Origin: an uncultured Pelagibacteraceae bacterium
Lineage (GTDB): Bacteria > Pseudomonadota > Alphaproteobacteria > Pelagibacterales > AG-422-B15
Assembly: GCA_902598405.1 (NCBI GenBank)
Contig: CACKBQ010000004.1
Span: 2,756-66,755 of the forward strand
Direction: 5' to 3'
Length of the DNA stretch: 64,000 bases
Part shown: piece by piece, positions 1 to 64,000 of the stretch
Position numbering within the stretch: the stretch's first letter is position 1
Layout of the letters: every line of letters begins with the position of its first letter
Position numbers and translations under genes: made by a program
The notes under the pieces: generated by a model
The model's database searches: none
What the model was told of the DNA's origin: nothing
The model's input: only the letters and a program-made list of their open reading frames with translations

Positions 1-734
1 CAGCAAAAGCACAAACTGATGTAGATATTTTATTAAGACAAGCAGAGATGAGTCAGCAATTAATGGAAGAACAAGTAACATCAGAGTTTGCTCATTTAAA
101 TATTTTAAAGGAATTGAATAGTGCTAAAGGGGTTTTAGAAGAAACGATTGAAAAAAGAGAGAATTTCAAAAATCAGTTTATTGAAGAAGCAAGGAATGAG
201 CTTCAAATAGCGCAGCGAGAGCTATCGCAATCAGATGAAACGATGAAAAAGCTAAAAGATAGTCTTAACAGAACAACGATTACTGCACCCGTTGATGGTG
301 TTGTAAAAAATTTATTTTTTGTAACAGAAGGTGGAGTAATTAAGCCTGGCGGCTCAATATTAGATTTAGTGCCCACAAAAGATAGTCTTATTGTAGAGGC
401 AAGACTACCTAACAGTGATATTGGATTTGTAAAAGTAAATCAAGAAGCTGTGGTAAAACTATCATCAGCTGATTCTGTCAATTTTGGCCAGATTAATGGC
501 AAGGTCATACAGATTAGTCCTGATACAGAGCAAGATGAAAATGACAAACGAATTGTATTTTATAAAATACTTGTCGAAACTGAACAAGGGTATTTCCAAA
601 GCAAGAATAGAATTTATCAATTGGTTCCTGGTGTAAAGGTAGTGGCAAGTATTCAGATAGGACAAAGAACTGTGGCTAACTATTTATTATCCCCTTTTAT
701 GGGTACTATGGACCAGACTTTTCAAGAAAGATAA
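1..734 (+). CDS. HlyD-family type I secretion membrane fusion protein, 5' truncated by window edge
   Basis: Frame is open from base 3. Coiled-coil followed by TTITAPVDGVV, GGVIKPG, LIVEARL..DIGFV and RTVANYLLSP, typical of the HlyD C-terminus. Confidence 0.9.
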   Translation, partial: AKAQTDVDILLRQAEMSQQLMEEQVTSEFAHLNILKELNSAKGVLEETIEKRENFKNQFIEEARNELQIAQRELSQSDETMKKLKDSLNRTTITAPVDGVVKNLFFVTEGGVIKPGGSILDLVPTKDSLIVEARLPNSDIGFVKVNQEAVVKLSSADSVNFGQINGKVIQISPDTEQDENDKRIVFYKILVETEQGYFQSKNRIYQLVPGVKVVASIQIGQRTVANYLLSPFMGTMDQTFQER

Positions 735-746
735 ATATAGTTTGTC

Positions 747-781
747 TTGTACATTCAAAAACAAATAATACATTAACAGCT
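747..781 (+). promoter_or_regulatory. Predicted sigma70 promoter, probably leaderless transcript
   Basis: TTGTAC (747-752), 16 nt, TACATT (769-774), 7 nt, ATG at 782; no Shine-Dalgarno. Confidence 0.45.
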
Positions 782-1276
782 ATGAAAATATTAATTTGTG
801 GACTACCTGGATCTGGAAAAACATGGCTAGCAGAGAGACTAGTTCAAAATATTGATAATTGTGCCTGGTATAATGCTGATATAGTTAGAAGCGCATCGAA
901 CGATTGGGACTTTTCAAAAGAAGGAAGATCAAGGCAAGCAATGCGAATGAAAACGTTTGCTAATTTCGAAAAAAGTAATGGAAGATACGTAATATGTGAC
1001 TTTGTTGCTCCAACAAAGGCTGCAAGAGAGTCTTTCGGGGCTGATTATTTGATTTGGCTTGATACAATTAAAGAAGGAAGAGTTGTAGATAATAAAAAAA
1101 ATGAATTAAAGAATTCTAAGGACCTACCATTTGAAGTTGAAACGCTCGAGAATTCTCAAGCATTTAAAGATACAACTAATATGTTTGAAGAGCCTAAAAA
1201 TGCAAATAAAATTATAAATAGTTTCATGAGTGATCAGGAAATAGCTGCTCTGGCGAGAGAAATCACTAATGTTTGA
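782..1276 (+). CDS. Small adenylyl-sulfate (APS) kinase-like P-loop protein
   Basis: GLPGSGKT Walker A, NADIVR, DWDFSKEGR..Q..R and VICDFVAP resemble CysC motifs (D.D..R, FS..DR, ..FISP); 164 aa. Confidence 0.75.
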   Translation: MKILICGLPGSGKTWLAERLVQNIDNCAWYNADIVRSASNDWDFSKEGRSRQAMRMKTFANFEKSNGRYVICDFVAPTKAARESFGADYLIWLDTIKEGRVVDNKKNELKNSKDLPFEVETLENSQAFKDTTNMFEEPKNANKIINSFMSDQEIAALAREITNV

Positions 1277-1664
1277 TTGGAAAAAGCCAACATCTCAAAT
1301 GCTTGGCCGTTGGCAACCTTGGCATAAAGGACATACGGAGCTATTTAAAAAAGCTTTAAATTTGTCAGGACAAGTATGCATAATGTTTAGAGATGTTTCA
1401 GGAGTAGATGCTGGAGTTGATGGTCAATCAGATAACCCGTTTGAGTTTGAAGAAGTAAAGCGACGTATAATTAACAGTCTTGAATTAGCGGGATTTAAAA
1501 ATGAGAGAGAATTTATTGTAATAAAGGTCCCAAATATAACTGATATTTCATTTGGTAGAGGGGTTGGCTACACATTTACAGAGCATGACCTGGGAGAAGA
1601 GATTCATAAAATTTCAGCAACAAAAATTCGAAAAGAGATGAGAGATAAGGACGAATTAGCTTAA
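1269..1664 (+). CDS. Small HIGH-superfamily nucleotidyltransferase (cytidyltransferase-like)
   Basis: GRWQPWHKGH, DNPF and ISATKIR motifs; overlaps the upstream kinase gene by 8 bp. Confidence 0.75.
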   Translation: MFDWKKPTSQMLGRWQPWHKGHTELFKKALNLSGQVCIMFRDVSGVDAGVDGQSDNPFEFEEVKRRIINSLELAGFKNEREFIVIKVPNITDISFGRGVGYTFTEHDLGEEIHKISATKIRKEMRDKDELA

Positions 1665-2011
1665 AATATTGTTGCTCCAAATATTTTTATTTCACCGTCT
1701 TCTGTACCTAAAACTAATCTTCCAAGATAGTCGCCATCTGAAATAGTGCTTTTTTGTTTGAATAGCACCGTGACATGTTCGTCTCTTCTTATGCACCCTA
1801 GAAATTCATTCTCTTGTTTTAAATTTGTAATTACCTCGTTGTTTGTCCATTGTTTTGCGAGCTCAATTTCGTTCGCCCCAAAGAGCATTCTTGCAGAAAA
1901 ATCTTTAGTAAAACCAAAGTAATCTTGAGAATTTGAGCACATAATTAAGTTTTCCCAGAGAGGGGAAGCAATTTCTAAAATTTCATTATCAGATTTCTTA
2001 AGAAGATCCAT
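1661..2011 (-). CDS. Hypothetical protein directly downstream of aprA
   Basis: 116 aa ORF whose ATG abuts the aprA stop (0-bp gap); no recognised catalytic motif. Confidence 0.75.
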   Translation of the reverse strand: MDLLKKSDNEILEIASPLWENLIMCSNSQDYFGFTKDFSARMLFGANEIELAKQWTNNEVITNLKQENEFLGCIRRDEHVTVLFKQKSTISDGDYLGRLVLGTEDGEIKIFGATIF

Positions 2012-3847
2012 TTAGTCGACAAGATTATGCATTGGAGCCTTATTCATACTGAATTCACCTGTCTTTCTGTCTCTTTGTGAAACTGTCAAACAGTGCCAAT
2101 TTGCATCATCGATTTTCATGTGATCACCACGGTAATAATAACCAGGCCAACGTGTTTCTTCCCTAAATAATGTATGACTCGTTACACACTGAGAAGTGGT
2201 GACTCTATGCTTTAATTCCCAAGCTCTCATAAGCTGGTGGTAATCTTCCGCAGCTACATGCTCTAAATCTTCTTCAAGCATCTTTAGGAGATTGGTACCA
2301 ATTTTTAATAAATTATCATTTGTCATATACGAAACTCCAACACCCCCTACGTATTCATCCATAATTTTTTGTAAACGTTGGAGCCCTTGAATTGGTAGAA
2401 TATAGCTTGGTGATACTGTGCCAGCAGTAATTTCATTTCTTCCAACTTTATAATTTTCAAGAGGTTTGTAGATTACTTCTTTTAAATCTTCGTATTGTTT
2501 GTCTGTAACTTTAATTTCCTCATTTTGGATATCATTTACGTATTTTACAGCGGCTTTTGCAGCAAGACGTCCCTCAGTAAATGATCCTGAGGAAAACTTA
2601 TGCGCACTTCCACCAACTGTGTCACCTGCACCAAATAACCCATTAACACTTGTCATTCTATTGTAGCCCCAAAAATAATCGCTTGGTGAGATATCCTCTG
2701 GACCACTTACCCAGGCTCCGGAACAAGTAGCATGTGAGCCCATTACATATGGTTCGGATGTAGTGAGTTCAGGATTAGTATACTTTGGGTCAATATTCTG
2801 AGATGCCCATACTACTGCTTGACCAACTGTCATTCCTAGAAAATTTTCCCAGCCAACTGTTTCCATATGCGGATCTTGAAATGCCTCTTTGGTAACCATA
2901 TGAATAGGACCACGACCAGCTTTTACTTCCTCAATAAACGCATGGTTTCTGAGACACGTTGGAACAGGCACGTGATCAATATATTCTCCTACAAGTTTTT
3001 TTGTTTCTTCGTACCATTTTTTCTCGTAGTTCTCACCGTTACCATTTTCTGTATAAGTCTTGAGATGTAAAAAATAAGCACCCACTGGTCCATAACCATC
3101 TTTAAATCTTGTCAGAACTATTCTATTTTCCATTTGTGTCATTTTGGCTCCAGCCATAATAGGAAGAGCGTATGCTGAGCCATTACTCCATGGCGCATAC
3201 CAAGTCCTTCCCATTCCTTCACCAACAGCTCTTGGTTTGAAAATATGAGATGCGCCTCCTGCAGCCACTATAACTGCTTTGGCTTTAAAAACATGGTAAT
3301 TTCCTGTTCGCATATTGAAACCAACAGCACCACCTACTCGCTCAGATTTGCCTTCATCCATCAGAAGATGAGTAATCATTATTCTATTATAAATTTTATC
3401 AGCTGATTTTTTTGCGGCCTCAGCTACAATGGGTTTATAACTTTCACCGTGGATCATTATCTGCCATTTACCTTCCCTTTGGTACCTGCCAGTTTCTTTA
3501 TCACGCATTATTGGTAATCCCCATTCATCGAACATATGGACCGTGGAATCGACGTGTCTTGCAATATCGTATGTAAGGTCTTCTCTCACTAAACCCATTA
3601 AGTCATTTCTCGCATATCGCACATGATCTTCTGGTTGGTTTTCATCCCATTGCATTCCCATATAGCAGTTTATTGCGTATAGTCCCTGGGCTACTGCACC
3701 ACTTCGATCAATATTTGCTTTTTCAACACATACTATTTTAAGATCTCTGCCCCAATGTCTTGCTTCAAAGGTAGCGCCTGTTCCAGCCATTCCACCACCG
3801 ACAATGAGAATGTCACAATCCTCATGAATTGTTTTAATTGAAGCCAT
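2012..3847 (-). CDS. aprA: Adenylyl-sulfate reductase alpha subunit
   Basis: DILIVGGGMAG, RSGAVAQGL.AIN, WQIMIHGESYK, GRTWYAPW, HKFSSGSFTEG, REETRWPG. Confidence 0.97.
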   Translation of the reverse strand: MASIKTIHEDCDILIVGGGMAGTGATFEARHWGRDLKIVCVEKANIDRSGAVAQGLYAINCYMGMQWDENQPEDHVRYARNDLMGLVREDLTYDIARHVDSTVHMFDEWGLPIMRDKETGRYQREGKWQIMIHGESYKPIVAEAAKKSADKIYNRIMITHLLMDEGKSERVGGAVGFNMRTGNYHVFKAKAVIVAAGGASHIFKPRAVGEGMGRTWYAPWSNGSAYALPIMAGAKMTQMENRIVLTRFKDGYGPVGAYFLHLKTYTENGNGENYEKKWYEETKKLVGEYIDHVPVPTCLRNHAFIEEVKAGRGPIHMVTKEAFQDPHMETVGWENFLGMTVGQAVVWASQNIDPKYTNPELTTSEPYVMGSHATCSGAWVSGPEDISPSDYFWGYNRMTSVNGLFGAGDTVGGSAHKFSSGSFTEGRLAAKAAVKYVNDIQNEEIKVTDKQYEDLKEVIYKPLENYKVGRNEITAGTVSPSYILPIQGLQRLQKIMDEYVGGVGVSYMTNDNLLKIGTNLLKMLEEDLEHVAAEDYHQLMRAWELKHRVTTSQCVTSHTLFREETRWPGYYYRGDHMKIDDANWHCLTVSQRDRKTGEFSMNKAPMHNLVD

Positions 3848-3851
3848 CTAT

Positions 3852-4316
3852 TTAGTTAATTCCTTTTTGATTATCTTTCTTTAGACTTGGAAGACCTGTG
3901 TCAATATTAAGTCCATTAGGTTCTGAGTAAAGTAATTGTGAATCTATCTCTTCATTTGTTGGAGGAGTTTCATCAGCAAGATTTGGAATATGTTTACCCC
4001 AAGGTTTAGTTGTAATTGGCGATACAAAATTTTTCTCGTGACCATTTCGGAATTTTATTCTCCAAGATATGGTTCCTTTTTCCTCTTCACGTAGTACTCT
4101 TACTTTATGATGCATTGGCGCAAAATCAGCATATCCTCTTGCATCAATAGCATTCTGTGGACATGCTTTGACACATGAATAGCACTCCCAGCACATGTTA
4201 GGCTCTATATTCACGGCACGTCTAGTTTCTTTATCAATATGCATAATGTCTGATGGACATATGTCTACGCAATGACCACAACCATCGCATCTTGTCATGT
4301 ATACAAATGTTGACAT
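3852..4316 (-). CDS. aprB: Adenylyl-sulfate reductase beta subunit
   Basis: CDGCGHCVDICP and CWECYSCVKACP ferredoxin motifs, RGYADFAP; directly upstream of aprA. Confidence 0.97.
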   Translation of the reverse strand: MSTFVYMTRCDGCGHCVDICPSDIMHIDKETRRAVNIEPNMCWECYSCVKACPQNAIDARGYADFAPMHHKVRVLREEEKGTISWRIKFRNGHEKNFVSPITTKPWGKHIPNLADETPPTNEEIDSQLLYSEPNGLNIDTGLPSLKKDNQKGIN

Positions 4317-4355
4317 ATATATTCCTCTTCTCGATTCCTAGTAAATCAGTTTTTA

Positions 4356-5144
4356 TTAATAATGCCTAGGCGATTCTCGTTTAATTCCAAGCCCAAATTG
4401 CTTTGGTGCATCAGCTGGGGCAGGCAAGTCATCTCTATACCCATCAGCCTCAGATAAATTCTTTTGAATGGCTGCACCAGGTTTGTAAAACATGTGAGCA
4501 AATTTTGACCAATAAACACCACCAAACAATACAATATTAGATAAGCCAAAGAGCACTAAAAACAAGGTATCTAGTATTGGAACTCCTGACGACTGAGTAA
4601 ATGACCAAGCTAGTCCAAATGTTGCTGCAGCTAAAAGCGATAATACAAAAAGATCTGCTCTTATGATTCTATTCCACGGATTTGCCTCAGCTGAGACATC
4701 GACCCTTAAGAAAAACCAAAACCAATAACCTCCTAGACATGTCATTATAGCGCCAACATGCCATAACAATGATATTTGATGGGGAGCGGCTGTATTTGCA
4801 TATCCAAATATTAAGATAACAGAAGCAACCCAAAATAATATCGAACCGTACATGCCTAAAAGATGAGCAGCTCTTCTTTGTCCTCTGCCTAATTCTGAAG
4901 TTGTTAAAATATCACTAGCAATTGTCTTGCTTATAATTTTTGCCTTTTGAGAACCACTCAAATCATTTGTTGCAGATGCTTTTGCTCTTTTAAAATTAAT
5001 GAAAAAATATTTTGCATTTTTCTTATGCGCCATATCCACTAAAGTACCTATTGCAACCATTAGTATCATTACAACTACAAAGCCTTGTAATGCAATGGCG
5101 GGCACAAAGGCCATAAGTTCTTCGAAAGGATTTATATAAATCAT
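4356..5144 (-). CDS. aprM: Adenylyl-sulfate reductase membrane anchor
   Basis: Multi-TM protein with HKKNAKYF, AHLLGMYG, GGYWFWFF and WSKFAHMFYKP, upstream of aprB. ATG at 5144 preferred to TTG at 5153. Confidence 0.9.
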   Translation of the reverse strand: MIYINPFEELMAFVPAIALQGFVVVMILMVAIGTLVDMAHKKNAKYFFINFKRAKASATNDLSGSQKAKIISKTIASDILTTSELGRGQRRAAHLLGMYGSILFWVASVILIFGYANTAAPHQISLLWHVGAIMTCLGGYWFWFFLRVDVSAEANPWNRIIRADLFVLSLLAAATFGLAWSFTQSSGVPILDTLFLVLFGLSNIVLFGGVYWSKFAHMFYKPGAAIQKNLSEADGYRDDLPAPADAPKQFGLGIKRESPRHY

Positions 5145-5197
5145 AAGTATCAATACACTATAACAGAATCTATAAATAATAACTATTATTTATACTT

Positions 5198-6133
5198 TCA
5201 AGGCAGGGGATTAGTTTCAAAATTATTATACAAATGTTTCAAATTCGAAACTTTTTGGATATCTTCTCTTAGATTTTTCGTCCCAGAGTCAATTGCTTCT
5301 GAACTGAATTCGATAATACAGCTGCTAAAGCTCTTACGATTTTTTAATCGAGAATAGTAGTCTCTTAAATTGCTTAATTTTTTTGTGAATAGACCAATCA
5401 GATTAACCTCATCAAGTCTGTGTAATAATGTCATCCAGGTTATATCTGCAATACTAAATTTATCCCCATCAATCCATATCTTGTTCTCTAAATGAACATC
5501 TAATGATGTCAAATGTGATTTAAGATTCTCAAATGCCTTTATAGCAACTCTTTGATGTGGAGAATTTTTATTAAAGACTGAGTAGCCTAATAGTCGATAT
5601 AAAGTAAAATTAAGCGCTCTAAACTTTGAAGGATGCTTTATAAAATAATTAAAAAATTTTAAGAAACTAATTTTTCTAAGCATAGAAACAAACAATGGTT
5701 GAGTAAGTAGGGACACACAATTACCTGCGTAGTCATTTATCCCATTAACCGGGTCATCTCCAACTAACGAACCTTTTTTATTCCAATAATCAACTGTTTC
5801 ACTCTCCCCAAGTTTATTTGGAAAAGTTTCCATTAAATATCTTATTTGTTCGTGAGACTCATAAATAGGCTGATTGTTATGTAATAGAACTGGTACTGTT
5901 GCTTTTGGATTAATTTTAAGAAAATCTTTTGATAAATTTTCACAATCTTTTGTTTCAATAATATGTATATGAACTGGCAGGTAATCAATTTTATATTCCT
6001 CAAGACATATTCTTACTTTACGAGAGCAAAGTGAGAAGTTGTTATGATAAAGCACCCATTCAGAATTTGAGTCTGATACTGAATATTTTTGTTTACCGAT
6101 AAGATCTTTGTTTTTAGGATTCTTTTTCTTCAT
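5198..6133 (-). CDS. Glutathione S-transferase family protein (long form)
   Basis: LYH...SLCSRKVR, INPKATVPVL, YES..Q..YL, GDKFSIADI. Confidence 0.85.
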   Translation of the reverse strand: MKKKNPKNKDLIGKQKYSVSDSNSEWVLYHNNFSLCSRKVRICLEEYKIDYLPVHIHIIETKDCENLSKDFLKINPKATVPVLLHNNQPIYESHEQIRYLMETFPNKLGESETVDYWNKKGSLVGDDPVNGINDYAGNCVSLLTQPLFVSMLRKISFLKFFNYFIKHPSKFRALNFTLYRLLGYSVFNKNSPHQRVAIKAFENLKSHLTSLDVHLENKIWIDGDKFSIADITWMTLLHRLDEVNLIGLFTKKLSNLRDYYSRLKNRKSFSSCIIEFSSEAIDSGTKNLREDIQKVSNLKHLYNNFETNPLP

Positions 6134-6485
6134 CCCATACTTTGTTTAGCAATTGACTGGCTGAAACTGCTGTAGGAAAACCACTATAGTGAGCCACATG
6201 CAATATCATTTCTTCAATTTTTTCTTTCGTAATTCCTAAATTTTTAGCCCCTCTTAAATGAGATTTTAATTCATTCTCTCTATTAAGTGCTACCAAAACA
6301 GTGAGCGTAATCATGCTTCTTTCTTGAAGCGATAACTGCTCAGTTCGTGACCAGATTGTTCCATACAACATATCAATTATTTGCTTTAGCAAATCTTTAG
6401 AGACAGGAGTTTCATCGTTTTTAAGTAAATCCATCTTCTTCAGGATTTCTAATCCTTTTTTTCGATCTTGATCGTCTAATGGCAT
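6114..6485 (-). CDS. Carboxymuconolactone decarboxylase (CMD) family protein
   Basis: YGTIWSR..LSLQERSMIT, ELKSHLRGA..LG, HYSGFP. Confidence 0.88.
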   Translation of the reverse strand: MPLDDQDRKKGLEILKKMDLLKNDETPVSKDLLKQIIDMLYGTIWSRTEQLSLQERSMITLTVLVALNRENELKSHLRGAKNLGITKEKIEEMILHVAHYSGFPTAVSASQLLNKVWDEEKES

Positions 6486-6515
6486 TTTTATATTTTACTC
6501 CTTAATATCAGTGTT

Positions 6516-8126
6516 TCAATTAAATTCAATTTTCTCTCTAATATTCAATAATACATCATTAATAATAGTTTCAAGACTATCGCTTTTATCAAAGTTAAAT
6601 AAATCGAAAACATATTTATCAGGTCTTAAGATAACTCCAGAACAATCAAACTTTTCACAGTAAATTTGTAAATCTTTATGAGTTTCTTCACACGCAATGT
6701 AACCCTCATAGTTTGAACGGTCGTAATTGGGAGTTATATTTATGATCTTAAAATTATGTTTTTTTAATAGTTCAAGATTATCCTCTGAGATATTTTTATT
6801 GCCTTCAAAATTATTTAAAATAATACCAAAATTCTTTTCTAGCACATTATCGGTGCCAAAAATCCTACCATCATGAAGACGAACATTTATCTCATTGAAG
6901 TAATATCTCTCTATAGAAACATTCTTAATTTTTGGCATTTTATGAACACCGGGTCCTAGACGGTTTCCGTTTAAAACAGGAAAAATATTTTCTTTACCTC
7001 TTAAATAGCTTTGTGTTCTTAACAATGCATTTCTAATAAATGCTTTAAATTTACTTTTAGCATTTATGACTCCTCCCATTTTAATTGCCCCTCGAGTAAT
7101 TCGGGCGACGTGCGGCCTTCTTTCTGATTGATAGGTATCTAATATTTGGGGTGAGTAAAGTCCCTTTAGTACTCCATTAATTTTCCACAATATATTTTCA
7201 GCATCCCTACATCCAGAATTCATTCCTTGACCCATAAAAGGAGGCATTTGATGCGCCGCGTCACCGAGTAGAAAAATGTTTTCATTTTGCCATTTAACAG
7301 CATCAGCTGCATGAAATGAGTATACTGCAGTTCTGCTAAATTCAACTTCATTATCTCCGATCCATTGGTCTATGTATTGTCTAAAAACTTCTTCTTTTTG
7401 AATTTCATCAACAGAATCACCTGGCATAAAGGCTATTTCAAATCTAAAGCAATTATCAACTCCTTGAATAATTGTTGTTGGTCGTGACGGATTACAATAT
7501 TGAATCGCATCAATATCTGTGAAACAGTCAAATTTACTTTTAGTATACCCGTCCACTACCATCCAGGTCTCATCAGCGTCTAAACTTTTAAGTTCAACAT
7601 TGCTGAGTTTTCTAATTGTACTATTTGCTCCATCGCATGCCAAAAGATACTTACTGTTCGTTTTAAACTCTTCGCCAGTTTCAATATTTTTGTAAGAACA
7701 ATTCACAACGCCATCTGATTGATCAACACTTAAAATTTCATTACCTGTTTTAATAGTATTAGTCTGATATTTTTTTGCATTTTCTCTATGCGCTTGATCA
7801 AACTGTGGTTGGTGAATGAATAGTATTGAATGTTGATAATTATATGTATCAAAACCATCCATCGTAATTTTTAAAATTGATCTTTTCTTAGCATCTTTGT
7901 TATCAACACCTCTAATTTTTCTTGTTTTTACTTCAGTTAGAAAGTTACAATGAGCCATTGCTCGTTGGCATTCAGCATCCCATGTAATTGCTCTGGGCAA
8001 GGGGTAGGTTTCTTTTTCCTTATCTAAAATTAACGCTTTAATACCGTAATACCCTAGCAAGTTTGCGCAAGTTTCACCCACTGGTCCATAACCAGCTACA
8101 ATGACATCATATTCAGTATCACTCAC
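6516..8126 (-). CDS. FAD-dependent aromatic-ring monooxygenase (MhpA-like)
   Basis: AGYGPVG, LPRA, LLACDGANSTIR, LLGDAAHQMPPFMGQGMNSG.RDA, RPDKYV; GTG start. Confidence 0.88.
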   Translation of the reverse strand: MSDTEYDVIVAGYGPVGETCANLLGYYGIKALILDKEKETYPLPRAITWDAECQRAMAHCNFLTEVKTRKIRGVDNKDAKKRSILKITMDGFDTYNYQHSILFIHQPQFDQAHRENAKKYQTNTIKTGNEILSVDQSDGVVNCSYKNIETGEEFKTNSKYLLACDGANSTIRKLSNVELKSLDADETWMVVDGYTKSKFDCFTDIDAIQYCNPSRPTTIIQGVDNCFRFEIAFMPGDSVDEIQKEEVFRQYIDQWIGDNEVEFSRTAVYSFHAADAVKWQNENIFLLGDAAHQMPPFMGQGMNSGCRDAENILWKINGVLKGLYSPQILDTYQSERRPHVARITRGAIKMGGVINAKSKFKAFIRNALLRTQSYLRGKENIFPVLNGNRLGPGVHKMPKIKNVSIERYYFNEINVRLHDGRIFGTDNVLEKNFGIILNNFEGNKNISEDNLELLKKHNFKIINITPNYDRSNYEGYIACEETHKDLQIYCEKFDCSGVILRPDKYVFDLFNFDKSDSLETIINDVLLNIREKIEFN

Positions 8127-8131
8127 GCTAC

Positions 8132-9025
8132 TTAGTATGCAGGCGTATCTTCTGGCTCTTCAATAACTTTATTATTAATGAATCCCAGTTTTTCAATTTC
8201 AATTTTTATTTCGTCACCTGCTTTAAGCCAATTTCTTGTCATCACTGCAGAACCAGCCGGTGTACCGGTTGGTATCAAGTCTCCAGGTTCTAGCGTAAAA
8301 GCAGTTGATAAGTACTCAACCAATGTAAAACAGTCAAAAATTAAATCACTTGTCGAAGCTGATTGCCTTAATTCTCCATTTACATATGTTTCAAGCTTTA
8401 GGTCATGTGGATTGCCAACTTCATCACTGGTTACAATATATGGACCAAATGGACAATGGGTGTCCCATGATTTTCCCATAGTCATTGTCATAGGAGGGCC
8501 ACGCATCTGCCAATCTCTGATTGTAACGTCGTTAACGACTGTATAGCCGTAAATAACTCCAGCTGCTTTGTCATAAGGTACATGACGACATTTTTTTCCA
8601 ATAATGAAACCAAGTTCACCTTCATAATCTAAAAATTCTGAAGCACGAGGCCGATGAATATCATCGTATGGACCGTTAACAGAGCTATTTTGCTTATTAA
8701 ATATATTTGGATATTTTTCTTGAGCTTTACCTATTGTTTTTGCAGCTGTTTGCGCAACTTCATCTTGATGTTCTTTATAGTTCAATCCAACCGCCAGAAT
8801 TTTACTTGGTTTTGTAATAGGAGCTTTTAAATGTACTTTGCTTAACTCAATTTTAATTTCACTATTATCAATAAGTTTTTTTGCAGTATCTAGACCCTGA
8901 TCTCCAAGAGCGATAAAATCTATCATGTTGTTGGGTAATGAACTATTTGAGAAATCCACTACGTGGTCTCCACTTATTGCGCCTATGGATGTAATGCCAT
9001 TAAATGTAAAAGTAACTAATTTCAT
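8132..9025 (-). CDS. Fumarylacetoacetate hydrolase family protein
   Basis: VGLNY, DYEGEL, NDVTIRDWQ, GKSWDT, LEPGDLIPTGTPAG. Confidence 0.92.
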   Translation of the reverse strand: MKLVTFTFNGITSIGAISGDHVVDFSNSSLPNNMIDFIALGDQGLDTAKKLIDNSEIKIELSKVHLKAPITKPSKILAVGLNYKEHQDEVAQTAAKTIGKAQEKYPNIFNKQNSSVNGPYDDIHRPRASEFLDYEGELGFIIGKKCRHVPYDKAAGVIYGYTVVNDVTIRDWQMRGPPMTMTMGKSWDTHCPFGPYIVTSDEVGNPHDLKLETYVNGELRQSASTSDLIFDCFTLVEYLSTAFTLEPGDLIPTGTPAGSAVMTRNWLKAGDEIKIEIEKLGFINNKVIEEPEDTPAY

Positions 9026-9099
9026 AAAACTGAGTCAATAAATATCTAAAAGCTGGATTTGTAACAAGTTTAAATAATGTATATTATTTTATAATATAT

Positions 9100-10803
9100 A
9101 TGAAGAAATCTATATCAAGACGATCTTTTATTAAAAAGTCTGCAGCCTCAATTGCTTTAGGAGGCCTTGCATCTATTTTACATTTACAAAATGCGCCAGC
9201 CTATATTAAACCTAAGAATTATAATATTTTATTAATATTAAATGATCAGGAGCGGGCATGGCCATATATTCCAAAAAGCATTGATTTGCCTGCACGCAGA
9301 TATTTGGAGAATATCTCAACCTATTTCAATAGATCCTATACCTCAACACCAATATGTTCACCTGCACGTAGCTCTGTTTATACGGGGCAGCATGTTCAAT
9401 TTACCGGAGTATGGGATAATACGGTAACCCCTTGGGTTCCAGGTTTATACGATAATGTAAATACAATAGGTCACCTTTTAAAAAATCAAGATTACGAAAC
9501 AGGTTATTTTGGTAAATGGCACTTAACAAACATTACTGAGAGTAACGTAAATGAAAATGCTCTCGGATATGATGGTATGCGAAAAATGTTTTCAAAATAT
9601 GGTTTTGATAATTCAGATCAACCAGGCGAGCGTGATTTAGGTCAGGGGGGTTTTAAATTTGATGGTTTGACTGCAGAATCTGCATCAAATTTTATTAGAG
9701 ATAAAAAAGGAAATGAAAAGCCTTGGTCTGTGTTTGTAAATTTTGTCAATCCTCACGATATAATGTTTTTCAGGGCATCTTCTGAAATATTGGGTACGGG
9801 ATTTATCGGTGAAAATCAAAAATTTGCACCTGATGATCCAATATACAAAAAAGAACACGATTTTGATTTTCCTAAAAATTTTGGTCGAAGGTCTTTAGGT
9901 GAAGGTGAATTTGGAACGGAAATAATGAATACAGTTTATGGAGAAATTCCATATGATAGACTAGATTTATGGAGAAGGTTTTGTAATTATTATTATAACT
10001 GTTTACGTGACGTTGATAGACACATGATGAAACTTATTCATTCCTTGGAAGATACTGGTCAAATAGATAATACAATCATCTTCATGATCTCTGACCATGG
10101 AGAAATGCTTGGACAACAAGGAGCAAGAGGAAAAATAGTTTCTTGGGAGGAATCAATCAGAGTTCCAACGCTTGTTTACCATCCAGACTTAAAAGATAAA
10201 AAACTTTGTAACTCAGTAATATCAAACATTGATATCGTTCCAACATTATTAGAGTTTACAGGTCTTAGTAAATCTGAACTTAGAGATAAGCACCCTGAAT
10301 TAAAAGGTAACAGCTACGCGGAGTTGGTTGAAAATGTTAACTACGACAACGTACGTGATAAAGAGGGCCATCTAATTCATGGAGTTCAAATCATCCCCAC
10401 AGTTTTTGAAGTTGCGGAAAAATTTCGACATACAGCACTTGCGGACGGCTTTTTAGCTAAGACAAAAGCATTTATGTCTGAGGGAAAATTCTTACCAGAT
10501 TTTACTCCACCGCTGAATTACAAAGGTGTAGTTGATAAAAAACATAAATTTCTAAGGTTTTTCTCACCTCGTCAAAATAATATTCCTACAAACTACGATG
10601 AATTGACTAAATACAACGCAGAATATCAATTATATGATTTAGAAAATGATCCATTCGAAATGAATGATTTGGCAAAAGATGAAAATAATAGAGATTTACT
10701 TATGTCTATGAATGATAAATGTAATACATTAGCGGATAAGGAGATTGGTCTAGAAAATCATGTTATTCACTTGCCTGGTCCCGATTGGTTTTGGACAGCT
10801 TAA
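9100..10803 (+). CDS. Tat-exported Cys-type sulfatase
   Basis: SRRSFIKK twin-arginine signal; NILLILNDQER, CSPARSSVYTG (CxPxR), GKWHL, NPHD, SDHG, YDL..DPFE..DL. Confidence 0.92.
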   Translation: MKKSISRRSFIKKSAASIALGGLASILHLQNAPAYIKPKNYNILLILNDQERAWPYIPKSIDLPARRYLENISTYFNRSYTSTPICSPARSSVYTGQHVQFTGVWDNTVTPWVPGLYDNVNTIGHLLKNQDYETGYFGKWHLTNITESNVNENALGYDGMRKMFSKYGFDNSDQPGERDLGQGGFKFDGLTAESASNFIRDKKGNEKPWSVFVNFVNPHDIMFFRASSEILGTGFIGENQKFAPDDPIYKKEHDFDFPKNFGRRSLGEGEFGTEIMNTVYGEIPYDRLDLWRRFCNYYYNCLRDVDRHMMKLIHSLEDTGQIDNTIIFMISDHGEMLGQQGARGKIVSWEESIRVPTLVYHPDLKDKKLCNSVISNIDIVPTLLEFTGLSKSELRDKHPELKGNSYAELVENVNYDNVRDKEGHLIHGVQIIPTVFEVAEKFRHTALADGFLAKTKAFMSEGKFLPDFTPPLNYKGVVDKKHKFLRFFSPRQNNIPTNYDELTKYNAEYQLYDLENDPFEMNDLAKDENNRDLLMSMNDKCNTLADKEIGLENHVIHLPGPDWFWTA

Positions 10804-10806
10804 TAT

Positions 10807-11499
10807 ATGAAAGAAGAAGTAATATTAAATTTTGATTTATATAAAAAATATAAATCAGAATATGCCCCTGACAGTTTTCATCATGTTGCTTTTAAAACTC
10901 AAAATTATGATGCAATGGTTGAATTTTACGAAAAACTTTTCGGTTGTAAGCCCATGTATAAAAGTAATGATATTGCTTTTCTGGCTTTTGATGAAGAGCA
11001 TCACCGTATTGCAATTGCAAACACTGAACCAGGAGTAAAGAAATTAGGATTTATTTCAAAGATTATATTAGCATTTAGAAATTGGCTTAACAAAAATATT
11101 CCAACAACTATTGGGCTGGATCATATCTCTTATTGTCTTAACCCAATCGATAAATGGTTTGATTTTTATCATAAGGCAAAAGATAGAGGTCTTGAGCCTT
11201 ACTGGACAATCAATCATGGATGGATAACGGGCATGTATTACAAAGATCCAGACGGTAATCTTGTAGAATTATTTTTTGAGCATTGGACAAATGATGAAGA
11301 ATATAAAAATGAAATTTCTGCTAGAGGTTTTCCTGAAGAGCCAGTAGGTACGAATATGGATATCGATATACTCTATCAAATGTACAAAAAAGGTGAATCA
11401 CTAAAAAATTTAACAAAAAAAGGAAACACAGTTCCAGAGGGCAAGAAGCCAGTTGCAGGAATTCAGGCCGCTATCAATATGCGTAAAAAATTTAAATAA
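10807..11499 (+). CDS. VOC/glyoxalase family protein, single-domain extradiol dioxygenase-like
   Basis: [23 protein letters not shown]...[13 protein letters not shown] metal ligands. Confidence 0.82.
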
Positions 11500-11503
11500 C
11501 TAT

Positions 11504-12019
11504 ATGGATCTTTATGATCAAAATCTTATTCCAAGAATAATATTTACTGTCATATCAGTTGTATTAACTATAGGACCCACTATTGCTGATTTTAATAAAA
11601 CGCATGCAACTCATCCTGATTGGACAGGGCACGCTCGCTTTCATGTGGTTTGGCAAGTCTTAGGTTTTTATCCGATAATGATATTAAATTTAATTGTTCT
11701 ATGGATCAATATTTCAAACTTTTACTATCCATATCAATTATTCTTTTGGCTTTTCTGGTATATTGGCTTTGTAGGATCTTTTTTGATCACATTATTAAGC
11801 ATGCCATTATTTAAAGGCAAACTGTCTGACCCTGGAGGAAGAACTCCTTTTTTGTATACATTTGGTAAGAAATTTAAACTTTTACCAGGTAAGGATAAAC
11901 ATTTACCCTTCAAGATAAATGGAGAAGTGAAGACGTATAAAGTAGATGAAAATTTGCACAATTTAGTTTTACCTTCAATAATTGTCGTTATAACTTCTTT
12001 TTATTTCATAGTTCTATAA
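11504..12019 (+). CDS. Membrane protein of unknown function (DUF6640-like)
   Basis: [24 protein letters not shown] motif with about 4 TM segments; ATG at 11504 avoids overlap with the upstream gene. Confidence 0.7.
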
Positions 12020-12031
12020 AAGAGCACATTC

Positions 12032-12652
12032 ATGTTTGAGTATTTTTTTCCATTATTATTACTTTGCATTATCCAATCTGGCACTCCTGGTCCGAATAAT
12101 ATTATGCTAACGGCTTCAGGAAAAAACTTTGGTTATGTAAAAACAATTCCTCATATGACAGGTGTTGTCTTCGGGTTTTTAACTTTATTGATTGTGATGG
12201 GATTAGGATTAATATCTGTTTTTACGAGCTACCCAATTGCACAAACTATTTTGCAAATACTAGGCTCGCTATATTTACTATACTTGTCGTATAGAATTTA
12301 TTTTACTTATAGTTCAGATAATGAGGATCGATCAAAACCAATAACATTCATAGAATCATCTCTTTTTCAATATGTTAATCCAAAAGGTGTTATGATGGCA
12401 ATTACGACTATTTCTATTTATACGGACTATAAAAACTTTGAGTTTATAGATAGTTTTCTTGAAGGAATGGTTTTTGTACTTTTGGGTTTTACCATATCTA
12501 ATACTTTTTCAGTTCTCACTTGGACATCAGTCGGAGTTTTTTTGAATAATTTCATAAAGTCGAAGGCTGCAATTAGAAATTTTAATGGCTTAATGGCAAC
12601 TTTACTTGTTTTAACAGTTATATGGATTAATTATGAATTCTATGGATCTTAA
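12032..12652 (+). CDS. LysE/RhtB family translocator
   Basis: TPGPNNIML, G..YLLYL.Y, FQYVNPK. Confidence 0.9.
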   Translation: MFEYFFPLLLLCIIQSGTPGPNNIMLTASGKNFGYVKTIPHMTGVVFGFLTLLIVMGLGLISVFTSYPIAQTILQILGSLYLLYLSYRIYFTYSSDNEDRSKPITFIESSLFQYVNPKGVMMAITTISIYTDYKNFEFIDSFLEGMVFVLLGFTISNTFSVLTWTSVGVFLNNFIKSKAAIRNFNGLMATLLVLTVIWINYEFYGS

Positions 12653-13235
12653 TAGAAAATTAATAACTTATTTAGTTTTAGGACATTGCTTTATCATCGC
12701 CATATCAAATTATTTAGTGCAGTTTCCAATAAATATATTTGGTTTGGATTATACAATTGGTACATTCACATTCCCAATTATTGTTTTGGCAACAGATTTA
12801 ACCGTACGACTTTCAAATGCAAGAAATGCACGCAAAGTTATTGGTTTTGCTTTCGTGCCGGCTTTCATAATTTCATATATATTTGCTGACTTCAGAATAG
12901 CAATTGCGTCTGTTTTAGCTTACTCAATCGGACAGTTACTTGATGTATTTGTATTTTCGAAAGTAAGGGACAGAGTAGGTGACGATGGGTTAAATTTGGG
13001 TTCTTATTGGTATCTTGCGCCTGTTGTAAGTACCTTTTTTGCTCAATTAATAGACACATATCTGTTTTACGGCGTAGCATTTTACAATTCCACAGATGAC
13101 TTTATGCGTGAAAATTGGGATCTGATTGCATTTAATGATTTCATTCTTAAGCTAGCAGTTTGCTATCTAGCATTTTTACCAATTTATGTTTTAATTCTTA
13201 ATAGAACTTTTAATTATATAAGAACACGCACTTAG
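12633..13235 (+). CDS. yhhQ: Queuosine precursor transporter (Vut_1/YhhQ family)
   Basis: ISNYLVQFP, FTFP...LATDLTVR, RIAIAS..AY..GQLLDVFVF, IDT..F..AF. Confidence 0.85.
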   Translation: MNSMDLNRKLITYLVLGHCFIIAISNYLVQFPINIFGLDYTIGTFTFPIIVLATDLTVRLSNARNARKVIGFAFVPAFIISYIFADFRIAIASVLAYSIGQLLDVFVFSKVRDRVGDDGLNLGSYWYLAPVVSTFFAQLIDTYLFYGVAFYNSTDDFMRENWDLIAFNDFILKLAVCYLAFLPIYVLILNRTFNYIRTRT

Positions 13236-13239
13236 AATA

Positions 13240-14202
13240 ATGATATTTACTTCTATTACACCTGAAGCTTTTGATCATAAAAATATTCCAAATGACATTC
13301 ATGAAATGAATGATCATATAAAAAACTTACTAGTCAACGCGCCTCCATCACATGAAATACCATTTGAGGTTTTGCAAGATATAAGAAGACAAGGCGGTGG
13401 ATTGCTTGCGTTTCAGCCATACTCTGATCGTGCTGAAAATAGACAAGTGGGTGATGGTGACCAGAAAGTAACGATACGAATATTTAATCATGATAGTCCT
13501 GATTTTATTTATATGCATATTCACGGTGGAGGTCACTGTATCGGCGCTGCAGATATGCAAGACCAATCTTTGGAAAAAGTTTCAAAAGAGTTGAATTGCG
13601 TTGTTGTAAGCGTGGAATATCGTCTTGCACCAACCAATCCTTATCCTGCCGCTCCAGATGATTGTGAAACAGCCGCTACTTGGTTGATAGAAAATTCAAA
13701 AAAGGAATTCAATACTGAAAAGATTATAATTGGTGGCGAGTCGGCTGGCGCCAACTTATCAGCAGTTACATTGTTGAGATTGAAGAGTAAAGGGCTGCTA
13801 GATACTATCAAAGGAGCAAACCTTATTTATGGATCTTATGATGCTCGTCTAACTCCAAGTGCAATCAGACAAGAAGGTTCTGATGAGATTTTCTTATTAT
13901 CATATGCCATGATTAGAAAATTTAGGGACTCATATTTTCAGGGAGATGTAGACAAAAGTTTACCAGACGTTTCTCCAATACAAGGTGATTTAAGCGGAAT
14001 GCCCCCAGCACTGTTTACAGTTGGAACAAGGGATTTATTGCTTGATGACTCGTTATTTATGTTTGGTCGGTGGCTAAGTTATGGTTCTAATGCTGAGATT
14101 ATAATTGTACCTGGAGCAGATCATGCTTTTAATGCATTTCCATCAGAAACAACTACCTTGGTTGAAAATAAGATTAACGAGTTTTTGCAATCAGTTCTCT
14201 AA
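13240..14202 (+). CDS. HSL-family alpha/beta hydrolase (esterase)
   Basis: HGGG, YRLAP, GESAG, D...DD, HAF. Confidence 0.9.
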   Translation: MIFTSITPEAFDHKNIPNDIHEMNDHIKNLLVNAPPSHEIPFEVLQDIRRQGGGLLAFQPYSDRAENRQVGDGDQKVTIRIFNHDSPDFIYMHIHGGGHCIGAADMQDQSLEKVSKELNCVVVSVEYRLAPTNPYPAAPDDCETAATWLIENSKKEFNTEKIIIGGESAGANLSAVTLLRLKSKGLLDTIKGANLIYGSYDARLTPSAIRQEGSDEIFLLSYAMIRKFRDSYFQGDVDKSLPDVSPIQGDLSGMPPALFTVGTRDLLLDDSLFMFGRWLSYGSNAEIIIVPGADHAFNAFPSETTTLVENKINEFLQSVL

Positions 14203-15036
14203 ATTACTGAGATAGTTTTCAGCTACACGTTGCCCTAAGTTGTAATCAGCTTTCAAAATATTAACATTTTTAGAGTCTCTTTTTGATTTAAGTCTTGTTG
14301 GTGGGCATAATTGGATTACTTCACAATCTGAAGGAGGGTTATGTATGAAATCTAAAGCAGTGTTGTAAGTTTTGTCATGCTTAAGCAGAGCTTTTCTAAG
14401 TTCAGGATATTCTTTAGAAAAAAATGCTCCAATATAATTTTCAAGTTTTAGTTTTCTCTTAAATTTTTCTTCATAAGTTCTAATAACTATGATGCGTTTG
14501 GCGCCGAGCTCATAAGCCTTTCTGACAGGCAGAGGATCAGCTACGCCGCCATCAAATTTACGACGTCCGTCTATCATGCTGGGTGTTCTTACTAGTACAG
14601 GCAAAGTTCCAGATGCTATCATTTTAGGCATCCATTCATCGTCTCCAAATTCATGATATTCAGCTTGAGCGCTAAGAGCATCAGTCACAACCGCAATGTA
14701 TTTTTTGCCTTCAACAGTTTTTCTAATTTTTTCCATATTTGGCTTAAACATTTTCTCGCCGTCTTCGTACATTTTATGAAATTTGATTATGTCGCCACCT
14801 GTGAAGATATTTTTATAATCTAAGTAATCTCCTCGCGCAGCATAAAGCATCTTTTCTAAATTATTGTCAGTTTCTCTAATGAGGTACCAGCAAAGAACTG
14901 CTACACCATTTGATACTCCAATATAAATATCGAATGGATCGTAATCCCTCTTTATAAATGTATCGGTGATTCCGAAAGAAAATACACCTCTTTGTCCGCC
15001 ACCTTCAACAATTAGAGCTGTTTTTTTATTTTCCAT
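14191..15036 (-). CDS. Patatin-like phospholipase family protein
   Basis: EGGGQRG, GVSNG, DGGVADP; ATG at 15036 preferred. Confidence 0.88.
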   Translation of the reverse strand: MENKKTALIVEGGGQRGVFSFGITDTFIKRDYDPFDIYIGVSNGVAVLCWYLIRETDNNLEKMLYAARGDYLDYKNIFTGGDIIKFHKMYEDGEKMFKPNMEKIRKTVEGKKYIAVVTDALSAQAEYHEFGDDEWMPKMIASGTLPVLVRTPSMIDGRRKFDGGVADPLPVRKAYELGAKRIIVIRTYEEKFKRKLKLENYIGAFFSKEYPELRKALLKHDKTYNTALDFIHNPPSDCEVIQLCPPTRLKSKRDSKNVNILKADYNLGQRVAENYLSNLEN

Positions 15037-15072
15037 GATACAATAAATTAGTAAGGATATATAAGAAATCAA

Positions 15073-15828
15073 ATGTGTTCGATAGTAATTTTAAAACAAA
15101 GTGACTCTGAGTGGCCCATTATAATTGGTGCCAATCGAGATGAAATGAGTAATCGAGACGCTATACCACCTGGTCGTCATTGGGACGACAGACCACATAT
15201 TTTTGCAGGCAAGGACATGACGGCGGGCGGTACCTGGATAGGAATTAATGATTTTGGTGTTGTCGCTGCAATTATGAATAGAATGAACAGCCTTGGACCT
15301 ATGGATAATAAAAGAAGTAGAGGTGAATTGGTTCTTGATGCACTAGATCATGCAGATGCATCTGAAGCATTAAATTCAATAATTGAAATTGAAAAAGACT
15401 CATATAGAGGTTTTAACATGTTCATAGCAGATAATTTAAATGCATATTGGATCAAGTCAGATGAAAAAAATTCTGTAATTGAATATTTCAATATCCCTGA
15501 TGGCTTATCAATTATAACAGCTTATGATCGAAATGATTTAAATTCTAAGCGCATAAAAACTTATTTATCAAAATTTGCTTTATCGGTTGATCCAAAACCA
15601 GGTAAAGATGAATGGCAGGACTGGGAAATGTTATTAGGCAGTACATATTCTGATAACAATGATCCTTTGTCAGCAATGTGTGTGAAAACAGACATGGGTT
15701 TTCAAACTGTATCTTCAACACTCATCGCTCTACCAAGTTTTCAACCCAAGATGGGATCGGCAAAGCCTGTCTACAAATTTGCCAATGGCTCACCAGACTC
15801 GGCAAGTTTTATGGAAATGGACATTTGA
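15073..15828 (+). CDS. NRDE/TANGO2 family protein
   Basis: MC start, ANRDE, GKD..AGGTW, SRGELV. Confidence 0.9.
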   Translation: MCSIVILKQSDSEWPIIIGANRDEMSNRDAIPPGRHWDDRPHIFAGKDMTAGGTWIGINDFGVVAAIMNRMNSLGPMDNKRSRGELVLDALDHADASEALNSIIEIEKDSYRGFNMFIADNLNAYWIKSDEKNSVIEYFNIPDGLSIITAYDRNDLNSKRIKTYLSKFALSVDPKPGKDEWQDWEMLLGSTYSDNNDPLSAMCVKTDMGFQTVSSTLIALPSFQPKMGSAKPVYKFANGSPDSASFMEMDI

Positions 15829-15966
15829 GTTCTGTATTTGCTCTTTAAATTATTGATTTCTATATACTATTTTTCTTAGAAATTACTAAACAAGCTCATA
15901 TTTAGTATTGTTAGATGATTATGAATTATTATAATCTTCAATCTTATTAATAATTGGAGCTTTTAA

Positions 15967-17175
15967 ATGACTGATTGCTATATTTACGACACTGTAAGAA
16001 CCCCTCGTGGTAAGGGTAAAAAAAACGGAACCCTTCATGAAGTAACTGCACTGGAACTTGCAACTCAAGTTTTAAATAATATTAAAGATAGAACAAAAAT
16101 TGATACAGCAGATGTTGATGATGTTGTACTAGGATGTGTTGCGCCAGTTGGTGAACAAGGTGCCTGTATTGCAAGAACAGCAGTGTTAAATGCCGACTAT
16201 GATCAATCAGTTTCAGGTGTTCAGATCAATAGATTTTGTGCATCTGGTTTAGAAGCTACTAATATGGCAGCTGCACAAGTAATGTCTGGACAGTCACAAA
16301 TGTCCATCGGCGGCGGTGTTGAGTCTATGTCTAGAGTTCCAATGGGCTCGGATGGTGGCGCAATGGTTGCTGACCCTTCAGTTGCAATAAAAAATTACTT
16401 TGTTCCACAAGGTATTAGTGCAGACTTAATTGCTACCAAATATGGTTTCTCAAGAGATGATGTAGATAGTTATGCTGTTGAAAGTCAAAAGAGGGCAAAA
16501 AAAGCTTGGGATGAAAAAAGATTTTCAAAATCAATAACACCCGTGAAAGATATCAATGGTTTGACAGTGCTCGATCATGATGAACATATGAGACCTGATG
16601 CTACGATGCAATCACTTGGTTCTTTAGATCCATCTTTTGCAATGATGGGTGAAATGGCAGGTTTTGATGCTACTATTCAACAACGATACCCTGAAGTTGA
16701 AGCTGTTAATCATGTACACACTGCTGGCAATTCGTCAGGAATAGTTGACGGAGCAGCTGGAATACTGCTTGGAAATAAAGAGATGGGTGACAAATATGGT
16801 TTGAAGGCTCGTGCTAAAATCAAAGGTTTTGCTTCAACAGGTTCTGAGCCAAGCATCATGCTAACTGGTCCTGGTTATGTTTCTGATAAACTACTAAAAA
16901 ACTTAGGCATGAGCAAAAGTGACATTGACTTGTGGGAGCTTAACGAAGCATTTGCAGTTGTTGTACTAAGATATATGGAGCATATGGGGATTGATCACTC
17001 AGACATTAACGTAAATGGGGGCGCAATTGCTATGGGGCATCCATTGGGTGCAACTGGAGCTATGATCTTAGGAACTGTACTTGATGAGTTAGAGAGAAGC
17101 AATAAGTCTACTGCTCTTGCCACACTTTGTGTTGGTGGTGGTATGGGAACTGCAACCGTAATTGAGCGCGTTTAA
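15967..17175 (+). CDS. fadA: Acetyl-CoA C-acyltransferase (thiolase)
   Basis: [34 protein letters not shown]; GGAG RBS. Confidence 0.9.
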
Positions 17176-17201
17176 TAACTTAAAATTTTAGGACAATAAT
17201 C

Positions 17202-19394
17202 ATGGCTGATGTAACTTATGAAATAGATAGCGACGGTGTTGCCGTTGTAACGTGGGATTTGGAAAATCGTTCAATGAACGTTTTAAATTTTCAATCTCTT
17301 GGTGAATATAGATCAATTATTGAGAAATTAATCTCAGATGAGTCAGTCAAGGGTATTGTTCTCAGAAGTGCAAAAGATGCATTCATAGCTGGCGCAGATT
17401 TAACTTCATCTGAAGTTTTTGGTTTTGATAGCGTTCAAGAAGATAAAGTTAAAGCTGCAGAAAAAATTTATAATGGCAACATGGACATGCAGCTATTGTT
17501 CAGAAGCATGGAAACATCTGGCAAGCCATTCGTAGCTGCGATAAACGGTCATGCTTTAGGTGGTGGGTTTGAAATATGTCTCGCCTGTCACTATCGTGTA
17601 GCGATAGATAATGATAAAATTCAGATTGGACAACCTGAAGCGAAAGTTGGTTTGATACCTGGTGCAGGTGGAACTCAAAGAGTTCCTAGACTTGCCGGTG
17701 TAACTCAAGAGATAATGGGCTTTCTACTAGCAGGTACTCCGTTTACTCCAAAAAAAGCTCTAAGTGCTGGCCTTATTAACGAAGTCACAGACGCAGATAA
17801 CTTAATTAATGCAGCAAAAAAATATATTGTGGATGGCGGAAAATCAGTTCAACCATGGGACGAAAAAGGTTTTAGGTTTCCGGGGGGCCTTCCTTATACC
17901 CCAAAAGGCGCAATGATTTGGGCTGCGGCATCATCTTCATTGAGAAAAAATTCTTATAATAACTATCCTGCACAAACTGCAATCCTTTCTGCTGTTTATG
18001 AAGGCGTTCAGGTGCCGATTGATGCAGCACTGAGAATTGAAGCGCGTTATTTTACAAAAGTTGTAATGGATCCTAGATCTCAAAATATGGTTCGAAGTCT
18101 TTTTGTAAATATGCAAGCTTTGAGCAAAGGCGCAAGAAGACCAAAAGATTTTGATAAATATGATGTTAAAAAGATTGGAATTCTTGGTGCAGGCTTAATG
18201 GGCGCAGGAATTGCCTATGTTACTGCTAAAGCAGGCATTGAAGTTGTATTAATTGATATGGATCAAGCTGCGGCAGAAAAAGGAAAAGAATATTCTACTA
18301 AGATTTTAGATAAACAATTAAGTAAGAAAAAAACTACTGAAGAAAAAAAAGAAAAGCTATTAAGTCTCATTACGCCTACAACTGATTACTCTCTTCTAAA
18401 GGGCGCAGATCTTATTGTAGAGGCAGTATTTGAAAATAGGGATATAAAAGCAGATGTAACCGCTAAAGCAGAAGCGCAAATATCAGAAACTGCTGTATTT
18501 GGTTCCAATACATCTACTTTGCCAATTACAGGTCTAGCTCAAAATTCTAGCCGTCCTGCAAACTTCATAGGTATTCATTATTTTTCACCAGTAGAGAGAA
18601 TGCCTTTAGTTGAGATCATCATGGGAAAAGAAACTTCTCAGGAAACATTGGCAAAAACAATGGATTACGTTCAAAAAATTAGAAAGACTCCAATTGTTGT
18701 AAACGACAGTAGGGGTTTTTACACTAGTCGTGTATTTGGTACATACACTGGCGAAGGTGTTGCAATGTTAGCAGAAGGTATAAAACCAGCTTTAATTGAA
18801 AATGCTGGTAAAATGACAGGCATGCCAATGGCTCCACTAGCTCTTTCTGATGCTGTGGCATTGGATCTTGCATGGAAAGTAACAACTCAAACGAAAAAGG
18901 ACTTTGAAGCTGAAGGCAAAGAGTTCCCAATAACTCCGATGTATTCAATTATGGAAGAAATGGTTGAAAAGCAAGGCAGGTTTGGGAAGAAAAACAATAA
19001 AGGTTTTTATGAGTATCCTGAAAATGGAAAAAAATACCTATGGCCTGAACTTTCTAACCTATGCAAAGAAAGTGACGATCAACCAGATGTTGAGGAATTA
19101 AAGAAAAGATTTCTATATATACAAGCACTTGAAACAGCTAAATGCTATGAAGAAAACGTACTAACAGATGTTAGAGATGCGGACATTGGCGCAATACTAG
19201 GTTGGGGCATGGCACCATGGACCGGAGGTCCACTATCCTTCATCGATATGGTTGGTGTTAAAGAATTTGTGGCTGAAGCTGATAAACTCGCACAAAAATA
19301 TGGAGAAAGATTTACTCCATGTAAAATGCTTCGTGATATGGCGGCTAAAAATGAGAGTTTCCACAAGGGCGGTAGCTCTAGTCAAGCAGCTTAA
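17202..19394 (+). CDS. fadJ: Fatty acid oxidation multifunctional enzyme (enoyl-CoA hydratase/3-hydroxyacyl-CoA dehydrogenase)
   Basis: Crotonase domain (AGADL, GGGFE, PE..G..PGAGG) plus GAGLMG, EAVFE, SNTS, HYFSPV. Confidence 0.88.
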   Translation: MADVTYEIDSDGVAVVTWDLENRSMNVLNFQSLGEYRSIIEKLISDESVKGIVLRSAKDAFIAGADLTSSEVFGFDSVQEDKVKAAEKIYNGNMDMQLLFRSMETSGKPFVAAINGHALGGGFEICLACHYRVAIDNDKIQIGQPEAKVGLIPGAGGTQRVPRLAGVTQEIMGFLLAGTPFTPKKALSAGLINEVTDADNLINAAKKYIVDGGKSVQPWDEKGFRFPGGLPYTPKGAMIWAAASSSLRKNSYNNYPAQTAILSAVYEGVQVPIDAALRIEARYFTKVVMDPRSQNMVRSLFVNMQALSKGARRPKDFDKYDVKKIGILGAGLMGAGIAYVTAKAGIEVVLIDMDQAAAEKGKEYSTKILDKQLSKKKTTEEKKEKLLSLITPTTDYSLLKGADLIVEAVFENRDIKADVTAKAEAQISETAVFGSNTSTLPITGLAQNSSRPANFIGIHYFSPVERMPLVEIIMGKETSQETLAKTMDYVQKIRKTPIVVNDSRGFYTSRVFGTYTGEGVAMLAEGIKPALIENAGKMTGMPMAPLALSDAVALDLAWKVTTQTKKDFEAEGKEFPITPMYSIMEEMVEKQGRFGKKNNKGFYEYPENGKKYLWPELSNLCKESDDQPDVEELKKRFLYIQALETAKCYEENVLTDVRDADIGAILGWGMAPWTGGPLSFIDMVGVKEFVAEADKLAQKYGERFTPCKMLRDMAAKNESFHKGGSSSQAA

Positions 19395-19443
19395 ATAAGA
19401 CTACTATATAACTTATAACTTTTACTGATTTGAGAGGATCTAT

Positions 19444-20766
19444 ATGGCAAATACCACACCTACGACTAATTCTTTGGAAAACTATTTTTTACCTTTTACT
19501 GCAAATAAAGACTTTAAGAAGGATCCAAGATTATTAGACAGAGGTGAGGGAGTATACTACTGGAATCATAAGGGCGACCAGGTAATAGATGCTTCTTCAG
19601 GTCTATTTTGTGTTCCATTGGGACATGGCAGAAAAGAAATAGCTGAAGCTGTTCATCAGCAATTATTAAAATTAGATTACTCTCCTAGCTTCCAAGTTTC
19701 TCATTTACCTGCTTTTGCATTAGCTGAAAAGGTAGCAAATCTTCTACCGGGAGATTTAAACAATGTCTTCTTTACAATTTGTGGATCTACTGCAATTGAC
19801 TCTGCAATTAAAATAATTCAGGCTTATCAGCACGCAATTGGACAATCGCAACGTGTAAGGTTTGTGTCAAGAGAACGCGCATACCATGGTGTAAATATCG
19901 GAGGAACCTCATTAAGTGGCATGATTAAAAACCGTGAGATATTTACTGCAACAATGCCTGGAGTTATTCATTTAAGACACACTTGGTTAGAAGAAAATAA
20001 ATATACAAAAGGTCAGCCGCAACATGGAGCTCATCTTGCTGAGGATCTTCAAAGGTTTGTTGAAATGTATGGTCCCGAGTCAATTGCTGGGTGTTTCGTC
20101 GAACCCATTGCTGGTTCAACAGGAACAATTGTTCCCCCTATTGGATATTTAGAGAGGTTGAGAGAGATTTGTGATAAATATGGGATTGTTCTTGTTTTTG
20201 ATGAAGTCATCACTGGTTTTGGTAGAACAGGAAAATCATTTGGGGCTGTAAAATACAATGTACAGCCTGATATGATTACAATGGCAAAGGCAATTACTAA
20301 TGGAGCGCAGCCTATGGGGGCAGTTGGTGTTTCAGATAAAATTTACAATGCGATTGTTGATAATGGACCAGAGCACGGAGTAGAGTTTTTTCACGGATAT
20401 ACTTACTCAGGTCATCCAGCTTGTGTAGCAGCATCTCTTGCTACTTTAGATGTATATGAAAAAGAAGATGTGTTCGCAAGAGCAGAAAAGATGTCGCCAT
20501 ACTTTATAGATGCAGTTTTTGATGCATTTCAGGATATACCAATTGTTACAGACGTAAGAGCGGATGGAATGATGGCTGCTTTTGATCTAGCAGTTGATAA
20601 AAATCCTGGTGTGAGAGGATATGATGCCCAAAAGAAAACATTTGCTAATGGTGTTCACATAAAATTTACTGGGGATGCTGGTATAGTTGCCCCTGCATTA
20701 ATTGCTGAAGAAAAACATATAGATGAAATGCTTCAAAGAATTAAAGAGGTCTTAGTAAAATACTAG
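19444..20766 (+). CDS. Class III aminotransferase, omega-amino acid/beta-alanine:pyruvate type
   Basis: PFTAN..F...PR, RERAYHG, EPIAGSTG, FDEVITGFGR, MAKAITNG, FFHGYTYSGHP. Confidence 0.88.
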   Translation: MANTTPTTNSLENYFLPFTANKDFKKDPRLLDRGEGVYYWNHKGDQVIDASSGLFCVPLGHGRKEIAEAVHQQLLKLDYSPSFQVSHLPAFALAEKVANLLPGDLNNVFFTICGSTAIDSAIKIIQAYQHAIGQSQRVRFVSRERAYHGVNIGGTSLSGMIKNREIFTATMPGVIHLRHTWLEENKYTKGQPQHGAHLAEDLQRFVEMYGPESIAGCFVEPIAGSTGTIVPPIGYLERLREICDKYGIVLVFDEVITGFGRTGKSFGAVKYNVQPDMITMAKAITNGAQPMGAVGVSDKIYNAIVDNGPEHGVEFFHGYTYSGHPACVAASLATLDVYEKEDVFARAEKMSPYFIDAVFDAFQDIPIVTDVRADGMMAAFDLAVDKNPGVRGYDAQKKTFANGVHIKFTGDAGIVAPALIAEEKHIDEMLQRIKEVLVKY

Positions 20767-20774
20767 CAACTTAT

Positions 20775-23219
20775 ATGTCAAAGCTTCCTTCACACACAGA
20801 GGTTGTTATTATTGGAGGAGGCATTGCTGGTACAAGCATTGCATACCACCTTGCAGAGAGAAATGTTCAGGTCACACTTGTTGAAAGAAAGAGTTTAACT
20901 TGTGGCACAACTTGGCATGCAGCTGGATTGGTTGGTCAATTAAGGGCAACAAAAAATCTTACAAAAATGGCCAAGTATTCAACGGAGCTCTATCATAAGC
21001 TTAATCAGAAAGAAGATCTATCTGCTGGATTTTTGATAAATGGTTCAGTTTCTATTGCGGAAAATGAGGGGCGTTATCAAGAAATGAGTAGAGGCGCATC
21101 AATGGGTCGAAGTTATGGCTTAGAAATAAATGAAATTTCAATTGATGAAGTAAAGGAGAAATACCCACTTCTCGATACAAAGCATGTTAAAGGAGCATGG
21201 TTTTTGCCTCAAGACGGGCAAATTAACCCGGTAGATATTACAATGTGCCTTGCAAAAGAAGCAAGACGAATGGGTGCTAACATTATTGAAAATAATAAAG
21301 TCATTTCAATCGAACAAGAAGGTGACAAGGTCACAAAAGTTATTACACAACAAGGTGATATTACATGTGATAAGATTGTTATATCTGCTGGAATGTGGAG
21401 TAGGGAAGTAGGTAAAATGTGCGGGGTGAATATACCTCTGCATGCATGTGAACATTTCTATGCTGTAACTGAATATTCAGAAGATATACCAAAAAATTTA
21501 CCCATCTTAAGAAACCCAGATGCCTATATTTATGTGAAGGAGGACGCCGGAAAACTTTTAATAGGCGCCTTTGAAAAGAAAGCAAAGCCTTGGGGCATGA
21601 ACGGTATTCCTGAAGATTTCGAATTTGATAGTTTACCAAACGACCTTGATCATTTCGGACCTATTTTAATGGAAGCAATGGATAGGCTTCCAATATTGAA
21701 TGAGCTTGGCATTAAAACATATTTTAATGGACCTGAGAGCTTCACACCTGATGATAGGTATTACTTAGGCAAAGTGCCTTACAAAGAAAATATATTTGTT
21801 TCTACTGGCTTCAATTCAATAGGAATTCAATCTGCTGGAGGAGTTGGCAAAGTTATGGCTGATTGGATCATAAATGACAAAAGTAAGATTGATTTGTGGG
21901 ATGTAGATGTCGCTAGAGTATTAGATTTTCAAGATGATAATGAATATTTAAGAGAAAGAAGCTCTGAAACGCTTGGGCTCTTGTATGCTGTGCATTGGCC
22001 ATACTATCAATTTGAAACGTCAAGAAACAAAATTAAATCTCCACTCTATAACCAACTTGAAAAAGAAGGAGCTTGCTTCGGAGAAGCGGCTGGATGGGAA
22101 AGGCCAAATTGGTATACCAATAATGGTCAAAGACCTCAATATCAATACTCGTATCATAAACAAAATTGGTTTGAAAATGTAAGGAGTGAATGTATTGCAG
22201 TAAGAAATGATATTGGCTTATTTGAACTTACATCTTTCTCTAAGTTTATTATTCGAGGAGATGATGTAGTTAATTTTTTAAACTATATGTGTGTAAGTGA
22301 AATGAATGTACCAATTGGGCGAATTATATATACACAAATGTTAAATGACGAAGCTGGAACAGAAGGAGACATTACTTTTACAAGAATAAGTGAAAATGAA
22401 TTTATGTTTGTTACGGGTCCAACTTCACACAATAAAGACTATTACTGGTTATTATCTCATTCAAAAAAATTTAAAAATATAGAAATTATTGATGTTACTA
22501 AACAATATGGCTGTCTTTCAATAATGGGACCCAATTCAAGGGAGCACCTTCAAAGAATATGTAATGAGGATATTTCAAATGAAACATTACCGTTTGGATT
22601 TTCTAAGAAAATAAATCTTGTTGGCGCTGAATGTAGGCTTCATAGAATTACATACGTTGGCGAGTTGGGTTTTGAAATATACATCCCTTATAATAATTTG
22701 GAAAAAGTATTTGATGTTGTTTATGCAAAAAATGGAAAGAGCCCAGTAAAACTTGCAGGCTATCATGCACTAAATTCACTGAGAATGGAGAAAGGGTATC
22801 TTCATTGGGGGCATGATATTGGAGTTGAGGAAAACCCTTTTGAAGCGGGTGTTGGATTTTGTGTAAACTTTAATAAGAAGATGCCTTTTTTAGGACAGGC
22901 AGCACTTGAAGAAAAGAAGAAGTCTGGTCTTAGTAAAAGAAAAGTAAATTTTGCATTATCTAACAATGACTTATTGATTTATCACAATGAGCCAATCTAT
23001 TTTGACGGTAAGATTGTTGGTGAAATTTCTTCAGGTATGTATGGTTTCTATTTAGACAAATCCCTAGGCATGGGTTACATTTCAAACAATGATAGTTACT
23101 CTGTTGAGGAAATGATGAGTCATCAAAAATTTGAAATTGAAGTTGCTGAAACTAAATATTCTGCAGAGGGGTCAATAAATTGTTTTTATGATCCAGGCAG
23201 AGAAAAAATATTAGTGTAG
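20775..23219 (+). CDS. GcvT-family flavoprotein (sarcosine/dimethylglycine dehydrogenase-like)
   Basis: IIGGGIAG, GTTWHAAG, NGPESFTPD, GWERP, TYVGELGFE, LRMEKGY; 814 aa FAD plus folate-binding architecture. Confidence 0.92.
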   Translation: MSKLPSHTEVVIIGGGIAGTSIAYHLAERNVQVTLVERKSLTCGTTWHAAGLVGQLRATKNLTKMAKYSTELYHKLNQKEDLSAGFLINGSVSIAENEGRYQEMSRGASMGRSYGLEINEISIDEVKEKYPLLDTKHVKGAWFLPQDGQINPVDITMCLAKEARRMGANIIENNKVISIEQEGDKVTKVITQQGDITCDKIVISAGMWSREVGKMCGVNIPLHACEHFYAVTEYSEDIPKNLPILRNPDAYIYVKEDAGKLLIGAFEKKAKPWGMNGIPEDFEFDSLPNDLDHFGPILMEAMDRLPILNELGIKTYFNGPESFTPDDRYYLGKVPYKENIFVSTGFNSIGIQSAGGVGKVMADWIINDKSKIDLWDVDVARVLDFQDDNEYLRERSSETLGLLYAVHWPYYQFETSRNKIKSPLYNQLEKEGACFGEAAGWERPNWYTNNGQRPQYQYSYHKQNWFENVRSECIAVRNDIGLFELTSFSKFIIRGDDVVNFLNYMCVSEMNVPIGRIIYTQMLNDEAGTEGDITFTRISENEFMFVTGPTSHNKDYYWLLSHSKKFKNIEIIDVTKQYGCLSIMGPNSREHLQRICNEDISNETLPFGFSKKINLVGAECRLHRITYVGELGFEIYIPYNNLEKVFDVVYAKNGKSPVKLAGYHALNSLRMEKGYLHWGHDIGVEENPFEAGVGFCVNFNKKMPFLGQAALEEKKKSGLSKRKVNFALSNNDLLIYHNEPIYFDGKIVGEISSGMYGFYLDKSLGMGYISNNDSYSVEEMMSHQKFEIEVAETKYSAEGSINCFYDPGREKILV

Positions 23220-23230
23220 AAAGTATAGTT

Positions 23231-25009
23231 ATGACTAAAATGACGACAGAAGAAGCATTTGTAAAAGTTTTGCAAAAACACGGAATACAGCACGCATTTG
23301 GAATAATTGGATCTGCATTCATGCCAATTTCCGATTTATTTCCAAAGGCAGGTATTACTTTCTGGGACGTAGCTCATGAAAATAACGGCGGTATAATCGC
23401 AGACGGCTATACTAGAGCGACAGGAAAAATGTCTATGTGCATTGCACAAAATGGCCCAGGCATTACTAACTTTGTTACGCCAATAAAAACTGCATACTGG
23501 AATCACACTCCAATGCTTCTAGTTACTCCACAAGCGGCTAATAAAACTATAGGACAAGGTGGCTTTCAGGAAGTAGAACAAATGGCATTGTTTAAAGATA
23601 TGGTTTGCTACCAGGAGGAAGTGAGAGATCCTACTAGAGTTGCCGAAGTACTAAATCGAGTAATTTCAAAAGCATTCAAAGGTTCTGCTCCAGCACAAAT
23701 AAATATTCCTCGCGATATGTGGACACAAGTTATAGATATCGAGTTACCGCCAATAATAAAATTTGAAAGACCATCAGGAGGAATCGAAGCAATAAAAGAA
23801 GCGGCAAAACTTCTATCTAATGCTGACTTTCCAGTAATATTATCAGGAGCAGGGGTGGTCTTAGCTGATGCAATCAATGACTGCAAAGCTTTAGCTGAAA
23901 AATTAGACTCACCTGTTGCTTCTGGCTATCAACATAATGATAGTTTTCCAGGTAGTCATCCACTTGCAGTGGGGCCTTTAGGTTATAACGGCTCAAAAGC
24001 TGCTATGGAGTTAATTTCTAAAGCAGACGTTGTTCTTGCCTTAGGAACTAGACTAAACCCATTTTCAACATTACCTGGTTACGGAATAGATTATTGGCCA
24101 AAAGATGCAGCTATTATTCAGGTTGATATAAATTCTGATAGAATTGGATTAACAAAAAAAGTTTCAGTAGGTATATGCGGTGATGCAAAACAAGTTGCTC
24201 AGCAATTATTAAATAGTCTTTCTCCTGAAGCGGGAAACAAAAATAGAGATGAGAGAAAAGCTCTAATTCATCAAACCAAATCTGCTTGGTTACAAACATT
24301 GAGTAGTATGGATCATGAAGATGACGATCCTGGAACGTCATGGAATGAGGAAGCTAGAGTAAGGGATGCAGATCGCATGTCTCCTCGCATGGCTTGGAGG
24401 GCTATACAGAATGGCTTACCAAAAAATGCAATAATTTCATCCGACATAGGCAATAACTGCGCAATAGGAAATGCTTATCCAACATTTGAGGAAGGTAGAA
24501 AATATTTAGCTCCAGGTCTTTTTGGGCCTTGCGGTTATGGCTTCCCTTCAGTTTTAGGAGCTAAAATAGGCTGTCCAAATATTCCTGTTGTTGGTTTCGC
24601 TGGAGATGGAGCTTTTGGTATAAGCATGAACGAAATGACATCTTGTGCTAGGGAAGAATGGCCTGCAATAACAATGGTGATATTTAGAAACTATCAGTGG
24701 GGCGCCGAAAAAAGAAATTCGATATTATGGTATGACAATAATTTCGTCGGTACCGAACTAGATCCTGAATTAAGCTACGCAAAGGTTGCAGAAGGCTGCG
24801 GATTGAAGGGTGTTATAGTTAAAACCATGGATGAGCTGACAAATTCACTCAGAGCTGCGTGTGAAGAACAGTCAAATGGAGTTACAACTTTTATTGAAGT
24901 TATTTTAAATCAAGAGCTTGGGGAACCTTTCAGACGAGATGCAATGAAAAAACCAGTTGAAGTTGCCGGCATCAATCCTGATGATATGAGCCAAGAGCAG
25001 CACGGTTAA
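23231..25009 (+). CDS. xsc: Sulfoacetaldehyde acetyltransferase
   Basis: MTTEEAFVKVL, AFGIIGSA, AQNGPGITN, GYNGSKAAM, DIGNNC, GDGA, NYQWGAEK, LGEPFRRDAM. Confidence 0.96.
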   Translation: MTKMTTEEAFVKVLQKHGIQHAFGIIGSAFMPISDLFPKAGITFWDVAHENNGGIIADGYTRATGKMSMCIAQNGPGITNFVTPIKTAYWNHTPMLLVTPQAANKTIGQGGFQEVEQMALFKDMVCYQEEVRDPTRVAEVLNRVISKAFKGSAPAQINIPRDMWTQVIDIELPPIIKFERPSGGIEAIKEAAKLLSNADFPVILSGAGVVLADAINDCKALAEKLDSPVASGYQHNDSFPGSHPLAVGPLGYNGSKAAMELISKADVVLALGTRLNPFSTLPGYGIDYWPKDAAIIQVDINSDRIGLTKKVSVGICGDAKQVAQQLLNSLSPEAGNKNRDERKALIHQTKSAWLQTLSSMDHEDDDPGTSWNEEARVRDADRMSPRMAWRAIQNGLPKNAIISSDIGNNCAIGNAYPTFEEGRKYLAPGLFGPCGYGFPSVLGAKIGCPNIPVVGFAGDGAFGISMNEMTSCAREEWPAITMVIFRNYQWGAEKRNSILWYDNNFVGTELDPELSYAKVAEGCGLKGVIVKTMDELTNSLRAACEEQSNGVTTFIEVILNQELGEPFRRDAMKKPVEVAGINPDDMSQEQHG

Positions 25010-25626
25010 ACTCTTTGAAGAGTGTGCATTCGCGACCTTGCACTATCTTTGTGGTTAGGCAAAGCAATAAAAGGTTTTGATAATTTGATATAATTGTACT
25101 CATTCGATCTTTTTTCTAATTCGCGCTTAAATCCAAGTTTTGAGAAAATTTTTTCTGAAATAGAGAGTATGAGATAACCCCCAGGCTTTGTTAATCTAAT
25201 TAACTCCTTTATTGATGACGGTCCTACATGACCTGACGTCAAAACACCTGTGCATATAACTAAATCAAATTGATTTCCCTTTAAACTTGTTTTCTTGCTT
25301 AACGACTCGCAAACCAGTTTTTTATATATTTTTTTAGAGCGAGCTACTCTTAACATATCTTTTGAATAATCTATCCCCACGATATTATTGTAACGAAGAG
25401 CTTTTAAAACTTCTGCGACATAGCCAGTACCACACCCTGCATCAAGAATTTTTGAGCCCTTCTTTACATTTATATACTTTTCTAGAATCTGTTTAACTTT
25501 AATTGGGTAAGCGTAGCCCCAGTCTTTTAGGTCACTGTCATAACCGTCAGCCCATTCCCTATAATGTTTTTTTAGGCGGGTTGAATTCTTTTCCTTATAA
25601 ACAATGTTTAGCCATTTTTTACCCAT
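25006..25626 (-). CDS. Class I SAM-dependent methyltransferase
   Basis: Y..WA..YD, ILDAGCGTG, GIDYS..ML, TKPGG. Confidence 0.88.
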   Translation of the reverse strand: MGKKWLNIVYKEKNSTRLKKHYREWADGYDSDLKDWGYAYPIKVKQILEKYINVKKGSKILDAGCGTGYVAEVLKALRYNNIVGIDYSKDMLRVARSKKIYKKLVCESLSKKTSLKGNQFDLVICTGVLTSGHVGPSSIKELIRLTKPGGYLILSISEKIFSKLGFKRELEKRSNEYNYIKLSKPFIALPNHKDSARSRMHTLQRV

Positions 25627-25681
25627 TATGAGCGCTTTCCTCTTTTTAATATTTAATAAATAGTATAAAAATTAGTCATAT

Positions 25682-26797
25682 ATGTTGATCGGTATCCCTA
25701 AAGAAATTAAGCCACAAGAAAATAGAGTAGGCCTAACTCCTGAAAGTGTAAAGGAACTTATTGATGATGGTAATGAAGTAATCATTGAAAGAACAGCCGG
25801 TCAGGGGTCAGGTTTTGATGATCAAAATTATAACGATGTTGGGGCGACAGTTTTTGAAAATGCGCAAGATATTTTTGATCGCGCTGAGTTGATCATTAAA
25901 GTTAAAGAACCTCAAGAAGATGAAATTAAAAAGTTGAAAGATGGTCAGCTGCTATTCACATATTTACACCTTGCTGCAAGTAAAGCATTGACAGAAGGAT
26001 TAATGAATTCTGGAGCAACATGTATAGCTTACGAAACTATAACCGATAAAAATGGAAGGCTTCCATTACTTGCTCCGATGAGTGAAGTAGCTGGTAGAAT
26101 TTCAATACAAGCAGGAGCCAGAGCTCTTGAAATGACAAACAAAGGAAGAGGCGTCTTATTATCTGGTGCAACAGGAGCACCGCCAGCTAAAGTTGTAATT
26201 ATTGGATGTGGAGTTGTAGGGTTTAATGCCGCCCTTATTGCTCATGGAATGAAATCAAATGTAACGCTTATTGATCAATCTGAAGCAAGACTCAATGAAT
26301 TAAAAAATTATTTTAATAATGAAGTCAATACATCAATATCAACACCTGAAACTATAGCTGAAGAAGTTAAAAACTGTGACTTGCTAATAGGAGGTGTGCT
26401 GATCCCGGGTTCTAGTGCGCCCAAATTAGTATCGGATGAACTAGTTTCTAAAATGAAAAAAGGAGCAGCCATTGTGGATGTCGCAATAGATCAAGGTGGG
26501 TGCATTGAAACCAGCAAGCCTACTACTCACGCAGACCCGGTTTATATTAAACATGACGTGGTACATTACTGTGTAACAAATATGCCAGGATGCGTTCCCC
26601 GTACATCTACCATCTCTCTAAATCAAGCTACATTACCGTTCGTAAAAAAATTAGCGAGAGATGGGTTAAAAAAAGCGTTATCTGATGATAGGAATTTTAT
26701 GAATGGGCTAAATGTTATAAAAAATAAGTGCACTCAAGCAGATGTAGCAAGAGATCTAAACATAGCATTTTCAAACCCTGAAAATTTAGTTGCTTAA
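25682..26797 (+). CDS. ald: Alanine dehydrogenase
   Basis: IGIPKEIK..ENRV, KVKEP, FTYLHLA, LLAPMSEVAGR, DVAIDQGG, NMPG.VPRTST. Confidence 0.95.
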   Translation: MLIGIPKEIKPQENRVGLTPESVKELIDDGNEVIIERTAGQGSGFDDQNYNDVGATVFENAQDIFDRAELIIKVKEPQEDEIKKLKDGQLLFTYLHLAASKALTEGLMNSGATCIAYETITDKNGRLPLLAPMSEVAGRISIQAGARALEMTNKGRGVLLSGATGAPPAKVVIIGCGVVGFNAALIAHGMKSNVTLIDQSEARLNELKNYFNNEVNTSISTPETIAEEVKNCDLLIGGVLIPGSSAPKLVSDELVSKMKKGAAIVDVAIDQGGCIETSKPTTHADPVYIKHDVVHYCVTNMPGCVPRTSTISLNQATLPFVKKLARDGLKKALSDDRNFMNGLNVIKNKCTQADVARDLNIAFSNPENLVA

Positions 26798-27840
26798 ATA
26801 CTTTTTGCGGCCTTTGACAGGTTTTTTAATTTAAGCATTGCCATATCTCTACTTAAATATCCAAGACCACAATCAGGAGCTGCTATAAGTCTCTCTTTAT
26901 CAATATGGTTTAGACAGGACAGCAATCTATCCCTTATCACATCAATTTCTTCTACTTCACTTGAGGCAACCTTTATTAACCCAAATATTATTTTTTTTGA
27001 TTTATACAACTCAAGTAGTTTTAAATCATTGTGTCTATGAGCATCTTCAATAGATATGGTATCAATCAGACTATTCTCTAAGGCATCTGCAATTTCAAAA
27101 TAACTTATTAACGGCGCTTTAGGATAATCATCTGCATCAATTTTATCTGGATATCCACAACATATATGAGTTATCTTTTCACAGTCTGTAACTCCATGAA
27201 AACATCTTTCAAGATTATCTATTCCAAATTCGATTGCCTCTTTTGATTTTCTTGCAAATAAAGGTTCGTCTACTTGTATATATTTACAGCCAGAACTGAC
27301 TAATGACTTTATTTCTTTATTTATTGCCTCCCCTAAATCTACTCCTAACATTTTATGATCATTATAAAATTCATCAGCAATGGTATCTGTGATAGTCAAT
27401 GGTCCAGGTATTGTAACTTTAATAGGATTTTTTGATATTGACTGATTAATTTCGTATTCTTTATTTAAAAAAGACCCAATAAATTGAATTTTATTTGTGA
27501 TTGTTGGAAGCCAACAATCATAATTACCTGTTCTCGCTGTTTTCTTTGTTAACTTTTCAAAATCGATCCCACCTAGATGCCTGCAGTGATAATGAATATA
27601 ATTTTCTCGTCTAACTTCACCGTCTGTAATAATATCAATACCGCACTCAATTTGATCTTTAATAATACTTTCTGAGGCAAGTTTTATTTGGACCTCATAT
27701 TCTTCTCCCATTTTTAGTTTTGCCTGTTCCCACTTAGAAGTTGGGTATTCAGCATCTGTTCCTTTCTCATCTTTGAACCAATCAGGTAAAGTTAAGAAAT
27801 CTGGCTTTGGGTAGGCGCCAATTGTAGTTGTTAAAATCAT
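26794..27840 (-). CDS. Cobalamin-independent methionine synthase catalytic-domain-only family protein
   Basis: TTIGAYPKP, TDGEVRR, PGPLT, QVDEP, HICCG and PDCGLG zinc ligands; 348 aa. Confidence 0.88.
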   Translation of the reverse strand: MILTTTIGAYPKPDFLTLPDWFKDEKGTDAEYPTSKWEQAKLKMGEEYEVQIKLASESIIKDQIECGIDIITDGEVRRENYIHYHCRHLGGIDFEKLTKKTARTGNYDCWLPTITNKIQFIGSFLNKEYEINQSISKNPIKVTIPGPLTITDTIADEFYNDHKMLGVDLGEAINKEIKSLVSSGCKYIQVDEPLFARKSKEAIEFGIDNLERCFHGVTDCEKITHICCGYPDKIDADDYPKAPLISYFEIADALENSLIDTISIEDAHRHNDLKLLELYKSKKIIFGLIKVASSEVEEIDVIRDRLLSCLNHIDKERLIAAPDCGLGYLSRDMAMLKLKNLSKAAKSI

Positions 27841-27846
27841 ACAAAA

Positions 27847-27875
27847 AGTCTATTTAAAACAATAATTTAGCCAAG
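27847..27875 (-). promoter_or_regulatory. Predicted sigma70 promoter, probably leaderless
   Basis: On the minus strand cTTGGCT, 16 nt, TAGACT, 6 nt, ATG at 27840; no SD. Confidence 0.45.
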
Positions 27876-28111
27876 AAATAATTAAACTTAAAAATAAAAA
27901 TAATAATCATTTTTATCAATGCTTTATAGGATAAATTTAAAGTATCTATTTATGATTAATTTTTATGTATATTTATCATGTATTTAGATAAAGATCCATT
28001 TAAAGAAAATTTATTAACTTATTAAATTTCTTTAACTTTGTTCTTTACAGCTACCTCTATATGTATGAAAATTTTTATCAATTAAACAAATAAATTAAAT
28101 GAGGAGTAGCC

Positions 28112-29257
28112 GTGAAGAAAATTAATAAAACTCTTAAGGCTGCAAAAGTTTCAAGAAGATCAGTCCTGAAAGGTGCAGCTGCAACTGGTGCAGCAGCAGC
28201 TATTGGGCCTTGGTATATTCCAAACGCTTTTGCTGCTCCCGTTGTTAATGTTTTAATGTGGGGCGAATATTTGCCGGACTCAGTAGTTGCAGATTTCAAA
28301 GCAAAAACTGGAATTACTGTTAACCATACTAAAATAGGAGATAACGGTGAAATTATATCAAAAATGAAAGCTGGTGGTGGAGCCGGTTATGACCTTGCAA
28401 GTCCAACAAACATGAGAGCTTTGCAATGGGCTGACCTTGGCGTACTTGCCCCATTTGATATGAATCGAATAAACACAAGCGCTGTTAACCCAGGAATGCT
28501 AGCTGTTGGTGAGCGTGACTGGAATTTTGGTGGAAAAGGATCTCACTGGGTACCACAACTTTGGGGTACTGAGTCGATTTCTTGGAGAACCGACAAATGG
28601 CAACCCGATGGACTTCCAAGCTTTGGAGATATTTGGGAGCCTAATCCTGGAATAGATGGCGCATTCATGATGGGTAGAACATACTCAATGATGACTGGAT
28701 GTGGTATTTGGATGCATCATCAAGGCAAAATGGATTTCTGGTCTTCGTACAACGATGAAGATACAATGAGAAAGAATTGGGAAACAATTACTGACTATTG
28801 TATTTCAAAAAAAGGAAATCTTGTTAAATTTTGGTCTGGTGCCGATCCTCAGAAACAAGGATTCACATCTGATGGTGTTGTCGTAGGACAAACTTGGGAT
28901 GGCCCTATTGCAGCAATGATGAAAGCTGGAGAACCAGTTGCGTACCAAACTACTGATGAGGGTGCGTTGGCATGGATCGACGGTATAACAATGTCTGCAA
29001 AAGCAGAAAACATTGATGAAGCTTATGAGTTAATCAATTACAGTTTTACACCAGAAGTAGGCGGCCAAACTGTGAATGAAATCGGTTATAACTCAGCTGT
29101 TAATGGAGCTTCAGACCATTACTCAGATGAAACTAAAGCTTTAGCAAAAGCAATATACCCGGGGGACACTTCGACCAAGTTAAATCCTTGGCCACCAGAA
29201 CCGCCATGGTATGCTGATGCAAGAGCTGAATACGCTAACAAATTTGAAACAGCGTAA
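28112..29257 (+). CDS. Polyamine-type ABC transporter substrate-binding protein with Tat signal (PotD/PotF family)
   Basis: GAGGAG RBS, GTG start, SRRSVLKG, WGEY, WGT, WDG, EGALAWID. Confidence 0.88.
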   Translation: MKKINKTLKAAKVSRRSVLKGAAATGAAAAIGPWYIPNAFAAPVVNVLMWGEYLPDSVVADFKAKTGITVNHTKIGDNGEIISKMKAGGGAGYDLASPTNMRALQWADLGVLAPFDMNRINTSAVNPGMLAVGERDWNFGGKGSHWVPQLWGTESISWRTDKWQPDGLPSFGDIWEPNPGIDGAFMMGRTYSMMTGCGIWMHHQGKMDFWSSYNDEDTMRKNWETITDYCISKKGNLVKFWSGADPQKQGFTSDGVVVGQTWDGPIAAMMKAGEPVAYQTTDEGALAWIDGITMSAKAENIDEAYELINYSFTPEVGGQTVNEIGYNSAVNGASDHYSDETKALAKAIYPGDTSTKLNPWPPEPPWYADARAEYANKFETA

Positions 29258-29280
29258 TTAGTTCTCTAGGATTAGTTATT

Positions 29281-29313
29281 AAAAGCGCCCAAGGCATTGT
29301 CTTGGGCGTTTTT
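29281..29313 (+). terminator. Intrinsic terminator/stabilising hairpin after the binding-protein gene
   Basis: AAAAGCGCCCAAGGC-ATT-GTCTTGGGCGTTTTT: GC-rich stem with a T tract. Confidence 0.75.
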
Positions 29314-29355
29314 ATTGAATCGTGTTTTTCAGTTAAACCATTATAATTTGTATCA

Positions 29356-30453
29356 ATGAGCGCAGATGTAGAGTTAAGTGATGTTTCGGTAACATTTGGC
29401 AGTTTTTATGCCGCCAAGAATGTCAATGTGAAAGTAAATGGAGGTGAGTTCTTCAGCTTCTTAGGACCTTCAGGCTGCGGAAAGACTACTCTGTTAAGGG
29501 CTATATCTGGATTTCAAGAACCTTCTGAAGGTAAAGTGCTTATTGACAATAAAGATATGTCTGGAATTGGTCCAAATAAAAGACCAACCGCGTTAATATT
29601 TCAAAACTTAGCTCTGTTTCCTCTCATGAGTGTATCAGAAAATATTGCATTTTCCCTTGAAGTAAGGGGCGTATCAAAAGAAGAAAGAAAAAAAAGAGCG
29701 GATGAACTTTTGGAATTGATAGCATTAGAGGGACAAGGAGATAAAAAAGTTCATCAACTCTCTGGAGGTCAAAAACAAAGAGTAGCCATTGCAAGAGCTT
29801 TAGCTGTTGAGCCAAAAGTTCTTCTTTTAGATGAACCATTGTCTGCCTTGGATTTAAAACTTCGTCAAAGAATGAGAACCGAACTTAGAGAAATACAAAA
29901 AAGAGTAAACATTACATTTATTTATATTACGCACGATCAAGGAGAAGCCCTAACAATGTCTGATCGAATAGCGGTCATGAATGAAGGAGAGCTTGAGCAA
30001 ATTGGAAAATGCGACGAAGTTTATAACAATCCATTAACACCATTTGTTGCAACATTCGTTGGTGAGAATAATCCTTTATATGGAAAAGTTACAGGTATTG
30101 AGGGAGATAAAGCTAAAATTGAAACTGCTGATGGGCAATATTTAGCAACGATGAATGAAAGCAAAAAGTTAAATATTGGAGATGAGTCAATTGCATTTGT
30201 TAGACCTGAGTCTTTGTTTATACCAAGAGATGGCGACAACTTTGATAATAAAATTGATGTGAATATTGAAAGTTTTGAATTTGAAGGAAATTTAAAAAAC
30301 TTTTACGCAAGCCTTAAATCGGGAGCAAAAATTAAATTTTCAGTACCAAACGCCATAGATACATCCTCTATAACTTCAGGATCGTCAATCGTACTAGGTT
30401 TTGAATCTTCAAAATCAGTAATATTACCCAAAGCATCTCTAGCTATAGATTAA
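29356..30453 (+). CDS. potA: Polyamine ABC transporter ATPase (PotA family)
   Basis: GPSGCGKT, FQNLALFP, LSGGQKQR, LDEPLSALD, THDQGEAL. Confidence 0.85.
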   Translation: MSADVELSDVSVTFGSFYAAKNVNVKVNGGEFFSFLGPSGCGKTTLLRAISGFQEPSEGKVLIDNKDMSGIGPNKRPTALIFQNLALFPLMSVSENIAFSLEVRGVSKEERKKRADELLELIALEGQGDKKVHQLSGGQKQRVAIARALAVEPKVLLLDEPLSALDLKLRQRMRTELREIQKRVNITFIYITHDQGEALTMSDRIAVMNEGELEQIGKCDEVYNNPLTPFVATFVGENNPLYGKVTGIEGDKAKIETADGQYLATMNESKKLNIGDESIAFVRPESLFIPRDGDNFDNKIDVNIESFEFEGNLKNFYASLKSGAKIKFSVPNAIDTSSITSGSSIVLGFESSKSVILPKASLAID

Positions 30454-30456
30454 GTC

Positions 30457-31386
30457 ATGAACAATTTTTTATTTACTCAACCATTTTTTAAGAAAAACGG
30501 TAAGGCAGTTGCGATATATTTTTTAGTAGCAATAATATTTTGGTTTGTTTTCTTAGTTATAATTCCACAATTTTATATGTTGGATTTATCATTTAGAACC
30601 AACGTCCCCCCTTTAGCAAGAGGTGGACCTGAAGATTATTATACTTTTGAACACTATAGCCACTTTATATTTGGATCTAAGACAGCCACTGATGCTTTTA
30701 ACTTTGTTGATTTAGGTGTATTTGGAAGAACTATTTTTGTTTCAATGCTTGTCACAATTGCAAATCTGCTATTTTGCTATCCAATAGCATTTTATATAGC
30801 GAAAATTGCAAATCCTAGTACCGCTAGACTTCTTATTGTTTCTCTGATTATTCCTTTCTGGATTAATGAATTGCTTAGATCATTCGCATTGAGAATTTTG
30901 TTTGCAAACGAAGGTGTAATTAACAATTTCTTGACTGGGGTTGGATTACTCGATCAAGGAATCCTATTTATCACTTATGATATCGGCTTATATACCGGCT
31001 TAATATACGCTTATATTTTGCTGATGATGTTCCCTCTCTATAATGCAATCGAAAGTTTGGACATTAATCAAATCGAGGCAGCAAAAGATTTAGGTTCCTC
31101 GTCTTTTAGAACACATTGGAGAATAGTTATTCCTCATGCAAAACCAGGTATCGTATCTGGTTGTACTATGGTTTTTATGTTAACTGTTGGAGCATTAGCA
31201 ACACCAGTTGTTTTAAGTAGTCCTAATACTTTATGGTTTCCTCAACTGATATATCAATGGTTTAACATGAATGACAACTGGTCTAGAGGATCAGCTTATT
31301 CAATTATTTTGTTAATAGTATCTGTTATTTTTGTGCTCACAATGATGCGAATATTTAAAGTTAGAATTGGAGAAATTATCAAGTGA
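30457..31386 (+). CDS. potB: Polyamine ABC transporter permease (PotB family)
   Basis: CYPIAFY, IPFWINELLR, EAAKDLG. Confidence 0.82.
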   Translation: MNNFLFTQPFFKKNGKAVAIYFLVAIIFWFVFLVIIPQFYMLDLSFRTNVPPLARGGPEDYYTFEHYSHFIFGSKTATDAFNFVDLGVFGRTIFVSMLVTIANLLFCYPIAFYIAKIANPSTARLLIVSLIIPFWINELLRSFALRILFANEGVINNFLTGVGLLDQGILFITYDIGLYTGLIYAYILLMMFPLYNAIESLDINQIEAAKDLGSSSFRTHWRIVIPHAKPGIVSGCTMVFMLTVGALATPVVLSSPNTLWFPQLIYQWFNMNDNWSRGSAYSIILLIVSVIFVLTMMRIFKVRIGEIIK

Positions 31387-32591
31387 GACCGAGTTATTTT
31401 ATAAATTTCATGATGGGAATATATATTTTTATATTTTTCGCATACTTATTTGGGCCGTTGATCATCATGAGCATTACAGCATTCAACTCTGCAGAATTTC
31501 CATCGATCACACCTTGGGAATGTTTTAGTTTTAGATGGTTTAATGAAGGTAAAATTGCTTATGATGGACAACATCTGGCAGGACTTTTATCTGACTGGAG
31601 ACTTCACGATGGTATTATTAGCAGTTTGATTATAGGTGCAGGAGTTGTAACTCTCTCCGTACCGATTGGAATGGCCGCAGCAATAGTATTAACTCAAGTG
31701 CGTTCGCAGTTGAGGGATATTTATTACTCAATTTCGATTATGCCCGTTTTATTTCCTGGTGTGATAATTGGTATTTCAACAGTCGTTTTATGGGACCGAA
31801 TAGCAGGCTTAGGAGGAGAGGGGTTCATTGCAGATATTGGAAGAAACGGAATATTTCTAACAATTTTGGCTCAAACCTGTTTTATATCTACTTATTGTTT
31901 TTTAATATTTGTAGCAAGACTTCAAAGATTTGATCAGACTCAAGAAGAGGCAGCTTTAGACCTTGGAGCGTCGCAAACTCAAGTATTTTTTAAAATTTTA
32001 GTTCCTTACTTAAGCCCCGCAATAGCATCGGCTGCAGTAATTGCTTTTTTATTTTCATTTGAAAATTATAACACGACTGTATTTAGCATTTTATCGGATC
32101 AAACATTAACAACTGTAATTGCATCAAAAGTAAGGCTGGGAATAAGTCCTGCATTGAGTGCATTAGCTTTAACAATAATAGCGTTAACTATTATAGCTGC
32201 AGTTACCTATGAGGTTTTACGAAGAAGAGCAGAAAAACGATATGCAGAGTCTCAGGAAAAGTTTGTAAAAGAAAAAGCAGCAGACAATAGAATTAATAAA
32301 AAATATAAAGCTGGTTTTAAAATTCCAAAGGGAATTGCCGCTATATTGTTAATAGTGGTCTTTGCTACTTACGGAGCTACCCAAGTAGTGAAAAATGATC
32401 TTTACGGACAATCATGTATTGATGCTGCTGATAAGGAGAAAAAATCCAAATTTCTTGAACAATTGCAAACTTTAGAGTCTAATGAACTTACTGATGAAGA
32501 ACTTTCTGGAGGGTCCTTAGGTGGCAATCAGGATTACGGAGATATATTTGGAGACCCATCATTATTCCAAGATTTTGGAGGATTTGATTAA
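31383..32591 (+). CDS. potC: Polyamine ABC transporter permease (PotC family) with C-terminal extension
   Basis: F.YL..PL, FS.RWF, EEAALDLGAS, SFE; 402 aa; GTG overlapping the potB stop. Confidence 0.8.
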   Translation: MRPSYFINFMMGIYIFIFFAYLFGPLIIMSITAFNSAEFPSITPWECFSFRWFNEGKIAYDGQHLAGLLSDWRLHDGIISSLIIGAGVVTLSVPIGMAAAIVLTQVRSQLRDIYYSISIMPVLFPGVIIGISTVVLWDRIAGLGGEGFIADIGRNGIFLTILAQTCFISTYCFLIFVARLQRFDQTQEEAALDLGASQTQVFFKILVPYLSPAIASAAVIAFLFSFENYNTTVFSILSDQTLTTVIASKVRLGISPALSALALTIIALTIIAAVTYEVLRRRAEKRYAESQEKFVKEKAADNRINKKYKAGFKIPKGIAAILLIVVFATYGATQVVKNDLYGQSCIDAADKEKKSKFLEQLQTLESNELTDEELSGGSLGGNQDYGDIFGDPSLFQDFGGFD

Positions 32592-32597
32592 TAGATT

Positions 32598-33557
32598 ATG
32601 AGCGATAAAAAAGAACCAATTCAACCAGTAAGCGGAACAGTTGTTCCTAGGTATGCTGGCCCATCTACATTTGCACGTCTTCCTGAGCTGAGAGATGTTG
32701 AAGAGTGTGATGTAGCTATTATAGGTGTACCATTTGATGCAGGTACGAGTTATCGTCCTGGGGCTAGATTTGGTCCTCAAAGTGTAAGACAAGCTTCTAG
32801 ACAGCTGAGAACGAATTATCATCCAAACTATGATGTTGAACCTTTCAAGGTGCAACAGGTAGCTGATGCTGGGGACATAGCCTGTAATCCCTTTGATATT
32901 GACGAGGCAATTAAGCAAATTGAAAAAGGATCTACTGAGCTGCTCCAAAAAGTTGGAAGTATTGTAACTATTGGCGGTGACCACACAATTGCATTGCCAT
33001 TACTTAGATCAATTAATAAAAAGGTTGGTGGTCCGGTTGCCTTAGTTCACTTTGACGCTCACTTGGATACTTGGGACACATACTTCGGAGCTCCTTATAC
33101 GCACGGTACGCCATTTAGAAGAGCAAGAGAAGAAAAGCTATTTTTGGATGATGCATCAATGCATATTGGAATTCGTGGCCCTCTTTACAGTACAAATGAT
33201 TTAAAAAATGATCGTGAATTAGGTTTTAAAACCATTCACTGCGATGAATTCCAAACAAACACAATTGATCAAATTGTTAAAAGAATAAAAGATAGAATTG
33301 GCAATAATCCATTATATATATCCATAGATATTGATGTTTTAGATCCAGCACATGCTCCTGGAACTGGAACCCCAGAAGTTGCGGGAATGACCACAAGAGA
33401 AATATTAAATGTATTAAGAGGATTGGCAGGTTCACAGCTTGTTTCAGCAGATGTCGTGGAAGTCGCCCCAGCCTATGATCATGCAGAACTTACGTCGACC
33501 GCTGCAGCAACAATTGTTTATGAGCTGATAAATATTATTGCAAGAAACCCAAAGTAA
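32598..33557 (+). CDS. speB: Ureohydrolase (agmatinase/guanidinobutyrase-like)
   Basis: PRYAGPSTFARLP, RPGARFGP, GGDHT, DAHLD, HGTPF, SIDIDVLDP..APGTGTP. Confidence 0.82.
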   Translation: MSDKKEPIQPVSGTVVPRYAGPSTFARLPELRDVEECDVAIIGVPFDAGTSYRPGARFGPQSVRQASRQLRTNYHPNYDVEPFKVQQVADAGDIACNPFDIDEAIKQIEKGSTELLQKVGSIVTIGGDHTIALPLLRSINKKVGGPVALVHFDAHLDTWDTYFGAPYTHGTPFRRAREEKLFLDDASMHIGIRGPLYSTNDLKNDRELGFKTIHCDEFQTNTIDQIVKRIKDRIGNNPLYISIDIDVLDPAHAPGTGTPEVAGMTTREILNVLRGLAGSQLVSADVVEVAPAYDHAELTSTAAATIVYELINIIARNPK

Positions 33558-33558
33558 T

Positions 33559-34338
33559 CTATTTAATTTCAAACCAGATTGGAACATGATCAGAGGGTCT
33601 TTCAAGACCTCTAAATTGTTTTTCTATTTGACAGTCAGTTATTCGATCAACTGCACTTGGTGTTGCAAGAAAATGATCAATTCGAAGACCGTTGTCTTTT
33701 TCCCATGACCCTCTTGAATAGTCCCAGTATGTGAACTCATAGGGTTTAGAATTATAAATTCTTAGCACATCAGACAGACCTAAATTTATGATTTCTCTGT
33801 AAATTTTTATAGAGTCTGGATGATGCAAAGCGTCATTTTTCCACTTATTAATATCAACCGCGTCATCAGAACCTGGTATTATATTATAATCCCCTCCAAA
33901 TATAATTGTTTCATGGTTTTCTATTTTATTTTGAGCATACTTTTTAAATCTCCTCATCCAATCTAATTTGTAAGGAAATTTTTCAGTATCAATAGGATTG
34001 CCATTAGGGAGATATAAAGAGACAATATTAAAAGGATTTTCGACTTGTACCTGTGCATCAATAAATCTTGCTTGAACATCTTCTTTGTTTCCCGGCAAAG
34101 TATCTGTAATTTTTTTTATTGGGGCTTTTGATAAAATAGCCACTCCATTATATGATTTTTGACCCTTTTTAATTATTTGGTATCCAAGTGATGAAATCTC
34201 TTCTTCTGGAAAGTTTTCATCAGTTGATTTTGTTTCCTGAAGCATGACTATATCTGGTTTAACTGTTTTATCTAATTCAATTAAATGAGGTAAACGAACC
34301 CTTATTGAATTTACATTCCAACTTACTATTTTTACCAT
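33559..34338 (-). CDS. xth: Exodeoxyribonuclease III
   Basis: SWNVNS, LQETK, GQKSYNGVA, GDYN, GLRIDH, PSDH. Confidence 0.95.
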   Translation of the reverse strand: MVKIVSWNVNSIRVRLPHLIELDKTVKPDIVMLQETKSTDENFPEEEISSLGYQIIKKGQKSYNGVAILSKAPIKKITDTLPGNKEDVQARFIDAQVQVENPFNIVSLYLPNGNPIDTEKFPYKLDWMRRFKKYAQNKIENHETIIFGGDYNIIPGSDDAVDINKWKNDALHHPDSIKIYREIINLGLSDVLRIYNSKPYEFTYWDYSRGSWEKDNGLRIDHFLATPSAVDRITDCQIEKQFRGLERPSDHVPIWFEIK

Positions 34339-34424
34339 CCGTATTCTTTTATTGTTATTTTAAGATTCTTAAAGTAATGAGTTTATTGTACAATAAAAAT
34401 TTATGTTACCAATTCTATTTAGTG

Positions 34425-35561
34425 ATGATTTCTGAAGATTTATCTTTTATTTCAACCAATCAAGAAACTTCGAAAGGTAGGCTGTATAAAGAGAATTACA
34501 GTCAAACTAGATCAGAGTTCCAAAGGGATCGTGATCGAATTCTTCATTCTGCTGCCTTTAGACGACTTAAACACAAGACACAGGTATTTGTTTCAAATGA
34601 AGGAGATCACTACAGGACAAGATTAACACATTCGCTCGAAGTATCACAAATAGCGAGGTCAATAAGTAAAATATTCAATCTCAATGAAGATTTAACTGAA
34701 ACATTATCTTTAAGTCATGATATTGGTCATCCGCCATTTGGACATGCTGGAGAAGATGCTCTTTCAGAATGCATGGTTTCTCATGAGGGTTTTGACCATA
34801 ATGATCAGGCAATTAGAATTGTACATTTGTTAGAAAAAAAGTATTTTGATTTTGAAGGTTTAAACTTAACGTGGGAAACACTTGAAGGACTCGTAAAGCA
34901 TAATGGGCCGATGACAAAAGATGTTCCAAAAACCATAGAAGCTCTCGATAAAGCGTTTGACTTAAAGTTGAATGAGTTTTCATCAATTGAAGCGCAAATA
35001 GCCTCAATAGCGGATGACATAGCATACAATAATCATGATTTAGATGACGGACTTAGAGCAGGTTTTTTTTCATATGATGATCTGGCTGAATTGCCAATGA
35101 TTGGTGAAATTATTAAAAATTTTCCGAAAAATTATAACTCTTACGATATGCAGCGTATAAATAATGAAATAACAAGAAAATCAACCTCAATTATGATTAC
35201 TGATGTAATTAATACAATTAGTGAGAAAGTTAAAAAATCAAAAGTAAGATGCAATGAAGATGTCAGGCTTAATAATGAAAAAATTGCTGACTTTTCAGAT
35301 AAAACAAAAGAAGAAGTAAAGTATATTAGATCTTTCCTATCAATGAAAATGTATAATCATGATAAAGTAAAAGCAATGACCAGTAACGCCCATCAAATTA
35401 TATCATCACTATTCAAACTATTTATAGAACAAGATGAAAAATTCTTAAAAGAACATATGAAAAAAATTATTTCTGATGAGGATAAACCAAGAGCAGTATG
35501 CGACTTCATAGCTGGAATGACTGATAACTATGCTCAGAATTTTTATAATAAATTTAATTAG
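34425..35561 (+). CDS. dgt: dGTP triphosphohydrolase (HD family)
   Basis: FQRDRDRI, KTQVF, RTRLTHSLEV, HDIGHPPFGHAGE, DFIAGMTD; start moved to ATG 34425. Confidence 0.93.
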   Translation: MISEDLSFISTNQETSKGRLYKENYSQTRSEFQRDRDRILHSAAFRRLKHKTQVFVSNEGDHYRTRLTHSLEVSQIARSISKIFNLNEDLTETLSLSHDIGHPPFGHAGEDALSECMVSHEGFDHNDQAIRIVHLLEKKYFDFEGLNLTWETLEGLVKHNGPMTKDVPKTIEALDKAFDLKLNEFSSIEAQIASIADDIAYNNHDLDDGLRAGFFSYDDLAELPMIGEIIKNFPKNYNSYDMQRINNEITRKSTSIMITDVINTISEKVKKSKVRCNEDVRLNNEKIADFSDKTKEEVKYIRSFLSMKMYNHDKVKAMTSNAHQIISSLFKLFIEQDEKFLKEHMKKIISDEDKPRAVCDFIAGMTDNYAQNFYNKFN

Positions 35562-35564
35562 TTT

Positions 35565-37304
35565 ATGAGAAACATAAATGGTTATTTAAAAAATATAATC
35601 GGAGCAGAATTTTCAAAAATATTCAATGTTTCGAATGAAACTGTAGAGAAGAGCTCGTTTGTAGTTGAATACCCAAAAAATAAATCTGATGGTGAACTAA
35701 GTACAAATATTTGTATGGTTCTTGCAAAAGAGACATCAGCAAATCCAGTAGAGGCAGCTAAAACTCTCATTAAATCATTAGAGAAAATTGAGGACTTTGA
35801 GATGTTGGAAGTTGCAGGTCCAGGCTTTTTAAACTTTAATATTTCTAAAGATACTTGGTTTAAATTTTTAAGTCAGTTGCTAGAAACGAACTTGCTCTTC
35901 AATGAGGAAATTGGTTTAAATAAAAATATAAATGTCGAATATGTTTCTGCGAATCCTACAGGTCCCTTACATATCGGTCATTGCAGAGGAGCTGTATTTG
36001 GTGATGTACTATCAAATCTACTGAAAGTCACCGGTCACAATGTAACAAAAGAATATTACATAAATGATGCAGGTACTCAAATTGATACTCTTGCAAACTC
36101 TACAATTATTAGAATAAAAGAAATCATCAATAGCAAAAGCGAAGAAAACTATCCAGATGATTTTTATCCTGGTGAATATCTAATCGATGTTGCTAAAAAA
36201 ATAATAGACAAATACGGTACATCAATTCTTGAAAGCGATAATCACTTTCTAATAATAAAAGACGAGTGTGTAAATTTACTATTAGAAAACATAAAAGAAG
36301 ACTTAGGCAAACTATCAATTAATCAGGATGTTTTTGTTTCAGAAAAAGAATTAATAACTCAAGGTAAAATCGACAAAACCATAGATGAACTCAAAAATAT
36401 GAATTTAATCTATGAGGGCATGTTAGATAAGCCTAAAGGCAAACAAATTGAAGATTGGGAACCAAGAAAGCAATTATTATTTAAATCATCTGAATATGGA
36501 GATGAAATCGATAGACCATTACAAAAATCAGATGGTGAGTGGACTTACTTTGCAAACGATATTGCCTATCATTATGACAAATACTTAAGAGGATCGACAC
36601 ATTTAATCGACATATTAGGCGCTGATCATGGCGGATATATTAAGAGAATGAGCGCTTCGATACAGGCTCTAACTAATAACAAAGCAAGATTTACAGCAAA
36701 GTTATGTCAAATGGTAAAACTTATCAGTGATGGCAAGGAATTAAAAATGTCAAAAAGATCTGGTGACTTCATTACCTTAAGTGATTTAGTGAAAGAAGTT
36801 GGCAGTGATAGTATTAGATTTATGATGATGTATAGAAAAAATGAAGCACCCTTAGAGTTTGATTTTAAAAAAGTCACTGAACAGTCCAAAGAAAATCCAG
36901 TTTTTTATGTACAGTATGCTCATGCAAGAATTTCGTCTGTATTGAACAATCTTCATTCACAAAATATTAAATTAAATTTAGAGAATTTTAGTGAATGTAA
37001 TTTTTCTGAACTTAATGATCTTTCTGAAATATCCCTTTTAAAAAAAATCCTGGATTATAGTAATATCATTAATACGTCAGTTTCTCTATTTGAGCCACAT
37101 CGAATTGCATATTACCTGTATGAATTAGCATCAGAATTTCACTCCTTATGGAGTCAGGGAAAAGTAGATAACAGTAAGAAATTTATAGATGCAGATAATA
37201 TACCAAGGACTTATGCTCGAATGGCACTACTGATTGCTACTCAGAGAACAATAAAATCTGGACTTGATATTCTTGGAGTTTCCTCGCCAGATGAAATGAA
37301 ATAA
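35565..37304 (+). CDS. argS: Arginine--tRNA ligase
   Basis: SANPTGPLHIGH, GADHGGY, KMSKRSG, YVQYAHAR. Confidence 0.97.
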   Translation: MRNINGYLKNIIGAEFSKIFNVSNETVEKSSFVVEYPKNKSDGELSTNICMVLAKETSANPVEAAKTLIKSLEKIEDFEMLEVAGPGFLNFNISKDTWFKFLSQLLETNLLFNEEIGLNKNINVEYVSANPTGPLHIGHCRGAVFGDVLSNLLKVTGHNVTKEYYINDAGTQIDTLANSTIIRIKEIINSKSEENYPDDFYPGEYLIDVAKKIIDKYGTSILESDNHFLIIKDECVNLLLENIKEDLGKLSINQDVFVSEKELITQGKIDKTIDELKNMNLIYEGMLDKPKGKQIEDWEPRKQLLFKSSEYGDEIDRPLQKSDGEWTYFANDIAYHYDKYLRGSTHLIDILGADHGGYIKRMSASIQALTNNKARFTAKLCQMVKLISDGKELKMSKRSGDFITLSDLVKEVGSDSIRFMMMYRKNEAPLEFDFKKVTEQSKENPVFYVQYAHARISSVLNNLHSQNIKLNLENFSECNFSELNDLSEISLLKKILDYSNIINTSVSLFEPHRIAYYLYELASEFHSLWSQGKVDNSKKFIDADNIPRTYARMALLIATQRTIKSGLDILGVSSPDEMK

Positions 37305-37307
37305 AAA

Positions 37308-37490
37308 ATGAGGTTCATAATTTTCTCTTTAATTTTAGCAATTTTTATTACTTCCATTTATTTTTACACTAAAAAAGAAGAAGAAGAGATTATCGAAATA
37401 AAAACCAATTTAAATGATTATAGAATAATACCAAAAGACAAGGGAGGCGTTGATACTCCTGACTTAAATATATACGATCTTGGAGATTAA
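37308..37490 (+). CDS. Small bitopic membrane protein at the ftsN/SPOR-protein position
   Basis: 60 aa, N-terminal TM, YRIIPKDKGG motif; fills the argS-nagZ gap. Confidence 0.7.
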   Translation: MRFIIFSLILAIFITSIYFYTKKEEEEIIEIKTNLNDYRIIPKDKGGVDTPDLNIYDLGD

Positions 37491-37499
37491 TTTAATAAA

Positions 37500-38510
37500 A
37501 TGAAAAAATACCTACCTTTAATTTGTGGCATTTCTGGCGAAAAATTAACAACAGAAGAAATAAAATTTTTTAGAGATTACAAACCTTGGGGAATAATTTT
37601 ATTTGAAAGAAACTGTATTAATAAAGACAATTTAAAAAATTTAATTAAAGAACTCAAAGAAATTAATCATCAAAATATTCCAATATTGATAGACCAGGAA
37701 GGTGGAAGAGTTTCAAGACTAAATTTTAAGGGTGTTAATAAATTTAAATCAAATCTTTTTTTTGGGCAAATTATTGAGAAGGATGCAGACTTAGGGTTTG
37801 AATTATTAAGACTTAATACTGAAATTTTAGCTCATACTTTAAAAGAATTGGGCATTAACACAAACACAGTGCCAGTTTTAGATTTACCAGCAGCAAATGA
37901 AAGTGGTGTAATTGGAGATCGAGCTTTTTCGATAAATGAAAGGACTGTCTCTAAAGCAGGTAAGATAGTAATTGAAACAATTAATAAATGCGGCATAGCT
38001 TCTGTGATTAAACATTTACCTGGGCACGGACGAGCAAGAGTTGACAGTCATTTTGAAATGCCTGAAGTAGATGAAATTGAAGATGAACTTATGAGTACTG
38101 ATTTTAAGCCTTTTCAGAACAATTCCGACGCATTATTAGGTATGACAGCACATATTCTATTTAAGTCTTTAGACGATCAAAATATTGTTACTTTTTCAAA
38201 AAAAATTATTGAAACAATAATAAGAAATAAAATTGGCTTTAGAGGGCTACTGATGACTGATGATATTTCAATGAAAGCTATTTCAGATGATGTTGATATT
38301 GCTGCTTTAAAATCACTTAATGCCGGCTGTGACCTCGTTCTTCATTGTAATGGAAACATCAATGAAATTAATAAGATAGCTGAAAGAATTAAGAGTGAAG
38401 CTGAGCCTATTTTAATACCTGACGATCTTATCAATATCTATCAGACAAAATCTGATTTCCCACATGAAGAAAACTTAAAAGCCTACGAATATCTAACAAA
38501 GCAGCTTTGA
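37500..38510 (+). CDS. nagZ: Beta-N-acetylhexosaminidase (GH3)
   Basis: GIILFERN, IDQEGGRV, KHLPGHG...DSH, TDDISM. Confidence 0.93.
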   Translation: MKKYLPLICGISGEKLTTEEIKFFRDYKPWGIILFERNCINKDNLKNLIKELKEINHQNIPILIDQEGGRVSRLNFKGVNKFKSNLFFGQIIEKDADLGFELLRLNTEILAHTLKELGINTNTVPVLDLPAANESGVIGDRAFSINERTVSKAGKIVIETINKCGIASVIKHLPGHGRARVDSHFEMPEVDEIEDELMSTDFKPFQNNSDALLGMTAHILFKSLDDQNIVTFSKKIIETIIRNKIGFRGLLMTDDISMKAISDDVDIAALKSLNAGCDLVLHCNGNINEINKIAERIKSEAEPILIPDDLINIYQTKSDFPHEENLKAYEYLTKQL

Positions 38511-38570
38511 TGTATTTTATCGTATATAAACATCATCTGTTATATAATAAAAGAATCAAAAAATTGAAAA

Positions 38571-39368
38571 ATGGAAGATATTTCAAGTACTTATACTGAA
38601 CAGGAAGCATCTAATCAAACAAGCCCAGATGATTTGATTGTAAACTTGGGAGAATTTGAAGGTCCCCTAGATCTGCTATTAACATTAGCTAAATCTCAAA
38701 AAGTAGATTTAATGAAAATTTCTATTCTCCAGCTTACAGAGCAATACTTGGAGTTTATAGAAAAAGTTCGTAATCGCAATTTAGAGTTGGCGGCTGACTA
38801 TCTTGTTATGGCGGCTTGGATGGCTTACTTAAAATCCAATTTGTTAATACCAAGAGAAGAGTCAGGTGAAGAATTGAGTGCTGAAGAAATGGCAGAAAGA
38901 TTGAAATTTCAACTCAAGAAACTTGAAGCGATCCGACAAGTTTCTCAAAAATTAATGAATTTACCAAAACTTGGTACTGATTTTTTTAATAGAGGGATGC
39001 CTGAAGGCATAAGGTTGATACGAACGCCTGAATATTATCTGAATTTATACGATCTTTTAAAATCATATGCAGATCAAAGGTACAGGACTGCCTACTCATC
39101 GATGACTATTGAAAGACCACCTGTTTTTGCAATGGAAGATGCGCTTGTTAGGCTTCAAAGAATGATAGGTGATGTACCAGAATGGACTCGGCTTGAGAAA
39201 TTTTTACCACATGAATTTTCAAATGGTAAAAGCGCTAGATCAGGTGTTGCAGGAACCCTGGCTGCAGCAATGGAACTTGTAAGAGAAGGGGTACTTGAAG
39301 TGCAGCAGCTGGTTCCTTTTGGACCAGTATTCTTAAAAAATAAAAAGGATGATGAATTCATTAATTAA
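38571..39368 (+). CDS. scpA: Segregation and condensation protein A
   Basis: FEGPLDLLL, ADYLVMAA, ELVREG. Confidence 0.95.
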   Translation: MEDISSTYTEQEASNQTSPDDLIVNLGEFEGPLDLLLTLAKSQKVDLMKISILQLTEQYLEFIEKVRNRNLELAADYLVMAAWMAYLKSNLLIPREESGEELSAEEMAERLKFQLKKLEAIRQVSQKLMNLPKLGTDFFNRGMPEGIRLIRTPEYYLNLYDLLKSYADQRYRTAYSSMTIERPPVFAMEDALVRLQRMIGDVPEWTRLEKFLPHEFSNGKSARSGVAGTLAAAMELVREGVLEVQQLVPFGPVFLKNKKDDEFIN

Positions 39369-39375
39369 ATAAATT

Positions 39376-40059
39376 ATGTCTGATGAAATAGAAAAAAATA
39401 ATGTTATGAATTTTCCATCTGAGGATATGGACAATCTTAGAATTCTCGAGGCTCTTCTATTTGCAGCAAATGAACCCCTTGATGCAGAGAGTTTAAAGGC
39501 AAGATTGCCAAAGGGTACAAATTTAAACAAATTACTAAATTTAATTGAAGCTCAATATAAAAATAGGGGAGTTAATCTGGTCAAAACTGGCAATAAATGG
39601 AGCTTTAAAACTGCCACCGATCTTGCACCAATGATGAAAAAAGAAAAAATAGTTCAAAGAAAACTATCAAAGGCTGCTACTGAGACTTTGGCAATAATCG
39701 CCTATCATCAACCTGTTACAAGAGCTGAAGTTGAAGACATAAGAGGAGTTCATTTTAGTCCCGGAACTCTTGATGTTCTTATGGAGTTAAACTGGGTGAG
39801 GCCAATCGGTAGAAAGAAGGTACCAGGAAGGCCCATTATTTATGGTACAACTGAGAGGTTCTTAGAGTACTTCCAGCTAGAACAAGTAACAGATTTACCT
39901 GGACTTGAAGAATTAAAAGCAGCTGGACTTTTAGAAAGCCGCCTGCCTCCAAATTTAGACATTAGAGAACCAAAAGAAATTGATCACAGCCAGATAGAAC
40001 CATTCGGAGAAGATGAAAATATAGATGATCTGATTCAAAGTGGACATGAGGCAGAATAG
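39376..40059 (+). CDS. scpB: Segregation and condensation protein B
   Basis: EALLFA, LSKAATETLAIIAYHQPVTRAE, PGRP..YGTT. Confidence 0.95.
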   Translation: MSDEIEKNNVMNFPSEDMDNLRILEALLFAANEPLDAESLKARLPKGTNLNKLLNLIEAQYKNRGVNLVKTGNKWSFKTATDLAPMMKKEKIVQRKLSKAATETLAIIAYHQPVTRAEVEDIRGVHFSPGTLDVLMELNWVRPIGRKKVPGRPIIYGTTERFLEYFQLEQVTDLPGLEELKAAGLLESRLPPNLDIREPKEIDHSQIEPFGEDENIDDLIQSGHEAE

Positions 40060-40075
40060 AAATTAGCCTTAAATT

Positions 40076-41476
40076 GTGAAACGTCTATTTAAAGCAATCC
40101 TGTTTGCAAACATTTTTTTTTATATTTGCACTTCAATATCCTCAGACCCGTTACTGCCAGGTGGCAAAACCTCGAATGAGGTTGAAAATAAAAATAGTTT
40201 TTCACTGGTTGCAAGAAATTTAGGAGATAATTTAAAAATCAATTTTCTTGTAGGAAATGCTTTATTTGAGAGAATTTGGGAAGATGCAAAATTCTCAGAA
40301 AATATTGCAAGAGATGGTTTAGGGCCTTTTTTCAGTGCTCGTTCGTGCGAAGCATGTCATATTTCTGATGGACGAGGACATTTGCCTATAGATGAATCTG
40401 ATGACGCTGTATCTGTTGTTATTCAAATTTCAAAAAATCAGGACTCAATTTCAGATGGTATTAAAAACCTACCAGATCCCATTTACGGAAATCAAATTAG
40501 TGAATTCTCGGTTGAAAGTATTCCAAGAGAAGCGGACATTGTTATTAATTATGAATATGTTCCAATATCTTACAATGATGGTCGTATAGTCGAATTAAGA
40601 AAGCCTGTAATTAAAATTAGAAATTTTTATTACGGAGATATCAATGAAGATACAAACTTTTCAGCAAGAATCGCACAACCAATGATTGGTCTAGGTTTAA
40701 TTGAAAACATTAGTGAAACGGATATTTTAATAAATGCAGATGTGAATGACATAAACGGTGATGGAATATCTGGAAAAGCAAATATTGTTTGGCATTATGA
40801 AAAAAATGATTATTCCCTTGGTCGGTTTGGCTGGAAAGCATCACAACCTACGGTTTACCAACAAACTGCAGATGCCTTTTTTCATGACATGGGTTTATCA
40901 AATAAACTTTTTGAAAACCCATTAAACTGTACTGATTTGCAATTAAGCTGTCAAAATGCAGTCAGTGGAAATAGCGAAAGCTATGATGGCTATGAAGTTT
41001 CTAATGATCAATTGGATCTAGTGGTTTTTTATTCATCGCAACTTGGTGTGCCAGTAAGAAGAAACGCGAAAGATATTAACGTGGTGAAAGGTAAAGAAAT
41101 ATTTTTTAAAATTGGTTGCAATTCTTGTCATACTGAGAGATTTGTTACAAAAAATGAAAGTACGCATCAAAATTTAGCCAATCAAATCATATACCCTTAT
41201 TCTGATTTTTTGTTGCATGATATGGGTGAACAGTTGTCTGATGGTGTTTATGAATTCAATGCCAGTGGCTCTGAGTGGAGAACACCCCCTTTGTGGGGAA
41301 TAGGGTTGACATCAGTGGTATCTGCAGAATATGGATTTTTACATGATGGCAGAGCTCGAACAATTGAGGAGGCTATATTATGGCACGGCGGGGAAGCCTC
41401 TAGAGTGTTAGAAGAGTTCAAATCATTAGATAAAAATCAAGTAAATCAATTAATTAGCTTTGTAAATTCTCTATAA
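40076..41476 (+). CDS. Di-haem oxidoreductase (DHOR) family protein
   Basis: Signal-like N-terminus, DGLGPFF, two CxxCH motifs (CEACH, CNSCH), GRFGWKA, SDFLLHDMG, EWRTPPLWG, LHDGRA. Confidence 0.9.
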   Translation: MKRLFKAILFANIFFYICTSISSDPLLPGGKTSNEVENKNSFSLVARNLGDNLKINFLVGNALFERIWEDAKFSENIARDGLGPFFSARSCEACHISDGRGHLPIDESDDAVSVVIQISKNQDSISDGIKNLPDPIYGNQISEFSVESIPREADIVINYEYVPISYNDGRIVELRKPVIKIRNFYYGDINEDTNFSARIAQPMIGLGLIENISETDILINADVNDINGDGISGKANIVWHYEKNDYSLGRFGWKASQPTVYQQTADAFFHDMGLSNKLFENPLNCTDLQLSCQNAVSGNSESYDGYEVSNDQLDLVVFYSSQLGVPVRRNAKDINVVKGKEIFFKIGCNSCHTERFVTKNESTHQNLANQIIYPYSDFLLHDMGEQLSDGVYEFNASGSEWRTPPLWGIGLTSVVSAEYGFLHDGRARTIEEAILWHGGEASRVLEEFKSLDKNQVNQLISFVNSL

Positions 41477-41506
41477 AATCAAATCGGTAAAGTGCGTCAT
41501 ATTTGC

Positions 41507-41527
41507 TATTGATAATCATTCTCAATA
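41507..41527 (+). promoter_or_regulatory. Fur-type iron box
   Basis: TATTGATAAT-C-ATTCTCAATA near-perfect 10-1-10 inverted repeat, 49 bp upstream of the Fe(III)-binding protein gene. Confidence 0.8.
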
Positions 41528-41575
41528 AGATATATAGAATGAAACTTAGTATCATTCTAAAGAAGGGAAAAATTT

Positions 41576-42607
41576 ATGAATTCAGTATTAAGATTCTTAG
41601 CAATAGCTGTAATTAGTTTTGTAACAGTTGGTAGTTCATTCGCTAAAGAAGTCAATTTGTATACGTCAAGGCATTATGATTCAGACGATGCATTATATCA
41701 AAAGTTTACGGATGCTACTGGCATCAAAGTAAACGTTATTTCAGGTAAAGGAAAAGCATTAATGGAAAGACTTGCTTCAGAAGGAGCAAATTCTCCTGCT
41801 GATGTCTTTATTACTGTTGATGCTGGTAATCTATGGAAAGTTCAAAAAGATGGAATGTTCCAAAGTATTAACTCAAGTACTATCGATTCAATTGTGCCTG
41901 AAAACTTAAGAGGCCCAAACAATGAGTGGGTGGGAATAGCTAAACGCTCTCGAGTGATTTATTATAATCCAGTAAATGTTTCTGCAGAGGATATGGAAGG
42001 GCTTACGTATGAAGATCTTTCAGATCCAAAATGGAAAGGCAGAGTTGCAATAAGAAGTTCTGGCAATATGTACAATCAGTCTTTAGTTGCCTCATTGATT
42101 GCTAATAATGGTGTCGATGCTACCGAAAAGTGGGCACACAGATTTGTAGGCAATTTTGCAAGAAAACCTGAAGGTAATGACAGAGCACAAATTATGGCAG
42201 TTGCAAATGGCGAAGCAGATGTTGCTGTAGCGAATAGTTACTACATTGGTTTGATGTTATCTGGTAAAAAAGGCGAAGAACAGCAAGCCGCTGCCAGAAA
42301 AGTTGAACTTCATTTCCCAGGCCAAGATGGACGAGGAGCTCATATTAATGTAAGTGGAGCTGGTCTTATGAAAAATGCTCCAAATGCAGGTAATGCTGTT
42401 AAGTTCATAGAGTTCTTGCTTAGTGAAGAAGCTCAAAGTCACATAGTTAATAACACTTACGAGTTTCCTATGCTTGAAGGTGTTGCACCTAGTGATTTAA
42501 TAGCTCAATTTGGTTCTGGTTTTAAAGAAGATCAGACTTCAGTTGCAAGCTATGGTGAATTCAATCCTGATGCTGTTAAGTTGATGGATAGAGTTGGTTG
42601 GCAATAA
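41576..42607 (+). CDS. futA: Fe(III) ABC transporter substrate-binding protein (FutA/FbpA family)
   Basis: VNLYTSRHY, SPADV..TVDAGNL, YNQSL, GNDRAQ, NSYY, HINVSG. Confidence 0.9.
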   Translation: MNSVLRFLAIAVISFVTVGSSFAKEVNLYTSRHYDSDDALYQKFTDATGIKVNVISGKGKALMERLASEGANSPADVFITVDAGNLWKVQKDGMFQSINSSTIDSIVPENLRGPNNEWVGIAKRSRVIYYNPVNVSAEDMEGLTYEDLSDPKWKGRVAIRSSGNMYNQSLVASLIANNGVDATEKWAHRFVGNFARKPEGNDRAQIMAVANGEADVAVANSYYIGLMLSGKKGEEQQAAARKVELHFPGQDGRGAHINVSGAGLMKNAPNAGNAVKFIEFLLSEEAQSHIVNNTYEFPMLEGVAPSDLIAQFGSGFKEDQTSVASYGEFNPDAVKLMDRVGWQ

Positions 42608-42620
42608 TTTATCGCTAACC

Positions 42621-42695
42621 AGTTTGAGGTAATTTGGCCACCGTCTCTTCTTCTCATTAGTATCCAAGGTCAAATTACCTCAACTAAATTGAGGT
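42621..42695 (+). promoter_or_regulatory. Intergenic RNA structure: 16-bp hairpin with an alternative RBS-sequestering hairpin
   Basis: TTGAGGTAATTTGGCC (42624-42639) pairs with GGTCAAATTACCTCAA (42668-42683). ACCTCAA can also pair with TTGAGGT (42689-42695). Confidence 0.65.
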
Positions 42696-42702
42696 TATAT
42701 TT

Positions 42703-43236
42703 ATGAATAGATTACCAAATGTAACATTTAAGATCAGGTCTCAAAATGAATTTGAGACTGGGGAAATGTGTTATCTTGAAGGAGACAAGGCATGGATGTC
42801 AATTTCCTCTAGCGATTTATTCTCAGAAAAAAGAGTTTTAATATTTTCATTACCGGGCGCCTTTACTCCAACTTGTTCATCACAGCAATTGCCTGCATTT
42901 GATGAGAAATTTGAAGCTTTTAAAAACTTAGGAATTGATGAAGTATTTTGTGTCTCCGTTAATGATTCATATGTCATGAACGCTTGGAGTAACTATATGG
43001 GCGTTAAAAATGTGCAAATGATTCCAGATGGAACGGGTCAATTTACAAGGATGATGGGCATGCTTATTAATAAAGATCATAATGGATTCGGTATGAGGTC
43101 TTGGAGATATGCAGTTGTTGCAAATAATATGGAAATTGAACAGATGTTTATCGAGCCAGGTCTTAATGATACAGGAAATGATGATGATCCTTATATTGAA
43201 ACAAATCCTGATAATATATTAGAGTTTCTTAAATAA
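42703..43236 (+). CDS. Peroxiredoxin (Prx5/redoxin family)
   Basis: LPGAFTPTCS, SVNDSYVMNAW, PDGTG.F, GMRSWRY. Confidence 0.93.
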   Translation: MNRLPNVTFKIRSQNEFETGEMCYLEGDKAWMSISSSDLFSEKRVLIFSLPGAFTPTCSSQQLPAFDEKFEAFKNLGIDEVFCVSVNDSYVMNAWSNYMGVKNVQMIPDGTGQFTRMMGMLINKDHNGFGMRSWRYAVVANNMEIEQMFIEPGLNDTGNDDDPYIETNPDNILEFLK

Positions 43237-43261
43237 ATAGTATAGATAACAGCAACTATTT

Positions 43262-44875
43262 ATGAAGTTAGATTTTTGGCAAATTACTCCGGTTGCAACA
43301 TTTGCAATTTTTATTGCTCCTGTATTTATTGTGCTATTCAGTCTTGCTGGTGATTACTCTGAAAACTGGACACATTTGTATAACCATGTACTTTTTGGTT
43401 ATATAGAAAATTCTATTTATTTAGTTCTTGGGGTCTCAATTATGGTTGCCATAATTGGTGTTGGCACTGCCTGGCTGGTAACCAACTATAATTTTACAGG
43501 AAAAAATATTTTTGAATGGGCGTTAATTTTACCACTTGCTGTACCTCCATATATACTTGCTTACACTTTTACTGGTTTATTCGATACCTTTGGTACTGCG
43601 AATAATTTAATAAGGGATCTTTTTGGGCTCGGTGCAGATTTTATTTTTTTTCCTAAAGTAAGAAATGTTCCTGGAGCGATTGTAGTATTTTCCTTCACCC
43701 TATACCCATATGTATATCTTGTGAGCAGAATGGCCTTTATAAATCAATCTAGATCAATTCTTGAAGCGGGTAGAACTCTTGGACTTGGTAAACTAGAAGT
43801 ATTTTATAAATTAGCTGTTCCAATGATTAGACCTGCAATTATTGGGGGCCTCATGCTCGTAATCATGGAAACTTTATCTGATTTCGGAGCAGTTGATCAC
43901 TTCGCTATTTCAACTTTTACAACTGGAATATTCAGAACATGGTACGGCATGTATGATATTGAAACTGCAAAGCAGTTAGCTTCATTGTTACTCATATTTG
44001 CAATTTTATTAATTATATCTGAACGTTACTCTCGAAAAAATGCTAGATATTCAAATGCCAGCTCAGTCTTTAAGCCGCTTTATTTAGCTAGGCTGAAAGG
44101 TAGTTCAAATATTTTAGCAATATTAATCTGTTTCGTTCCAATCTTTGTTGGTTTTTTATTGCCTGTGATGGAACTTGGGTACTGGGCATTTAATTACAAG
44201 TTAGATTTTTTTAATGATAAGTTTCTTACGACTGCATGGAATACATTTTACTTAGCAATAATAGCAGCTTTCTTATGCAGTCTATTAGCTGTTCTTATAA
44301 ATTTTTCAATTAGATATAAAAAAAATAATTATCTGAAGTCTATGAGTTCATTTTTGACTGTTGGATATGCGGTGCCAGGTTTGATACTTGCAATTGGCGT
44401 TATGCAGCTACTTACATTTTTAGACAGAAACATTGGAGATTATTATTTTGATTTTGTACTTACAGGTAGTCTAGTTGGATTAGTTTTAGCTTATATAATA
44501 AAATCCTATGCGCTCTCAAGTTCTACGATTGAAGCTGGATATCAGCGTATAAATATGAGAATTGATGATGTAGCAAAAACACTTAAAACATCAGGCTGGT
44601 CTCTCTTATCTTCAGTTCATTTGCCATTATTAAAAACTAGTTTTCTAACAAGCATGTTATTGGTAGTTTCAGAAGTCATAAAAGAACTTCCCGCAACGCT
44701 TATTTTGAGACCATTTAATTTTGATACATTAGCCGTATATACTTATATTTATGCAGCAGAAGAAAGAATGTACGATGCTGCTGCACCTTCTATTGCAATA
44801 GTTATGGTAGGGCTTATTCCAATAATAATATTGACTAGAATGATCAGAAGTTCTAGACCTGCATCAAGAGATTAA
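43262..44875 (+). CDS. fbpB: Fe(III) ABC transporter permease (FutB/FbpB family)
   Basis: LPLAVPPY, LYPYVYL, LSDFGAV, KELPATL.LRPFNFDTLA. Confidence 0.9.
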   Translation: MKLDFWQITPVATFAIFIAPVFIVLFSLAGDYSENWTHLYNHVLFGYIENSIYLVLGVSIMVAIIGVGTAWLVTNYNFTGKNIFEWALILPLAVPPYILAYTFTGLFDTFGTANNLIRDLFGLGADFIFFPKVRNVPGAIVVFSFTLYPYVYLVSRMAFINQSRSILEAGRTLGLGKLEVFYKLAVPMIRPAIIGGLMLVIMETLSDFGAVDHFAISTFTTGIFRTWYGMYDIETAKQLASLLLIFAILLIISERYSRKNARYSNASSVFKPLYLARLKGSSNILAILICFVPIFVGFLLPVMELGYWAFNYKLDFFNDKFLTTAWNTFYLAIIAAFLCSLLAVLINFSIRYKKNNYLKSMSSFLTVGYAVPGLILAIGVMQLLTFLDRNIGDYYFDFVLTGSLVGLVLAYIIKSYALSSSTIEAGYQRINMRIDDVAKTLKTSGWSLLSSVHLPLLKTSFLTSMLLVVSEVIKELPATLILRPFNFDTLAVYTYIYAAEERMYDAAAPSIAIVMVGLIPIIILTRMIRSSRPASRD

Positions 44876-44877
44876 AA

Positions 44878-45591
44878 ATGGATATAATTCTTGAACTAAA
44901 AAATATAAAACACAGCTTCACAAGAGATAATGAAGTTTTAAAAGATGTTTCTCTACAAGTAAATCGAGGGGAGATAATTACAATCTTAGGACCTTCTGGA
45001 TGTGGCAAAACTACTTTGCTAAGAATTATTGCAGGTCTAGAAGAACAATCAGCAGGTACAGTATCGATAGATAATGAAATTGTTTCAGGGCATTTAAATC
45101 ATGTAAATACTGAGGAACGAAATATTGGATTGGTTGTTCAGGAAAGAGCATTGTTTCCACACCTCTCGATTGTGAATAATGTAAAATTTGGAATAAAAGG
45201 TAATAACAAATATAATACCGAGAGAGCTATGAGTTTATTAAAGCTATTTAGTGTTGAGAGATATGCAAAAAACTATCCTCATGAAATATCAAGCGGTGAA
45301 CAACAAAGGGTTGCATTAGCAAGAGCAATGGCGCCAAATCCAAAAATTTTGTTAATGGATGAACCTTTTGGAGCTTTGGATAAGGAATTAAAAGTAAGAT
45401 TGAGATCTGAAACAAATAAAATTCTTCGAGATAACCTCACTACAACTATCATTGTTTCTCACGATACTGATGACGCGCTAGCAATGTCTGATAGAGTTTT
45501 AATTATGAAAGATGGTAATTTTATTCAAAACGGCAAACCTGAAGATGTCATCTCTATAAACTCAACCGCATCTCAAAAAAACCTTATTTAA
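44878..45591 (+). CDS. fbpC: Fe(III) ABC transporter ATPase (short form)
   Basis: GPSGCGKT, ALFPHL, SSGEQQR, MDEPF; 237 aa. Confidence 0.82.
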   Translation: MDIILELKNIKHSFTRDNEVLKDVSLQVNRGEIITILGPSGCGKTTLLRIIAGLEEQSAGTVSIDNEIVSGHLNHVNTEERNIGLVVQERALFPHLSIVNNVKFGIKGNNKYNTERAMSLLKLFSVERYAKNYPHEISSGEQQRVALARAMAPNPKILLMDEPFGALDKELKVRLRSETNKILRDNLTTTIIVSHDTDDALAMSDRVLIMKDGNFIQNGKPEDVISINSTASQKNLI

Positions 45592-45674
45592 TTACCTTTT
45601 ATTTGATGGTAATTTTTAACTTTTACTAATAAGGTATTAATATATATATATTATTAGAAATAATTGAGGAACAA

Positions 45675-45857
45675 ATGGGTATTAGTTTTTGGCAAATATT
45701 AATCGTTGTAGCGCTTCTTGTTATACTTTTCGGTAGAGGAAAAATATCTGAATTAATGGGTGACGTAGCTAAAGGTGTAAAAAGTTTTAAAAAAGGCATC
45801 AACGACGATGATGAACCAAAGTCAATAAATAAATCAGACGAAGACTCCAAAGATTAA
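45675..45857 (+). CDS. tatA: Twin-arginine translocase subunit A
   Basis: [24 protein letters not shown]; GAGGA RBS. Confidence 0.95.
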
Positions 45858-45872
45858 CCTTAAGTAATTGTT

Positions 45873-46169
45873 ATGTTACCTGGTATCGGAGGAGTAGAGT
45901 ATCTTGTCATTGCAGCATTAATTATCATTTTTGTTGGACCGAAAGATTTGCCGGCAGTATTAAGAACTTTTGGCAGGTGGTGGGGTAAAATTAGAAACTT
46001 CTCAAGAGAATTTAGATCTAGTATCAATGAGATAGCAAAAGAAACAGGTGTAGATGATATTAAGTCTAAAGTTGAAAATACAAATCCCAAAAACTTTACA
46101 GACGAGATGCGTGACTCGATAAATAAAAATATTATTCAGTCAGAAAATCAGAAAAAAGAAAATGAGTGA
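45873..46169 (+). CDS. tatB: Twin-arginine translocase subunit B
   Basis: E..VI......VGPKDLP...RT.G; lies between tatA and tatC. Confidence 0.92.
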   Translation: MLPGIGGVEYLVIAALIIIFVGPKDLPAVLRTFGRWWGKIRNFSREFRSSINEIAKETGVDDIKSKVENTNPKNFTDEMRDSINKNIIQSENQKKENE

Positions 46170-46938
46170 TACAAATGAAACACTTGATGAAGGAAAGCAA
46201 CCTTTAATTCAACATCTTGTAGAACTAAGAAGCAGACTTATTAAATCACTAATTTTGATTACTGTTATGTTTGTTGTTGCATATATCTTTGCAGACACAA
46301 TTTATAACTTTTTAGTTCAACCATATGCCGATGCTGTACAAGGTGAATCTGGCAGAAGGCTTATATTTACTGCTTTACACGAAACCTTTTTTACTTATTT
46401 AAAAGTAGCACTATTTGCCTCTATTTTTGTTTCTCTTCCATTTATACTGATACAAATTTGGATTTTTGTTGCACCTGGTCTTTATCGCAATGAGAAAACT
46501 GTTGTTATTCCATATTTAATTGCAACGCCAATATTATTCTTGTTAGGAGCGGCATTGGTTTATTATTTTATTATGCCACTTGCTATCAAATTCTTTCTAT
46601 CTTTCGAGTCGATTGGTGGCCAAGGAACATTACCAATCCAATTAGAAGCTAAGGTAAATGAGTATTTAAGCTTAATTATGCGTCTAATATTTGCATTCGG
46701 TATCAGTTTTCAACTACCAGTTCTTTTGACATTGTTAGCAAGAGTAGGTTTTGTCAGTTCTGAAGGATTAAGAAAAAATAGAAAGTATGTGATTGTAGGA
46801 GTTTTTGCAGTAGCAGCTATTTTAACACCACCTGACCCGATCTCCCAAATAGGGCTTGGAATACCAATATTATTGCTGTATGAAATTTCAATATTTGCTG
46901 TAAAATTTATCGAAGGAAAAAAACCTAAATCCGAGTAA
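46162..46938 (+). CDS. tatC: Twin-arginine translocase subunit C
   Basis: HLVELRSRL, FVAPGLY..E, FQLP, LTPPDPISQ. Confidence 0.96.
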   Translation: MSDTNETLDEGKQPLIQHLVELRSRLIKSLILITVMFVVAYIFADTIYNFLVQPYADAVQGESGRRLIFTALHETFFTYLKVALFASIFVSLPFILIQIWIFVAPGLYRNEKTVVIPYLIATPILFLLGAALVYYFIMPLAIKFFLSFESIGGQGTLPIQLEAKVNEYLSLIMRLIFAFGISFQLPVLLTLLARVGFVSSEGLRKNRKYVIVGVFAVAAILTPPDPISQIGLGIPILLLYEISIFAVKFIEGKKPKSE

Positions 46939-46941
46939 AAC

Positions 46942-48210
46942 ATGCATGACATTAAGAAAATAAGGGAGAATCCCTCAGGTTTAGATGAGTTATTAGCCAA
47001 AAGAAAACATCCGCCAGTTTCAAATCAGATAATTGAATTAGATGAAAAGAACAGGGAAATTATTGGCGAGCTTCAAGTTATTCAAGAAGAGAGAAACGCC
47101 AAGTCAAAGCTCATAGGAGAATATGCGGCTAATGGTAAAAATGATGAAGCCGCTAAGTTAAAGGCCGAAGTTACAAGTTTAAAAGATAAAATGCAGGAGT
47201 TAGAGAATAGTCAAAGAGAAAAACAAGAAGAACTCAATACTGTTTTATCTTCTTTACCTAATAATCCAGCAGATGATGTGCCGGTTGGAGATGAAAGTTT
47301 AAATAAAGAAATTAAGCTGGAAGGCAACAAAAAAGAATTTACTTTTACTCCAAAAGAACACGATGAATTAGGCGAAAACCTCGATATGATGAGTTTTGAA
47401 AAAGCCACAAAAATCTCTGGAGCGAGGTTTGTTGTACAAAGTGGCTTGATTGCTAAAATGGAAAGAGCAATATCTAATTTTATGTTAGATCTTCATACAA
47501 ATGAATTTGGATACACAGAGATGAATGTTCCTATACTTGTTAAAGACCAATCAGTTTATGGTGTGGGACAGCTTCCTAAGTTTAAAGATGATTTATTTAA
47601 AACAACCGATGACTATTGGCTTATACCAACGGCCGAGGTTCCTCTTAGTAATATGACTAGAGAGTCAATTATTGATATTTTAGATTTACCTAAACGATAT
47701 GTATCTCATACGCCATGTTTCAGATCTGAAGCTGGCGCAGCAGGTAAAGATACAAGAGGTATTATGAGACAACATCAATTTTATAAAGTTGAGCTTGTTA
47801 GTTTAACATCAGAAAGTCAATCTAAGGATGAACATGAAAGAATGTTAAGTTGCGCAGAGGAAGTTTTAAAAAGATTAAACCTTCATTATAGAGTTGTCAT
47901 ATTGTCTTCTGAGGATATGGGTTTTGCTGCACAAAAAACATATGATATTGAAGTATGGTTGCCTGGTCAAAATGCTTACAGAGAAATATCTAGTTGCTCT
48001 AATTGCGGAGATTTTCAAGCAAGAAGAATGAACTCTCGCTATAAAGAAGGTAAAGAAACTAAATTTTTGCATACATTAAATGGATCAGGCTTAGCCGTAG
48101 GACGAACCTTAATATCTATTCTTGAAAATTATCAAAATGAAGATGGGACCATTCAGGTGCCAGATGCTCTTATTCCATACATGGGCGGAATAAATCAAAT
48201 TTCAAGTTAA
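46942..48210 (+). CDS. serS: Serine--tRNA ligase
   Basis: LIPTAEVP, FRSEAG, RQHQF.KVE, EISSCSNC, HTLNGSGLAVGR. Confidence 0.97.
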   Translation: MHDIKKIRENPSGLDELLAKRKHPPVSNQIIELDEKNREIIGELQVIQEERNAKSKLIGEYAANGKNDEAAKLKAEVTSLKDKMQELENSQREKQEELNTVLSSLPNNPADDVPVGDESLNKEIKLEGNKKEFTFTPKEHDELGENLDMMSFEKATKISGARFVVQSGLIAKMERAISNFMLDLHTNEFGYTEMNVPILVKDQSVYGVGQLPKFKDDLFKTTDDYWLIPTAEVPLSNMTRESIIDILDLPKRYVSHTPCFRSEAGAAGKDTRGIMRQHQFYKVELVSLTSESQSKDEHERMLSCAEEVLKRLNLHYRVVILSSEDMGFAAQKTYDIEVWLPGQNAYREISSCSNCGDFQARRMNSRYKEGKETKFLHTLNGSGLAVGRTLISILENYQNEDGTIQVPDALIPYMGGINQISS

Positions 48211-48219
48211 TTCATCTAT

Positions 48220-49044
48220 ATGTCAGTTATTAATCTTAATGAAGCGAGGATATTAATTACAAATGATGATGGAATATCTGCAGAGGGTATTAAAATACTA
48301 AGAGCTATTGCTAATGAATTTTCAAATGATGTCTGGGTCGTTGCACCTGAATATGAAAAAAGTGGTGCATCACATGCTTTGTCTTTTCAAAACGAATTAA
48401 CACTTAAAAAGTACGAAGAGAAGACATTCTCAGTTAATGGTACTCCTAGCGATTGTGTTGCAATTGGTATAAGCAATGTTTTAAAAGATAAAAGACCAGA
48501 TTTAATTCTGTCAGGTATCAATAGTGGCTGCAATGTTGGAGAGGATGTTACATATTCAGGCACAATTGCTGCAGCAATGGAAGGTTTAATTAGACGCATT
48601 CCATCAATTGCAATCAGTCAAAATTATGAAGCTGGCAAAAAAAATCAAATTGTTTGGGATGCTTCGAAAAAATTTTTAAAAAATATTTTACTTGAACTTA
48701 CAATTCTTGGCTGGCCAAATAATGTATTTATGAATATTAATTTTCCTTATTGCACAGCTAATTTAGTTAAAAGTATACAGATAACAACACAAGGAAACAG
48801 GGAAACTGACGACTTGATAATTAATGAAGTTCAGAAGTCAAAATTCAGATTCGGTTTACGGAGGCGGCTTGAAGAAAATGTTAATCTAAGTATTCCTCCA
48901 CTAAATGAAACAGTTGAGGGATATATGAGTGATGTAGAGGCACTGGCAGATCATCACATATCAATAACACCTCTTCATTTAGATCTTACGCATCACAAAA
49001 GTCTAAGTGATTTAAAAAAAGGTTTAAAAACTGATCTAAATTAA
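48220..49044 (+). CDS. surE: 5'/3'-nucleotidase SurE
   Basis: ILITNDDG, GTPSDC, SGINSG.N, YSGT.AAA.EG. Confidence 0.95.
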   Translation: MSVINLNEARILITNDDGISAEGIKILRAIANEFSNDVWVVAPEYEKSGASHALSFQNELTLKKYEEKTFSVNGTPSDCVAIGISNVLKDKRPDLILSGINSGCNVGEDVTYSGTIAAAMEGLIRRIPSIAISQNYEAGKKNQIVWDASKKFLKNILLELTILGWPNNVFMNINFPYCTANLVKSIQITTQGNRETDDLIINEVQKSKFRFGLRRRLEENVNLSIPPLNETVEGYMSDVEALADHHISITPLHLDLTHHKSLSDLKKGLKTDLN

Positions 49045-49108
49045 TTATTTAGTTCAAAAATATTACCTAAGTATGTATATTGCCTAAGTTATTTTAAAGG
49101 AGAATTTC

Positions 49109-49387
49109 ATGGAACAAATGCTCATTCAACTAATGCCATTATTCTTAATTTTTGCGATTTTTTATTTTTTATTGATAAGACCTCAGCAAAGAAGAGCAAA
49201 AGAACATAGAGAGATGGTTGCTGCTGTTCAGCGAGGTGACAAGATCGTCAGCTCAGGAGGAGTCAGAGGAAAAGTAGTCAAAGTAATCGGAGATACTGAT
49301 GTGGAGGTTGAAATATCCTCAGGAGTAAATGTTGTAATGATTAAATCAACAATTGCCGAAGTAGAGAAAGTAAATACATCACAATAA
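49109..49387 (+). CDS. yajC: Preprotein translocase subunit YajC
   Basis: FYFLLIRPQQ, GD...GG..G. Confidence 0.95.
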   Translation: MEQMLIQLMPLFLIFAIFYFLLIRPQQRRAKEHREMVAAVQRGDKIVSSGGVRGKVVKVIGDTDVEVEISSGVNVVMIKSTIAEVEKVNTSQ

Positions 49388-49393
49388 ATTTTC

Positions 49394-51004
49394 ATGCTGT
49401 ACTTTTCAAATTTAAAAATATTTTCAGTATTGGCTGTAATCATAATTACTTTACTTTTTGCTGTTCCCAATTTCTTTGGGAAAGATCAATTAGAAACATT
49501 TCCAAATTTTTTTCCTAAGCAACAAGTAAACCTCGGCTTGGACCTTCAAGGGGGCTCACATTTATTGTTAGAGGTTGATACAGAAGAAATTATAAAGGAG
49601 AGAGTAGAAAACCTTAACGCAGACGTACGAAGAGTCTTAAAGAAAAACAATCTTAATTATAGTAATTTCAAGGTTTCAAATGAATCCCTAAAATTCATTG
49701 TAGAGGGTTTTAATAGCGAAATTCAAAAAGAAATTTCCGAGCTATCCATGAGTAACTCTCAAAATATTCTTGCAATGGGAGATCAAACTAATCTAATTAT
49801 CACCCAAGAAGAAAATACTGTTCAGATAAATTTTACTGAAGAATTTATAAAACAATCTGTTTCGAATGCAGTTGCCCAATCGTTAGAAATTGTTCGAAGG
49901 AGAATAGATGAACTCGGCACAAGAGAGCCATCAATACAAAGACAAGGATCATCCAGGATAATAATTCAATTACCAGGCATTGATGACCCTGACCGTATTA
50001 AGTCTTTACTGGGCCAAACGGCTAAACTTACTTTTCAATTAGTTGATACTTCTGTGAATTTTGATCCTTTTAATCCCTCGAAGGCACCAATTGGTTCAGA
50101 AATTTTGGAATCTGATGCGGATGAAGAGTTTAAATACATTGTAAAAAAGCGAATTATGGTTGGAGGTGAAAATCTTGTTGATGCGCAACCTGGTTTTGAT
50201 CCTCAAACAAATGAACCAATTGTATCTTTTAGGTTTGATCGTATAGGTGCAACAAAGTTTGGAAGGGTTACACAGCAAAATGTGGGCAAACCTTTTGCGA
50301 TTGTACTTGATAATAAAGTAATAAGTGCGCCAGTAATAAGGGAAGCTATTTTGGGTGGTTCTGGTCAGATTTCTGGAGGTTTTGACTCAGAAGAAGCAAA
50401 TGATCTTGCTATTCTTTTGCGAGCTGGTGCTTTACCTGCCCCACTAATTATTTTAGAAGAAAGGTCGGTTGGACCTGATCTTGGCGCTGACTCAATTGAA
50501 GCGGGTCAATTTGCTGCAATAATTGGTTTTATTGCTGTCATTATTTTTATGATATTTGTCTATAGATATTTTGGCCTGCTTGCAGATATAGCATTAATTA
50601 TAAACTTATTTATGGTCCTTGGCGTTTTATCTTTGTTTCAAGCAACTCTAACATTACCTGGTATCGCTGGAATAATATTAACAATTGGAATGGCTGTGGA
50701 TGCGAATGTTCTAATTTTTGAGAGAGTAAAAGAAGAAATTAGAAATGGATCGAATATGATGAATGCTGTTGAAAACGGGTATAAAAGAGCTTTATCAACA
50801 ATATTAGATGCAAATATCACAACATTGATTGCTGCAATAATATTATTTTTTATGGCTTCGGGGCCAGTGAGGGGTTTCTCTATTACATTGGCTATTGGAA
50901 TCTTTACATCAGTTTTCACTGCCTTTACTTTCACAAGATTGCTAATTTCATTCAACGCTAAAAGATTAAAACCAAATTTTGTAGGTCTAAGTAAAAATGT
51001 TTAA
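49394..51004 (+). CDS. secD: Protein translocase subunit SecD
   Basis: LGLDLQGG, RRRIDELG, LRAGALP, MAVDANVLIFER. Confidence 0.96.
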   Translation: MLYFSNLKIFSVLAVIIITLLFAVPNFFGKDQLETFPNFFPKQQVNLGLDLQGGSHLLLEVDTEEIIKERVENLNADVRRVLKKNNLNYSNFKVSNESLKFIVEGFNSEIQKEISELSMSNSQNILAMGDQTNLIITQEENTVQINFTEEFIKQSVSNAVAQSLEIVRRRIDELGTREPSIQRQGSSRIIIQLPGIDDPDRIKSLLGQTAKLTFQLVDTSVNFDPFNPSKAPIGSEILESDADEEFKYIVKKRIMVGGENLVDAQPGFDPQTNEPIVSFRFDRIGATKFGRVTQQNVGKPFAIVLDNKVISAPVIREAILGGSGQISGGFDSEEANDLAILLRAGALPAPLIILEERSVGPDLGADSIEAGQFAAIIGFIAVIIFMIFVYRYFGLLADIALIINLFMVLGVLSLFQATLTLPGIAGIILTIGMAVDANVLIFERVKEEIRNGSNMMNAVENGYKRALSTILDANITTLIAAIILFFMASGPVRGFSITLAIGIFTSVFTAFTFTRLLISFNAKRLKPNFVGLSKNV

Positions 51005-51923
51005 TATTTCTGGAACACAAATTAATTTTTTAAAAGTAAGGGTAATTACCTTTATTCTTTCTGCAATATTGATATTTCTTTCAATAGGGGCTTTTTTTGT
51101 AAATGGATTGAATTTTGGAATTGATTTTAAGGGTGGTACACTTATTGAAATCGAAACATCTCAAGAAATAGAAATTTCTGGTTTAAGAGATAACTTAAAT
51201 ACCCTTGAATTAGGGGATGTTCAAGTTCAAGAATTTGGATCTAGTAAAAATTTACTAATTAGAGTAGAGCAACAATTAGGTGGAGATCAAGTTCAACAAG
51301 ATGTTGTTCAAATAGTAAAAGATAGCTTAGGGTCTTATCTTTCATCCGATATTAATTTTAGAAGAACTGAGGTTGTAGGGCCTAAGGTTAGCGGAGAATT
51401 AATACAATCTGGTGCTATAGCAATTTTTGTCGCTGTATTTGCAATGCTTGTTTACATTTGGTTTAGGTTTGAATGGCAGTTTTCACTAGGAGCAGTTCTC
51501 GCACTTGTTCATGATGTCATATTAACCATAGGTGTTTTTTGTTTAACTCAATTAGAGTTCAATTTACCCATCATTGCCGCAATACTTACTATTGTTGGAT
51601 ACTCTATGAACGATACAGTTGTTGTGTACGATAGGGTCAGAGAAAACTTACGTAAGTACCGTTCTAAAGAAATTACAGATTTATTAAATTTGTCAATTAA
51701 CGATACTTTATCAAGAACAATTGTAACTTCTGTGACTACGCTTTTAGCTTTGTTATCGTTATTCATTTTTGGAGGTGAAGTGATTAAAGGGTTTACGTTT
51801 GCAATGATTTGGGGAGTTATAGTTGGAACATATTCATCAATTTTTGTAGCAGCGCCATTACTGAGATACCTTGATGTAAAACGTGAGTGGAATACGACGT
51901 CAGCAGTAGACTCAACTAGATAA
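50997..51923 (+). CDS. secF: Protein translocase subunit SecF
   Basis: GIDFKGG, RFEW, GYSMNDTVVVYDRVRE, GTYSSI. Confidence 0.96.
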   Translation: MFNISGTQINFLKVRVITFILSAILIFLSIGAFFVNGLNFGIDFKGGTLIEIETSQEIEISGLRDNLNTLELGDVQVQEFGSSKNLLIRVEQQLGGDQVQQDVVQIVKDSLGSYLSSDINFRRTEVVGPKVSGELIQSGAIAIFVAVFAMLVYIWFRFEWQFSLGAVLALVHDVILTIGVFCLTQLEFNLPIIAAILTIVGYSMNDTVVVYDRVRENLRKYRSKEITDLLNLSINDTLSRTIVTSVTTLLALLSLFIFGGEVIKGFTFAMIWGVIVGTYSSIFVAAPLLRYLDVKREWNTTSAVDSTR

Positions 51924-51924
51924 T

Positions 51925-52533
51925 TTAGTAAAGATTTTGTGCAACTACCATTGCTAACAGCATAGGAATGGAAAGCACGGTGTTTGTTCTTGAGAATAGC
52001 ATTGCTGTTCTGGCTGATTTTGCTTTTGTATCTGCATCAACTTGAACAATCCCCAATGCCTTCTTTTGATTTGGCCAAATAACCATCCATACATTATAAG
52101 CCATTATGATAGCAAGCCACATACCAATTCCTATTGTAAGTTCTTTACCATTAAATCCATAAGCCAGTGTAAATGTAAGTGCATTGACTGATCCCTCATG
52201 TCCATAATAAAGAGCTAGAGTTGTAAGACCTGTAATTAATGTTGCCAAAGCAGCCCATCTGAACCAGAAAAGAGCCGCAGGGGCAATAACTTTTCCTATT
52301 GCTGGCTTTTGCTCATCAGGAATATTTGGCATATTAGGAATCTGTACGAAGTTAAAGTAATAGAGGAGGCCAATCCACATGACTCCAGATATGACGTGAA
52401 GAAATCTCGAGAGTGAGGCCCAATATAGTTGGTCAAAGCCACCATAGTGGCCTGTAACCATAATGAGTAAAAGAATTGCCAACAATGTTCCAAGTATGAC
52501 TGTTCTTTGCAATGATTGTAATATTGATGCCAT
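51925..52533 (-). CDS. Urate hydroxylase PuuD N-terminal-domain-like membrane protein
   Basis: RFLHVISGVMWIGLLYYFN, LFWFRWAA, MAYNVW.VIWPNQK, SRTN..LSIPM; no CxxCH. Confidence 0.8.
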   Translation of the reverse strand: MASILQSLQRTVILGTLLAILLLIMVTGHYGGFDQLYWASLSRFLHVISGVMWIGLLYYFNFVQIPNMPNIPDEQKPAIGKVIAPAALFWFRWAALATLITGLTTLALYYGHEGSVNALTFTLAYGFNGKELTIGIGMWLAIIMAYNVWMVIWPNQKKALGIVQVDADTKAKSARTAMLFSRTNTVLSIPMLLAMVVAQNLY

Positions 52534-52581
52534 TAACGATTCATAGCATGTTTTATGCGTGTGTGTAAAATATTTATGTGA

Positions 52582-55410
52582 CTATTTGAGAATTTTATTT
52601 AAATACTGACCTGTATAACTTTTTTTGAGTTTTGCAATATCTTCTGGTGAACCGCTTCCTATTATTTCACCACCACCGTCACCCCCTTCTGGGCCCAAGT
52701 CAATGATCCAATCAGCTGTTTTTATGACGTCTAAATTATGCTCTATCACAACAACAGTGTTACCTTGATCTACTAAAATTTGGAGTACTTCGAGTAGTTT
52801 CTTAATGTCATGGACATGAAGCCCTGTAGTTGGCTCATCAAGTATGTACAAGGTTTTGCCTGTGGCTCTTTTTGAAAGTTCTTTTGAAAGTTTAATTCTT
52901 TGTGCTTCACCACCTGATAAAGTAGTAGCTTGCTGACCAATTTTTATATAGCCAAGCCCTACATTTTGAAGTGTATCGAGTTTCTTTTTAATCATTGGGA
53001 TTGCTTCAAAAAAAGAACATCCTTCTTCAACTGTCATATCTAAAATATCTGCAATACTCTTATCTTTGTACTTAATTTCAAGCGTTTCTCTGTTGTATCT
53101 TTTGCCCTCACATTCATCGCAAGTGACATATACATCAGGAAGAAAGTGCATCTCTATCTTAATTACACCATCACCTTCACAAGCTTCACATCTACCGCCC
53201 TTAACATTAAATGAAAATCTTCCAGCTTTATAACCTCTGGCTTTTGATTCTGGCAAACCGGTAAACCAGTCTCTTATAAAAGTGAAGGCTCCGGTATAAG
53301 TTGCGGGATTTGATCTTGGGGTCCTTCCAATTGGAGATTGGTCAATATCTATAACTTTATCAAGTTCTTGAAGACCCTTTATTTCCTTATGCTTTGCAGG
53401 TGTGTACCTTGACCCGTTCAACGTTTGTGCGACTGACTTAAAAAGCGTATTAATTGTTAAAGTTGATTTACCGCTACCAGAAACTCCGGTAATACAAGTA
53501 AGTGTTCCAAGAGGAATTTCGCAGTCGACATTTTTAAGATTATTGCCCTCAGCTTTTATAATTTCTATATATTTATTATTTAGAGCTTTTCTTCTATTGC
53601 TAGGTATTTCAATTTTTAGTTTACCAGATAAGTATTGACCAGTTATGCTATTTTGATTTTTTTTAATTTTTGTAACATTACCCTCAGCAACTACTCTTCC
53701 GCCATTAACGCCAGCAGCTGGTCCCAAGTCAACTACATGATCAGCTGTCGTGATTGCCTCTTCATCATGCTCAACGACAATAACTGTATTTCCAAGATCT
53801 CTTAATCTTTTAAGAGTTTTTAACAATCTTTCATTATCACGCTGATGCAAGCCAATCGAGGGTTCGTCTAGCACATAGAGAACTCCTGTCAAACCTGATC
53901 CAATTTGTGATGCAAGACGAATACGTTGTGACTCACCGCCTGATAAACTACCCGAACCTCTTGAAAGAGTTAGATATTCAAGACCTACATTATTTAAAAA
54001 AAGTATCCTTTCATTGAGTTCCTTAAGAATTCTAAATGCAATTTCTTTTTCTTTTTTAGTTAATTTTTTTTCAAGTTTCTGAAACCAAATAACAAGTTCT
54101 TTAATAGATTTGTCGCATACTTCACCTATGTGCAGCTTGTCTATCTTTACAGCCAATGCAGTCTCTTTAAGCCTAAAACCATTGCATGCATGGCATCTTA
54201 CTTCACTCTGATATCTCTCAATTCTTCCGCGCATCCAATCACTTTCTGTCTCTAGATATCTGCGCTCAAGATTATTGATTACTCCTTCGAAAGGTCTTTC
54301 ATACTCATAACCGTCATCATAAGTAAACTTTAATTCTGTTTCACCAGAGCCATAAAGAATTATGTTTTGAATTTTTTTTCCTAGTGATTTCCAGGGTGTA
54401 TCAAGTGAAAATTTATATTTTCTAGCTACAACCTTTAAAATATTTCTAAAATACCCGTATCTCGAGACTGGCCAAGGAGCAAGTGCATCCTCATTTATTG
54501 AAAGGTTTTTATTTGGAACAACTAAATTAGGATCAATTGATAAATCGGTACCAATTCCATCACACTCTTCACACGCTCCATAAGGATTATTAAAAGAAAA
54601 TAACCTTGGTTCAATTTCGTCAATTGTGAAACCAGATACAGGACAAGCAAATTTTGATGAAAATAGTTCATTATCTACTTTACCATTTTTCATTTCGAAG
54701 TTTTCAACGATCACCAATCCATCACTTAAATTGAGGGCAGTTTCGACACTATCCGCCAACCTGTTACCTATTTCATCGTTTAGTACGATACGGTCTACTA
54801 CAACCTCGATGTCATGTTTCTTTTTTTTATCAATTTCAGGTAAAGAGTCGAATTCGTATAATTCCCCATCAATCTTTACTCTTTGAAAACCTTTCTTGTG
54901 CAATTCTTGTAATTCCTTTTTGTACTCACCTTTTCTTCCTCTGATAATTGGAGACAATATTAGAAACTTTGAACCTATTTCTCTTTCTTTTATTCGATCA
55001 ACTATTTGGGTCACTGTCTGACTTTTAATGGGTAATCCGGTTGCAGGAGAATAGGGTATTCCAACTCTCGCAAAAAGAAGACGAAGATAATCATACACCT
55101 CAGTAACAGTACCAACTGTTGACCTAGGATTTTTTGATGTTGTTTTTTGTTCGATGGAAATTGCGGGACTTAACCCTTCTATTAAATCAACATTTGGTTT
55201 TTGCATCATTTGCAAAAACTGTCTTGCATAAGCTGATAAGCTCTCAACGTATCTTCTTTGGCCTTCGGCATAAATAGTATCAAATGCAAGGGAAGATTTA
55301 CCTGAGCCAGACAAACCAGTTATTATTGTTAGCTTCTCACGGGGTATTTTGACGTTAACATTTTTTAAATTATGTTCACGGGCTCCTTGTACTGAAATTG
55401 TCTTACTCAT
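52582..55410 (-). CDS. uvrA: Excinuclease ABC subunit A
   Basis: GAREHNLKN, two ABC cassettes ([16 protein letters not shown]), zinc-finger CxxC pairs. Confidence 0.98.
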
Positions 55411-55519
55411 AAGAATTAATTAATCTTAACACTCCTGATTTAAAGATAACCTGTGCATAAACAGCAAAATAGGGATTTTTGTATGTACAGTGCATCAATA
55501 TCTGGATAAATTACAGTAT

Positions 55520-55978
55520 ATGGCTGCTAGTTTAAATAAAGTAATGCTCATAGGTAATCTTGGAGCAGATCCCGTAATTCGTCAGACTCAAGATGGGAAA
55601 AGGCTTGCCCAACTTAGCTTAGCCACATCCGAGTCATGGAAAGACAAGGCAACAGGAGAGAAAAAAGAAAAAACCAGTTGGCATAGAATAGTCATATTTA
55701 ACGATGGTTTAGCTGGTGTTGTTGAGAGTTACCTTAAGAAAGGCTCAAAAATTTACATTGAAGGCCAACTACAAACTAGGAAATTTACAGATCAGAGCGG
55801 AGTTGAAAAATATACGACAGAAATAGTTCTTGGAAACTATAATGGCGTACTTACCATGCTTGACTCAAGGAACTCGGGAGGCGGCGATTCAATTCCAGAT
55901 ATGGGTTCAGATATAAATCAAGACATGGGAGACAGTGCTCCACCTGACCTTGATATAGACGACGAAATACCCTTTTAA
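55520..55978 (+). CDS. ssb: Single-stranded DNA-binding protein
   Basis: [21 protein letters not shown]-terminal DDEIPF; ATG 55520 preferred. Confidence 0.97.
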
Positions 55979-56100
55979 GTCTACTTTTTTCAATCGAAAA
56001 CTGGGCAAATTTCTGATATAATATTCTTAATTTTTATAACAAAATCGTGCTTATTTTTCCTATTTTTTAGGGATTTTTAGCGCTTCAATAGGTAGTAGAA

Positions 56101-58806
56101 TTGACTGATTCCAAGGATCAAAATGAAGATCTTAAAACAGGTAAAGAGCAATCTGTAATCCCCATATTAATCGATACAGAAATGCAAAATTCTTACCTCG
56201 ATTACGCTATGAGCGTAATCGTTAGTAGGGCATTACCCGATGTTAGAGACGGACTTAAACCAGTTCATAGAAGGATTTTATATGCAATGCATGAGTCAGG
56301 CTATGAGTGGAATAAACAACATAGAAAGAGTGCTCGAGTTGTCGGTGATGTTATTGGTAAATACCATCCGCATGGAGATCAAGCTGTTTATGATGCGTTG
56401 GTCAGACTTGCCCAAGACTTCTCAATGAGCGTGCCACTATTAGATGGTCAAGGCAATTTTGGATCAATGGACGGTGATAGGGCTGCTGCAATGAGATACA
56501 CGGAAGTTAGAATGGCAAAAATTGCTAGTTTCCTTCTTGAAGATATAGAAAAAGAAACGGTCGACTTTAGACCTAATTATGATGAAACTGAAAGTGAGCC
56601 ATCTGTTCTTCCTGCAAAATATCCAAACCTACTTGTCAACGGTGCAGGTGGTATAGCCGTTGGTATGGCGACTAACATTTTACCTCATAATTTAGGAGAG
56701 GTCATTGATGCTAGTATTGCTTACCTTAAAAATACCGATGTAACTTTTGAGGAAATAAATCAAATTATAAAAGGTCCAGACTTTCCTACGGGTGGAACAA
56801 TTATTGGTATAAAAGGCATAAAAGACTCTCAGTCATCAGGAAGAGGCTCAATCATTGTTCAGGCAAAATCAAACATAGAGGAATTTAAAACAGATCGAGA
56901 AGCAATCGTATTTACCGAAGTACCTTACCAAGTTAACAAATCATCTTTGCTTGAGAAAATAGCTGAACTTGTCAGAGATAAAAAAATTGATGGTATAAGT
57001 GATTTAAGAGATGAGTCTGACCGCCAAGGAGTGAGGGTTGTTGTTGAATTAAAAAAAGGGGTAATATCACAAGTTGTATTAAATAAATTATATAAATTTA
57101 CTGCACTACAAAGTTCTTACGGTGTTAATTCATTAGCGTTGGTAAACGGAAAACCAAAATTAATGAATATAAAAGAATTCATTCACCATTTTATAGAATT
57201 CAGAAAAGAAATTATCAGAAACAGGACTCGTCATGATCTCGGCAAAGCAAGAGATAGGGCCCATGTATTAATTGGCCTAGCAGTTGCTGTTGCTAATGTT
57301 GATCAAATAATAGAAATAATTAAAAGCTCCAAAGATCCTAATGAGGCAAGAACCTCGCTTCTTAAAACTAAGTGGCTAAGTAAGGATATTGATGATTTGT
57401 TAAAGTTAGTTGATGACCCAAGGCAAATTAAAAATGAAAAAGAAATTTATTTAACAGACGAGCAGGCCAAAGCGATATTAGAGTTAAGGTTGCAACGTTT
57501 GACTGCTCTAGGTAAAGATGAGATCAAGTCAGAGTTATCAGATCTTTCCAATCAAATAAACAAATTCCTCTCAATATTAAGGGATACTGAGGTATTGAAT
57601 GATGAAATAAATGTTGAGCTAAATGAAATTAAAAATCAATTTGCAATACCAAGAAGAACAGAAATTAATGAGGGCGAGGCTACAGATATTGATCAAGAAG
57701 ACCTTGTTCAAAGAAGTGATATGGTCGTAAGTGTAACAAACTCAGGTTATATAAAAAGGGTTCCTTTAAATATGTACAGAGCACAGAAAAGAGGTGGCAA
57801 AGGAAGAGCAGGAATGAAAACCAATGAAGAAGATTTTGTAACTCAAGTTTTTACATCAAGTACTCATGACAATATGTTGTTTTTCTCGTCTGGAGGAATA
57901 GCTTACAAACTTAAGACATGGAAGATTCCTGAGTCATCACCCCAAGCTAAGGGCAAAGCAATAATCAATCTCTTAAATCTTAAAGACACTGAAAGTCTAT
58001 CAAGTATCCTTGTGTTGCCAGAAAATAAACAATCAAATGGAAATGAGTATTTAATATTTGCTACATCAGACGGCAGCATCAGAAAAAATAGTTTAGAAGA
58101 TTTCAAAAGGATTCAAGCAAATGGTAAAATTGCAATGAAACTAGATAATAATAATGCAATCGTTGGTGTAAAACTTTGTAATGATGAAGACGATATTTTA
58201 CTATCAACAAAACATGGAAAGTGTATTCGAACTCCTGTTTCAAAATTGAGAACAACTAAAAGTAGAAGTTCGGTGGGTGTAAGGGGCATCAGGCTAACAA
58301 AAGATGATAAAATTATTTCAATTTCTGTCATTTCTCATACTGATGTATCGTCAGCAGAAGCAAAAGCTTACTTAAAAATGATTTCAAAGGAAAAAGGAAT
58401 GCAAGAAGAAACCGAGAGTGACGATAATGATACTGATAACTCTGTTTCTGACATTGAAATATCTAAGGATCGATATGATGAATTAAAAGCGAGAGAACAA
58501 TTCATTTTAACCGTTACTGAAAATGGCTTTGGTAAAAGATCTTCTTCTTACCAGTTTAGAGTTTCTAATCGCGGAGGATCGGGCATTATGTGTATTGCGA
58601 CATCAAATAGAAATGGCAATGTTTTAGCTTCTTTTCCAGTCAATAATGATGATGATATAATGCTGATAACTAAAACAGGTCAATTAATTCGCTGCCCAGT
58701 AAAAGATGTTCGCGTAGCTGGTAGAAATACGCAGGGAGTAAGTATATTTAAAACAACAAAAGAAGAAAAAGTTGTTTCTGCAAGCAGAGTTGAGCTAGAT
58801 AGTTAA
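56101..58806 (+). CDS. gyrA: DNA gyrase subunit A
   Basis: [26 protein letters not shown], GyrA box QKRGGKG; TTG start. Confidence 0.97.
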
Positions 58807-58849
58807 TAAATTACTAGAGGTCTTTAAATAATCATTATATATTCCAAAC

Positions 58850-59329
58850 ATGAGTAGAACTGGCATATATCCTGGAAGCTTTGATCCCATTCATAAAGGG
58901 CACATTGATATTATCAATAGGGCTACAAAACTTGTTGATAAATTATATATCGCAGTTGCTGACAGCCAGCATAAATCACCTTTATTTGATTTAGATGAAA
59001 GAAAAGAAATGATAGAAAATGAGTTTTCATCAAATGATAAAATTGAAGTAATTGCATTTGATAATTTATTGATTGATTTAGCTAATTCACTAGATGCAAA
59101 GATACTCATAAGAGGTCTTCGTGTTGTTTCTGATTTTGAATATGAGTTTCAGATGTTGGGCATGAATAGACAATTAGATAATAATATTGAAACAGTATTC
59201 TTAATGGCAGACGCTCAACGGCAATCAATTTCCTCTAATTTTGTAAAAGAAATTGCACGTTTGGGAGGAAATATTGGTAATTTTACAAATAAGTTTGTTG
59301 AGCAAAAATTAAAAGATAAATTCAAATAA
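58850..59329 (+). CDS. coaD: Phosphopantetheine adenylyltransferase
   Basis: YPGSFDPIH.GH, RGLR..SDFEYE, ISS..VKE. Confidence 0.96.
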   Translation: MSRTGIYPGSFDPIHKGHIDIINRATKLVDKLYIAVADSQHKSPLFDLDERKEMIENEFSSNDKIEVIAFDNLLIDLANSLDAKILIRGLRVVSDFEYEFQMLGMNRQLDNNIETVFLMADAQRQSISSNFVKEIARLGGNIGNFTNKFVEQKLKDKFK

Positions 59330-59334
59330 ATAAA

Positions 59335-59886
59335 ATGAAATTAATAAGAACTTTAATCTTTGTATTTTCATTTTTTATAGCGTTAATCGCAGAAGGAGTT
59401 GTCATGGCAAATGACCCAGAAAATTCAATCCAAATAGAGCTTAAAGATGGTAATGTAATAATAGAACTACTACCTGATATCGCTCCAAATCACGTAAATA
59501 GAATTAAAGAACTTGCAAGAGAGGGCTTTTATGACGGAGTACCCTTTCACCGTGTTATAGAGGGCTTTATGGCTCAAACTGGTGATGGTGAAAATAGAAA
59601 TGGAACAGGCGGATCAACCAAACCTGATTTGAAAAATGAATTTGGTGATACACCCCATCTTCGTGGAACAGTATCAATGGCAAGAACAGCCGATCCGGAT
59701 TCAGCTAATAGTCAATTTTTTATATGTTTTGCTGAGGCTCCACATCTAGACGGCCAGTATACTGTTTTTGGTCAAGTCGTAGAAGGGATGGAGTTTGTTG
59801 ACAAGATTAAACGTGGAGAGCCAGGCTCTGGAAGTGTAGATAACCCAGATGAAATGATAACTGTAAGGGTCATTTCAGATCTATAA
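59335..59886 (+). CDS. Cyclophilin-type peptidyl-prolyl isomerase
   Basis: FHRVIEGFMAQTGD, SMAR, SQFFI, LDGQYTVFG; start may be the later Met. Confidence 0.93.
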   Translation: MKLIRTLIFVFSFFIALIAEGVVMANDPENSIQIELKDGNVIIELLPDIAPNHVNRIKELAREGFYDGVPFHRVIEGFMAQTGDGENRNGTGGSTKPDLKNEFGDTPHLRGTVSMARTADPDSANSQFFICFAEAPHLDGQYTVFGQVVEGMEFVDKIKRGEPGSGSVDNPDEMITVRVISDL

Positions 59887-59891
59887 TTTTC

Positions 59892-62014
<2,123 letters not shown>

Positions 62015-62800
62015 TTACTTACCTTTGAATTCAGCTTTTTTCTTTTGAATGAACGACATTACTCCAATTTTGCTATCCTCAGTTTTGCCAGCAATTGTTT
62101 GTGCTGAGCTTTCAGCAGCAAGCTGACCTTCAAAGTTATTCGAAAAACTATCCCAATATAACTGTTTAATTAATTTTAAAGCTACAGTTGGTCCTGAAGC
62201 TAATGTTCTTGCTGTACTCATTACTTCTTCCATTAGTTTGTCATCTTCAACAACATGATTTACAAGACCCCATTCAAGAGCTTTATCAGCTAAAACTTTT
62301 TCACCAATTAATGAAAATTCCATTGCTCTTGCCATACCTATTTTTCGAGGAATTAAATACGTAGAGCTAGCATCTGGTACAAGTCCTATAAATTTGAACG
62401 CTTGATAAAAGTATGCAGATTTAGAGGCATAAACTAAATCTCCAAATACACCCAATGAACAACCTGCGCCAGCAGCCACTCCATTAACAGCCGTAATCAA
62501 CGGAACATTTAGATTTTTTAAATCTATTAAAAAAGGATGGTAAACTTTTTCTAAGGTTTCTCCCGGATCTATATTATCGCCTAAGCTTGCTCCTTCAACA
62601 AGGTTTGCGCCCGCACAAAAACCTCTTCCAGCTCCTGTTAGGACGGCACATCGAACTTTTAATTCTCCACTATTTATAGATTTTACTTGCTTATGAAGCT
62701 CTGAAATCATGTCCATAGAAAGTGCGTTTAGCCTTTCAGGGTCATTCAGCGTTAAAATAGCTATATCATCAACGATTTCAGTTTTTAAAACATTGGTCAT
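62015..62800 (-). CDS. Enoyl-CoA hydratase/isomerase family protein
   Basis: LNAL, FCAGANL, AVNGVAAGAG, GLVPD, FIQKK...F.G. Confidence 0.92.
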   Translation of the reverse strand: MTNVLKTEIVDDIAILTLNDPERLNALSMDMISELHKQVKSINSGELKVRCAVLTGAGRGFCAGANLVEGASLGDNIDPGETLEKVYHPFLIDLKNLNVPLITAVNGVAAGAGCSLGVFGDLVYASKSAYFYQAFKFIGLVPDASSTYLIPRKIGMARAMEFSLIGEKVLADKALEWGLVNHVVEDDKLMEEVMSTARTLASGPTVALKLIKQLYWDSFSNNFEGQLAAESSAQTIAGKTEDSKIGVMSFIQKKKAEFKGK

Positions 62801-62894
62801 TTATTAAGTAATACATGCATATGAGAAAACAAAAAAGTATATTTTTTTGTTATTTTGGATTAGTTTATAAAACTTGTTTAATAAAGGATAAAAT

Positions 62895-64000
62895 ATGGGA
62901 TTAGGAAACGTATCTATAGGGAGCACTTATCCAGAGGTAAGTAGAGACGAAATGCTCTCAAAATTAAATAAATTAAAACAACCATTTTTAAAAAACTTCA
63001 ACCCAGATTTAAATGTACGTATTGATCGTATAAAAAGAATACAAACTTTAGTTGAGGAAAATATAGATGCTTTTCACGACGCGTTAAGATCTGATTTTGG
63101 CACACGACATGAACAGTTAAGCCTAATGGCTGACACAATGCCTGTAATTAATAATGCAAAAGACGCCTTAAAAAACATTAAAAGATGGGTTAAGCCTGAT
63201 AAGCGAAAACCTAACTTTCCATTGGGATTACTTGGCGCAAAAGCTTATGTTCAATTCCAGCCTTATGGAGTAGTTGGTGTTATTTCTCCTTGGAACTTCC
63301 CACTAACTCTAAGTATTGCGCCTTTAATAGAAATATTTGCAGCTGGAAATAATGCAATGATGAAGCTCTCAGAGTTCGTTCCAGCAACCTCTGAATTAAC
63401 TGAAGAACTTATTAATAAATTTTTTAGTGATGAAGAAGTTGTTATAGTAAATGGAGGCCCTCAAACCTCTCAAGATTTTGCAGGATTACCATTTGATCAT
63501 CTGCTTTTCACTGGATCAACAAATGTAGCTAAAAAAGTTGCATCTGAGGCAGCATCAAATTTAGTGCCGCTTACTCTTGAATTAGGTGGCAAGTCACCAG
63601 TAATAGTTGGTCCAAATGCCAAAATGAAAAAAAGTGTTGATAAGATAATGATGGGAAAGCTCTTAAATGGAGGGCAAATTTGCATATCACCTGATTATGT
63701 AATGGTTCCTGAGGGGCAAACAGATGAATTTGTTGATCACGCAAAATCCCATGTTAGTGAAAATTATCCAACGATAAAAAATAATCCCGATTATACATCC
63801 ATAATTCATTTGAATCACTACGAGAGACTTCGTGAACTAGTAAAAGATGCTGAGTCAAAGGGAGCTACTATTGTAGAAATAAACCCCGCAAATGAAGACC
63901 TTTCACAACAATGCAAATTTGCCCTCCATTTAAGAGCTTTCCCATCATTATATTACCAACATTGGTTTTAAATCCAACTGATGATATGAAGATTATGCAG
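62895..64000 (+). CDS. calB: Coniferyl aldehyde dehydrogenase-like ALDH, frameshifted near 63911-63951 and running off the window
   Basis: SPWNFP, FTGS, LELGGKSP, GQICISPDY. The ALDH sequence (ILPTLVLNPTDDMKIMQ) resumes in another frame at 63950. Confidence 0.8.
63645..63951. repeat. Perfect 41-bp inverted repeat pair (63645-63685 and 63911-63951)
   Basis: ATAATGATGGGAAAGCTCTTAAATGGAGGGCAAATTTGCAT is the exact reverse complement of 63911-63951. Confidence 0.97.

Follow-up and report, generated by a model that had tools for sequence, protein, structure and literature searches.

A kinase–nucleotidyltransferase gene pair beside aprMBA in a SAR11-type bacterium: a candidate minimal module of APS and PAPS metabolism

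The window analysed here is a stretch of 64,000 nucleotides from an uncultured member of the Pelagibacteraceae, a SAR11-type ocean bacterium, and it contains two short genes that converge on orf116-aprA-aprB-aprM (Table 1). The first gene encodes a P-loop kinase resembling the APS kinases, and the second a small HIGH-motif nucleotidyltransferase (hereafter NTase). The NTase start codon falls within the final codons of the kinase gene and its stop, and this 8-base overlap suggests translational coupling. Intact, stop-free homologues of both reading frames are found in 42 of 61 related genomes, with within-genus identities of 78–98% for the NTase and 74–94% for the kinase; both are genuine genes and not chance frames. 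This agrees with the first-pass annotation, which had described a 164-residue CysC-like kinase and a 131-residue nucleotidyltransferase overlapping by 8 bp against the apr operon, with no canonical sat in the window. The whole 1.05 Mb assembly (81% complete), the window included, holds no PF01747 (Sat) match, and CysD was likewise not found in it.

A promoter and terminator scan of positions 500–2300 returned 8 sites against 5.5 ± 2.0 expected, which is not above chance, and no terminator. Marine metatranscriptome contigs from 4 runs in 2 studies cover parts of the kinase and the NTase (for example 741–1041 with 5 differences and 1125–1275 with none), which is no proof of a transcript, joint or otherwise. 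A complex prediction for the two proteins, made without controls, gave a score of 0.00 and a mark of 0.32 and is uninformative on binding either way.

Table 1. Genes and sequence features of the locus, with the coaD gene of the same window
Feature	Position	Strand	Basis
Lid-less APS-kinase-like P-loop kinase, 164 aa	782..1276	+	ORF (ATG), PF01583 match
HIGH-motif nucleotidyltransferase (NTase), 131 aa	1269..1664	+	ORF (ATG); below all Pfam/NCBIfam cut-offs
Kinase/NTase overlap, 8 bases, ATGTTTGA	1269..1276	+	sequence
orf116, conserved 116-aa ORF at the end of the apr transcription unit	1661..2011	-	no Pfam match
aprA, APS reductase alpha subunit	2012..3847	-	TIGR02061, 989.7 bits (cut-off 641.75)
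aprB, APS reductase beta subunit	3852..4316	-	TIGR02060, 191.1 bits (cut-off 135.65)
aprM-like membrane anchor, 265 aa	4356..5153	-	weak QmoC/TcuB-like matches; conserved beside aprB in related loci
GST-family gene, edge of the swappable cassette	5198..6133	-	GST_N and GST_C domains
coaD	58850..59329		TIGR01510, 194.2 bits

On the apr side, the name aprM is taken from gene position and from the literature on SAR11 aprMBA. Between the NTase gene and aprA lies orf116, which the first reading of the sequence did not mention and whose stop overlaps that of the NTase by 4 bases. It adjoins aprA in 20 of 22 aprA-holding loci (59–97% identity), the two loci without a match being L037, truncated at aprA, and the SAR116 locus L094; its Atlas entries are unnamed clusters only. 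That each of the three lineages has orf116 after apr was considered and dropped, as the 116-aa ORF of SAR116 is not detectably related (BLASTP E 0.2). At the SAR116 locus this separate ORF follows a metallophosphoesterase gene.

By sequence, the kinase is related to APS kinases but has no lid. It matches the APS_kinase family PF01583 with 31.5 bits (cut-off 21.1) through the N-terminal half of the profile only (residues 3–84, profile positions 5–91 of 152), and remains under the cut-offs of TIGR00455 (25.6 bits versus 138.7) and NF004041 (32.1 versus 127). In a PDB search with a profile of nine short kinases, APS kinases are the top matches (2yvu, E 8.1e-12), followed by PAPSS1, Arabidopsis APK, 2gks and 1d6j, so that the earlier CysC-like label is borne out by the nearest solved relatives. 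The AAA_28 family, to which the NadR kinases belong, matches at E 0.0055 as compared to 2e-7 for APS_kinase. Alignment with canonical CysC shows that the P-loop residues G7, L8, G10, G12 and K13 are kept, together with D33, R36, F44, S45, R49, R55, F74 and P77, which we take to have the roles described for them in APS kinases. Two positions differ, in that the canonical DGD motif begins with Asn instead of Asp, which speaks against an APS kinase, and the Ser of the FISP segment is Ala or Cys in the short kinases. The lid segment of canonical CysC (that of L094 was compared), about 24 residues between the DT strand and the F..YE.P motif, is absent from the short kinases, and this loss counts against APS-kinase activity. 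At the lid position the 164-aa kinase has a genus-specific insert of 27 residues that is unrelated to the lid and absent from the other short forms.

The NTase contains the motifs GRWQPWHKGH (residues 13–22), FGRGVGY (95–101) and ISATKIR (115–121), all of which were reported initially. In Pfam it scores 18.6 bits against PF01467 (cut-off 21) and 12.1 bits against the Sat family PF01747 (E 0.12, cut-off 24.3, residues 16–31 only), and the NCBIfam NMNAT models NF002243, NF003787 and TIGR01527 give 27.3, 27.2 and 20.5 bits against cut-offs of 127, 449 and 181.2. The family alignment has ten invariant residues (G13, R14, Q16, H22, L25, P57, G96, R97, S116 and R121), and the loop around G96-R97, FGRGVGY in the window protein, has the family consensus YGRDVGY; the first-pass annotation had set it beside the GRDHAG loop of Sat. 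The best PDB sequence matches are NadM and archaeal NMNATs, from E 2.9e-9 (1f9a) to 1e-5, and Sat chains are absent from the matches up to E = 10. Database entries for the NTase read 'hypothetical', 'FAD synthase' or 'NMN adenylyltransferase', and within the coverage of our literature search, which excludes subscription-only papers, no paper presents it as a sulfurylase.

An AlphaFold2 model of the NTase built from the alignment reached a pLDDT of 89.5, as compared to 39 for a single-sequence prediction. Foldseek found no PDB match to it at E ≤ 0.001, and folds were ranked by VIA-align. NadM (2qjt, Z 11.0) comes first and PPAT (4nah, Z 10.6) second, while Thermus thermophilus Sat (1v47_B) is sixth with Z 8.6 over 118 residues (rmsd 3.5, 16% identity), and other Sats reach Z 5.7–6.5. 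Residues 1–129 of the model align to Sat residues 149–332; this match is unspecific because the fold is common to the whole HIGH nucleotidyltransferase superfamily. The catalytic domain of Sat is preceded by an N-terminal β-barrel domain, of which the NTase has no trace, its 131 residues being filled by the nucleotidyltransferase core. The proposed comparison of a predicted structure with Sat and NadM thus did recover the Sat fold, with NadM as the better match.

NadM and the archaeal NMNATs (1f9a, 2qjt and 1ej2 of M. thermautotrophicus) are the best folds overall, at Z 9.3–11.0 and 22–26% identity, and share the motifs GRxQPxHxGH and ISxTxIR with the NTase. Good alignment with them covers only the first 60–80 residues. 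HMMER aligns NTase profile positions 11–69 and 92–120 to 1f9a residues 4–63 and 110–137; the stretch from the VPNI strand to GY has about 19 residues fewer than in the M. jannaschii NMNAT, and the C-terminus ends about 30 residues earlier than in 1f9a (131 versus 168 aa), so that the C-terminal part is missing. From these gaps, the acceptor pocket looks reduced. The NTase also differs from NadM in its own invariant G96-R97 loop and in having no NAD-related context. Judged by sequence and modelled fold, it is closest to NadM-type NMN adenylyltransferases and not to Sat. The first-pass annotation was therefore right about a HIGH-family enzyme with a NadM-like GRWQPWHKGH motif, which aligns to 1f9a and 2qjt, and its alternative of a stripped-down Sat does not hold as a statement of descent. 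The closeness to NMNATs and the poor Sat match were counted against a sulfurylase. A NadD-like gene is present in all 61 genomes, the host's included, with or without the pair, and CoaD is encoded in the window; the NTase is dispensable for NAD or CoA synthesis.

Related loci were searched for with an alignment of 10 NTase sequences, and 80 of them were compared. All 12 scanned representatives of 235–291 aa are fusions of an N-terminal PF01583-like kinase with a C-terminal NTase, the kinase part being above the Pfam cut-off in 11, and one (P0268) has a DUF4118 domain ahead of the fusion. A 311-aa protein (P0217, 7 cluster members), named 'adenylyl-sulfate kinase' by its sources, combines the NTase with a complete canonical CysC (211.9 bits, profile positions 2–151 of 152). 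In 12 loci, CysQ (TIGR01331, 294.8 bits) is directly upstream of the kinase, and eight of these, which are taurine clusters, hold Xsc (TIGR03457, 939.7 bits); the only CysQ locus scanned with Pfam, L044, has Pta, a class-III aminotransferase and alanine dehydrogenase alongside.

In nine SAR86/gammaproteobacterial loci, the gene immediately upstream of the pair encodes a PF13469 sulfotransferase, and the five pair-bearing SAR86 genomes searched yielded no aprA, Sat or CysD. Of the sister family, 24 nearly complete genomes were compared: the 17 with PF13469 all have either the pair or CysDNC, and the five with neither the one nor the other lack it. The host genome carries such a sulfotransferase as well. 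Several observations count against sulfate activation. In the host's own genus, PF13469 is matched in seven of the eight genomes that lack both the pair and CysD, two of the seven being 90–92% complete. In addition, phage copies of the pair, fused copies among them, lie among replication and nucleotide-metabolism genes. Finally, 15 SAR86 loci have upstream of the pair a gene that is not a sulfotransferase. This 367-aa gene had been considered as one and was rejected, since Pfam gave nothing for it at E 0.1 and BLASTP showed no resemblance to the sulfotransferase of locus L090; its automatic Atlas name is 'methyltransferase family'.

Linkage to apr was found at 22 of the 80 loci, where aprA lies within the locus in one of three gene orders. 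The pair is convergent with apr at 15 loci and divergent from aprM at 6, and a single SAR116 locus has the NTase gene, aprM, aprB and aprA co-directional, followed by a canonical CysC. Of 61 genomes from the taxonomic order of SAR11, the NTase is present in 42 of the 44 that have a true aprA and in none of the 17 that lack it. In 18 of 18 genomes of the sister genus, apr is not a neighbour of the pair, the two being separated by at least 47 kb or placed on different contigs, which counts against the reading proposed below. Furthermore, aprA was not found in any of ten pair-bearing SAR86 and cysQ-type alphaproteobacterial genomes, so the apr link is not obligatory. The expected clustering with aprBA is hence upheld by three independent gene orders, and qualified by a module that also occurs without apr.

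Sat is missing in 60 of 61 relatives. Canonical Sat occurs alongside the NTase in two assemblies, G017 and the SAR116 genome G066, which counts against the pair as a sulfurylase system; in G017, the Sat piece may be foreign, because its GC content is 26.9% as compared to 41.0% for the piece with apr and the pair. Sat is nearly absent from these lineages, which leaves hardly any cases in which the suggested anti-correlation with the NTase could show. Among 112 genomes, the NTase is present in 54 and CysD in 39, and no genome has both; the NTase is strictly complementary to CysD, not to Sat. The two systems also occupy the same places. In relatives of the L044 genome, all eight loci read cysQ-cysD-cysNC where L044 reads cysQ-kinase-NTase, and the Na/Ca-exchanger gene upstream of the L044 slot recurs upstream in two of the eight. 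Similarly, four congeners of the host have cysD-cysNC beside the GST-CMD-FAD-monooxygenase-FAH genes that flank the cassette of the window, and in two of the four HlyD, the other flank of the cassette, lies on the far side of cysD-cysNC. One congener retains a kinase remnant of 39 residues. The GST gene is 49–51% identical in the cysD-cysNC congeners, and the next genes (CMD, FAD monooxygenase and FAH) are 77–97% identical. The fusions, the neighbours and the replacement of cysD-cysNC point to APS/PAPS chemistry for the pair.

The reading that we consider probable, with moderate confidence, is that the pair combines an NMNAT-derived ATP-sulfurylase analogue with a minimal APS kinase, and that at this locus it may turn AprBA-made APS into sulfate and ATP, or into PAPS. 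The NTase would catalyze the reversible reaction of ATP and sulfate to APS and PPi, and the kinase that of APS and ATP to PAPS and ADP. With AprMBA presumably forming APS from sulfite and AMP, the NTase could pyrophosphorolyse APS to ATP and sulfate, which would complete indirect sulfite oxidation without Sat, and the kinase could divert APS to PAPS for the sulfotransferase of the host. We infer both catalytic activities, the direction of flux and the coupling to AprBA from sequence; to our knowledge, enzyme activity is known for no member of the NTase family.

A rather unlikely alternative, though the best of those considered, is that the pair makes only PAPS from sulfate for sulfation and that it neighbours aprMBA as part of a swappable 'sulfur island'. 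The adjacency to apr in three gene orders and three lineages is difficult to reconcile with this, as is the SAR116 NTase upstream of aprMBA, the position that sat has in the sat-aprMBA operon of Allochromatium (PMC3779200), and the tracking of aprA by the NTase in the SAR11 order (42 of 44 genomes with it, 0 of 17 without). A PAPS-only role would, in turn, account for the absence of aprA from all ten SAR86 and cysQ-type genomes tested, the company of sulfotransferases (9 loci) and cysQ (12 loci), the exchange of the entire cassette for cysD-cysNC at one locus in congeners, the PF13469 sulfotransferase of the host and the separation of the pair from apr in the sister genus.

It is less likely still that an APS (or related 3'-) kinase is paired with an NTase giving AMP to a non-sulfate acceptor of the same pathway, such as another oxyanion, or acting in a PAP/AMP recycling step. 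No Sat signature is detectable in the NTase, a small anion of any kind would fit its family-specific G96-R97 loop with the Arg and its four invariant arginines, and the two assemblies with both Sat and the NTase fit as well. Nevertheless, the pair replaces cysD-cysNC, which is an ATP sulfurylase with an APS kinase, in the same slot and is never found together with CysD, and in those SAR86 genomes where a sulfotransferase adjoins the pair, no alternative supply of APS was seen.

NAD salvage by a split and reordered NadR-like pair, in which a ribosylnicotinamide-type kinase would work with an NMN adenylyltransferase, is very improbable. NadR likewise unites a HIGH nucleotidyltransferase and a P-loop kinase and is among the weaker matches of the NTase (1lw7, E 0.016; 8x7f and 6gye, Z 8.3–8.4), whose closest relatives are NadM and the archaeal NMNATs and some of whose members are named 'NMN adenylyltransferase' in databases. 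Phages often carry NAD salvage genes, and fused copies occur in phages. The domain order is, however, the reverse of that in NadR, the HTH domain is lacking, and the kinase is of the APS-kinase lineage and does not match the NadR kinase family. Scores against the NCBIfam NMNAT models are far under the cut-offs (27 bits versus 127–449), one segment falls about 19 residues short of its length in NMNATs, every one of the 61 genomes has NadD irrespective of the pair, and all informative contexts are sulfur-related, with no NAD gene in any neighbourhood scanned. A different pathway that adenylylates and then 3'-phosphorylates a cofactor, as PPAT and dephospho-CoA kinase do in that order, or FAD synthesis, is scarcely credible, since the common two-step logic, the second rank of PPAT among the folds and the occasional name 'FAD synthase' are set against a canonical CoaD in the same window and neighbourhoods in which no CoA or flavin genes were found, and since it would leave the canonical-CysC fusion and the cysD-cysNC exchange unexplained.

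An NMNAT-derived sulfurylase analogue with a minimal APS kinase would have counterparts among known systems. PAPS synthases and Sat-CysC fusions (PAPSS1, 1x6v; Aquifex aeolicus, 2gks) likewise combine a HIGH adenylyltransferase with a P-loop APS kinase and carry out the two chemical steps proposed for the pair, and both structures were matched by the kinase profile and by the NTase model (Z 6.5 for 2gks and 6.1 for 1x6v). Their Sat chain has about 350–400 residues as compared to 131 for the NTase, which by its similarity descends from NMNATs and has no PF01747 match over the cut-off; the kinase lacks the lid, and in the fusions of the pair the kinase comes first, unlike in those compared. CysD/CysN-CysC shares the slot after cysQ and the congener locus and is mutually exclusive with the NTase (0 of 112 genomes with both). 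CysD and CysN are a PP-loop ATPase and a GTPase, with a fold unrelated to that of the HIGH NTase, and the CysN GTPase drives the unfavourable step, whereas the pair has no GTPase. With 295 residues, the pair has about one third of the coding length of CysD/CysN-CysC (about 900–1100 aa).

In the abstract of PMC3779200, sat of Allochromatium vinosum is described as co-transcribed with aprMBA, so that an adenylyltransferase gene adjoins aprMBA there as it does in SAR116, where NTase, aprM, aprB and aprA follow each other on one strand. In the systems described here, the 131-aa NTase is in the place of Sat, with a short or canonical APS kinase travelling along, and the hosts are heterotrophs with sulfite from organosulfonates, unlike the sulfur oxidiser A. 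vinosum. We hold it to be an even question whether the NTase is a third, independently evolved and NMNAT-derived type of ATP sulfurylase, which with the lid-less kinase would form the smallest known PAPS synthase. If it is, the path from NMNAT to sulfurylase would add an evolutionary route to a central reaction, and biocatalysis would gain a very compact means of generating PAPS.

SAR11 and SAR86 rank with the most abundant marine bacteria, and they and their relatives are textbook 'non-assimilators', described as being without sulfate activation. If the proposed function is true, these organisms do activate sulfate, the supply of their sulfotransferases is explained, and inventories of sulfur-cycle genes that count sat and cysDN need to be changed. 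Excerpts of PMC10356861 state that 'Most SAR11 lack ATP sulfurylase', and together with excerpts of PMC5069961 they describe SAR11 as mostly AprBA-positive without ATP sulfurylase, which leaves a gap in the fate of APS; in a strain table of the latter, 'cysC' and aprA share one distribution. A sulfurylase-kinase pair of about 300 residues would fill this gap in SAR11, and sulfite from taurine and other sulfonates would be oxidised through AprBA with a substrate-level gain of ATP.

Two small ORFs (164 and 131 aa) lie next to the apr genes, as the first-pass annotation had claimed, and encode a lid-less APS-kinase-like protein (the kinase) and a HIGH-motif nucleotidyltransferase (the NTase) that share eight bases (ATGTTTGA, 1269-1276). 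The same annotation had proposed that this pair may be a minimal split ATP sulfurylase/APS kinase, and every motif that it quoted for the small protein is found in the NTase. The minus-strand orf116, aprA, aprB and aprM-like gene converge on the plus-strand pair, and the stop codons of orf116 and the NTase overlap by 4 bases. The orf116 gene travels with aprA in SAR11 and HIMB59-type loci (59-97% identity), and it may encode an Apr accessory protein that has so far gone unrecognised. Neither Sat (ATP sulfurylase, PF01747) nor CysD of the alternative sulfate-activating enzymes has a match in the whole assembly of the window's genome (1.05 Mb, 38 contigs, 81% complete).

Coordinates of the kinase-NTase pair, the apr unit and CoaD in the window
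Feature	Position	Strand	Remarks
Kinase	782..1276	+	164-aa ORF
NTase	1269..1664	+	131-aa ORF
orf116	1661..2011	-	116-aa ORF, no known family; ends apr unit
aprA	2012..3847	-	NCBIfam equivalog, 989.7 bits (cut-off 641.75)
aprB	3852..4316	-	NCBIfam equivalog, 191.1 bits (cut-off 135.65)
aprM-like membrane protein	4356..5153	-	
CoaD (phosphopantetheine adenylyltransferase)	58850..59329	+	TIGR01510, 194.2 bits; canonical

The kinase matches the Pfam APS_kinase model with its N-terminal half only (31.5 bits, cut-off 21.1) and scores far below the cut-offs of the NCBIfam full-length APS kinase models. When a profile of nine short kinases was compared with all solved structures, APS kinases ranked first (best 2yvu, E 8.1e-12), followed by PAPSS1, plant APK, 2gks, 1d6j, 8a8h and CysNC. 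In an alignment with the canonical APS kinase (CysC) of a SAR116 locus, the short kinases retain the P-loop, D33, R36, F44-S45, R49, R55, F74, P77 and the terminal F..FE.P segment, and about 24 lid residues are missing from them; the window's kinase has an unrelated 27-residue insert at this position. In 6 of 18 sister-genus genomes there is, besides the short kinase, a further apsK-like ORF, about 165-185 aa long (e.g. G058:C1:1456200-1456685), whose score of 63.9-114.4 bits does not reach the cut-off of 138.7.

Marine data contain the NTase family in very large numbers: of 8,000 candidates scored, at least 7,996 proteins reached E <= 0.001, and clustering at 50% identity gives 1,019 representatives. 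A search of species genomes confirmed 552 of 599 candidate stretches, and the best 80 of these 552 loci come from SAR11, HIMB59/MarineAlpha5-type Alphaproteobacteria, SAR86, SAR116, a Legionellales MAG and Marinoscillum. The kinase gene lies directly 5' of the NTase gene in 75 of the 80; of the five exceptions, one locus is truncated at a contig end and another has a canonical CysC in the vicinity. All 12 scanned representatives of 235-291 aa are kinase-NTase fusions, and in the 311-aa representative of a cluster of seven members (P0217) the NTase comes first and a complete canonical APS kinase (211.9 bits) second. The upstream position and the fusions suggest that kinase and NTase form one unit. 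Fused forms also occur in twelve records of Xylella, Xanthomonas, Stenotrophomonas and Clavibacter phages (36-42% identity).

Several variants accompany this general picture. The architectures DUF2061 (a predicted membrane protein) plus NTase (P0158) and DUF4118 plus kinase plus NTase (P0268) suggest that membrane-tethered forms exist. The phage fusions are annotated as 'kinase' or 'adenylylsulfate kinase', as in Xylella phage Sano (L100, 4593..5330), in which a gene annotated as cysteine dioxygenase lies seven genes upstream. Two Marinoscillum loci (L085, L099) have the NTase with no kinase within the locus, and nearby are genes for a metallo-beta-lactamase-rhodanese fusion (persulfide-dioxygenase-like, a sulfite producer), a thioredoxin-like protein and an HD-domain protein.

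The strongest line of evidence for an APS/PAPS role is the displacement of cysD-cysNC, and a swap of the pair for these genes is seen in two separate lineages at two different loci. The first locus, L044, reads Na/Ca-exchanger-cysQ-kinase-NTase, and its relatives have cysQ-cysD-cysNC in all eight loci around CysD, two of them with the same exchanger gene upstream; the cysQ genes are 60-68% identical. Across the 51 related genomes of this set, 12 have the NTase, 33 CysD, none both and 6 neither. The second is the window's own locus, where GST-CMD-FAD-monooxygenase-FAH genes (5198..9025, minus strand) flank the kinase-NTase-orf116-aprABM cassette. Four congeners (L109-L112) hold cysD-cysNC beside these same genes, two of the four also have HlyD, the cassette's other flank, and one keeps a 39-residue kinase remnant. 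GST is just 49-51% identical between the two versions, and the congeners' cysD carries an N-terminal extension of about 190 aa. The stretch between GST-CMD-FAD-monooxygenase-FAH and, in two congeners, HlyD behaves as a swappable sulfur island. Among 61 SAR11-order genomes, again related and not independent trials, 42 have the NTase, 6 CysD and none both. Sat and the NTase occur together in genome G017 (Sat piece 26.9% GC, apr piece 41.0%) and in a SAR116 genome, which counts against a strict replacement of Sat.

The aprA gene lies within 22 of the 80 best NTase loci, in three gene orders. The pair is convergent with apr as in the window in 15 loci and divergent from aprM in 6, of which 4 have cysQ alongside; the remaining SAR116 locus reads NTase-aprM-aprB-aprA-metallophosphoesterase-ORF-canonical CysC on one strand. 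The suggested linkage to apr holds in the SAR11 order, where the NTase is present in 42 of 44 genomes with true aprA (cut at contig ends in the other two) and in 0 of 17 without, but it does not extend to SAR86 and cysQ-type genomes, as aprA was found in none of the ten pair-bearing ones tested. The latter, together with a sister genus in which the pair lies at least 47 kb from apr or on another contig, counts against a working coupling of the pair to apr; the adjacency may reflect only a shared sulfur island. In 3 of the 6 sister-genus loci examined, a Rieske oxygenase gene immediately precedes the pair. This Rieske/ring-hydroxylating alpha-subunit gene (L014, 7436..8644, minus strand) overlaps the kinase start, and a 60-62% identical gene adjoins cysQ in HIMB59-type apr-cysQ-kinase-NTase clusters (L033-L036, L053); a sulfite-releasing enzyme is one possibility. 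The metallophosphoesterase gene between aprA and canonical cysC in SAR116 (L094, 11613..12386, plus strand) and a 'Ser/Thr phosphatase' two genes upstream of the fusion in Stenotrophomonas phage DLP_6 (L101, 2626..3423, plus strand) may encode a further partner of the module.

Other sulfur genes adjoin the pair. CysQ is directly 5' of the kinase in 12 alphaproteobacterial loci, 8 of which have Xsc, and Pta, a class-III aminotransferase and alanine dehydrogenase are nearby in L044, the one locus scanned with Pfam; together with Xsc, these constitute a taurine-to-sulfite pathway. In nine SAR86/gammaproteobacterial loci, a PF13469 sulfotransferase is directly 5' of the kinase, and five pair-bearing SAR86 genomes, of unreported completeness, yielded no aprA, Sat or CysD. 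PF13469 is also present in a 577-aa frame of the window's genome. Among 24 nearly complete sister-family genomes it occurs in 17, 16 with the pair and one with CysDNC, and in 0 of 5 with neither. The pattern is less clean in the window's genus, where 7 of the 8 genomes that lack both the pair and CysD have a match (two are 90-92% complete). In 15 SAR86 loci (e.g. L060, 6495..7595), a conserved 361-367-aa gene without a Pfam match, automatically named 'methyltransferase family' in the Atlas, lies directly 5' of the kinase, with a GcvT-family gene divergently upstream in 13.

The NTase falls under every curated Pfam and NCBIfam cut-off. A ten-sequence profile matches archaeal NMNAT 1f9a (E 2.9e-9), NadM 2qjt (2.7e-8) and then M. 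thermautotrophicus NMNATs over the first 60-80 residues, PPAT and NadR more weakly, and no Sat among solved structures up to E = 10. An AlphaFold model from 42 sequences is confident (pLDDT 89.5, pTM 0.82); Foldseek returned no match at E <= 0.001, and VIA-align ranked NadM 2qjt (Z 11.0), PPAT 4nah (10.6) and 1f9a (9.9) above T. thermophilus Sat 1v47 (Z 8.6, 118 residues aligned, 16% identity) and other Sats (5.7-6.5). Compared with 1f9a, the NTase has about 19 fewer residues separating the VPNI strand from the GY motif and lacks the C-terminal part; its own G96-R97 loop, R14, R41 and R121 are invariant in the family. Because sequence and fold matches favour NMNAT/NadM over Sat, the NTase is, judged by homology and model, a cut-down NMNAT-like enzyme by descent, so that the first-pass reading as a stripped-down Sat falls and the NadM-type resemblance noted beside it is borne out. 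NAD salvage is the natural reading of this homology, but it fits poorly with an APS-kinase-lineage partner, a NadD-like gene in 61 of 61 genomes with or without the pair, and scanned neighbourhoods in which no NAD gene was found. A CoA-type role is unlikely because the window already has CoaD, which serves as an internal control that the genome possesses ordinary small HIGH-family enzymes.

Passages of PMC10356861 describe most SAR11 as lacking ATP sulfurylase and sulfate excretion from taurine as not demonstrated in culture, and part of PMC3779200 describes a sat-aprMBA operon. Parts of PMC5069961 give sat and cysDNCHIJ as absent, although 'cysC' and aprA share the same distribution in its strain table. 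Literature searches found no published description of the NTase as a sulfurylase.

From genomic context, we infer that the NTase would catalyse ATP + sulfate <-> APS + PPi and the kinase APS + ATP -> PAPS + ADP. In loci with only cysQ or a sulfotransferase, flux would lead from sulfate to PAPS, and CysQ would remove PAP. Beside AprMBA, which would form APS from sulfite and AMP, the pair may convert this APS to ATP and sulfate by pyrophosphorolysis, or to PAPS by phosphorylation.

Follow-up and report, generated by a model that had tools for sequence, protein, structure and literature searches.

Genes at the locus

The window (the whole stretch of DNA that was analyzed, 64,000 nucleotides) comes from a SAR11 genome of 1.05 Mb that is 81% complete. 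Three co-directional genes on its + strand are predicted to encode a class III omega-amino acid:pyruvate aminotransferase of the AptA type (AT; 19444..20766, 440 amino acids, Pfam Aminotran_3), a flavoprotein with FAD and folate domains (20775..23219, 814 amino acids), and sulfoacetaldehyde acetyltransferase (Xsc; 23231..25009, 592 amino acids). The intergenic gaps are 8 nt (AT/flavoprotein) and 11 nt (flavoprotein/xsc). The gene for alanine dehydrogenase (Ald; 25682..26797, + strand) is one gene beyond xsc; in between, on the - strand, is a gene for a SAM-dependent methyltransferase (25006..25626, 206 amino acids, Pfam Methyltransf_11/25/31), which is found at the equivalent position in L075, L079, L080, L082, and L083. 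The ORF calls at 19444-26797 match these coordinates exactly and bear out the initial annotation's description of an operon with ald one gene further on.

Xsc and Ald pass the curated cutoffs for equivalogs: Xsc scores 962 bits against TIGR03457 (cutoff of 676) and 1035 bits against NF005713 (cutoff of 620), and Ald scores 471 bits against TIGR00518 (cutoff of 392). The source genome has a single copy of xsc. The best NCBIfam match of AT is the model for AptA omega-aminotransferases (NF052567, 563 bits with a cutoff of 500); no Tpa model is present among its NCBIfam matches. The nearest structures in PDB are beta-alanine:pyruvate transaminases (4b98 and 3a8u), and relatives of AT have the JGI name "beta-alanine--pyruvate transaminase," all of which agrees with the earlier assignment of AT to the beta-alanine or omega-amino acid:pyruvate type. 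In SAR11 genomes that lack the flavoprotein (L074 and L075), AT and xsc are immediate neighbors, so AT remains the partner of xsc even there, and homologs of AT (52-58% identity) adjoin xsc in G260, G436, G829, and G800. Adjacency to xsc alone suggests that AT is the equivalent of taurine:pyruvate aminotransferase. The family membership of AT, Xsc, and the nearby Ald marks this unit as an operon for taurine-type dissimilation.

As the initial annotation had stated, there is no pta or tauABC in the window (by profile searches with Pfam and NCBIfam); the window does not contain a regulator gene either. When we searched the 81%-complete genome with tblastn, we found no homologs of TauA, TauC, TRAP, SoeA, or YeiH, and the sole match to Pta was a 36% identical gene on contig C9. 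No taurine transporter was recognized in this 81%-complete genome, which counts against a methyltaurine substrate for the operon. Rfam scans of the window and 8 related loci did not identify any riboswitch, and a motif scan found promoter and terminator sites at no more than the level in shuffled sequence. Metatranscriptome contigs from all four of the four runs (from four studies) overlap parts of AT, the flavoprotein, and xsc, and one contig spans the AT/flavoprotein junction. Since neither a single transcript nor an expression level can be demonstrated from contigs, we give these no functional weight.

The flavoprotein has the architecture of the DMGDH/SarDH/DMGO/MABO family, with four domains in one chain of about 800 amino acids (DAO, 230 bits; FAO_M, 53 bits; GCV_T, 245 bits; and GCV_T_C, 53 bits in Pfam). 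In a PDB search, in which DMGDH and DMGO were the only representatives of this family, it aligned over its full length to human DMGDH (5l46, 448 bits) and also matched DMGO (336 bits); it does not reach the cutoff of any NCBIfam equivalog. Its AlphaFold model has a pLDDT of 92 and a pTM of 0.91. The FAD histidine motif (S/C-G-T-T-W-H-A-A-G) is present as CGTTWHAAGL, of which TWHAAGL aligns to 5l46, and W47, H48, A49, A50, and G51 are invariant in a 58-sequence alignment (A1). Given the work on DMGO and DMGDH, H48 is presumably the site of the covalent 8-alpha-FAD linkage. Below, A is the orthogroup of the flavoprotein, B is a DMGDH-like paralog, and C is a further group of paralogs. The flavoprotein is less similar to DMGDH than B and C are (448 bits versus 624 and 615 bits).

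Linkage to taurine genes

Within a sample of 151 genomes from the SAR11 order, 28 contain an ortholog of the flavoprotein at 65% identity or above. In 26 of the 28, it is directly beside xsc and the order is AT-flavoprotein-xsc; because this order recurs so often, chance does not explain the arrangement. The remaining two carriers have no match to xsc; their genomes are 61% and 53% complete. The initial annotation depended on linkage to xsc in relatives, and relatives do show it: throughout SAR11 family f1, orthologs with as little as 65% identity are still linked to xsc, and the linkage appears again in further lineages besides SAR11. At one spot with otherwise identical synteny, L074 and L075 are without the flavoprotein and L079-L082 have it. 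The gene is an accessory insert, and its presence or absence between AT and xsc is a genuine insertion/deletion polymorphism. In Pelagibacter (three genomes and two contigs), the order is AT-Ald-flavoprotein, adjoining tauABC-like and TRAP genes (L077, L084, and L177).

Orthogroup A came together with taurine genes (xsc, pta, tauABC-like genes, an AptA-like AT, or a MocR regulator) on six or more independent occasions; on the tree, these junctions require at least six changes. The gene orders are PuuR-B-A-xsc-AT in G260 (Xsc scores 867 bits on TIGR03457); B-A, pta-xsc, AT, and soe-like in G436 and L141; xsc-pta...tauCBA, PuuR-B-A, and MocR in G364; xsc-pta-AT-A and MocR in G829 and G800, where the region upstream of xsc has a conserved direct repeat; tauA-tauB-tauC-A (a tauABC-flavoprotein operon), MocR, and AT-Ald-Xsc in L145 (Xsc scores 1015 bits); and xsc-GFA-A in L194. 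In genus g344, a betaine-type cluster (B-PF02574-MttB) is present without A, and the only copy of A (E<=1e-200) is in the xsc operon.

We describe the transporter genes of these loci as tauABC-like because their best-match families are those of the taurine ABC transporter, yet none of them reaches the cutoff of its TauABC equivalog: for example, TauA and TauC of L145 score 130 and 240 (cutoffs of 304 and 342), the components in G364 score 141, 278, and 236 (cutoffs of 304, 357, and 342), and those in Pelagibacter score 75-83 (cutoff of 304). The region upstream of tauA in L145 has no clear repeat. The B cluster of G829 and G800 has its own divergent regulator, and we did not find a TauR-like motif that is common to the xsc and B-cluster promoters of these two genomes. 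In L073, a TauD-like gene adjoins the ortholog; it scores 254, versus a cutoff of 313 for taurine dioxygenase, and is a hint only.

Linkage to betaine genes

Outside SAR11, orthogroup A is mostly found in betaine-type demethylation modules, alongside the DMGDH-like paralog, PF02574, or MttB genes. In unbiased samples, A and xsc are seldom adjacent: they adjoin in only 2 of the 31 alphaproteobacterial genomes in our class sample that contain both genes, and in 2 of 15 genomes in our phylum sample (both from one genus). Betaine-type modules, in which A is accompanied by the DMGDH-like paralog and PF02574 or MttB, are present in one set of loci (L097, L098, L100, L101, L107, L109, L129, and L137) and in a second set (L068, L070, L071, L091, L096, and L139). 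The arrangements B-PF02574-A and MttB-B-A are common and look like a route from a betaine via the dimethyl and monomethyl compounds to an amine.

These neighbors argue for a different activity: the flavoprotein might be a sarcosine dehydrogenase (sarcosine + THF -> glycine + methylene-THF) that acts in the last step from glycine betaine. Its adjacency to AT and xsc would then reflect co-expression for osmolyte catabolism or would be explained if AT were used in the manner of AGXT2, on the pair of glycine and glyoxylate. We consider this explanation rather unlikely, but several observations are consistent with it. First, in our trees, the taurine-linked copies of A are scattered among betaine-linked orthologs instead of grouping as one clade. 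We therefore rejected a distinct xsc-linked clade of paralogs, and with it the idea of a distinct xsc-linked GcvT subfamily: the flavoprotein belongs to the orthogroup that the literature predicts to be sarcosine dehydrogenase, with predictions for SAR11_1221 of HTCC1062 and SPO3396 of R. pomeroyi (PMC3160333 and PMC4744692). Second, the conserved core is unaltered in the taurine-linked copies. Alignment comparison did not find an active-site signature that sets them apart, and when 211 columns with a conservation of 95% or more among 35 non-taurine copies were compared, the copies from G436, G260, and G364 proved essentially identical to those 35. No shared substitutions were convincing: A158 and A343 are the sole positions that differ in all of SAR11 f1, Pelagibacter, and g344. 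Third, in a Rhizobiaceae-like family (f211; L101 and L109), a class I/II aminotransferase adjoins A, so the product that is transaminated need not be taurine.

On the other hand, a sarcosine dehydrogenase would leave the operons with xsc, tauABC-like genes, and pta in at least six lineages unexplained. Also, the association with glycine betaine genes that is seen for orthologs elsewhere (for example, L097-L101) is not seen in the source genome: there, BHMT, a DMGDH-type paralog, and soxBDA are together on contig C6, away from the flavoprotein gene. In 17 of the 46 genomes of the source genus, only paralogs were found and the orthogroup A gene was not. The genomes G000, G260, and G436 each have a separate betaine module with a different group of paralogs and soxBDA (L089, L118, and L120), which implies that sarcosine oxidation is already covered.

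Proteomes of R. pomeroyi growing on glycine betaine bear on both sides of this question. According to PMC12478193 (Dataset S1), SPO3396 is modestly up (log2 change of +1.4) and SPO3400 changes by +0.4, but the strong induction falls on three other paralogs (SPO0544, +5.5; SPO1628, +5.0; and SPO0635, +4.8). SPO3398 is a homocysteine S-methyltransferase (PMC4809877). Presumably, SPO3396 and SPO3400 are the A/B pair of R. pomeroyi, as assigned by the make-up of the cluster and protein lengths rather than by sequence, and this pair is barely induced. Finally, close relatives of the flavoprotein have JGI/KEGG-style names of 4-methylaminobutanoate oxidase rather than sarcosine dehydrogenase.

Those names are consistent with another alternative, which is that the flavoprotein acts on another N-methyl omega-amino compound whose product is accepted by AT, while xsc is merely a neighbor that shares AT. 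The candidates are N-methyl-beta-alanine, 4-methylaminobutanoate, N-methylhypotaurine, and N-methyl-2-aminoethylphosphonate. The similarity of AT to beta-alanine:pyruvate enzymes agrees with this, and the best model for the adjacent ABC ATPase, which scores below that model's cutoff, is a putative aminoethylphosphonate transporter. In L117 (MttB, B-like, A-like, AT, and ALDH), a related pair of paralogs accompanies a class III AT and an aldehyde dehydrogenase (ALDH); in L062, the ortholog adjoins a PbfA-type hydroxy-aminoethylphosphonate lyase (680 bits). However, the operon lacks malonate- or succinate-semialdehyde dehydrogenase and phosphonatase, Xsc is its sole aldehyde-consuming enzyme, and the recurrent partners elsewhere (xsc, pta, soe-like, and tauABC-like genes) are specific to sulfonates. 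We consider another substrate of this kind to be improbable.

Proposed pathway

The substrate that best fits the neighbors is N-methyltaurine, and we think there is about an even chance that the flavoprotein is a demethylase that converts it to taurine, with every catalytic step of the flavoprotein being a prediction. The flavoprotein would be an accessory enzyme at the front of the pathway. Its FAD domain would oxidize a secondary amine at the N-methyl group, the GcvT domain would hand the one-carbon unit to tetrahydrofolate (as 5,10-methylene-THF), and the primary amine that is freed would be the substrate of AT. AT would convert taurine and pyruvate to sulfoacetaldehyde and alanine; Xsc would convert sulfoacetaldehyde and phosphate to acetyl phosphate and sulfite; and Ald would recycle the pyruvate by converting alanine to pyruvate and ammonium. 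The flavoprotein may accept a range of small, anionic N-methyl amines. Dimethyltaurine, which the initial annotation had also proposed, is less likely to be a substrate of the flavoprotein by itself because the loci that imply a dimethyl step carry the second paralog (B). On the whole, that annotation's reading is supported in part: the operon, the type of AT, the insertion, and the linkage to xsc stand, and a distinct xsc-linked GcvT subfamily does not.

A broader and more doubtful proposal is that the marine alphaproteobacterial A/B pair (of the SAR11_1221 and SPO3396/SPO3400 types), whose current annotations are sarcosine and dimethylglycine dehydrogenase, are folate-linked demethylases for N-methyltaurine and N,N-dimethyltaurine. 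With MttB or PF02574 methyltransferases, they would form a cascade from trimethyltaurine to dimethyltaurine, methyltaurine, and taurine, with taurine then passing to a Tpa-like AT, Xsc, and Pta; in SAR11, the last demethylase alone would have been retained. In favor of N-methyltaurine as the substrate of the flavoprotein, a red alga contains mono-, di-, and trimethyltaurine alongside taurine (PMC10538540, Table 2). Our literature searches, like the initial annotation, found no description of a folate-linked methyltaurine demethylase.

SAR11 outnumber every other heterotroph in the sea, and taurine is among their main substrates. The enzymes that SAR11 use for taurine have not been worked out, according to a preprint (bioRxiv 10.1101/2024.12.10.627767). 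If the flavoprotein makes taurine from N-methyltaurine, this would be an undescribed, folate-linked entry to organosulfonate catabolism, it would connect sulfonate and one-carbon metabolism, and it would correct the use of "sarcosine dehydrogenase" as a marker for the turnover of glycine betaine in ocean omics. If it is merely a sarcosine dehydrogenase, then it would still have to be explained why taurine operons have captured it repeatedly.

Comparison with known systems

The four domains, the FAD histidine, and the folate-binding GcvT half are common to the flavoprotein and the DMGDH/SarDH/DMGO/MABO family (5l46, 4pab, 4p9s, and 1pj5), but the flavoprotein's gene neighbors are sulfonate genes instead of glycine betaine genes.

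Taurine dissimilation by Tpa, Ald, and Xsc (and sometimes Pta), under the control of TauR, occurs in Rhodobacterales, Rhizobiales, and Bilophila. The pathway is summarized in the preprint cited above. A pyruvate-dependent class III aminotransferase, Ald, and Xsc are also in the window, and related loci also have pta, tauABC-like genes, a MocR-type regulator, and sulfite dehydrogenase-like genes. Unlike in the known pathway, AT best matches the AptA or beta-alanine type rather than KEGG's Tpa group, and the operon has an extra folate-linked flavoprotein.

PbfC and PbfD, from 2-aminoethylphosphonate clusters, are similar in that an FAD enzyme is added to a cluster for an aminoethyl compound and admits an N-methylated substrate. 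They contain the DAO domain only, cleave on the ethyl side to give phosphonoacetaldehyde and methylamine, and are inactive on sarcosine and taurine (PMC10590968). In contrast, the GcvT domain of the window's flavoprotein implies that the methyl group would be removed to folate, leaving a primary amine.

Weinitschke et al. in 2006 reportedly described an (N-methyl)taurine dehydrogenase in Alcaligenes faecalis MT-1 and Paracoccus versutus N-MT, with the release of methylamine. To our knowledge, this is the only bacterial route for N-methyltaurine, which counts against a demethylase. The substrate that we propose and the end of the pathway (sulfoacetaldehyde and Xsc) are shared with that route. 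However, the dehydrogenase route does not need an aminotransferase, whereas the proposed pathway would pass via taurine, with the one-carbon unit going to folate.

Genes of the operon

As the initial annotation had proposed, ORF calls place the aminotransferase, flavoprotein, and xsc genes in the same direction, with gaps of 8 nt (aminotransferase to flavoprotein) and 11 nt (flavoprotein to xsc). The window spans 2756 to 66755 of contig C4 in a genome of 1.05 Mb that is 81% complete, and it belongs to SAR11, as Pelagibacteraceae single-cell genomes contain nearly identical loci. The aminotransferase (19444 to 20766, forward strand) matches the NCBIfam equivalog for the omega-aminotransferase AptA (563 versus 500 bits); its closest solved structures are beta-alanine:pyruvate and omega-amino acid:pyruvate transaminases, and the JGI names of its relatives agree. 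The 814-amino-acid flavoprotein (20775 to 23219, forward) contains DAO, FAO_M, GCV_T, and GCV_T_C domains, and it reached no NCBIfam equivalog in the family search. Its alignment with human DMGDH (5l46; 448 bits) covers the full length, and it retains the histidine motif TWHAAGL; its predicted structure is confident (pLDDT 92). Then come xsc (23231 to 25009, forward; TIGR03457, 962 versus 676 bits) and ald (25682 to 26797, forward; TIGR00518, 471 versus 392 bits). Upstream of the aminotransferase, in the same direction, are a thiolase and a FadJ-like gene (15967 to 19394). Contigs from the RNA libraries of four studies include the flavoprotein gene, which indicates its presence and nothing more. 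Pattern scans and Rfam searches across the window gave nothing useful.

Several other genes lie near the operon. Interleaved with xsc and ald on the opposite strand are a SAM-dependent methyltransferase (25006 to 25626) and a short MetE-like (Meth_synt_2) gene (26794 to 27840), which are kept at 62 to 73% identity across the family. Directly after ald is a co-directional run (28112 to 33557, forward), also kept in SAR11 synteny, that encodes a binding protein resembling PotD/PhnS and bearing a TAT signal, two permeases, a ureohydrolase (agmatinase family, 307 versus 302 bits), and an ABC ATPase whose best model, below the cutoff, is a putative aminoethylphosphonate transporter. Agmatine, taurocyamine, guanidinopropionate, or another guanidino compound could be imported and hydrolyzed by the products of this run. 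About 15 kb upstream of the operon are aprA/aprB-like genes (2012 to 4316, reverse), with FAD_binding_2 and Succ_DH_flav_C domains and APS-reductase_C and Fer4 domains. A sulfatase-family gene (9100 to 10803, forward), which adjoins FAA-hydrolase, FAD monooxygenase, CMD, and GST-like genes, is a further organosulfur-related function in the window.

Linkage to xsc within SAR11

We searched 151 genomes of the SAR11 order, including one flagged as unpublished (G111) that none of our claims depends on, for the flavoprotein and Xsc. Orthologues of the flavoprotein (at least 65% identity) were present in 28 of the 151, all from the window's family. In 26 of these 28 genomes, the flavoprotein gene directly adjoins xsc; the other two (G104 and G116, 61% and 53% complete) have no xsc match. 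By the best E-values of the flavoprotein search, 22 of the 46 other genomes in the window's genus contain the orthologue, 17 contain paralogues only, and 7 have no match at E ≤ 1e-100; xsc was found in 37 of the 46.

The fetched SAR11 loci share a common order: hydrolase, patatin, TANGO2, thiolase, FadJ, aminotransferase, the flavoprotein if present, xsc, methyltransferase, ald, MetE-like gene, and ABC transporter. Four of them (L079 to L082) contain the flavoprotein at 65 to 84% identity, and in two others (L074 and L075), which lack it, the aminotransferase abuts xsc. Because loci with and without the flavoprotein share one conserved synteny, the gene is an accessory insert exactly between the aminotransferase and xsc.

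In one single-cell genome (G036; locus L083, 6074 to 12099), the flavoprotein and ald are each split into two ORFs. The flavoprotein match contains four TGA and two TAA codons, and the neighboring genes are 99 to 100% identical to the window's. Either the assembly is wrong here or both genes have recently decayed.

Paralogues and betaine modules

The window's genome encodes three fused DAO-GcvT paralogues. Trees separate group A (the window's flavoprotein and its orthologues), group B (DMGDH-like and usually in tandem with A), and group C, which joins the copy on contig C6 of the window's genome with those of the alphaproteobacteria G260 (L118) and G436 (L120) at 100% support. Scores against human DMGDH are 624 bits for B, 615 for C, and 448 for A. 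On C6, the group C gene lies with an OpuAC-type transporter, a BHMT-type gene (PF02574), and soxB-soxD-soxA; this is a complete glycine betaine module. On contig C21 (L090, 843 to 11781), the third, divergent paralogue is accompanied by BKACE, 3-hydroxyacyl-CoA dehydrogenase, a GBBH-like dioxygenase of the TauD family, an M24 peptidase, a second PF02574 gene, and an OpuAC-type ABC transporter, and the cluster looks like a carnitine/butyrobetaine type.

Group A in other lineages

Group A is widespread outside SAR11: of 400 genomes sampled from the Alphaproteobacteria, 66 contain it (E ≤ 1e-235). Xsc had a match in 31 of these 66 genomes, as compared to 13 of the 334 without A. Adjacency of the two genes is rare: it occurs in 2 of the 31 (G436 and G260), with a third genome (G364) having them 17 kb apart. 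In a phylum-level sample, 15 genomes had both genes, and in two (G829 and G800, from one genus) they were within 3 kb. The common contexts of A are a PuuR-like regulator, GFA, B, a PF02574 gene, and A (in families that we take to be Rhodobacteraceae-like, f95, and Rhizobiaceae-like, f211), and an MttB-family gene, B, and A.

These contexts resemble stepwise betaine demethylation and so favor the chief rival explanation, that the flavoprotein is a sarcosine dehydrogenase. Equivalent genes have been predicted to encode sarcosine and dimethylglycine dehydrogenases in SAR11 (SAR11_1221 and SAR11_1253; PMC3160333) and in Ruegeria pomeroyi (SPO3396 and SPO3400; PMC4744692). We infer that the latter two are an A/B pair because SPO3398 is listed as homocysteine S-methyltransferase (in a table of PMC4809877) and because their products have 816 and 815 amino acids. 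However, they rise little on glycine betaine: among the seven of eight "aminomethyl transferase" rows that we examined in Dataset S1 of PMC12478193, SPO3396 changes by +1.41 log2 (class B only) and SPO3400 by +0.40 (not significant), as compared to +5.5, +5.0, and +4.8 for SPO0544, SPO1628, and SPO0635. Furthermore, a betaine module of its own, with group C and sox genes, is present in each of G000 (the window's genome), G260, and G436. The betaine-type cluster of G829 and G800 (B-PF02574-MttB) lacks A, and the sole copy of A in these genomes (E ≤ 1e-200) sits in the xsc operon.

A plain sarcosine reading is insufficient given that group A has repeatedly joined taurine genes. Some of these loci were picked for their linkage, so the set gives no frequency. 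G260 has PuuR-B-A-xsc-aminotransferase on one strand; ackA is divergent, and roughly 1 kb past the aminotransferase, the opposite strand carries formate dehydrogenase genes. G436 and contig L141 have B-A followed by pta-xsc, an AptA-like aminotransferase, and soe-like genes, and in G285, MttB-A-B is adjoined by a class III aminotransferase, pta, and a soeA-like gene. An island in G364 contains xsc, pta, yeiH, a soeA-like gene, a DAO gene, and tauCBA-like genes, followed by PuuR-B-A and a MocR regulator. G829 and G800 have xsc-pta-aminotransferase-A and then a MocR regulator, and the region upstream of their xsc genes contains a direct repeat that is conserved. Contig L145 has tauA-tauB-tauC-A, a MocR regulator, and then a different class III aminotransferase, Ald, and Xsc (1,015 bits); contig L194 has xsc-GFA-A. 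On the tree, the taurine-linkage label changes 8 times, and at least 6 of these changes are forced by well-supported branches. Overall, we consider it fairly unlikely that the flavoprotein is a sarcosine dehydrogenase.

We also compared the 211 alignment columns in which 35 group A copies without taurine linkage show at least 95% conservation. Hardly any are changed in G436, G260, or G364, 4 are changed in the genus of G829 and G800, and about 25 are changed in the copies from the window's family. Across these columns, we found no altered substrate-pocket signature in the taurine-linked copies.

Divergent copies in Pelagibacter

We read three genomes and two contigs from Pelagibacter proper. 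The best homologues there are 41 to 44% identical to the flavoprotein and are monophyletic with the copies from the window's family. G011 and G071 have an aminotransferase-Ald-flavoprotein operon flanked by tauABC-like genes, whose best matches are taurine ABC models, below the cutoff; G011 additionally has a TRAP system. In G031, the flavoprotein is 4.9 kb from xsc, and metagenome contigs L177 and L179 show the Pelagibacter pattern again. About 45 of the 211 conserved columns are changed in the Pelagibacter proteins (L077, L078, and L084), including positions that are invariant in A and B (K673S, Y391F, W441Y, W273A, and R537C, in the window's numbering), which suggests, as far as sequence comparison goes, an altered function or an altered partner.

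We also noticed DAO-only FAD oxidoreductases of 434 to 460 amino acids (L076, 9825 to 11129; L078, 13465 to 14769; L087, 13530 to 14912; L179, 521 to 1801). They neighbor xsc/suyAB-like genes in Pelagibacter and tauCBA-like genes in G364, and on one contig they lie between ald and the flavoprotein. The best matches of the G364 copy, both far below the cutoff, are L-pipecolate oxidase AmaA (144.5 bits) and a putative aminophosphonate oxidoreductase (TIGR03329, 142.9 bits). These proteins are candidate (N-methyl)taurine dehydrogenases that would act directly on the substrate, like PbfC/PbfD.

Proposed pathway

We give even chances to the reading that the flavoprotein is an N-methyltaurine demethylase. 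Its DAO domain, covalently flavinylated, would oxidize N-methyltaurine at the methyl carbon, and at the GcvT domain, tetrahydrofolate would take the iminium carbon, yielding taurine and 5,10-methylene-THF. The AptA-type aminotransferase would then convert taurine and pyruvate to sulfoacetaldehyde and alanine, Xsc would form acetyl phosphate and sulfite, and Ald would regenerate pyruvate. Acetyl phosphate might be consumed by the product of a Pta-like gene on contig C9, and sulfite might be consumed via the aprBA genes at 2012 to 4316, a putative sulfite sink in SAR11. Methylated taurines occur in marine algae (PMC10538540) and are tubeworm osmolytes, according to a title cited in PMC11685487.

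Alternatively, the flavoprotein might act on another N-methyl omega-amine, which we consider improbable. One strand of L117 (contig C4 of G364, 4223 to 14436) encodes what looks like a complete cascade, from an MttB-family protein through B-like and A-like flavoproteins and a class III aminotransferase to an aldehyde dehydrogenase. Such a set would suit conversion of an omega-amino acid betaine via the dimethyl and monomethyl forms to the amine, the aldehyde, and the acid. In L062 (G278, 6261 to 13001), the genes flanking a group A orthologue encode a PbfA-type (R)-1-hydroxy-2-aminoethylphosphonate ammonia-lyase (680 versus 525 bits) and methylmalonate-semialdehyde dehydrogenase, a hint that the substrates in this lineage may be N-methylated aminophosphonates. 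Together, these loci point to a general family logic of demethylation and then transamination, which likewise goes beyond a plain sarcosine reading.

As for N-methyltaurine itself, our literature searches found no folate-linked methyltaurine demethylase. A route with methylamine release was reportedly described by Weinitschke in 2006. The nearest published analogue is PbfC/PbfD (PMC10590968): these DAO-only proteins oxidize N-methyl-aminoethylphosphonate, but their cleavage differs from that proposed for the window's flavoprotein.
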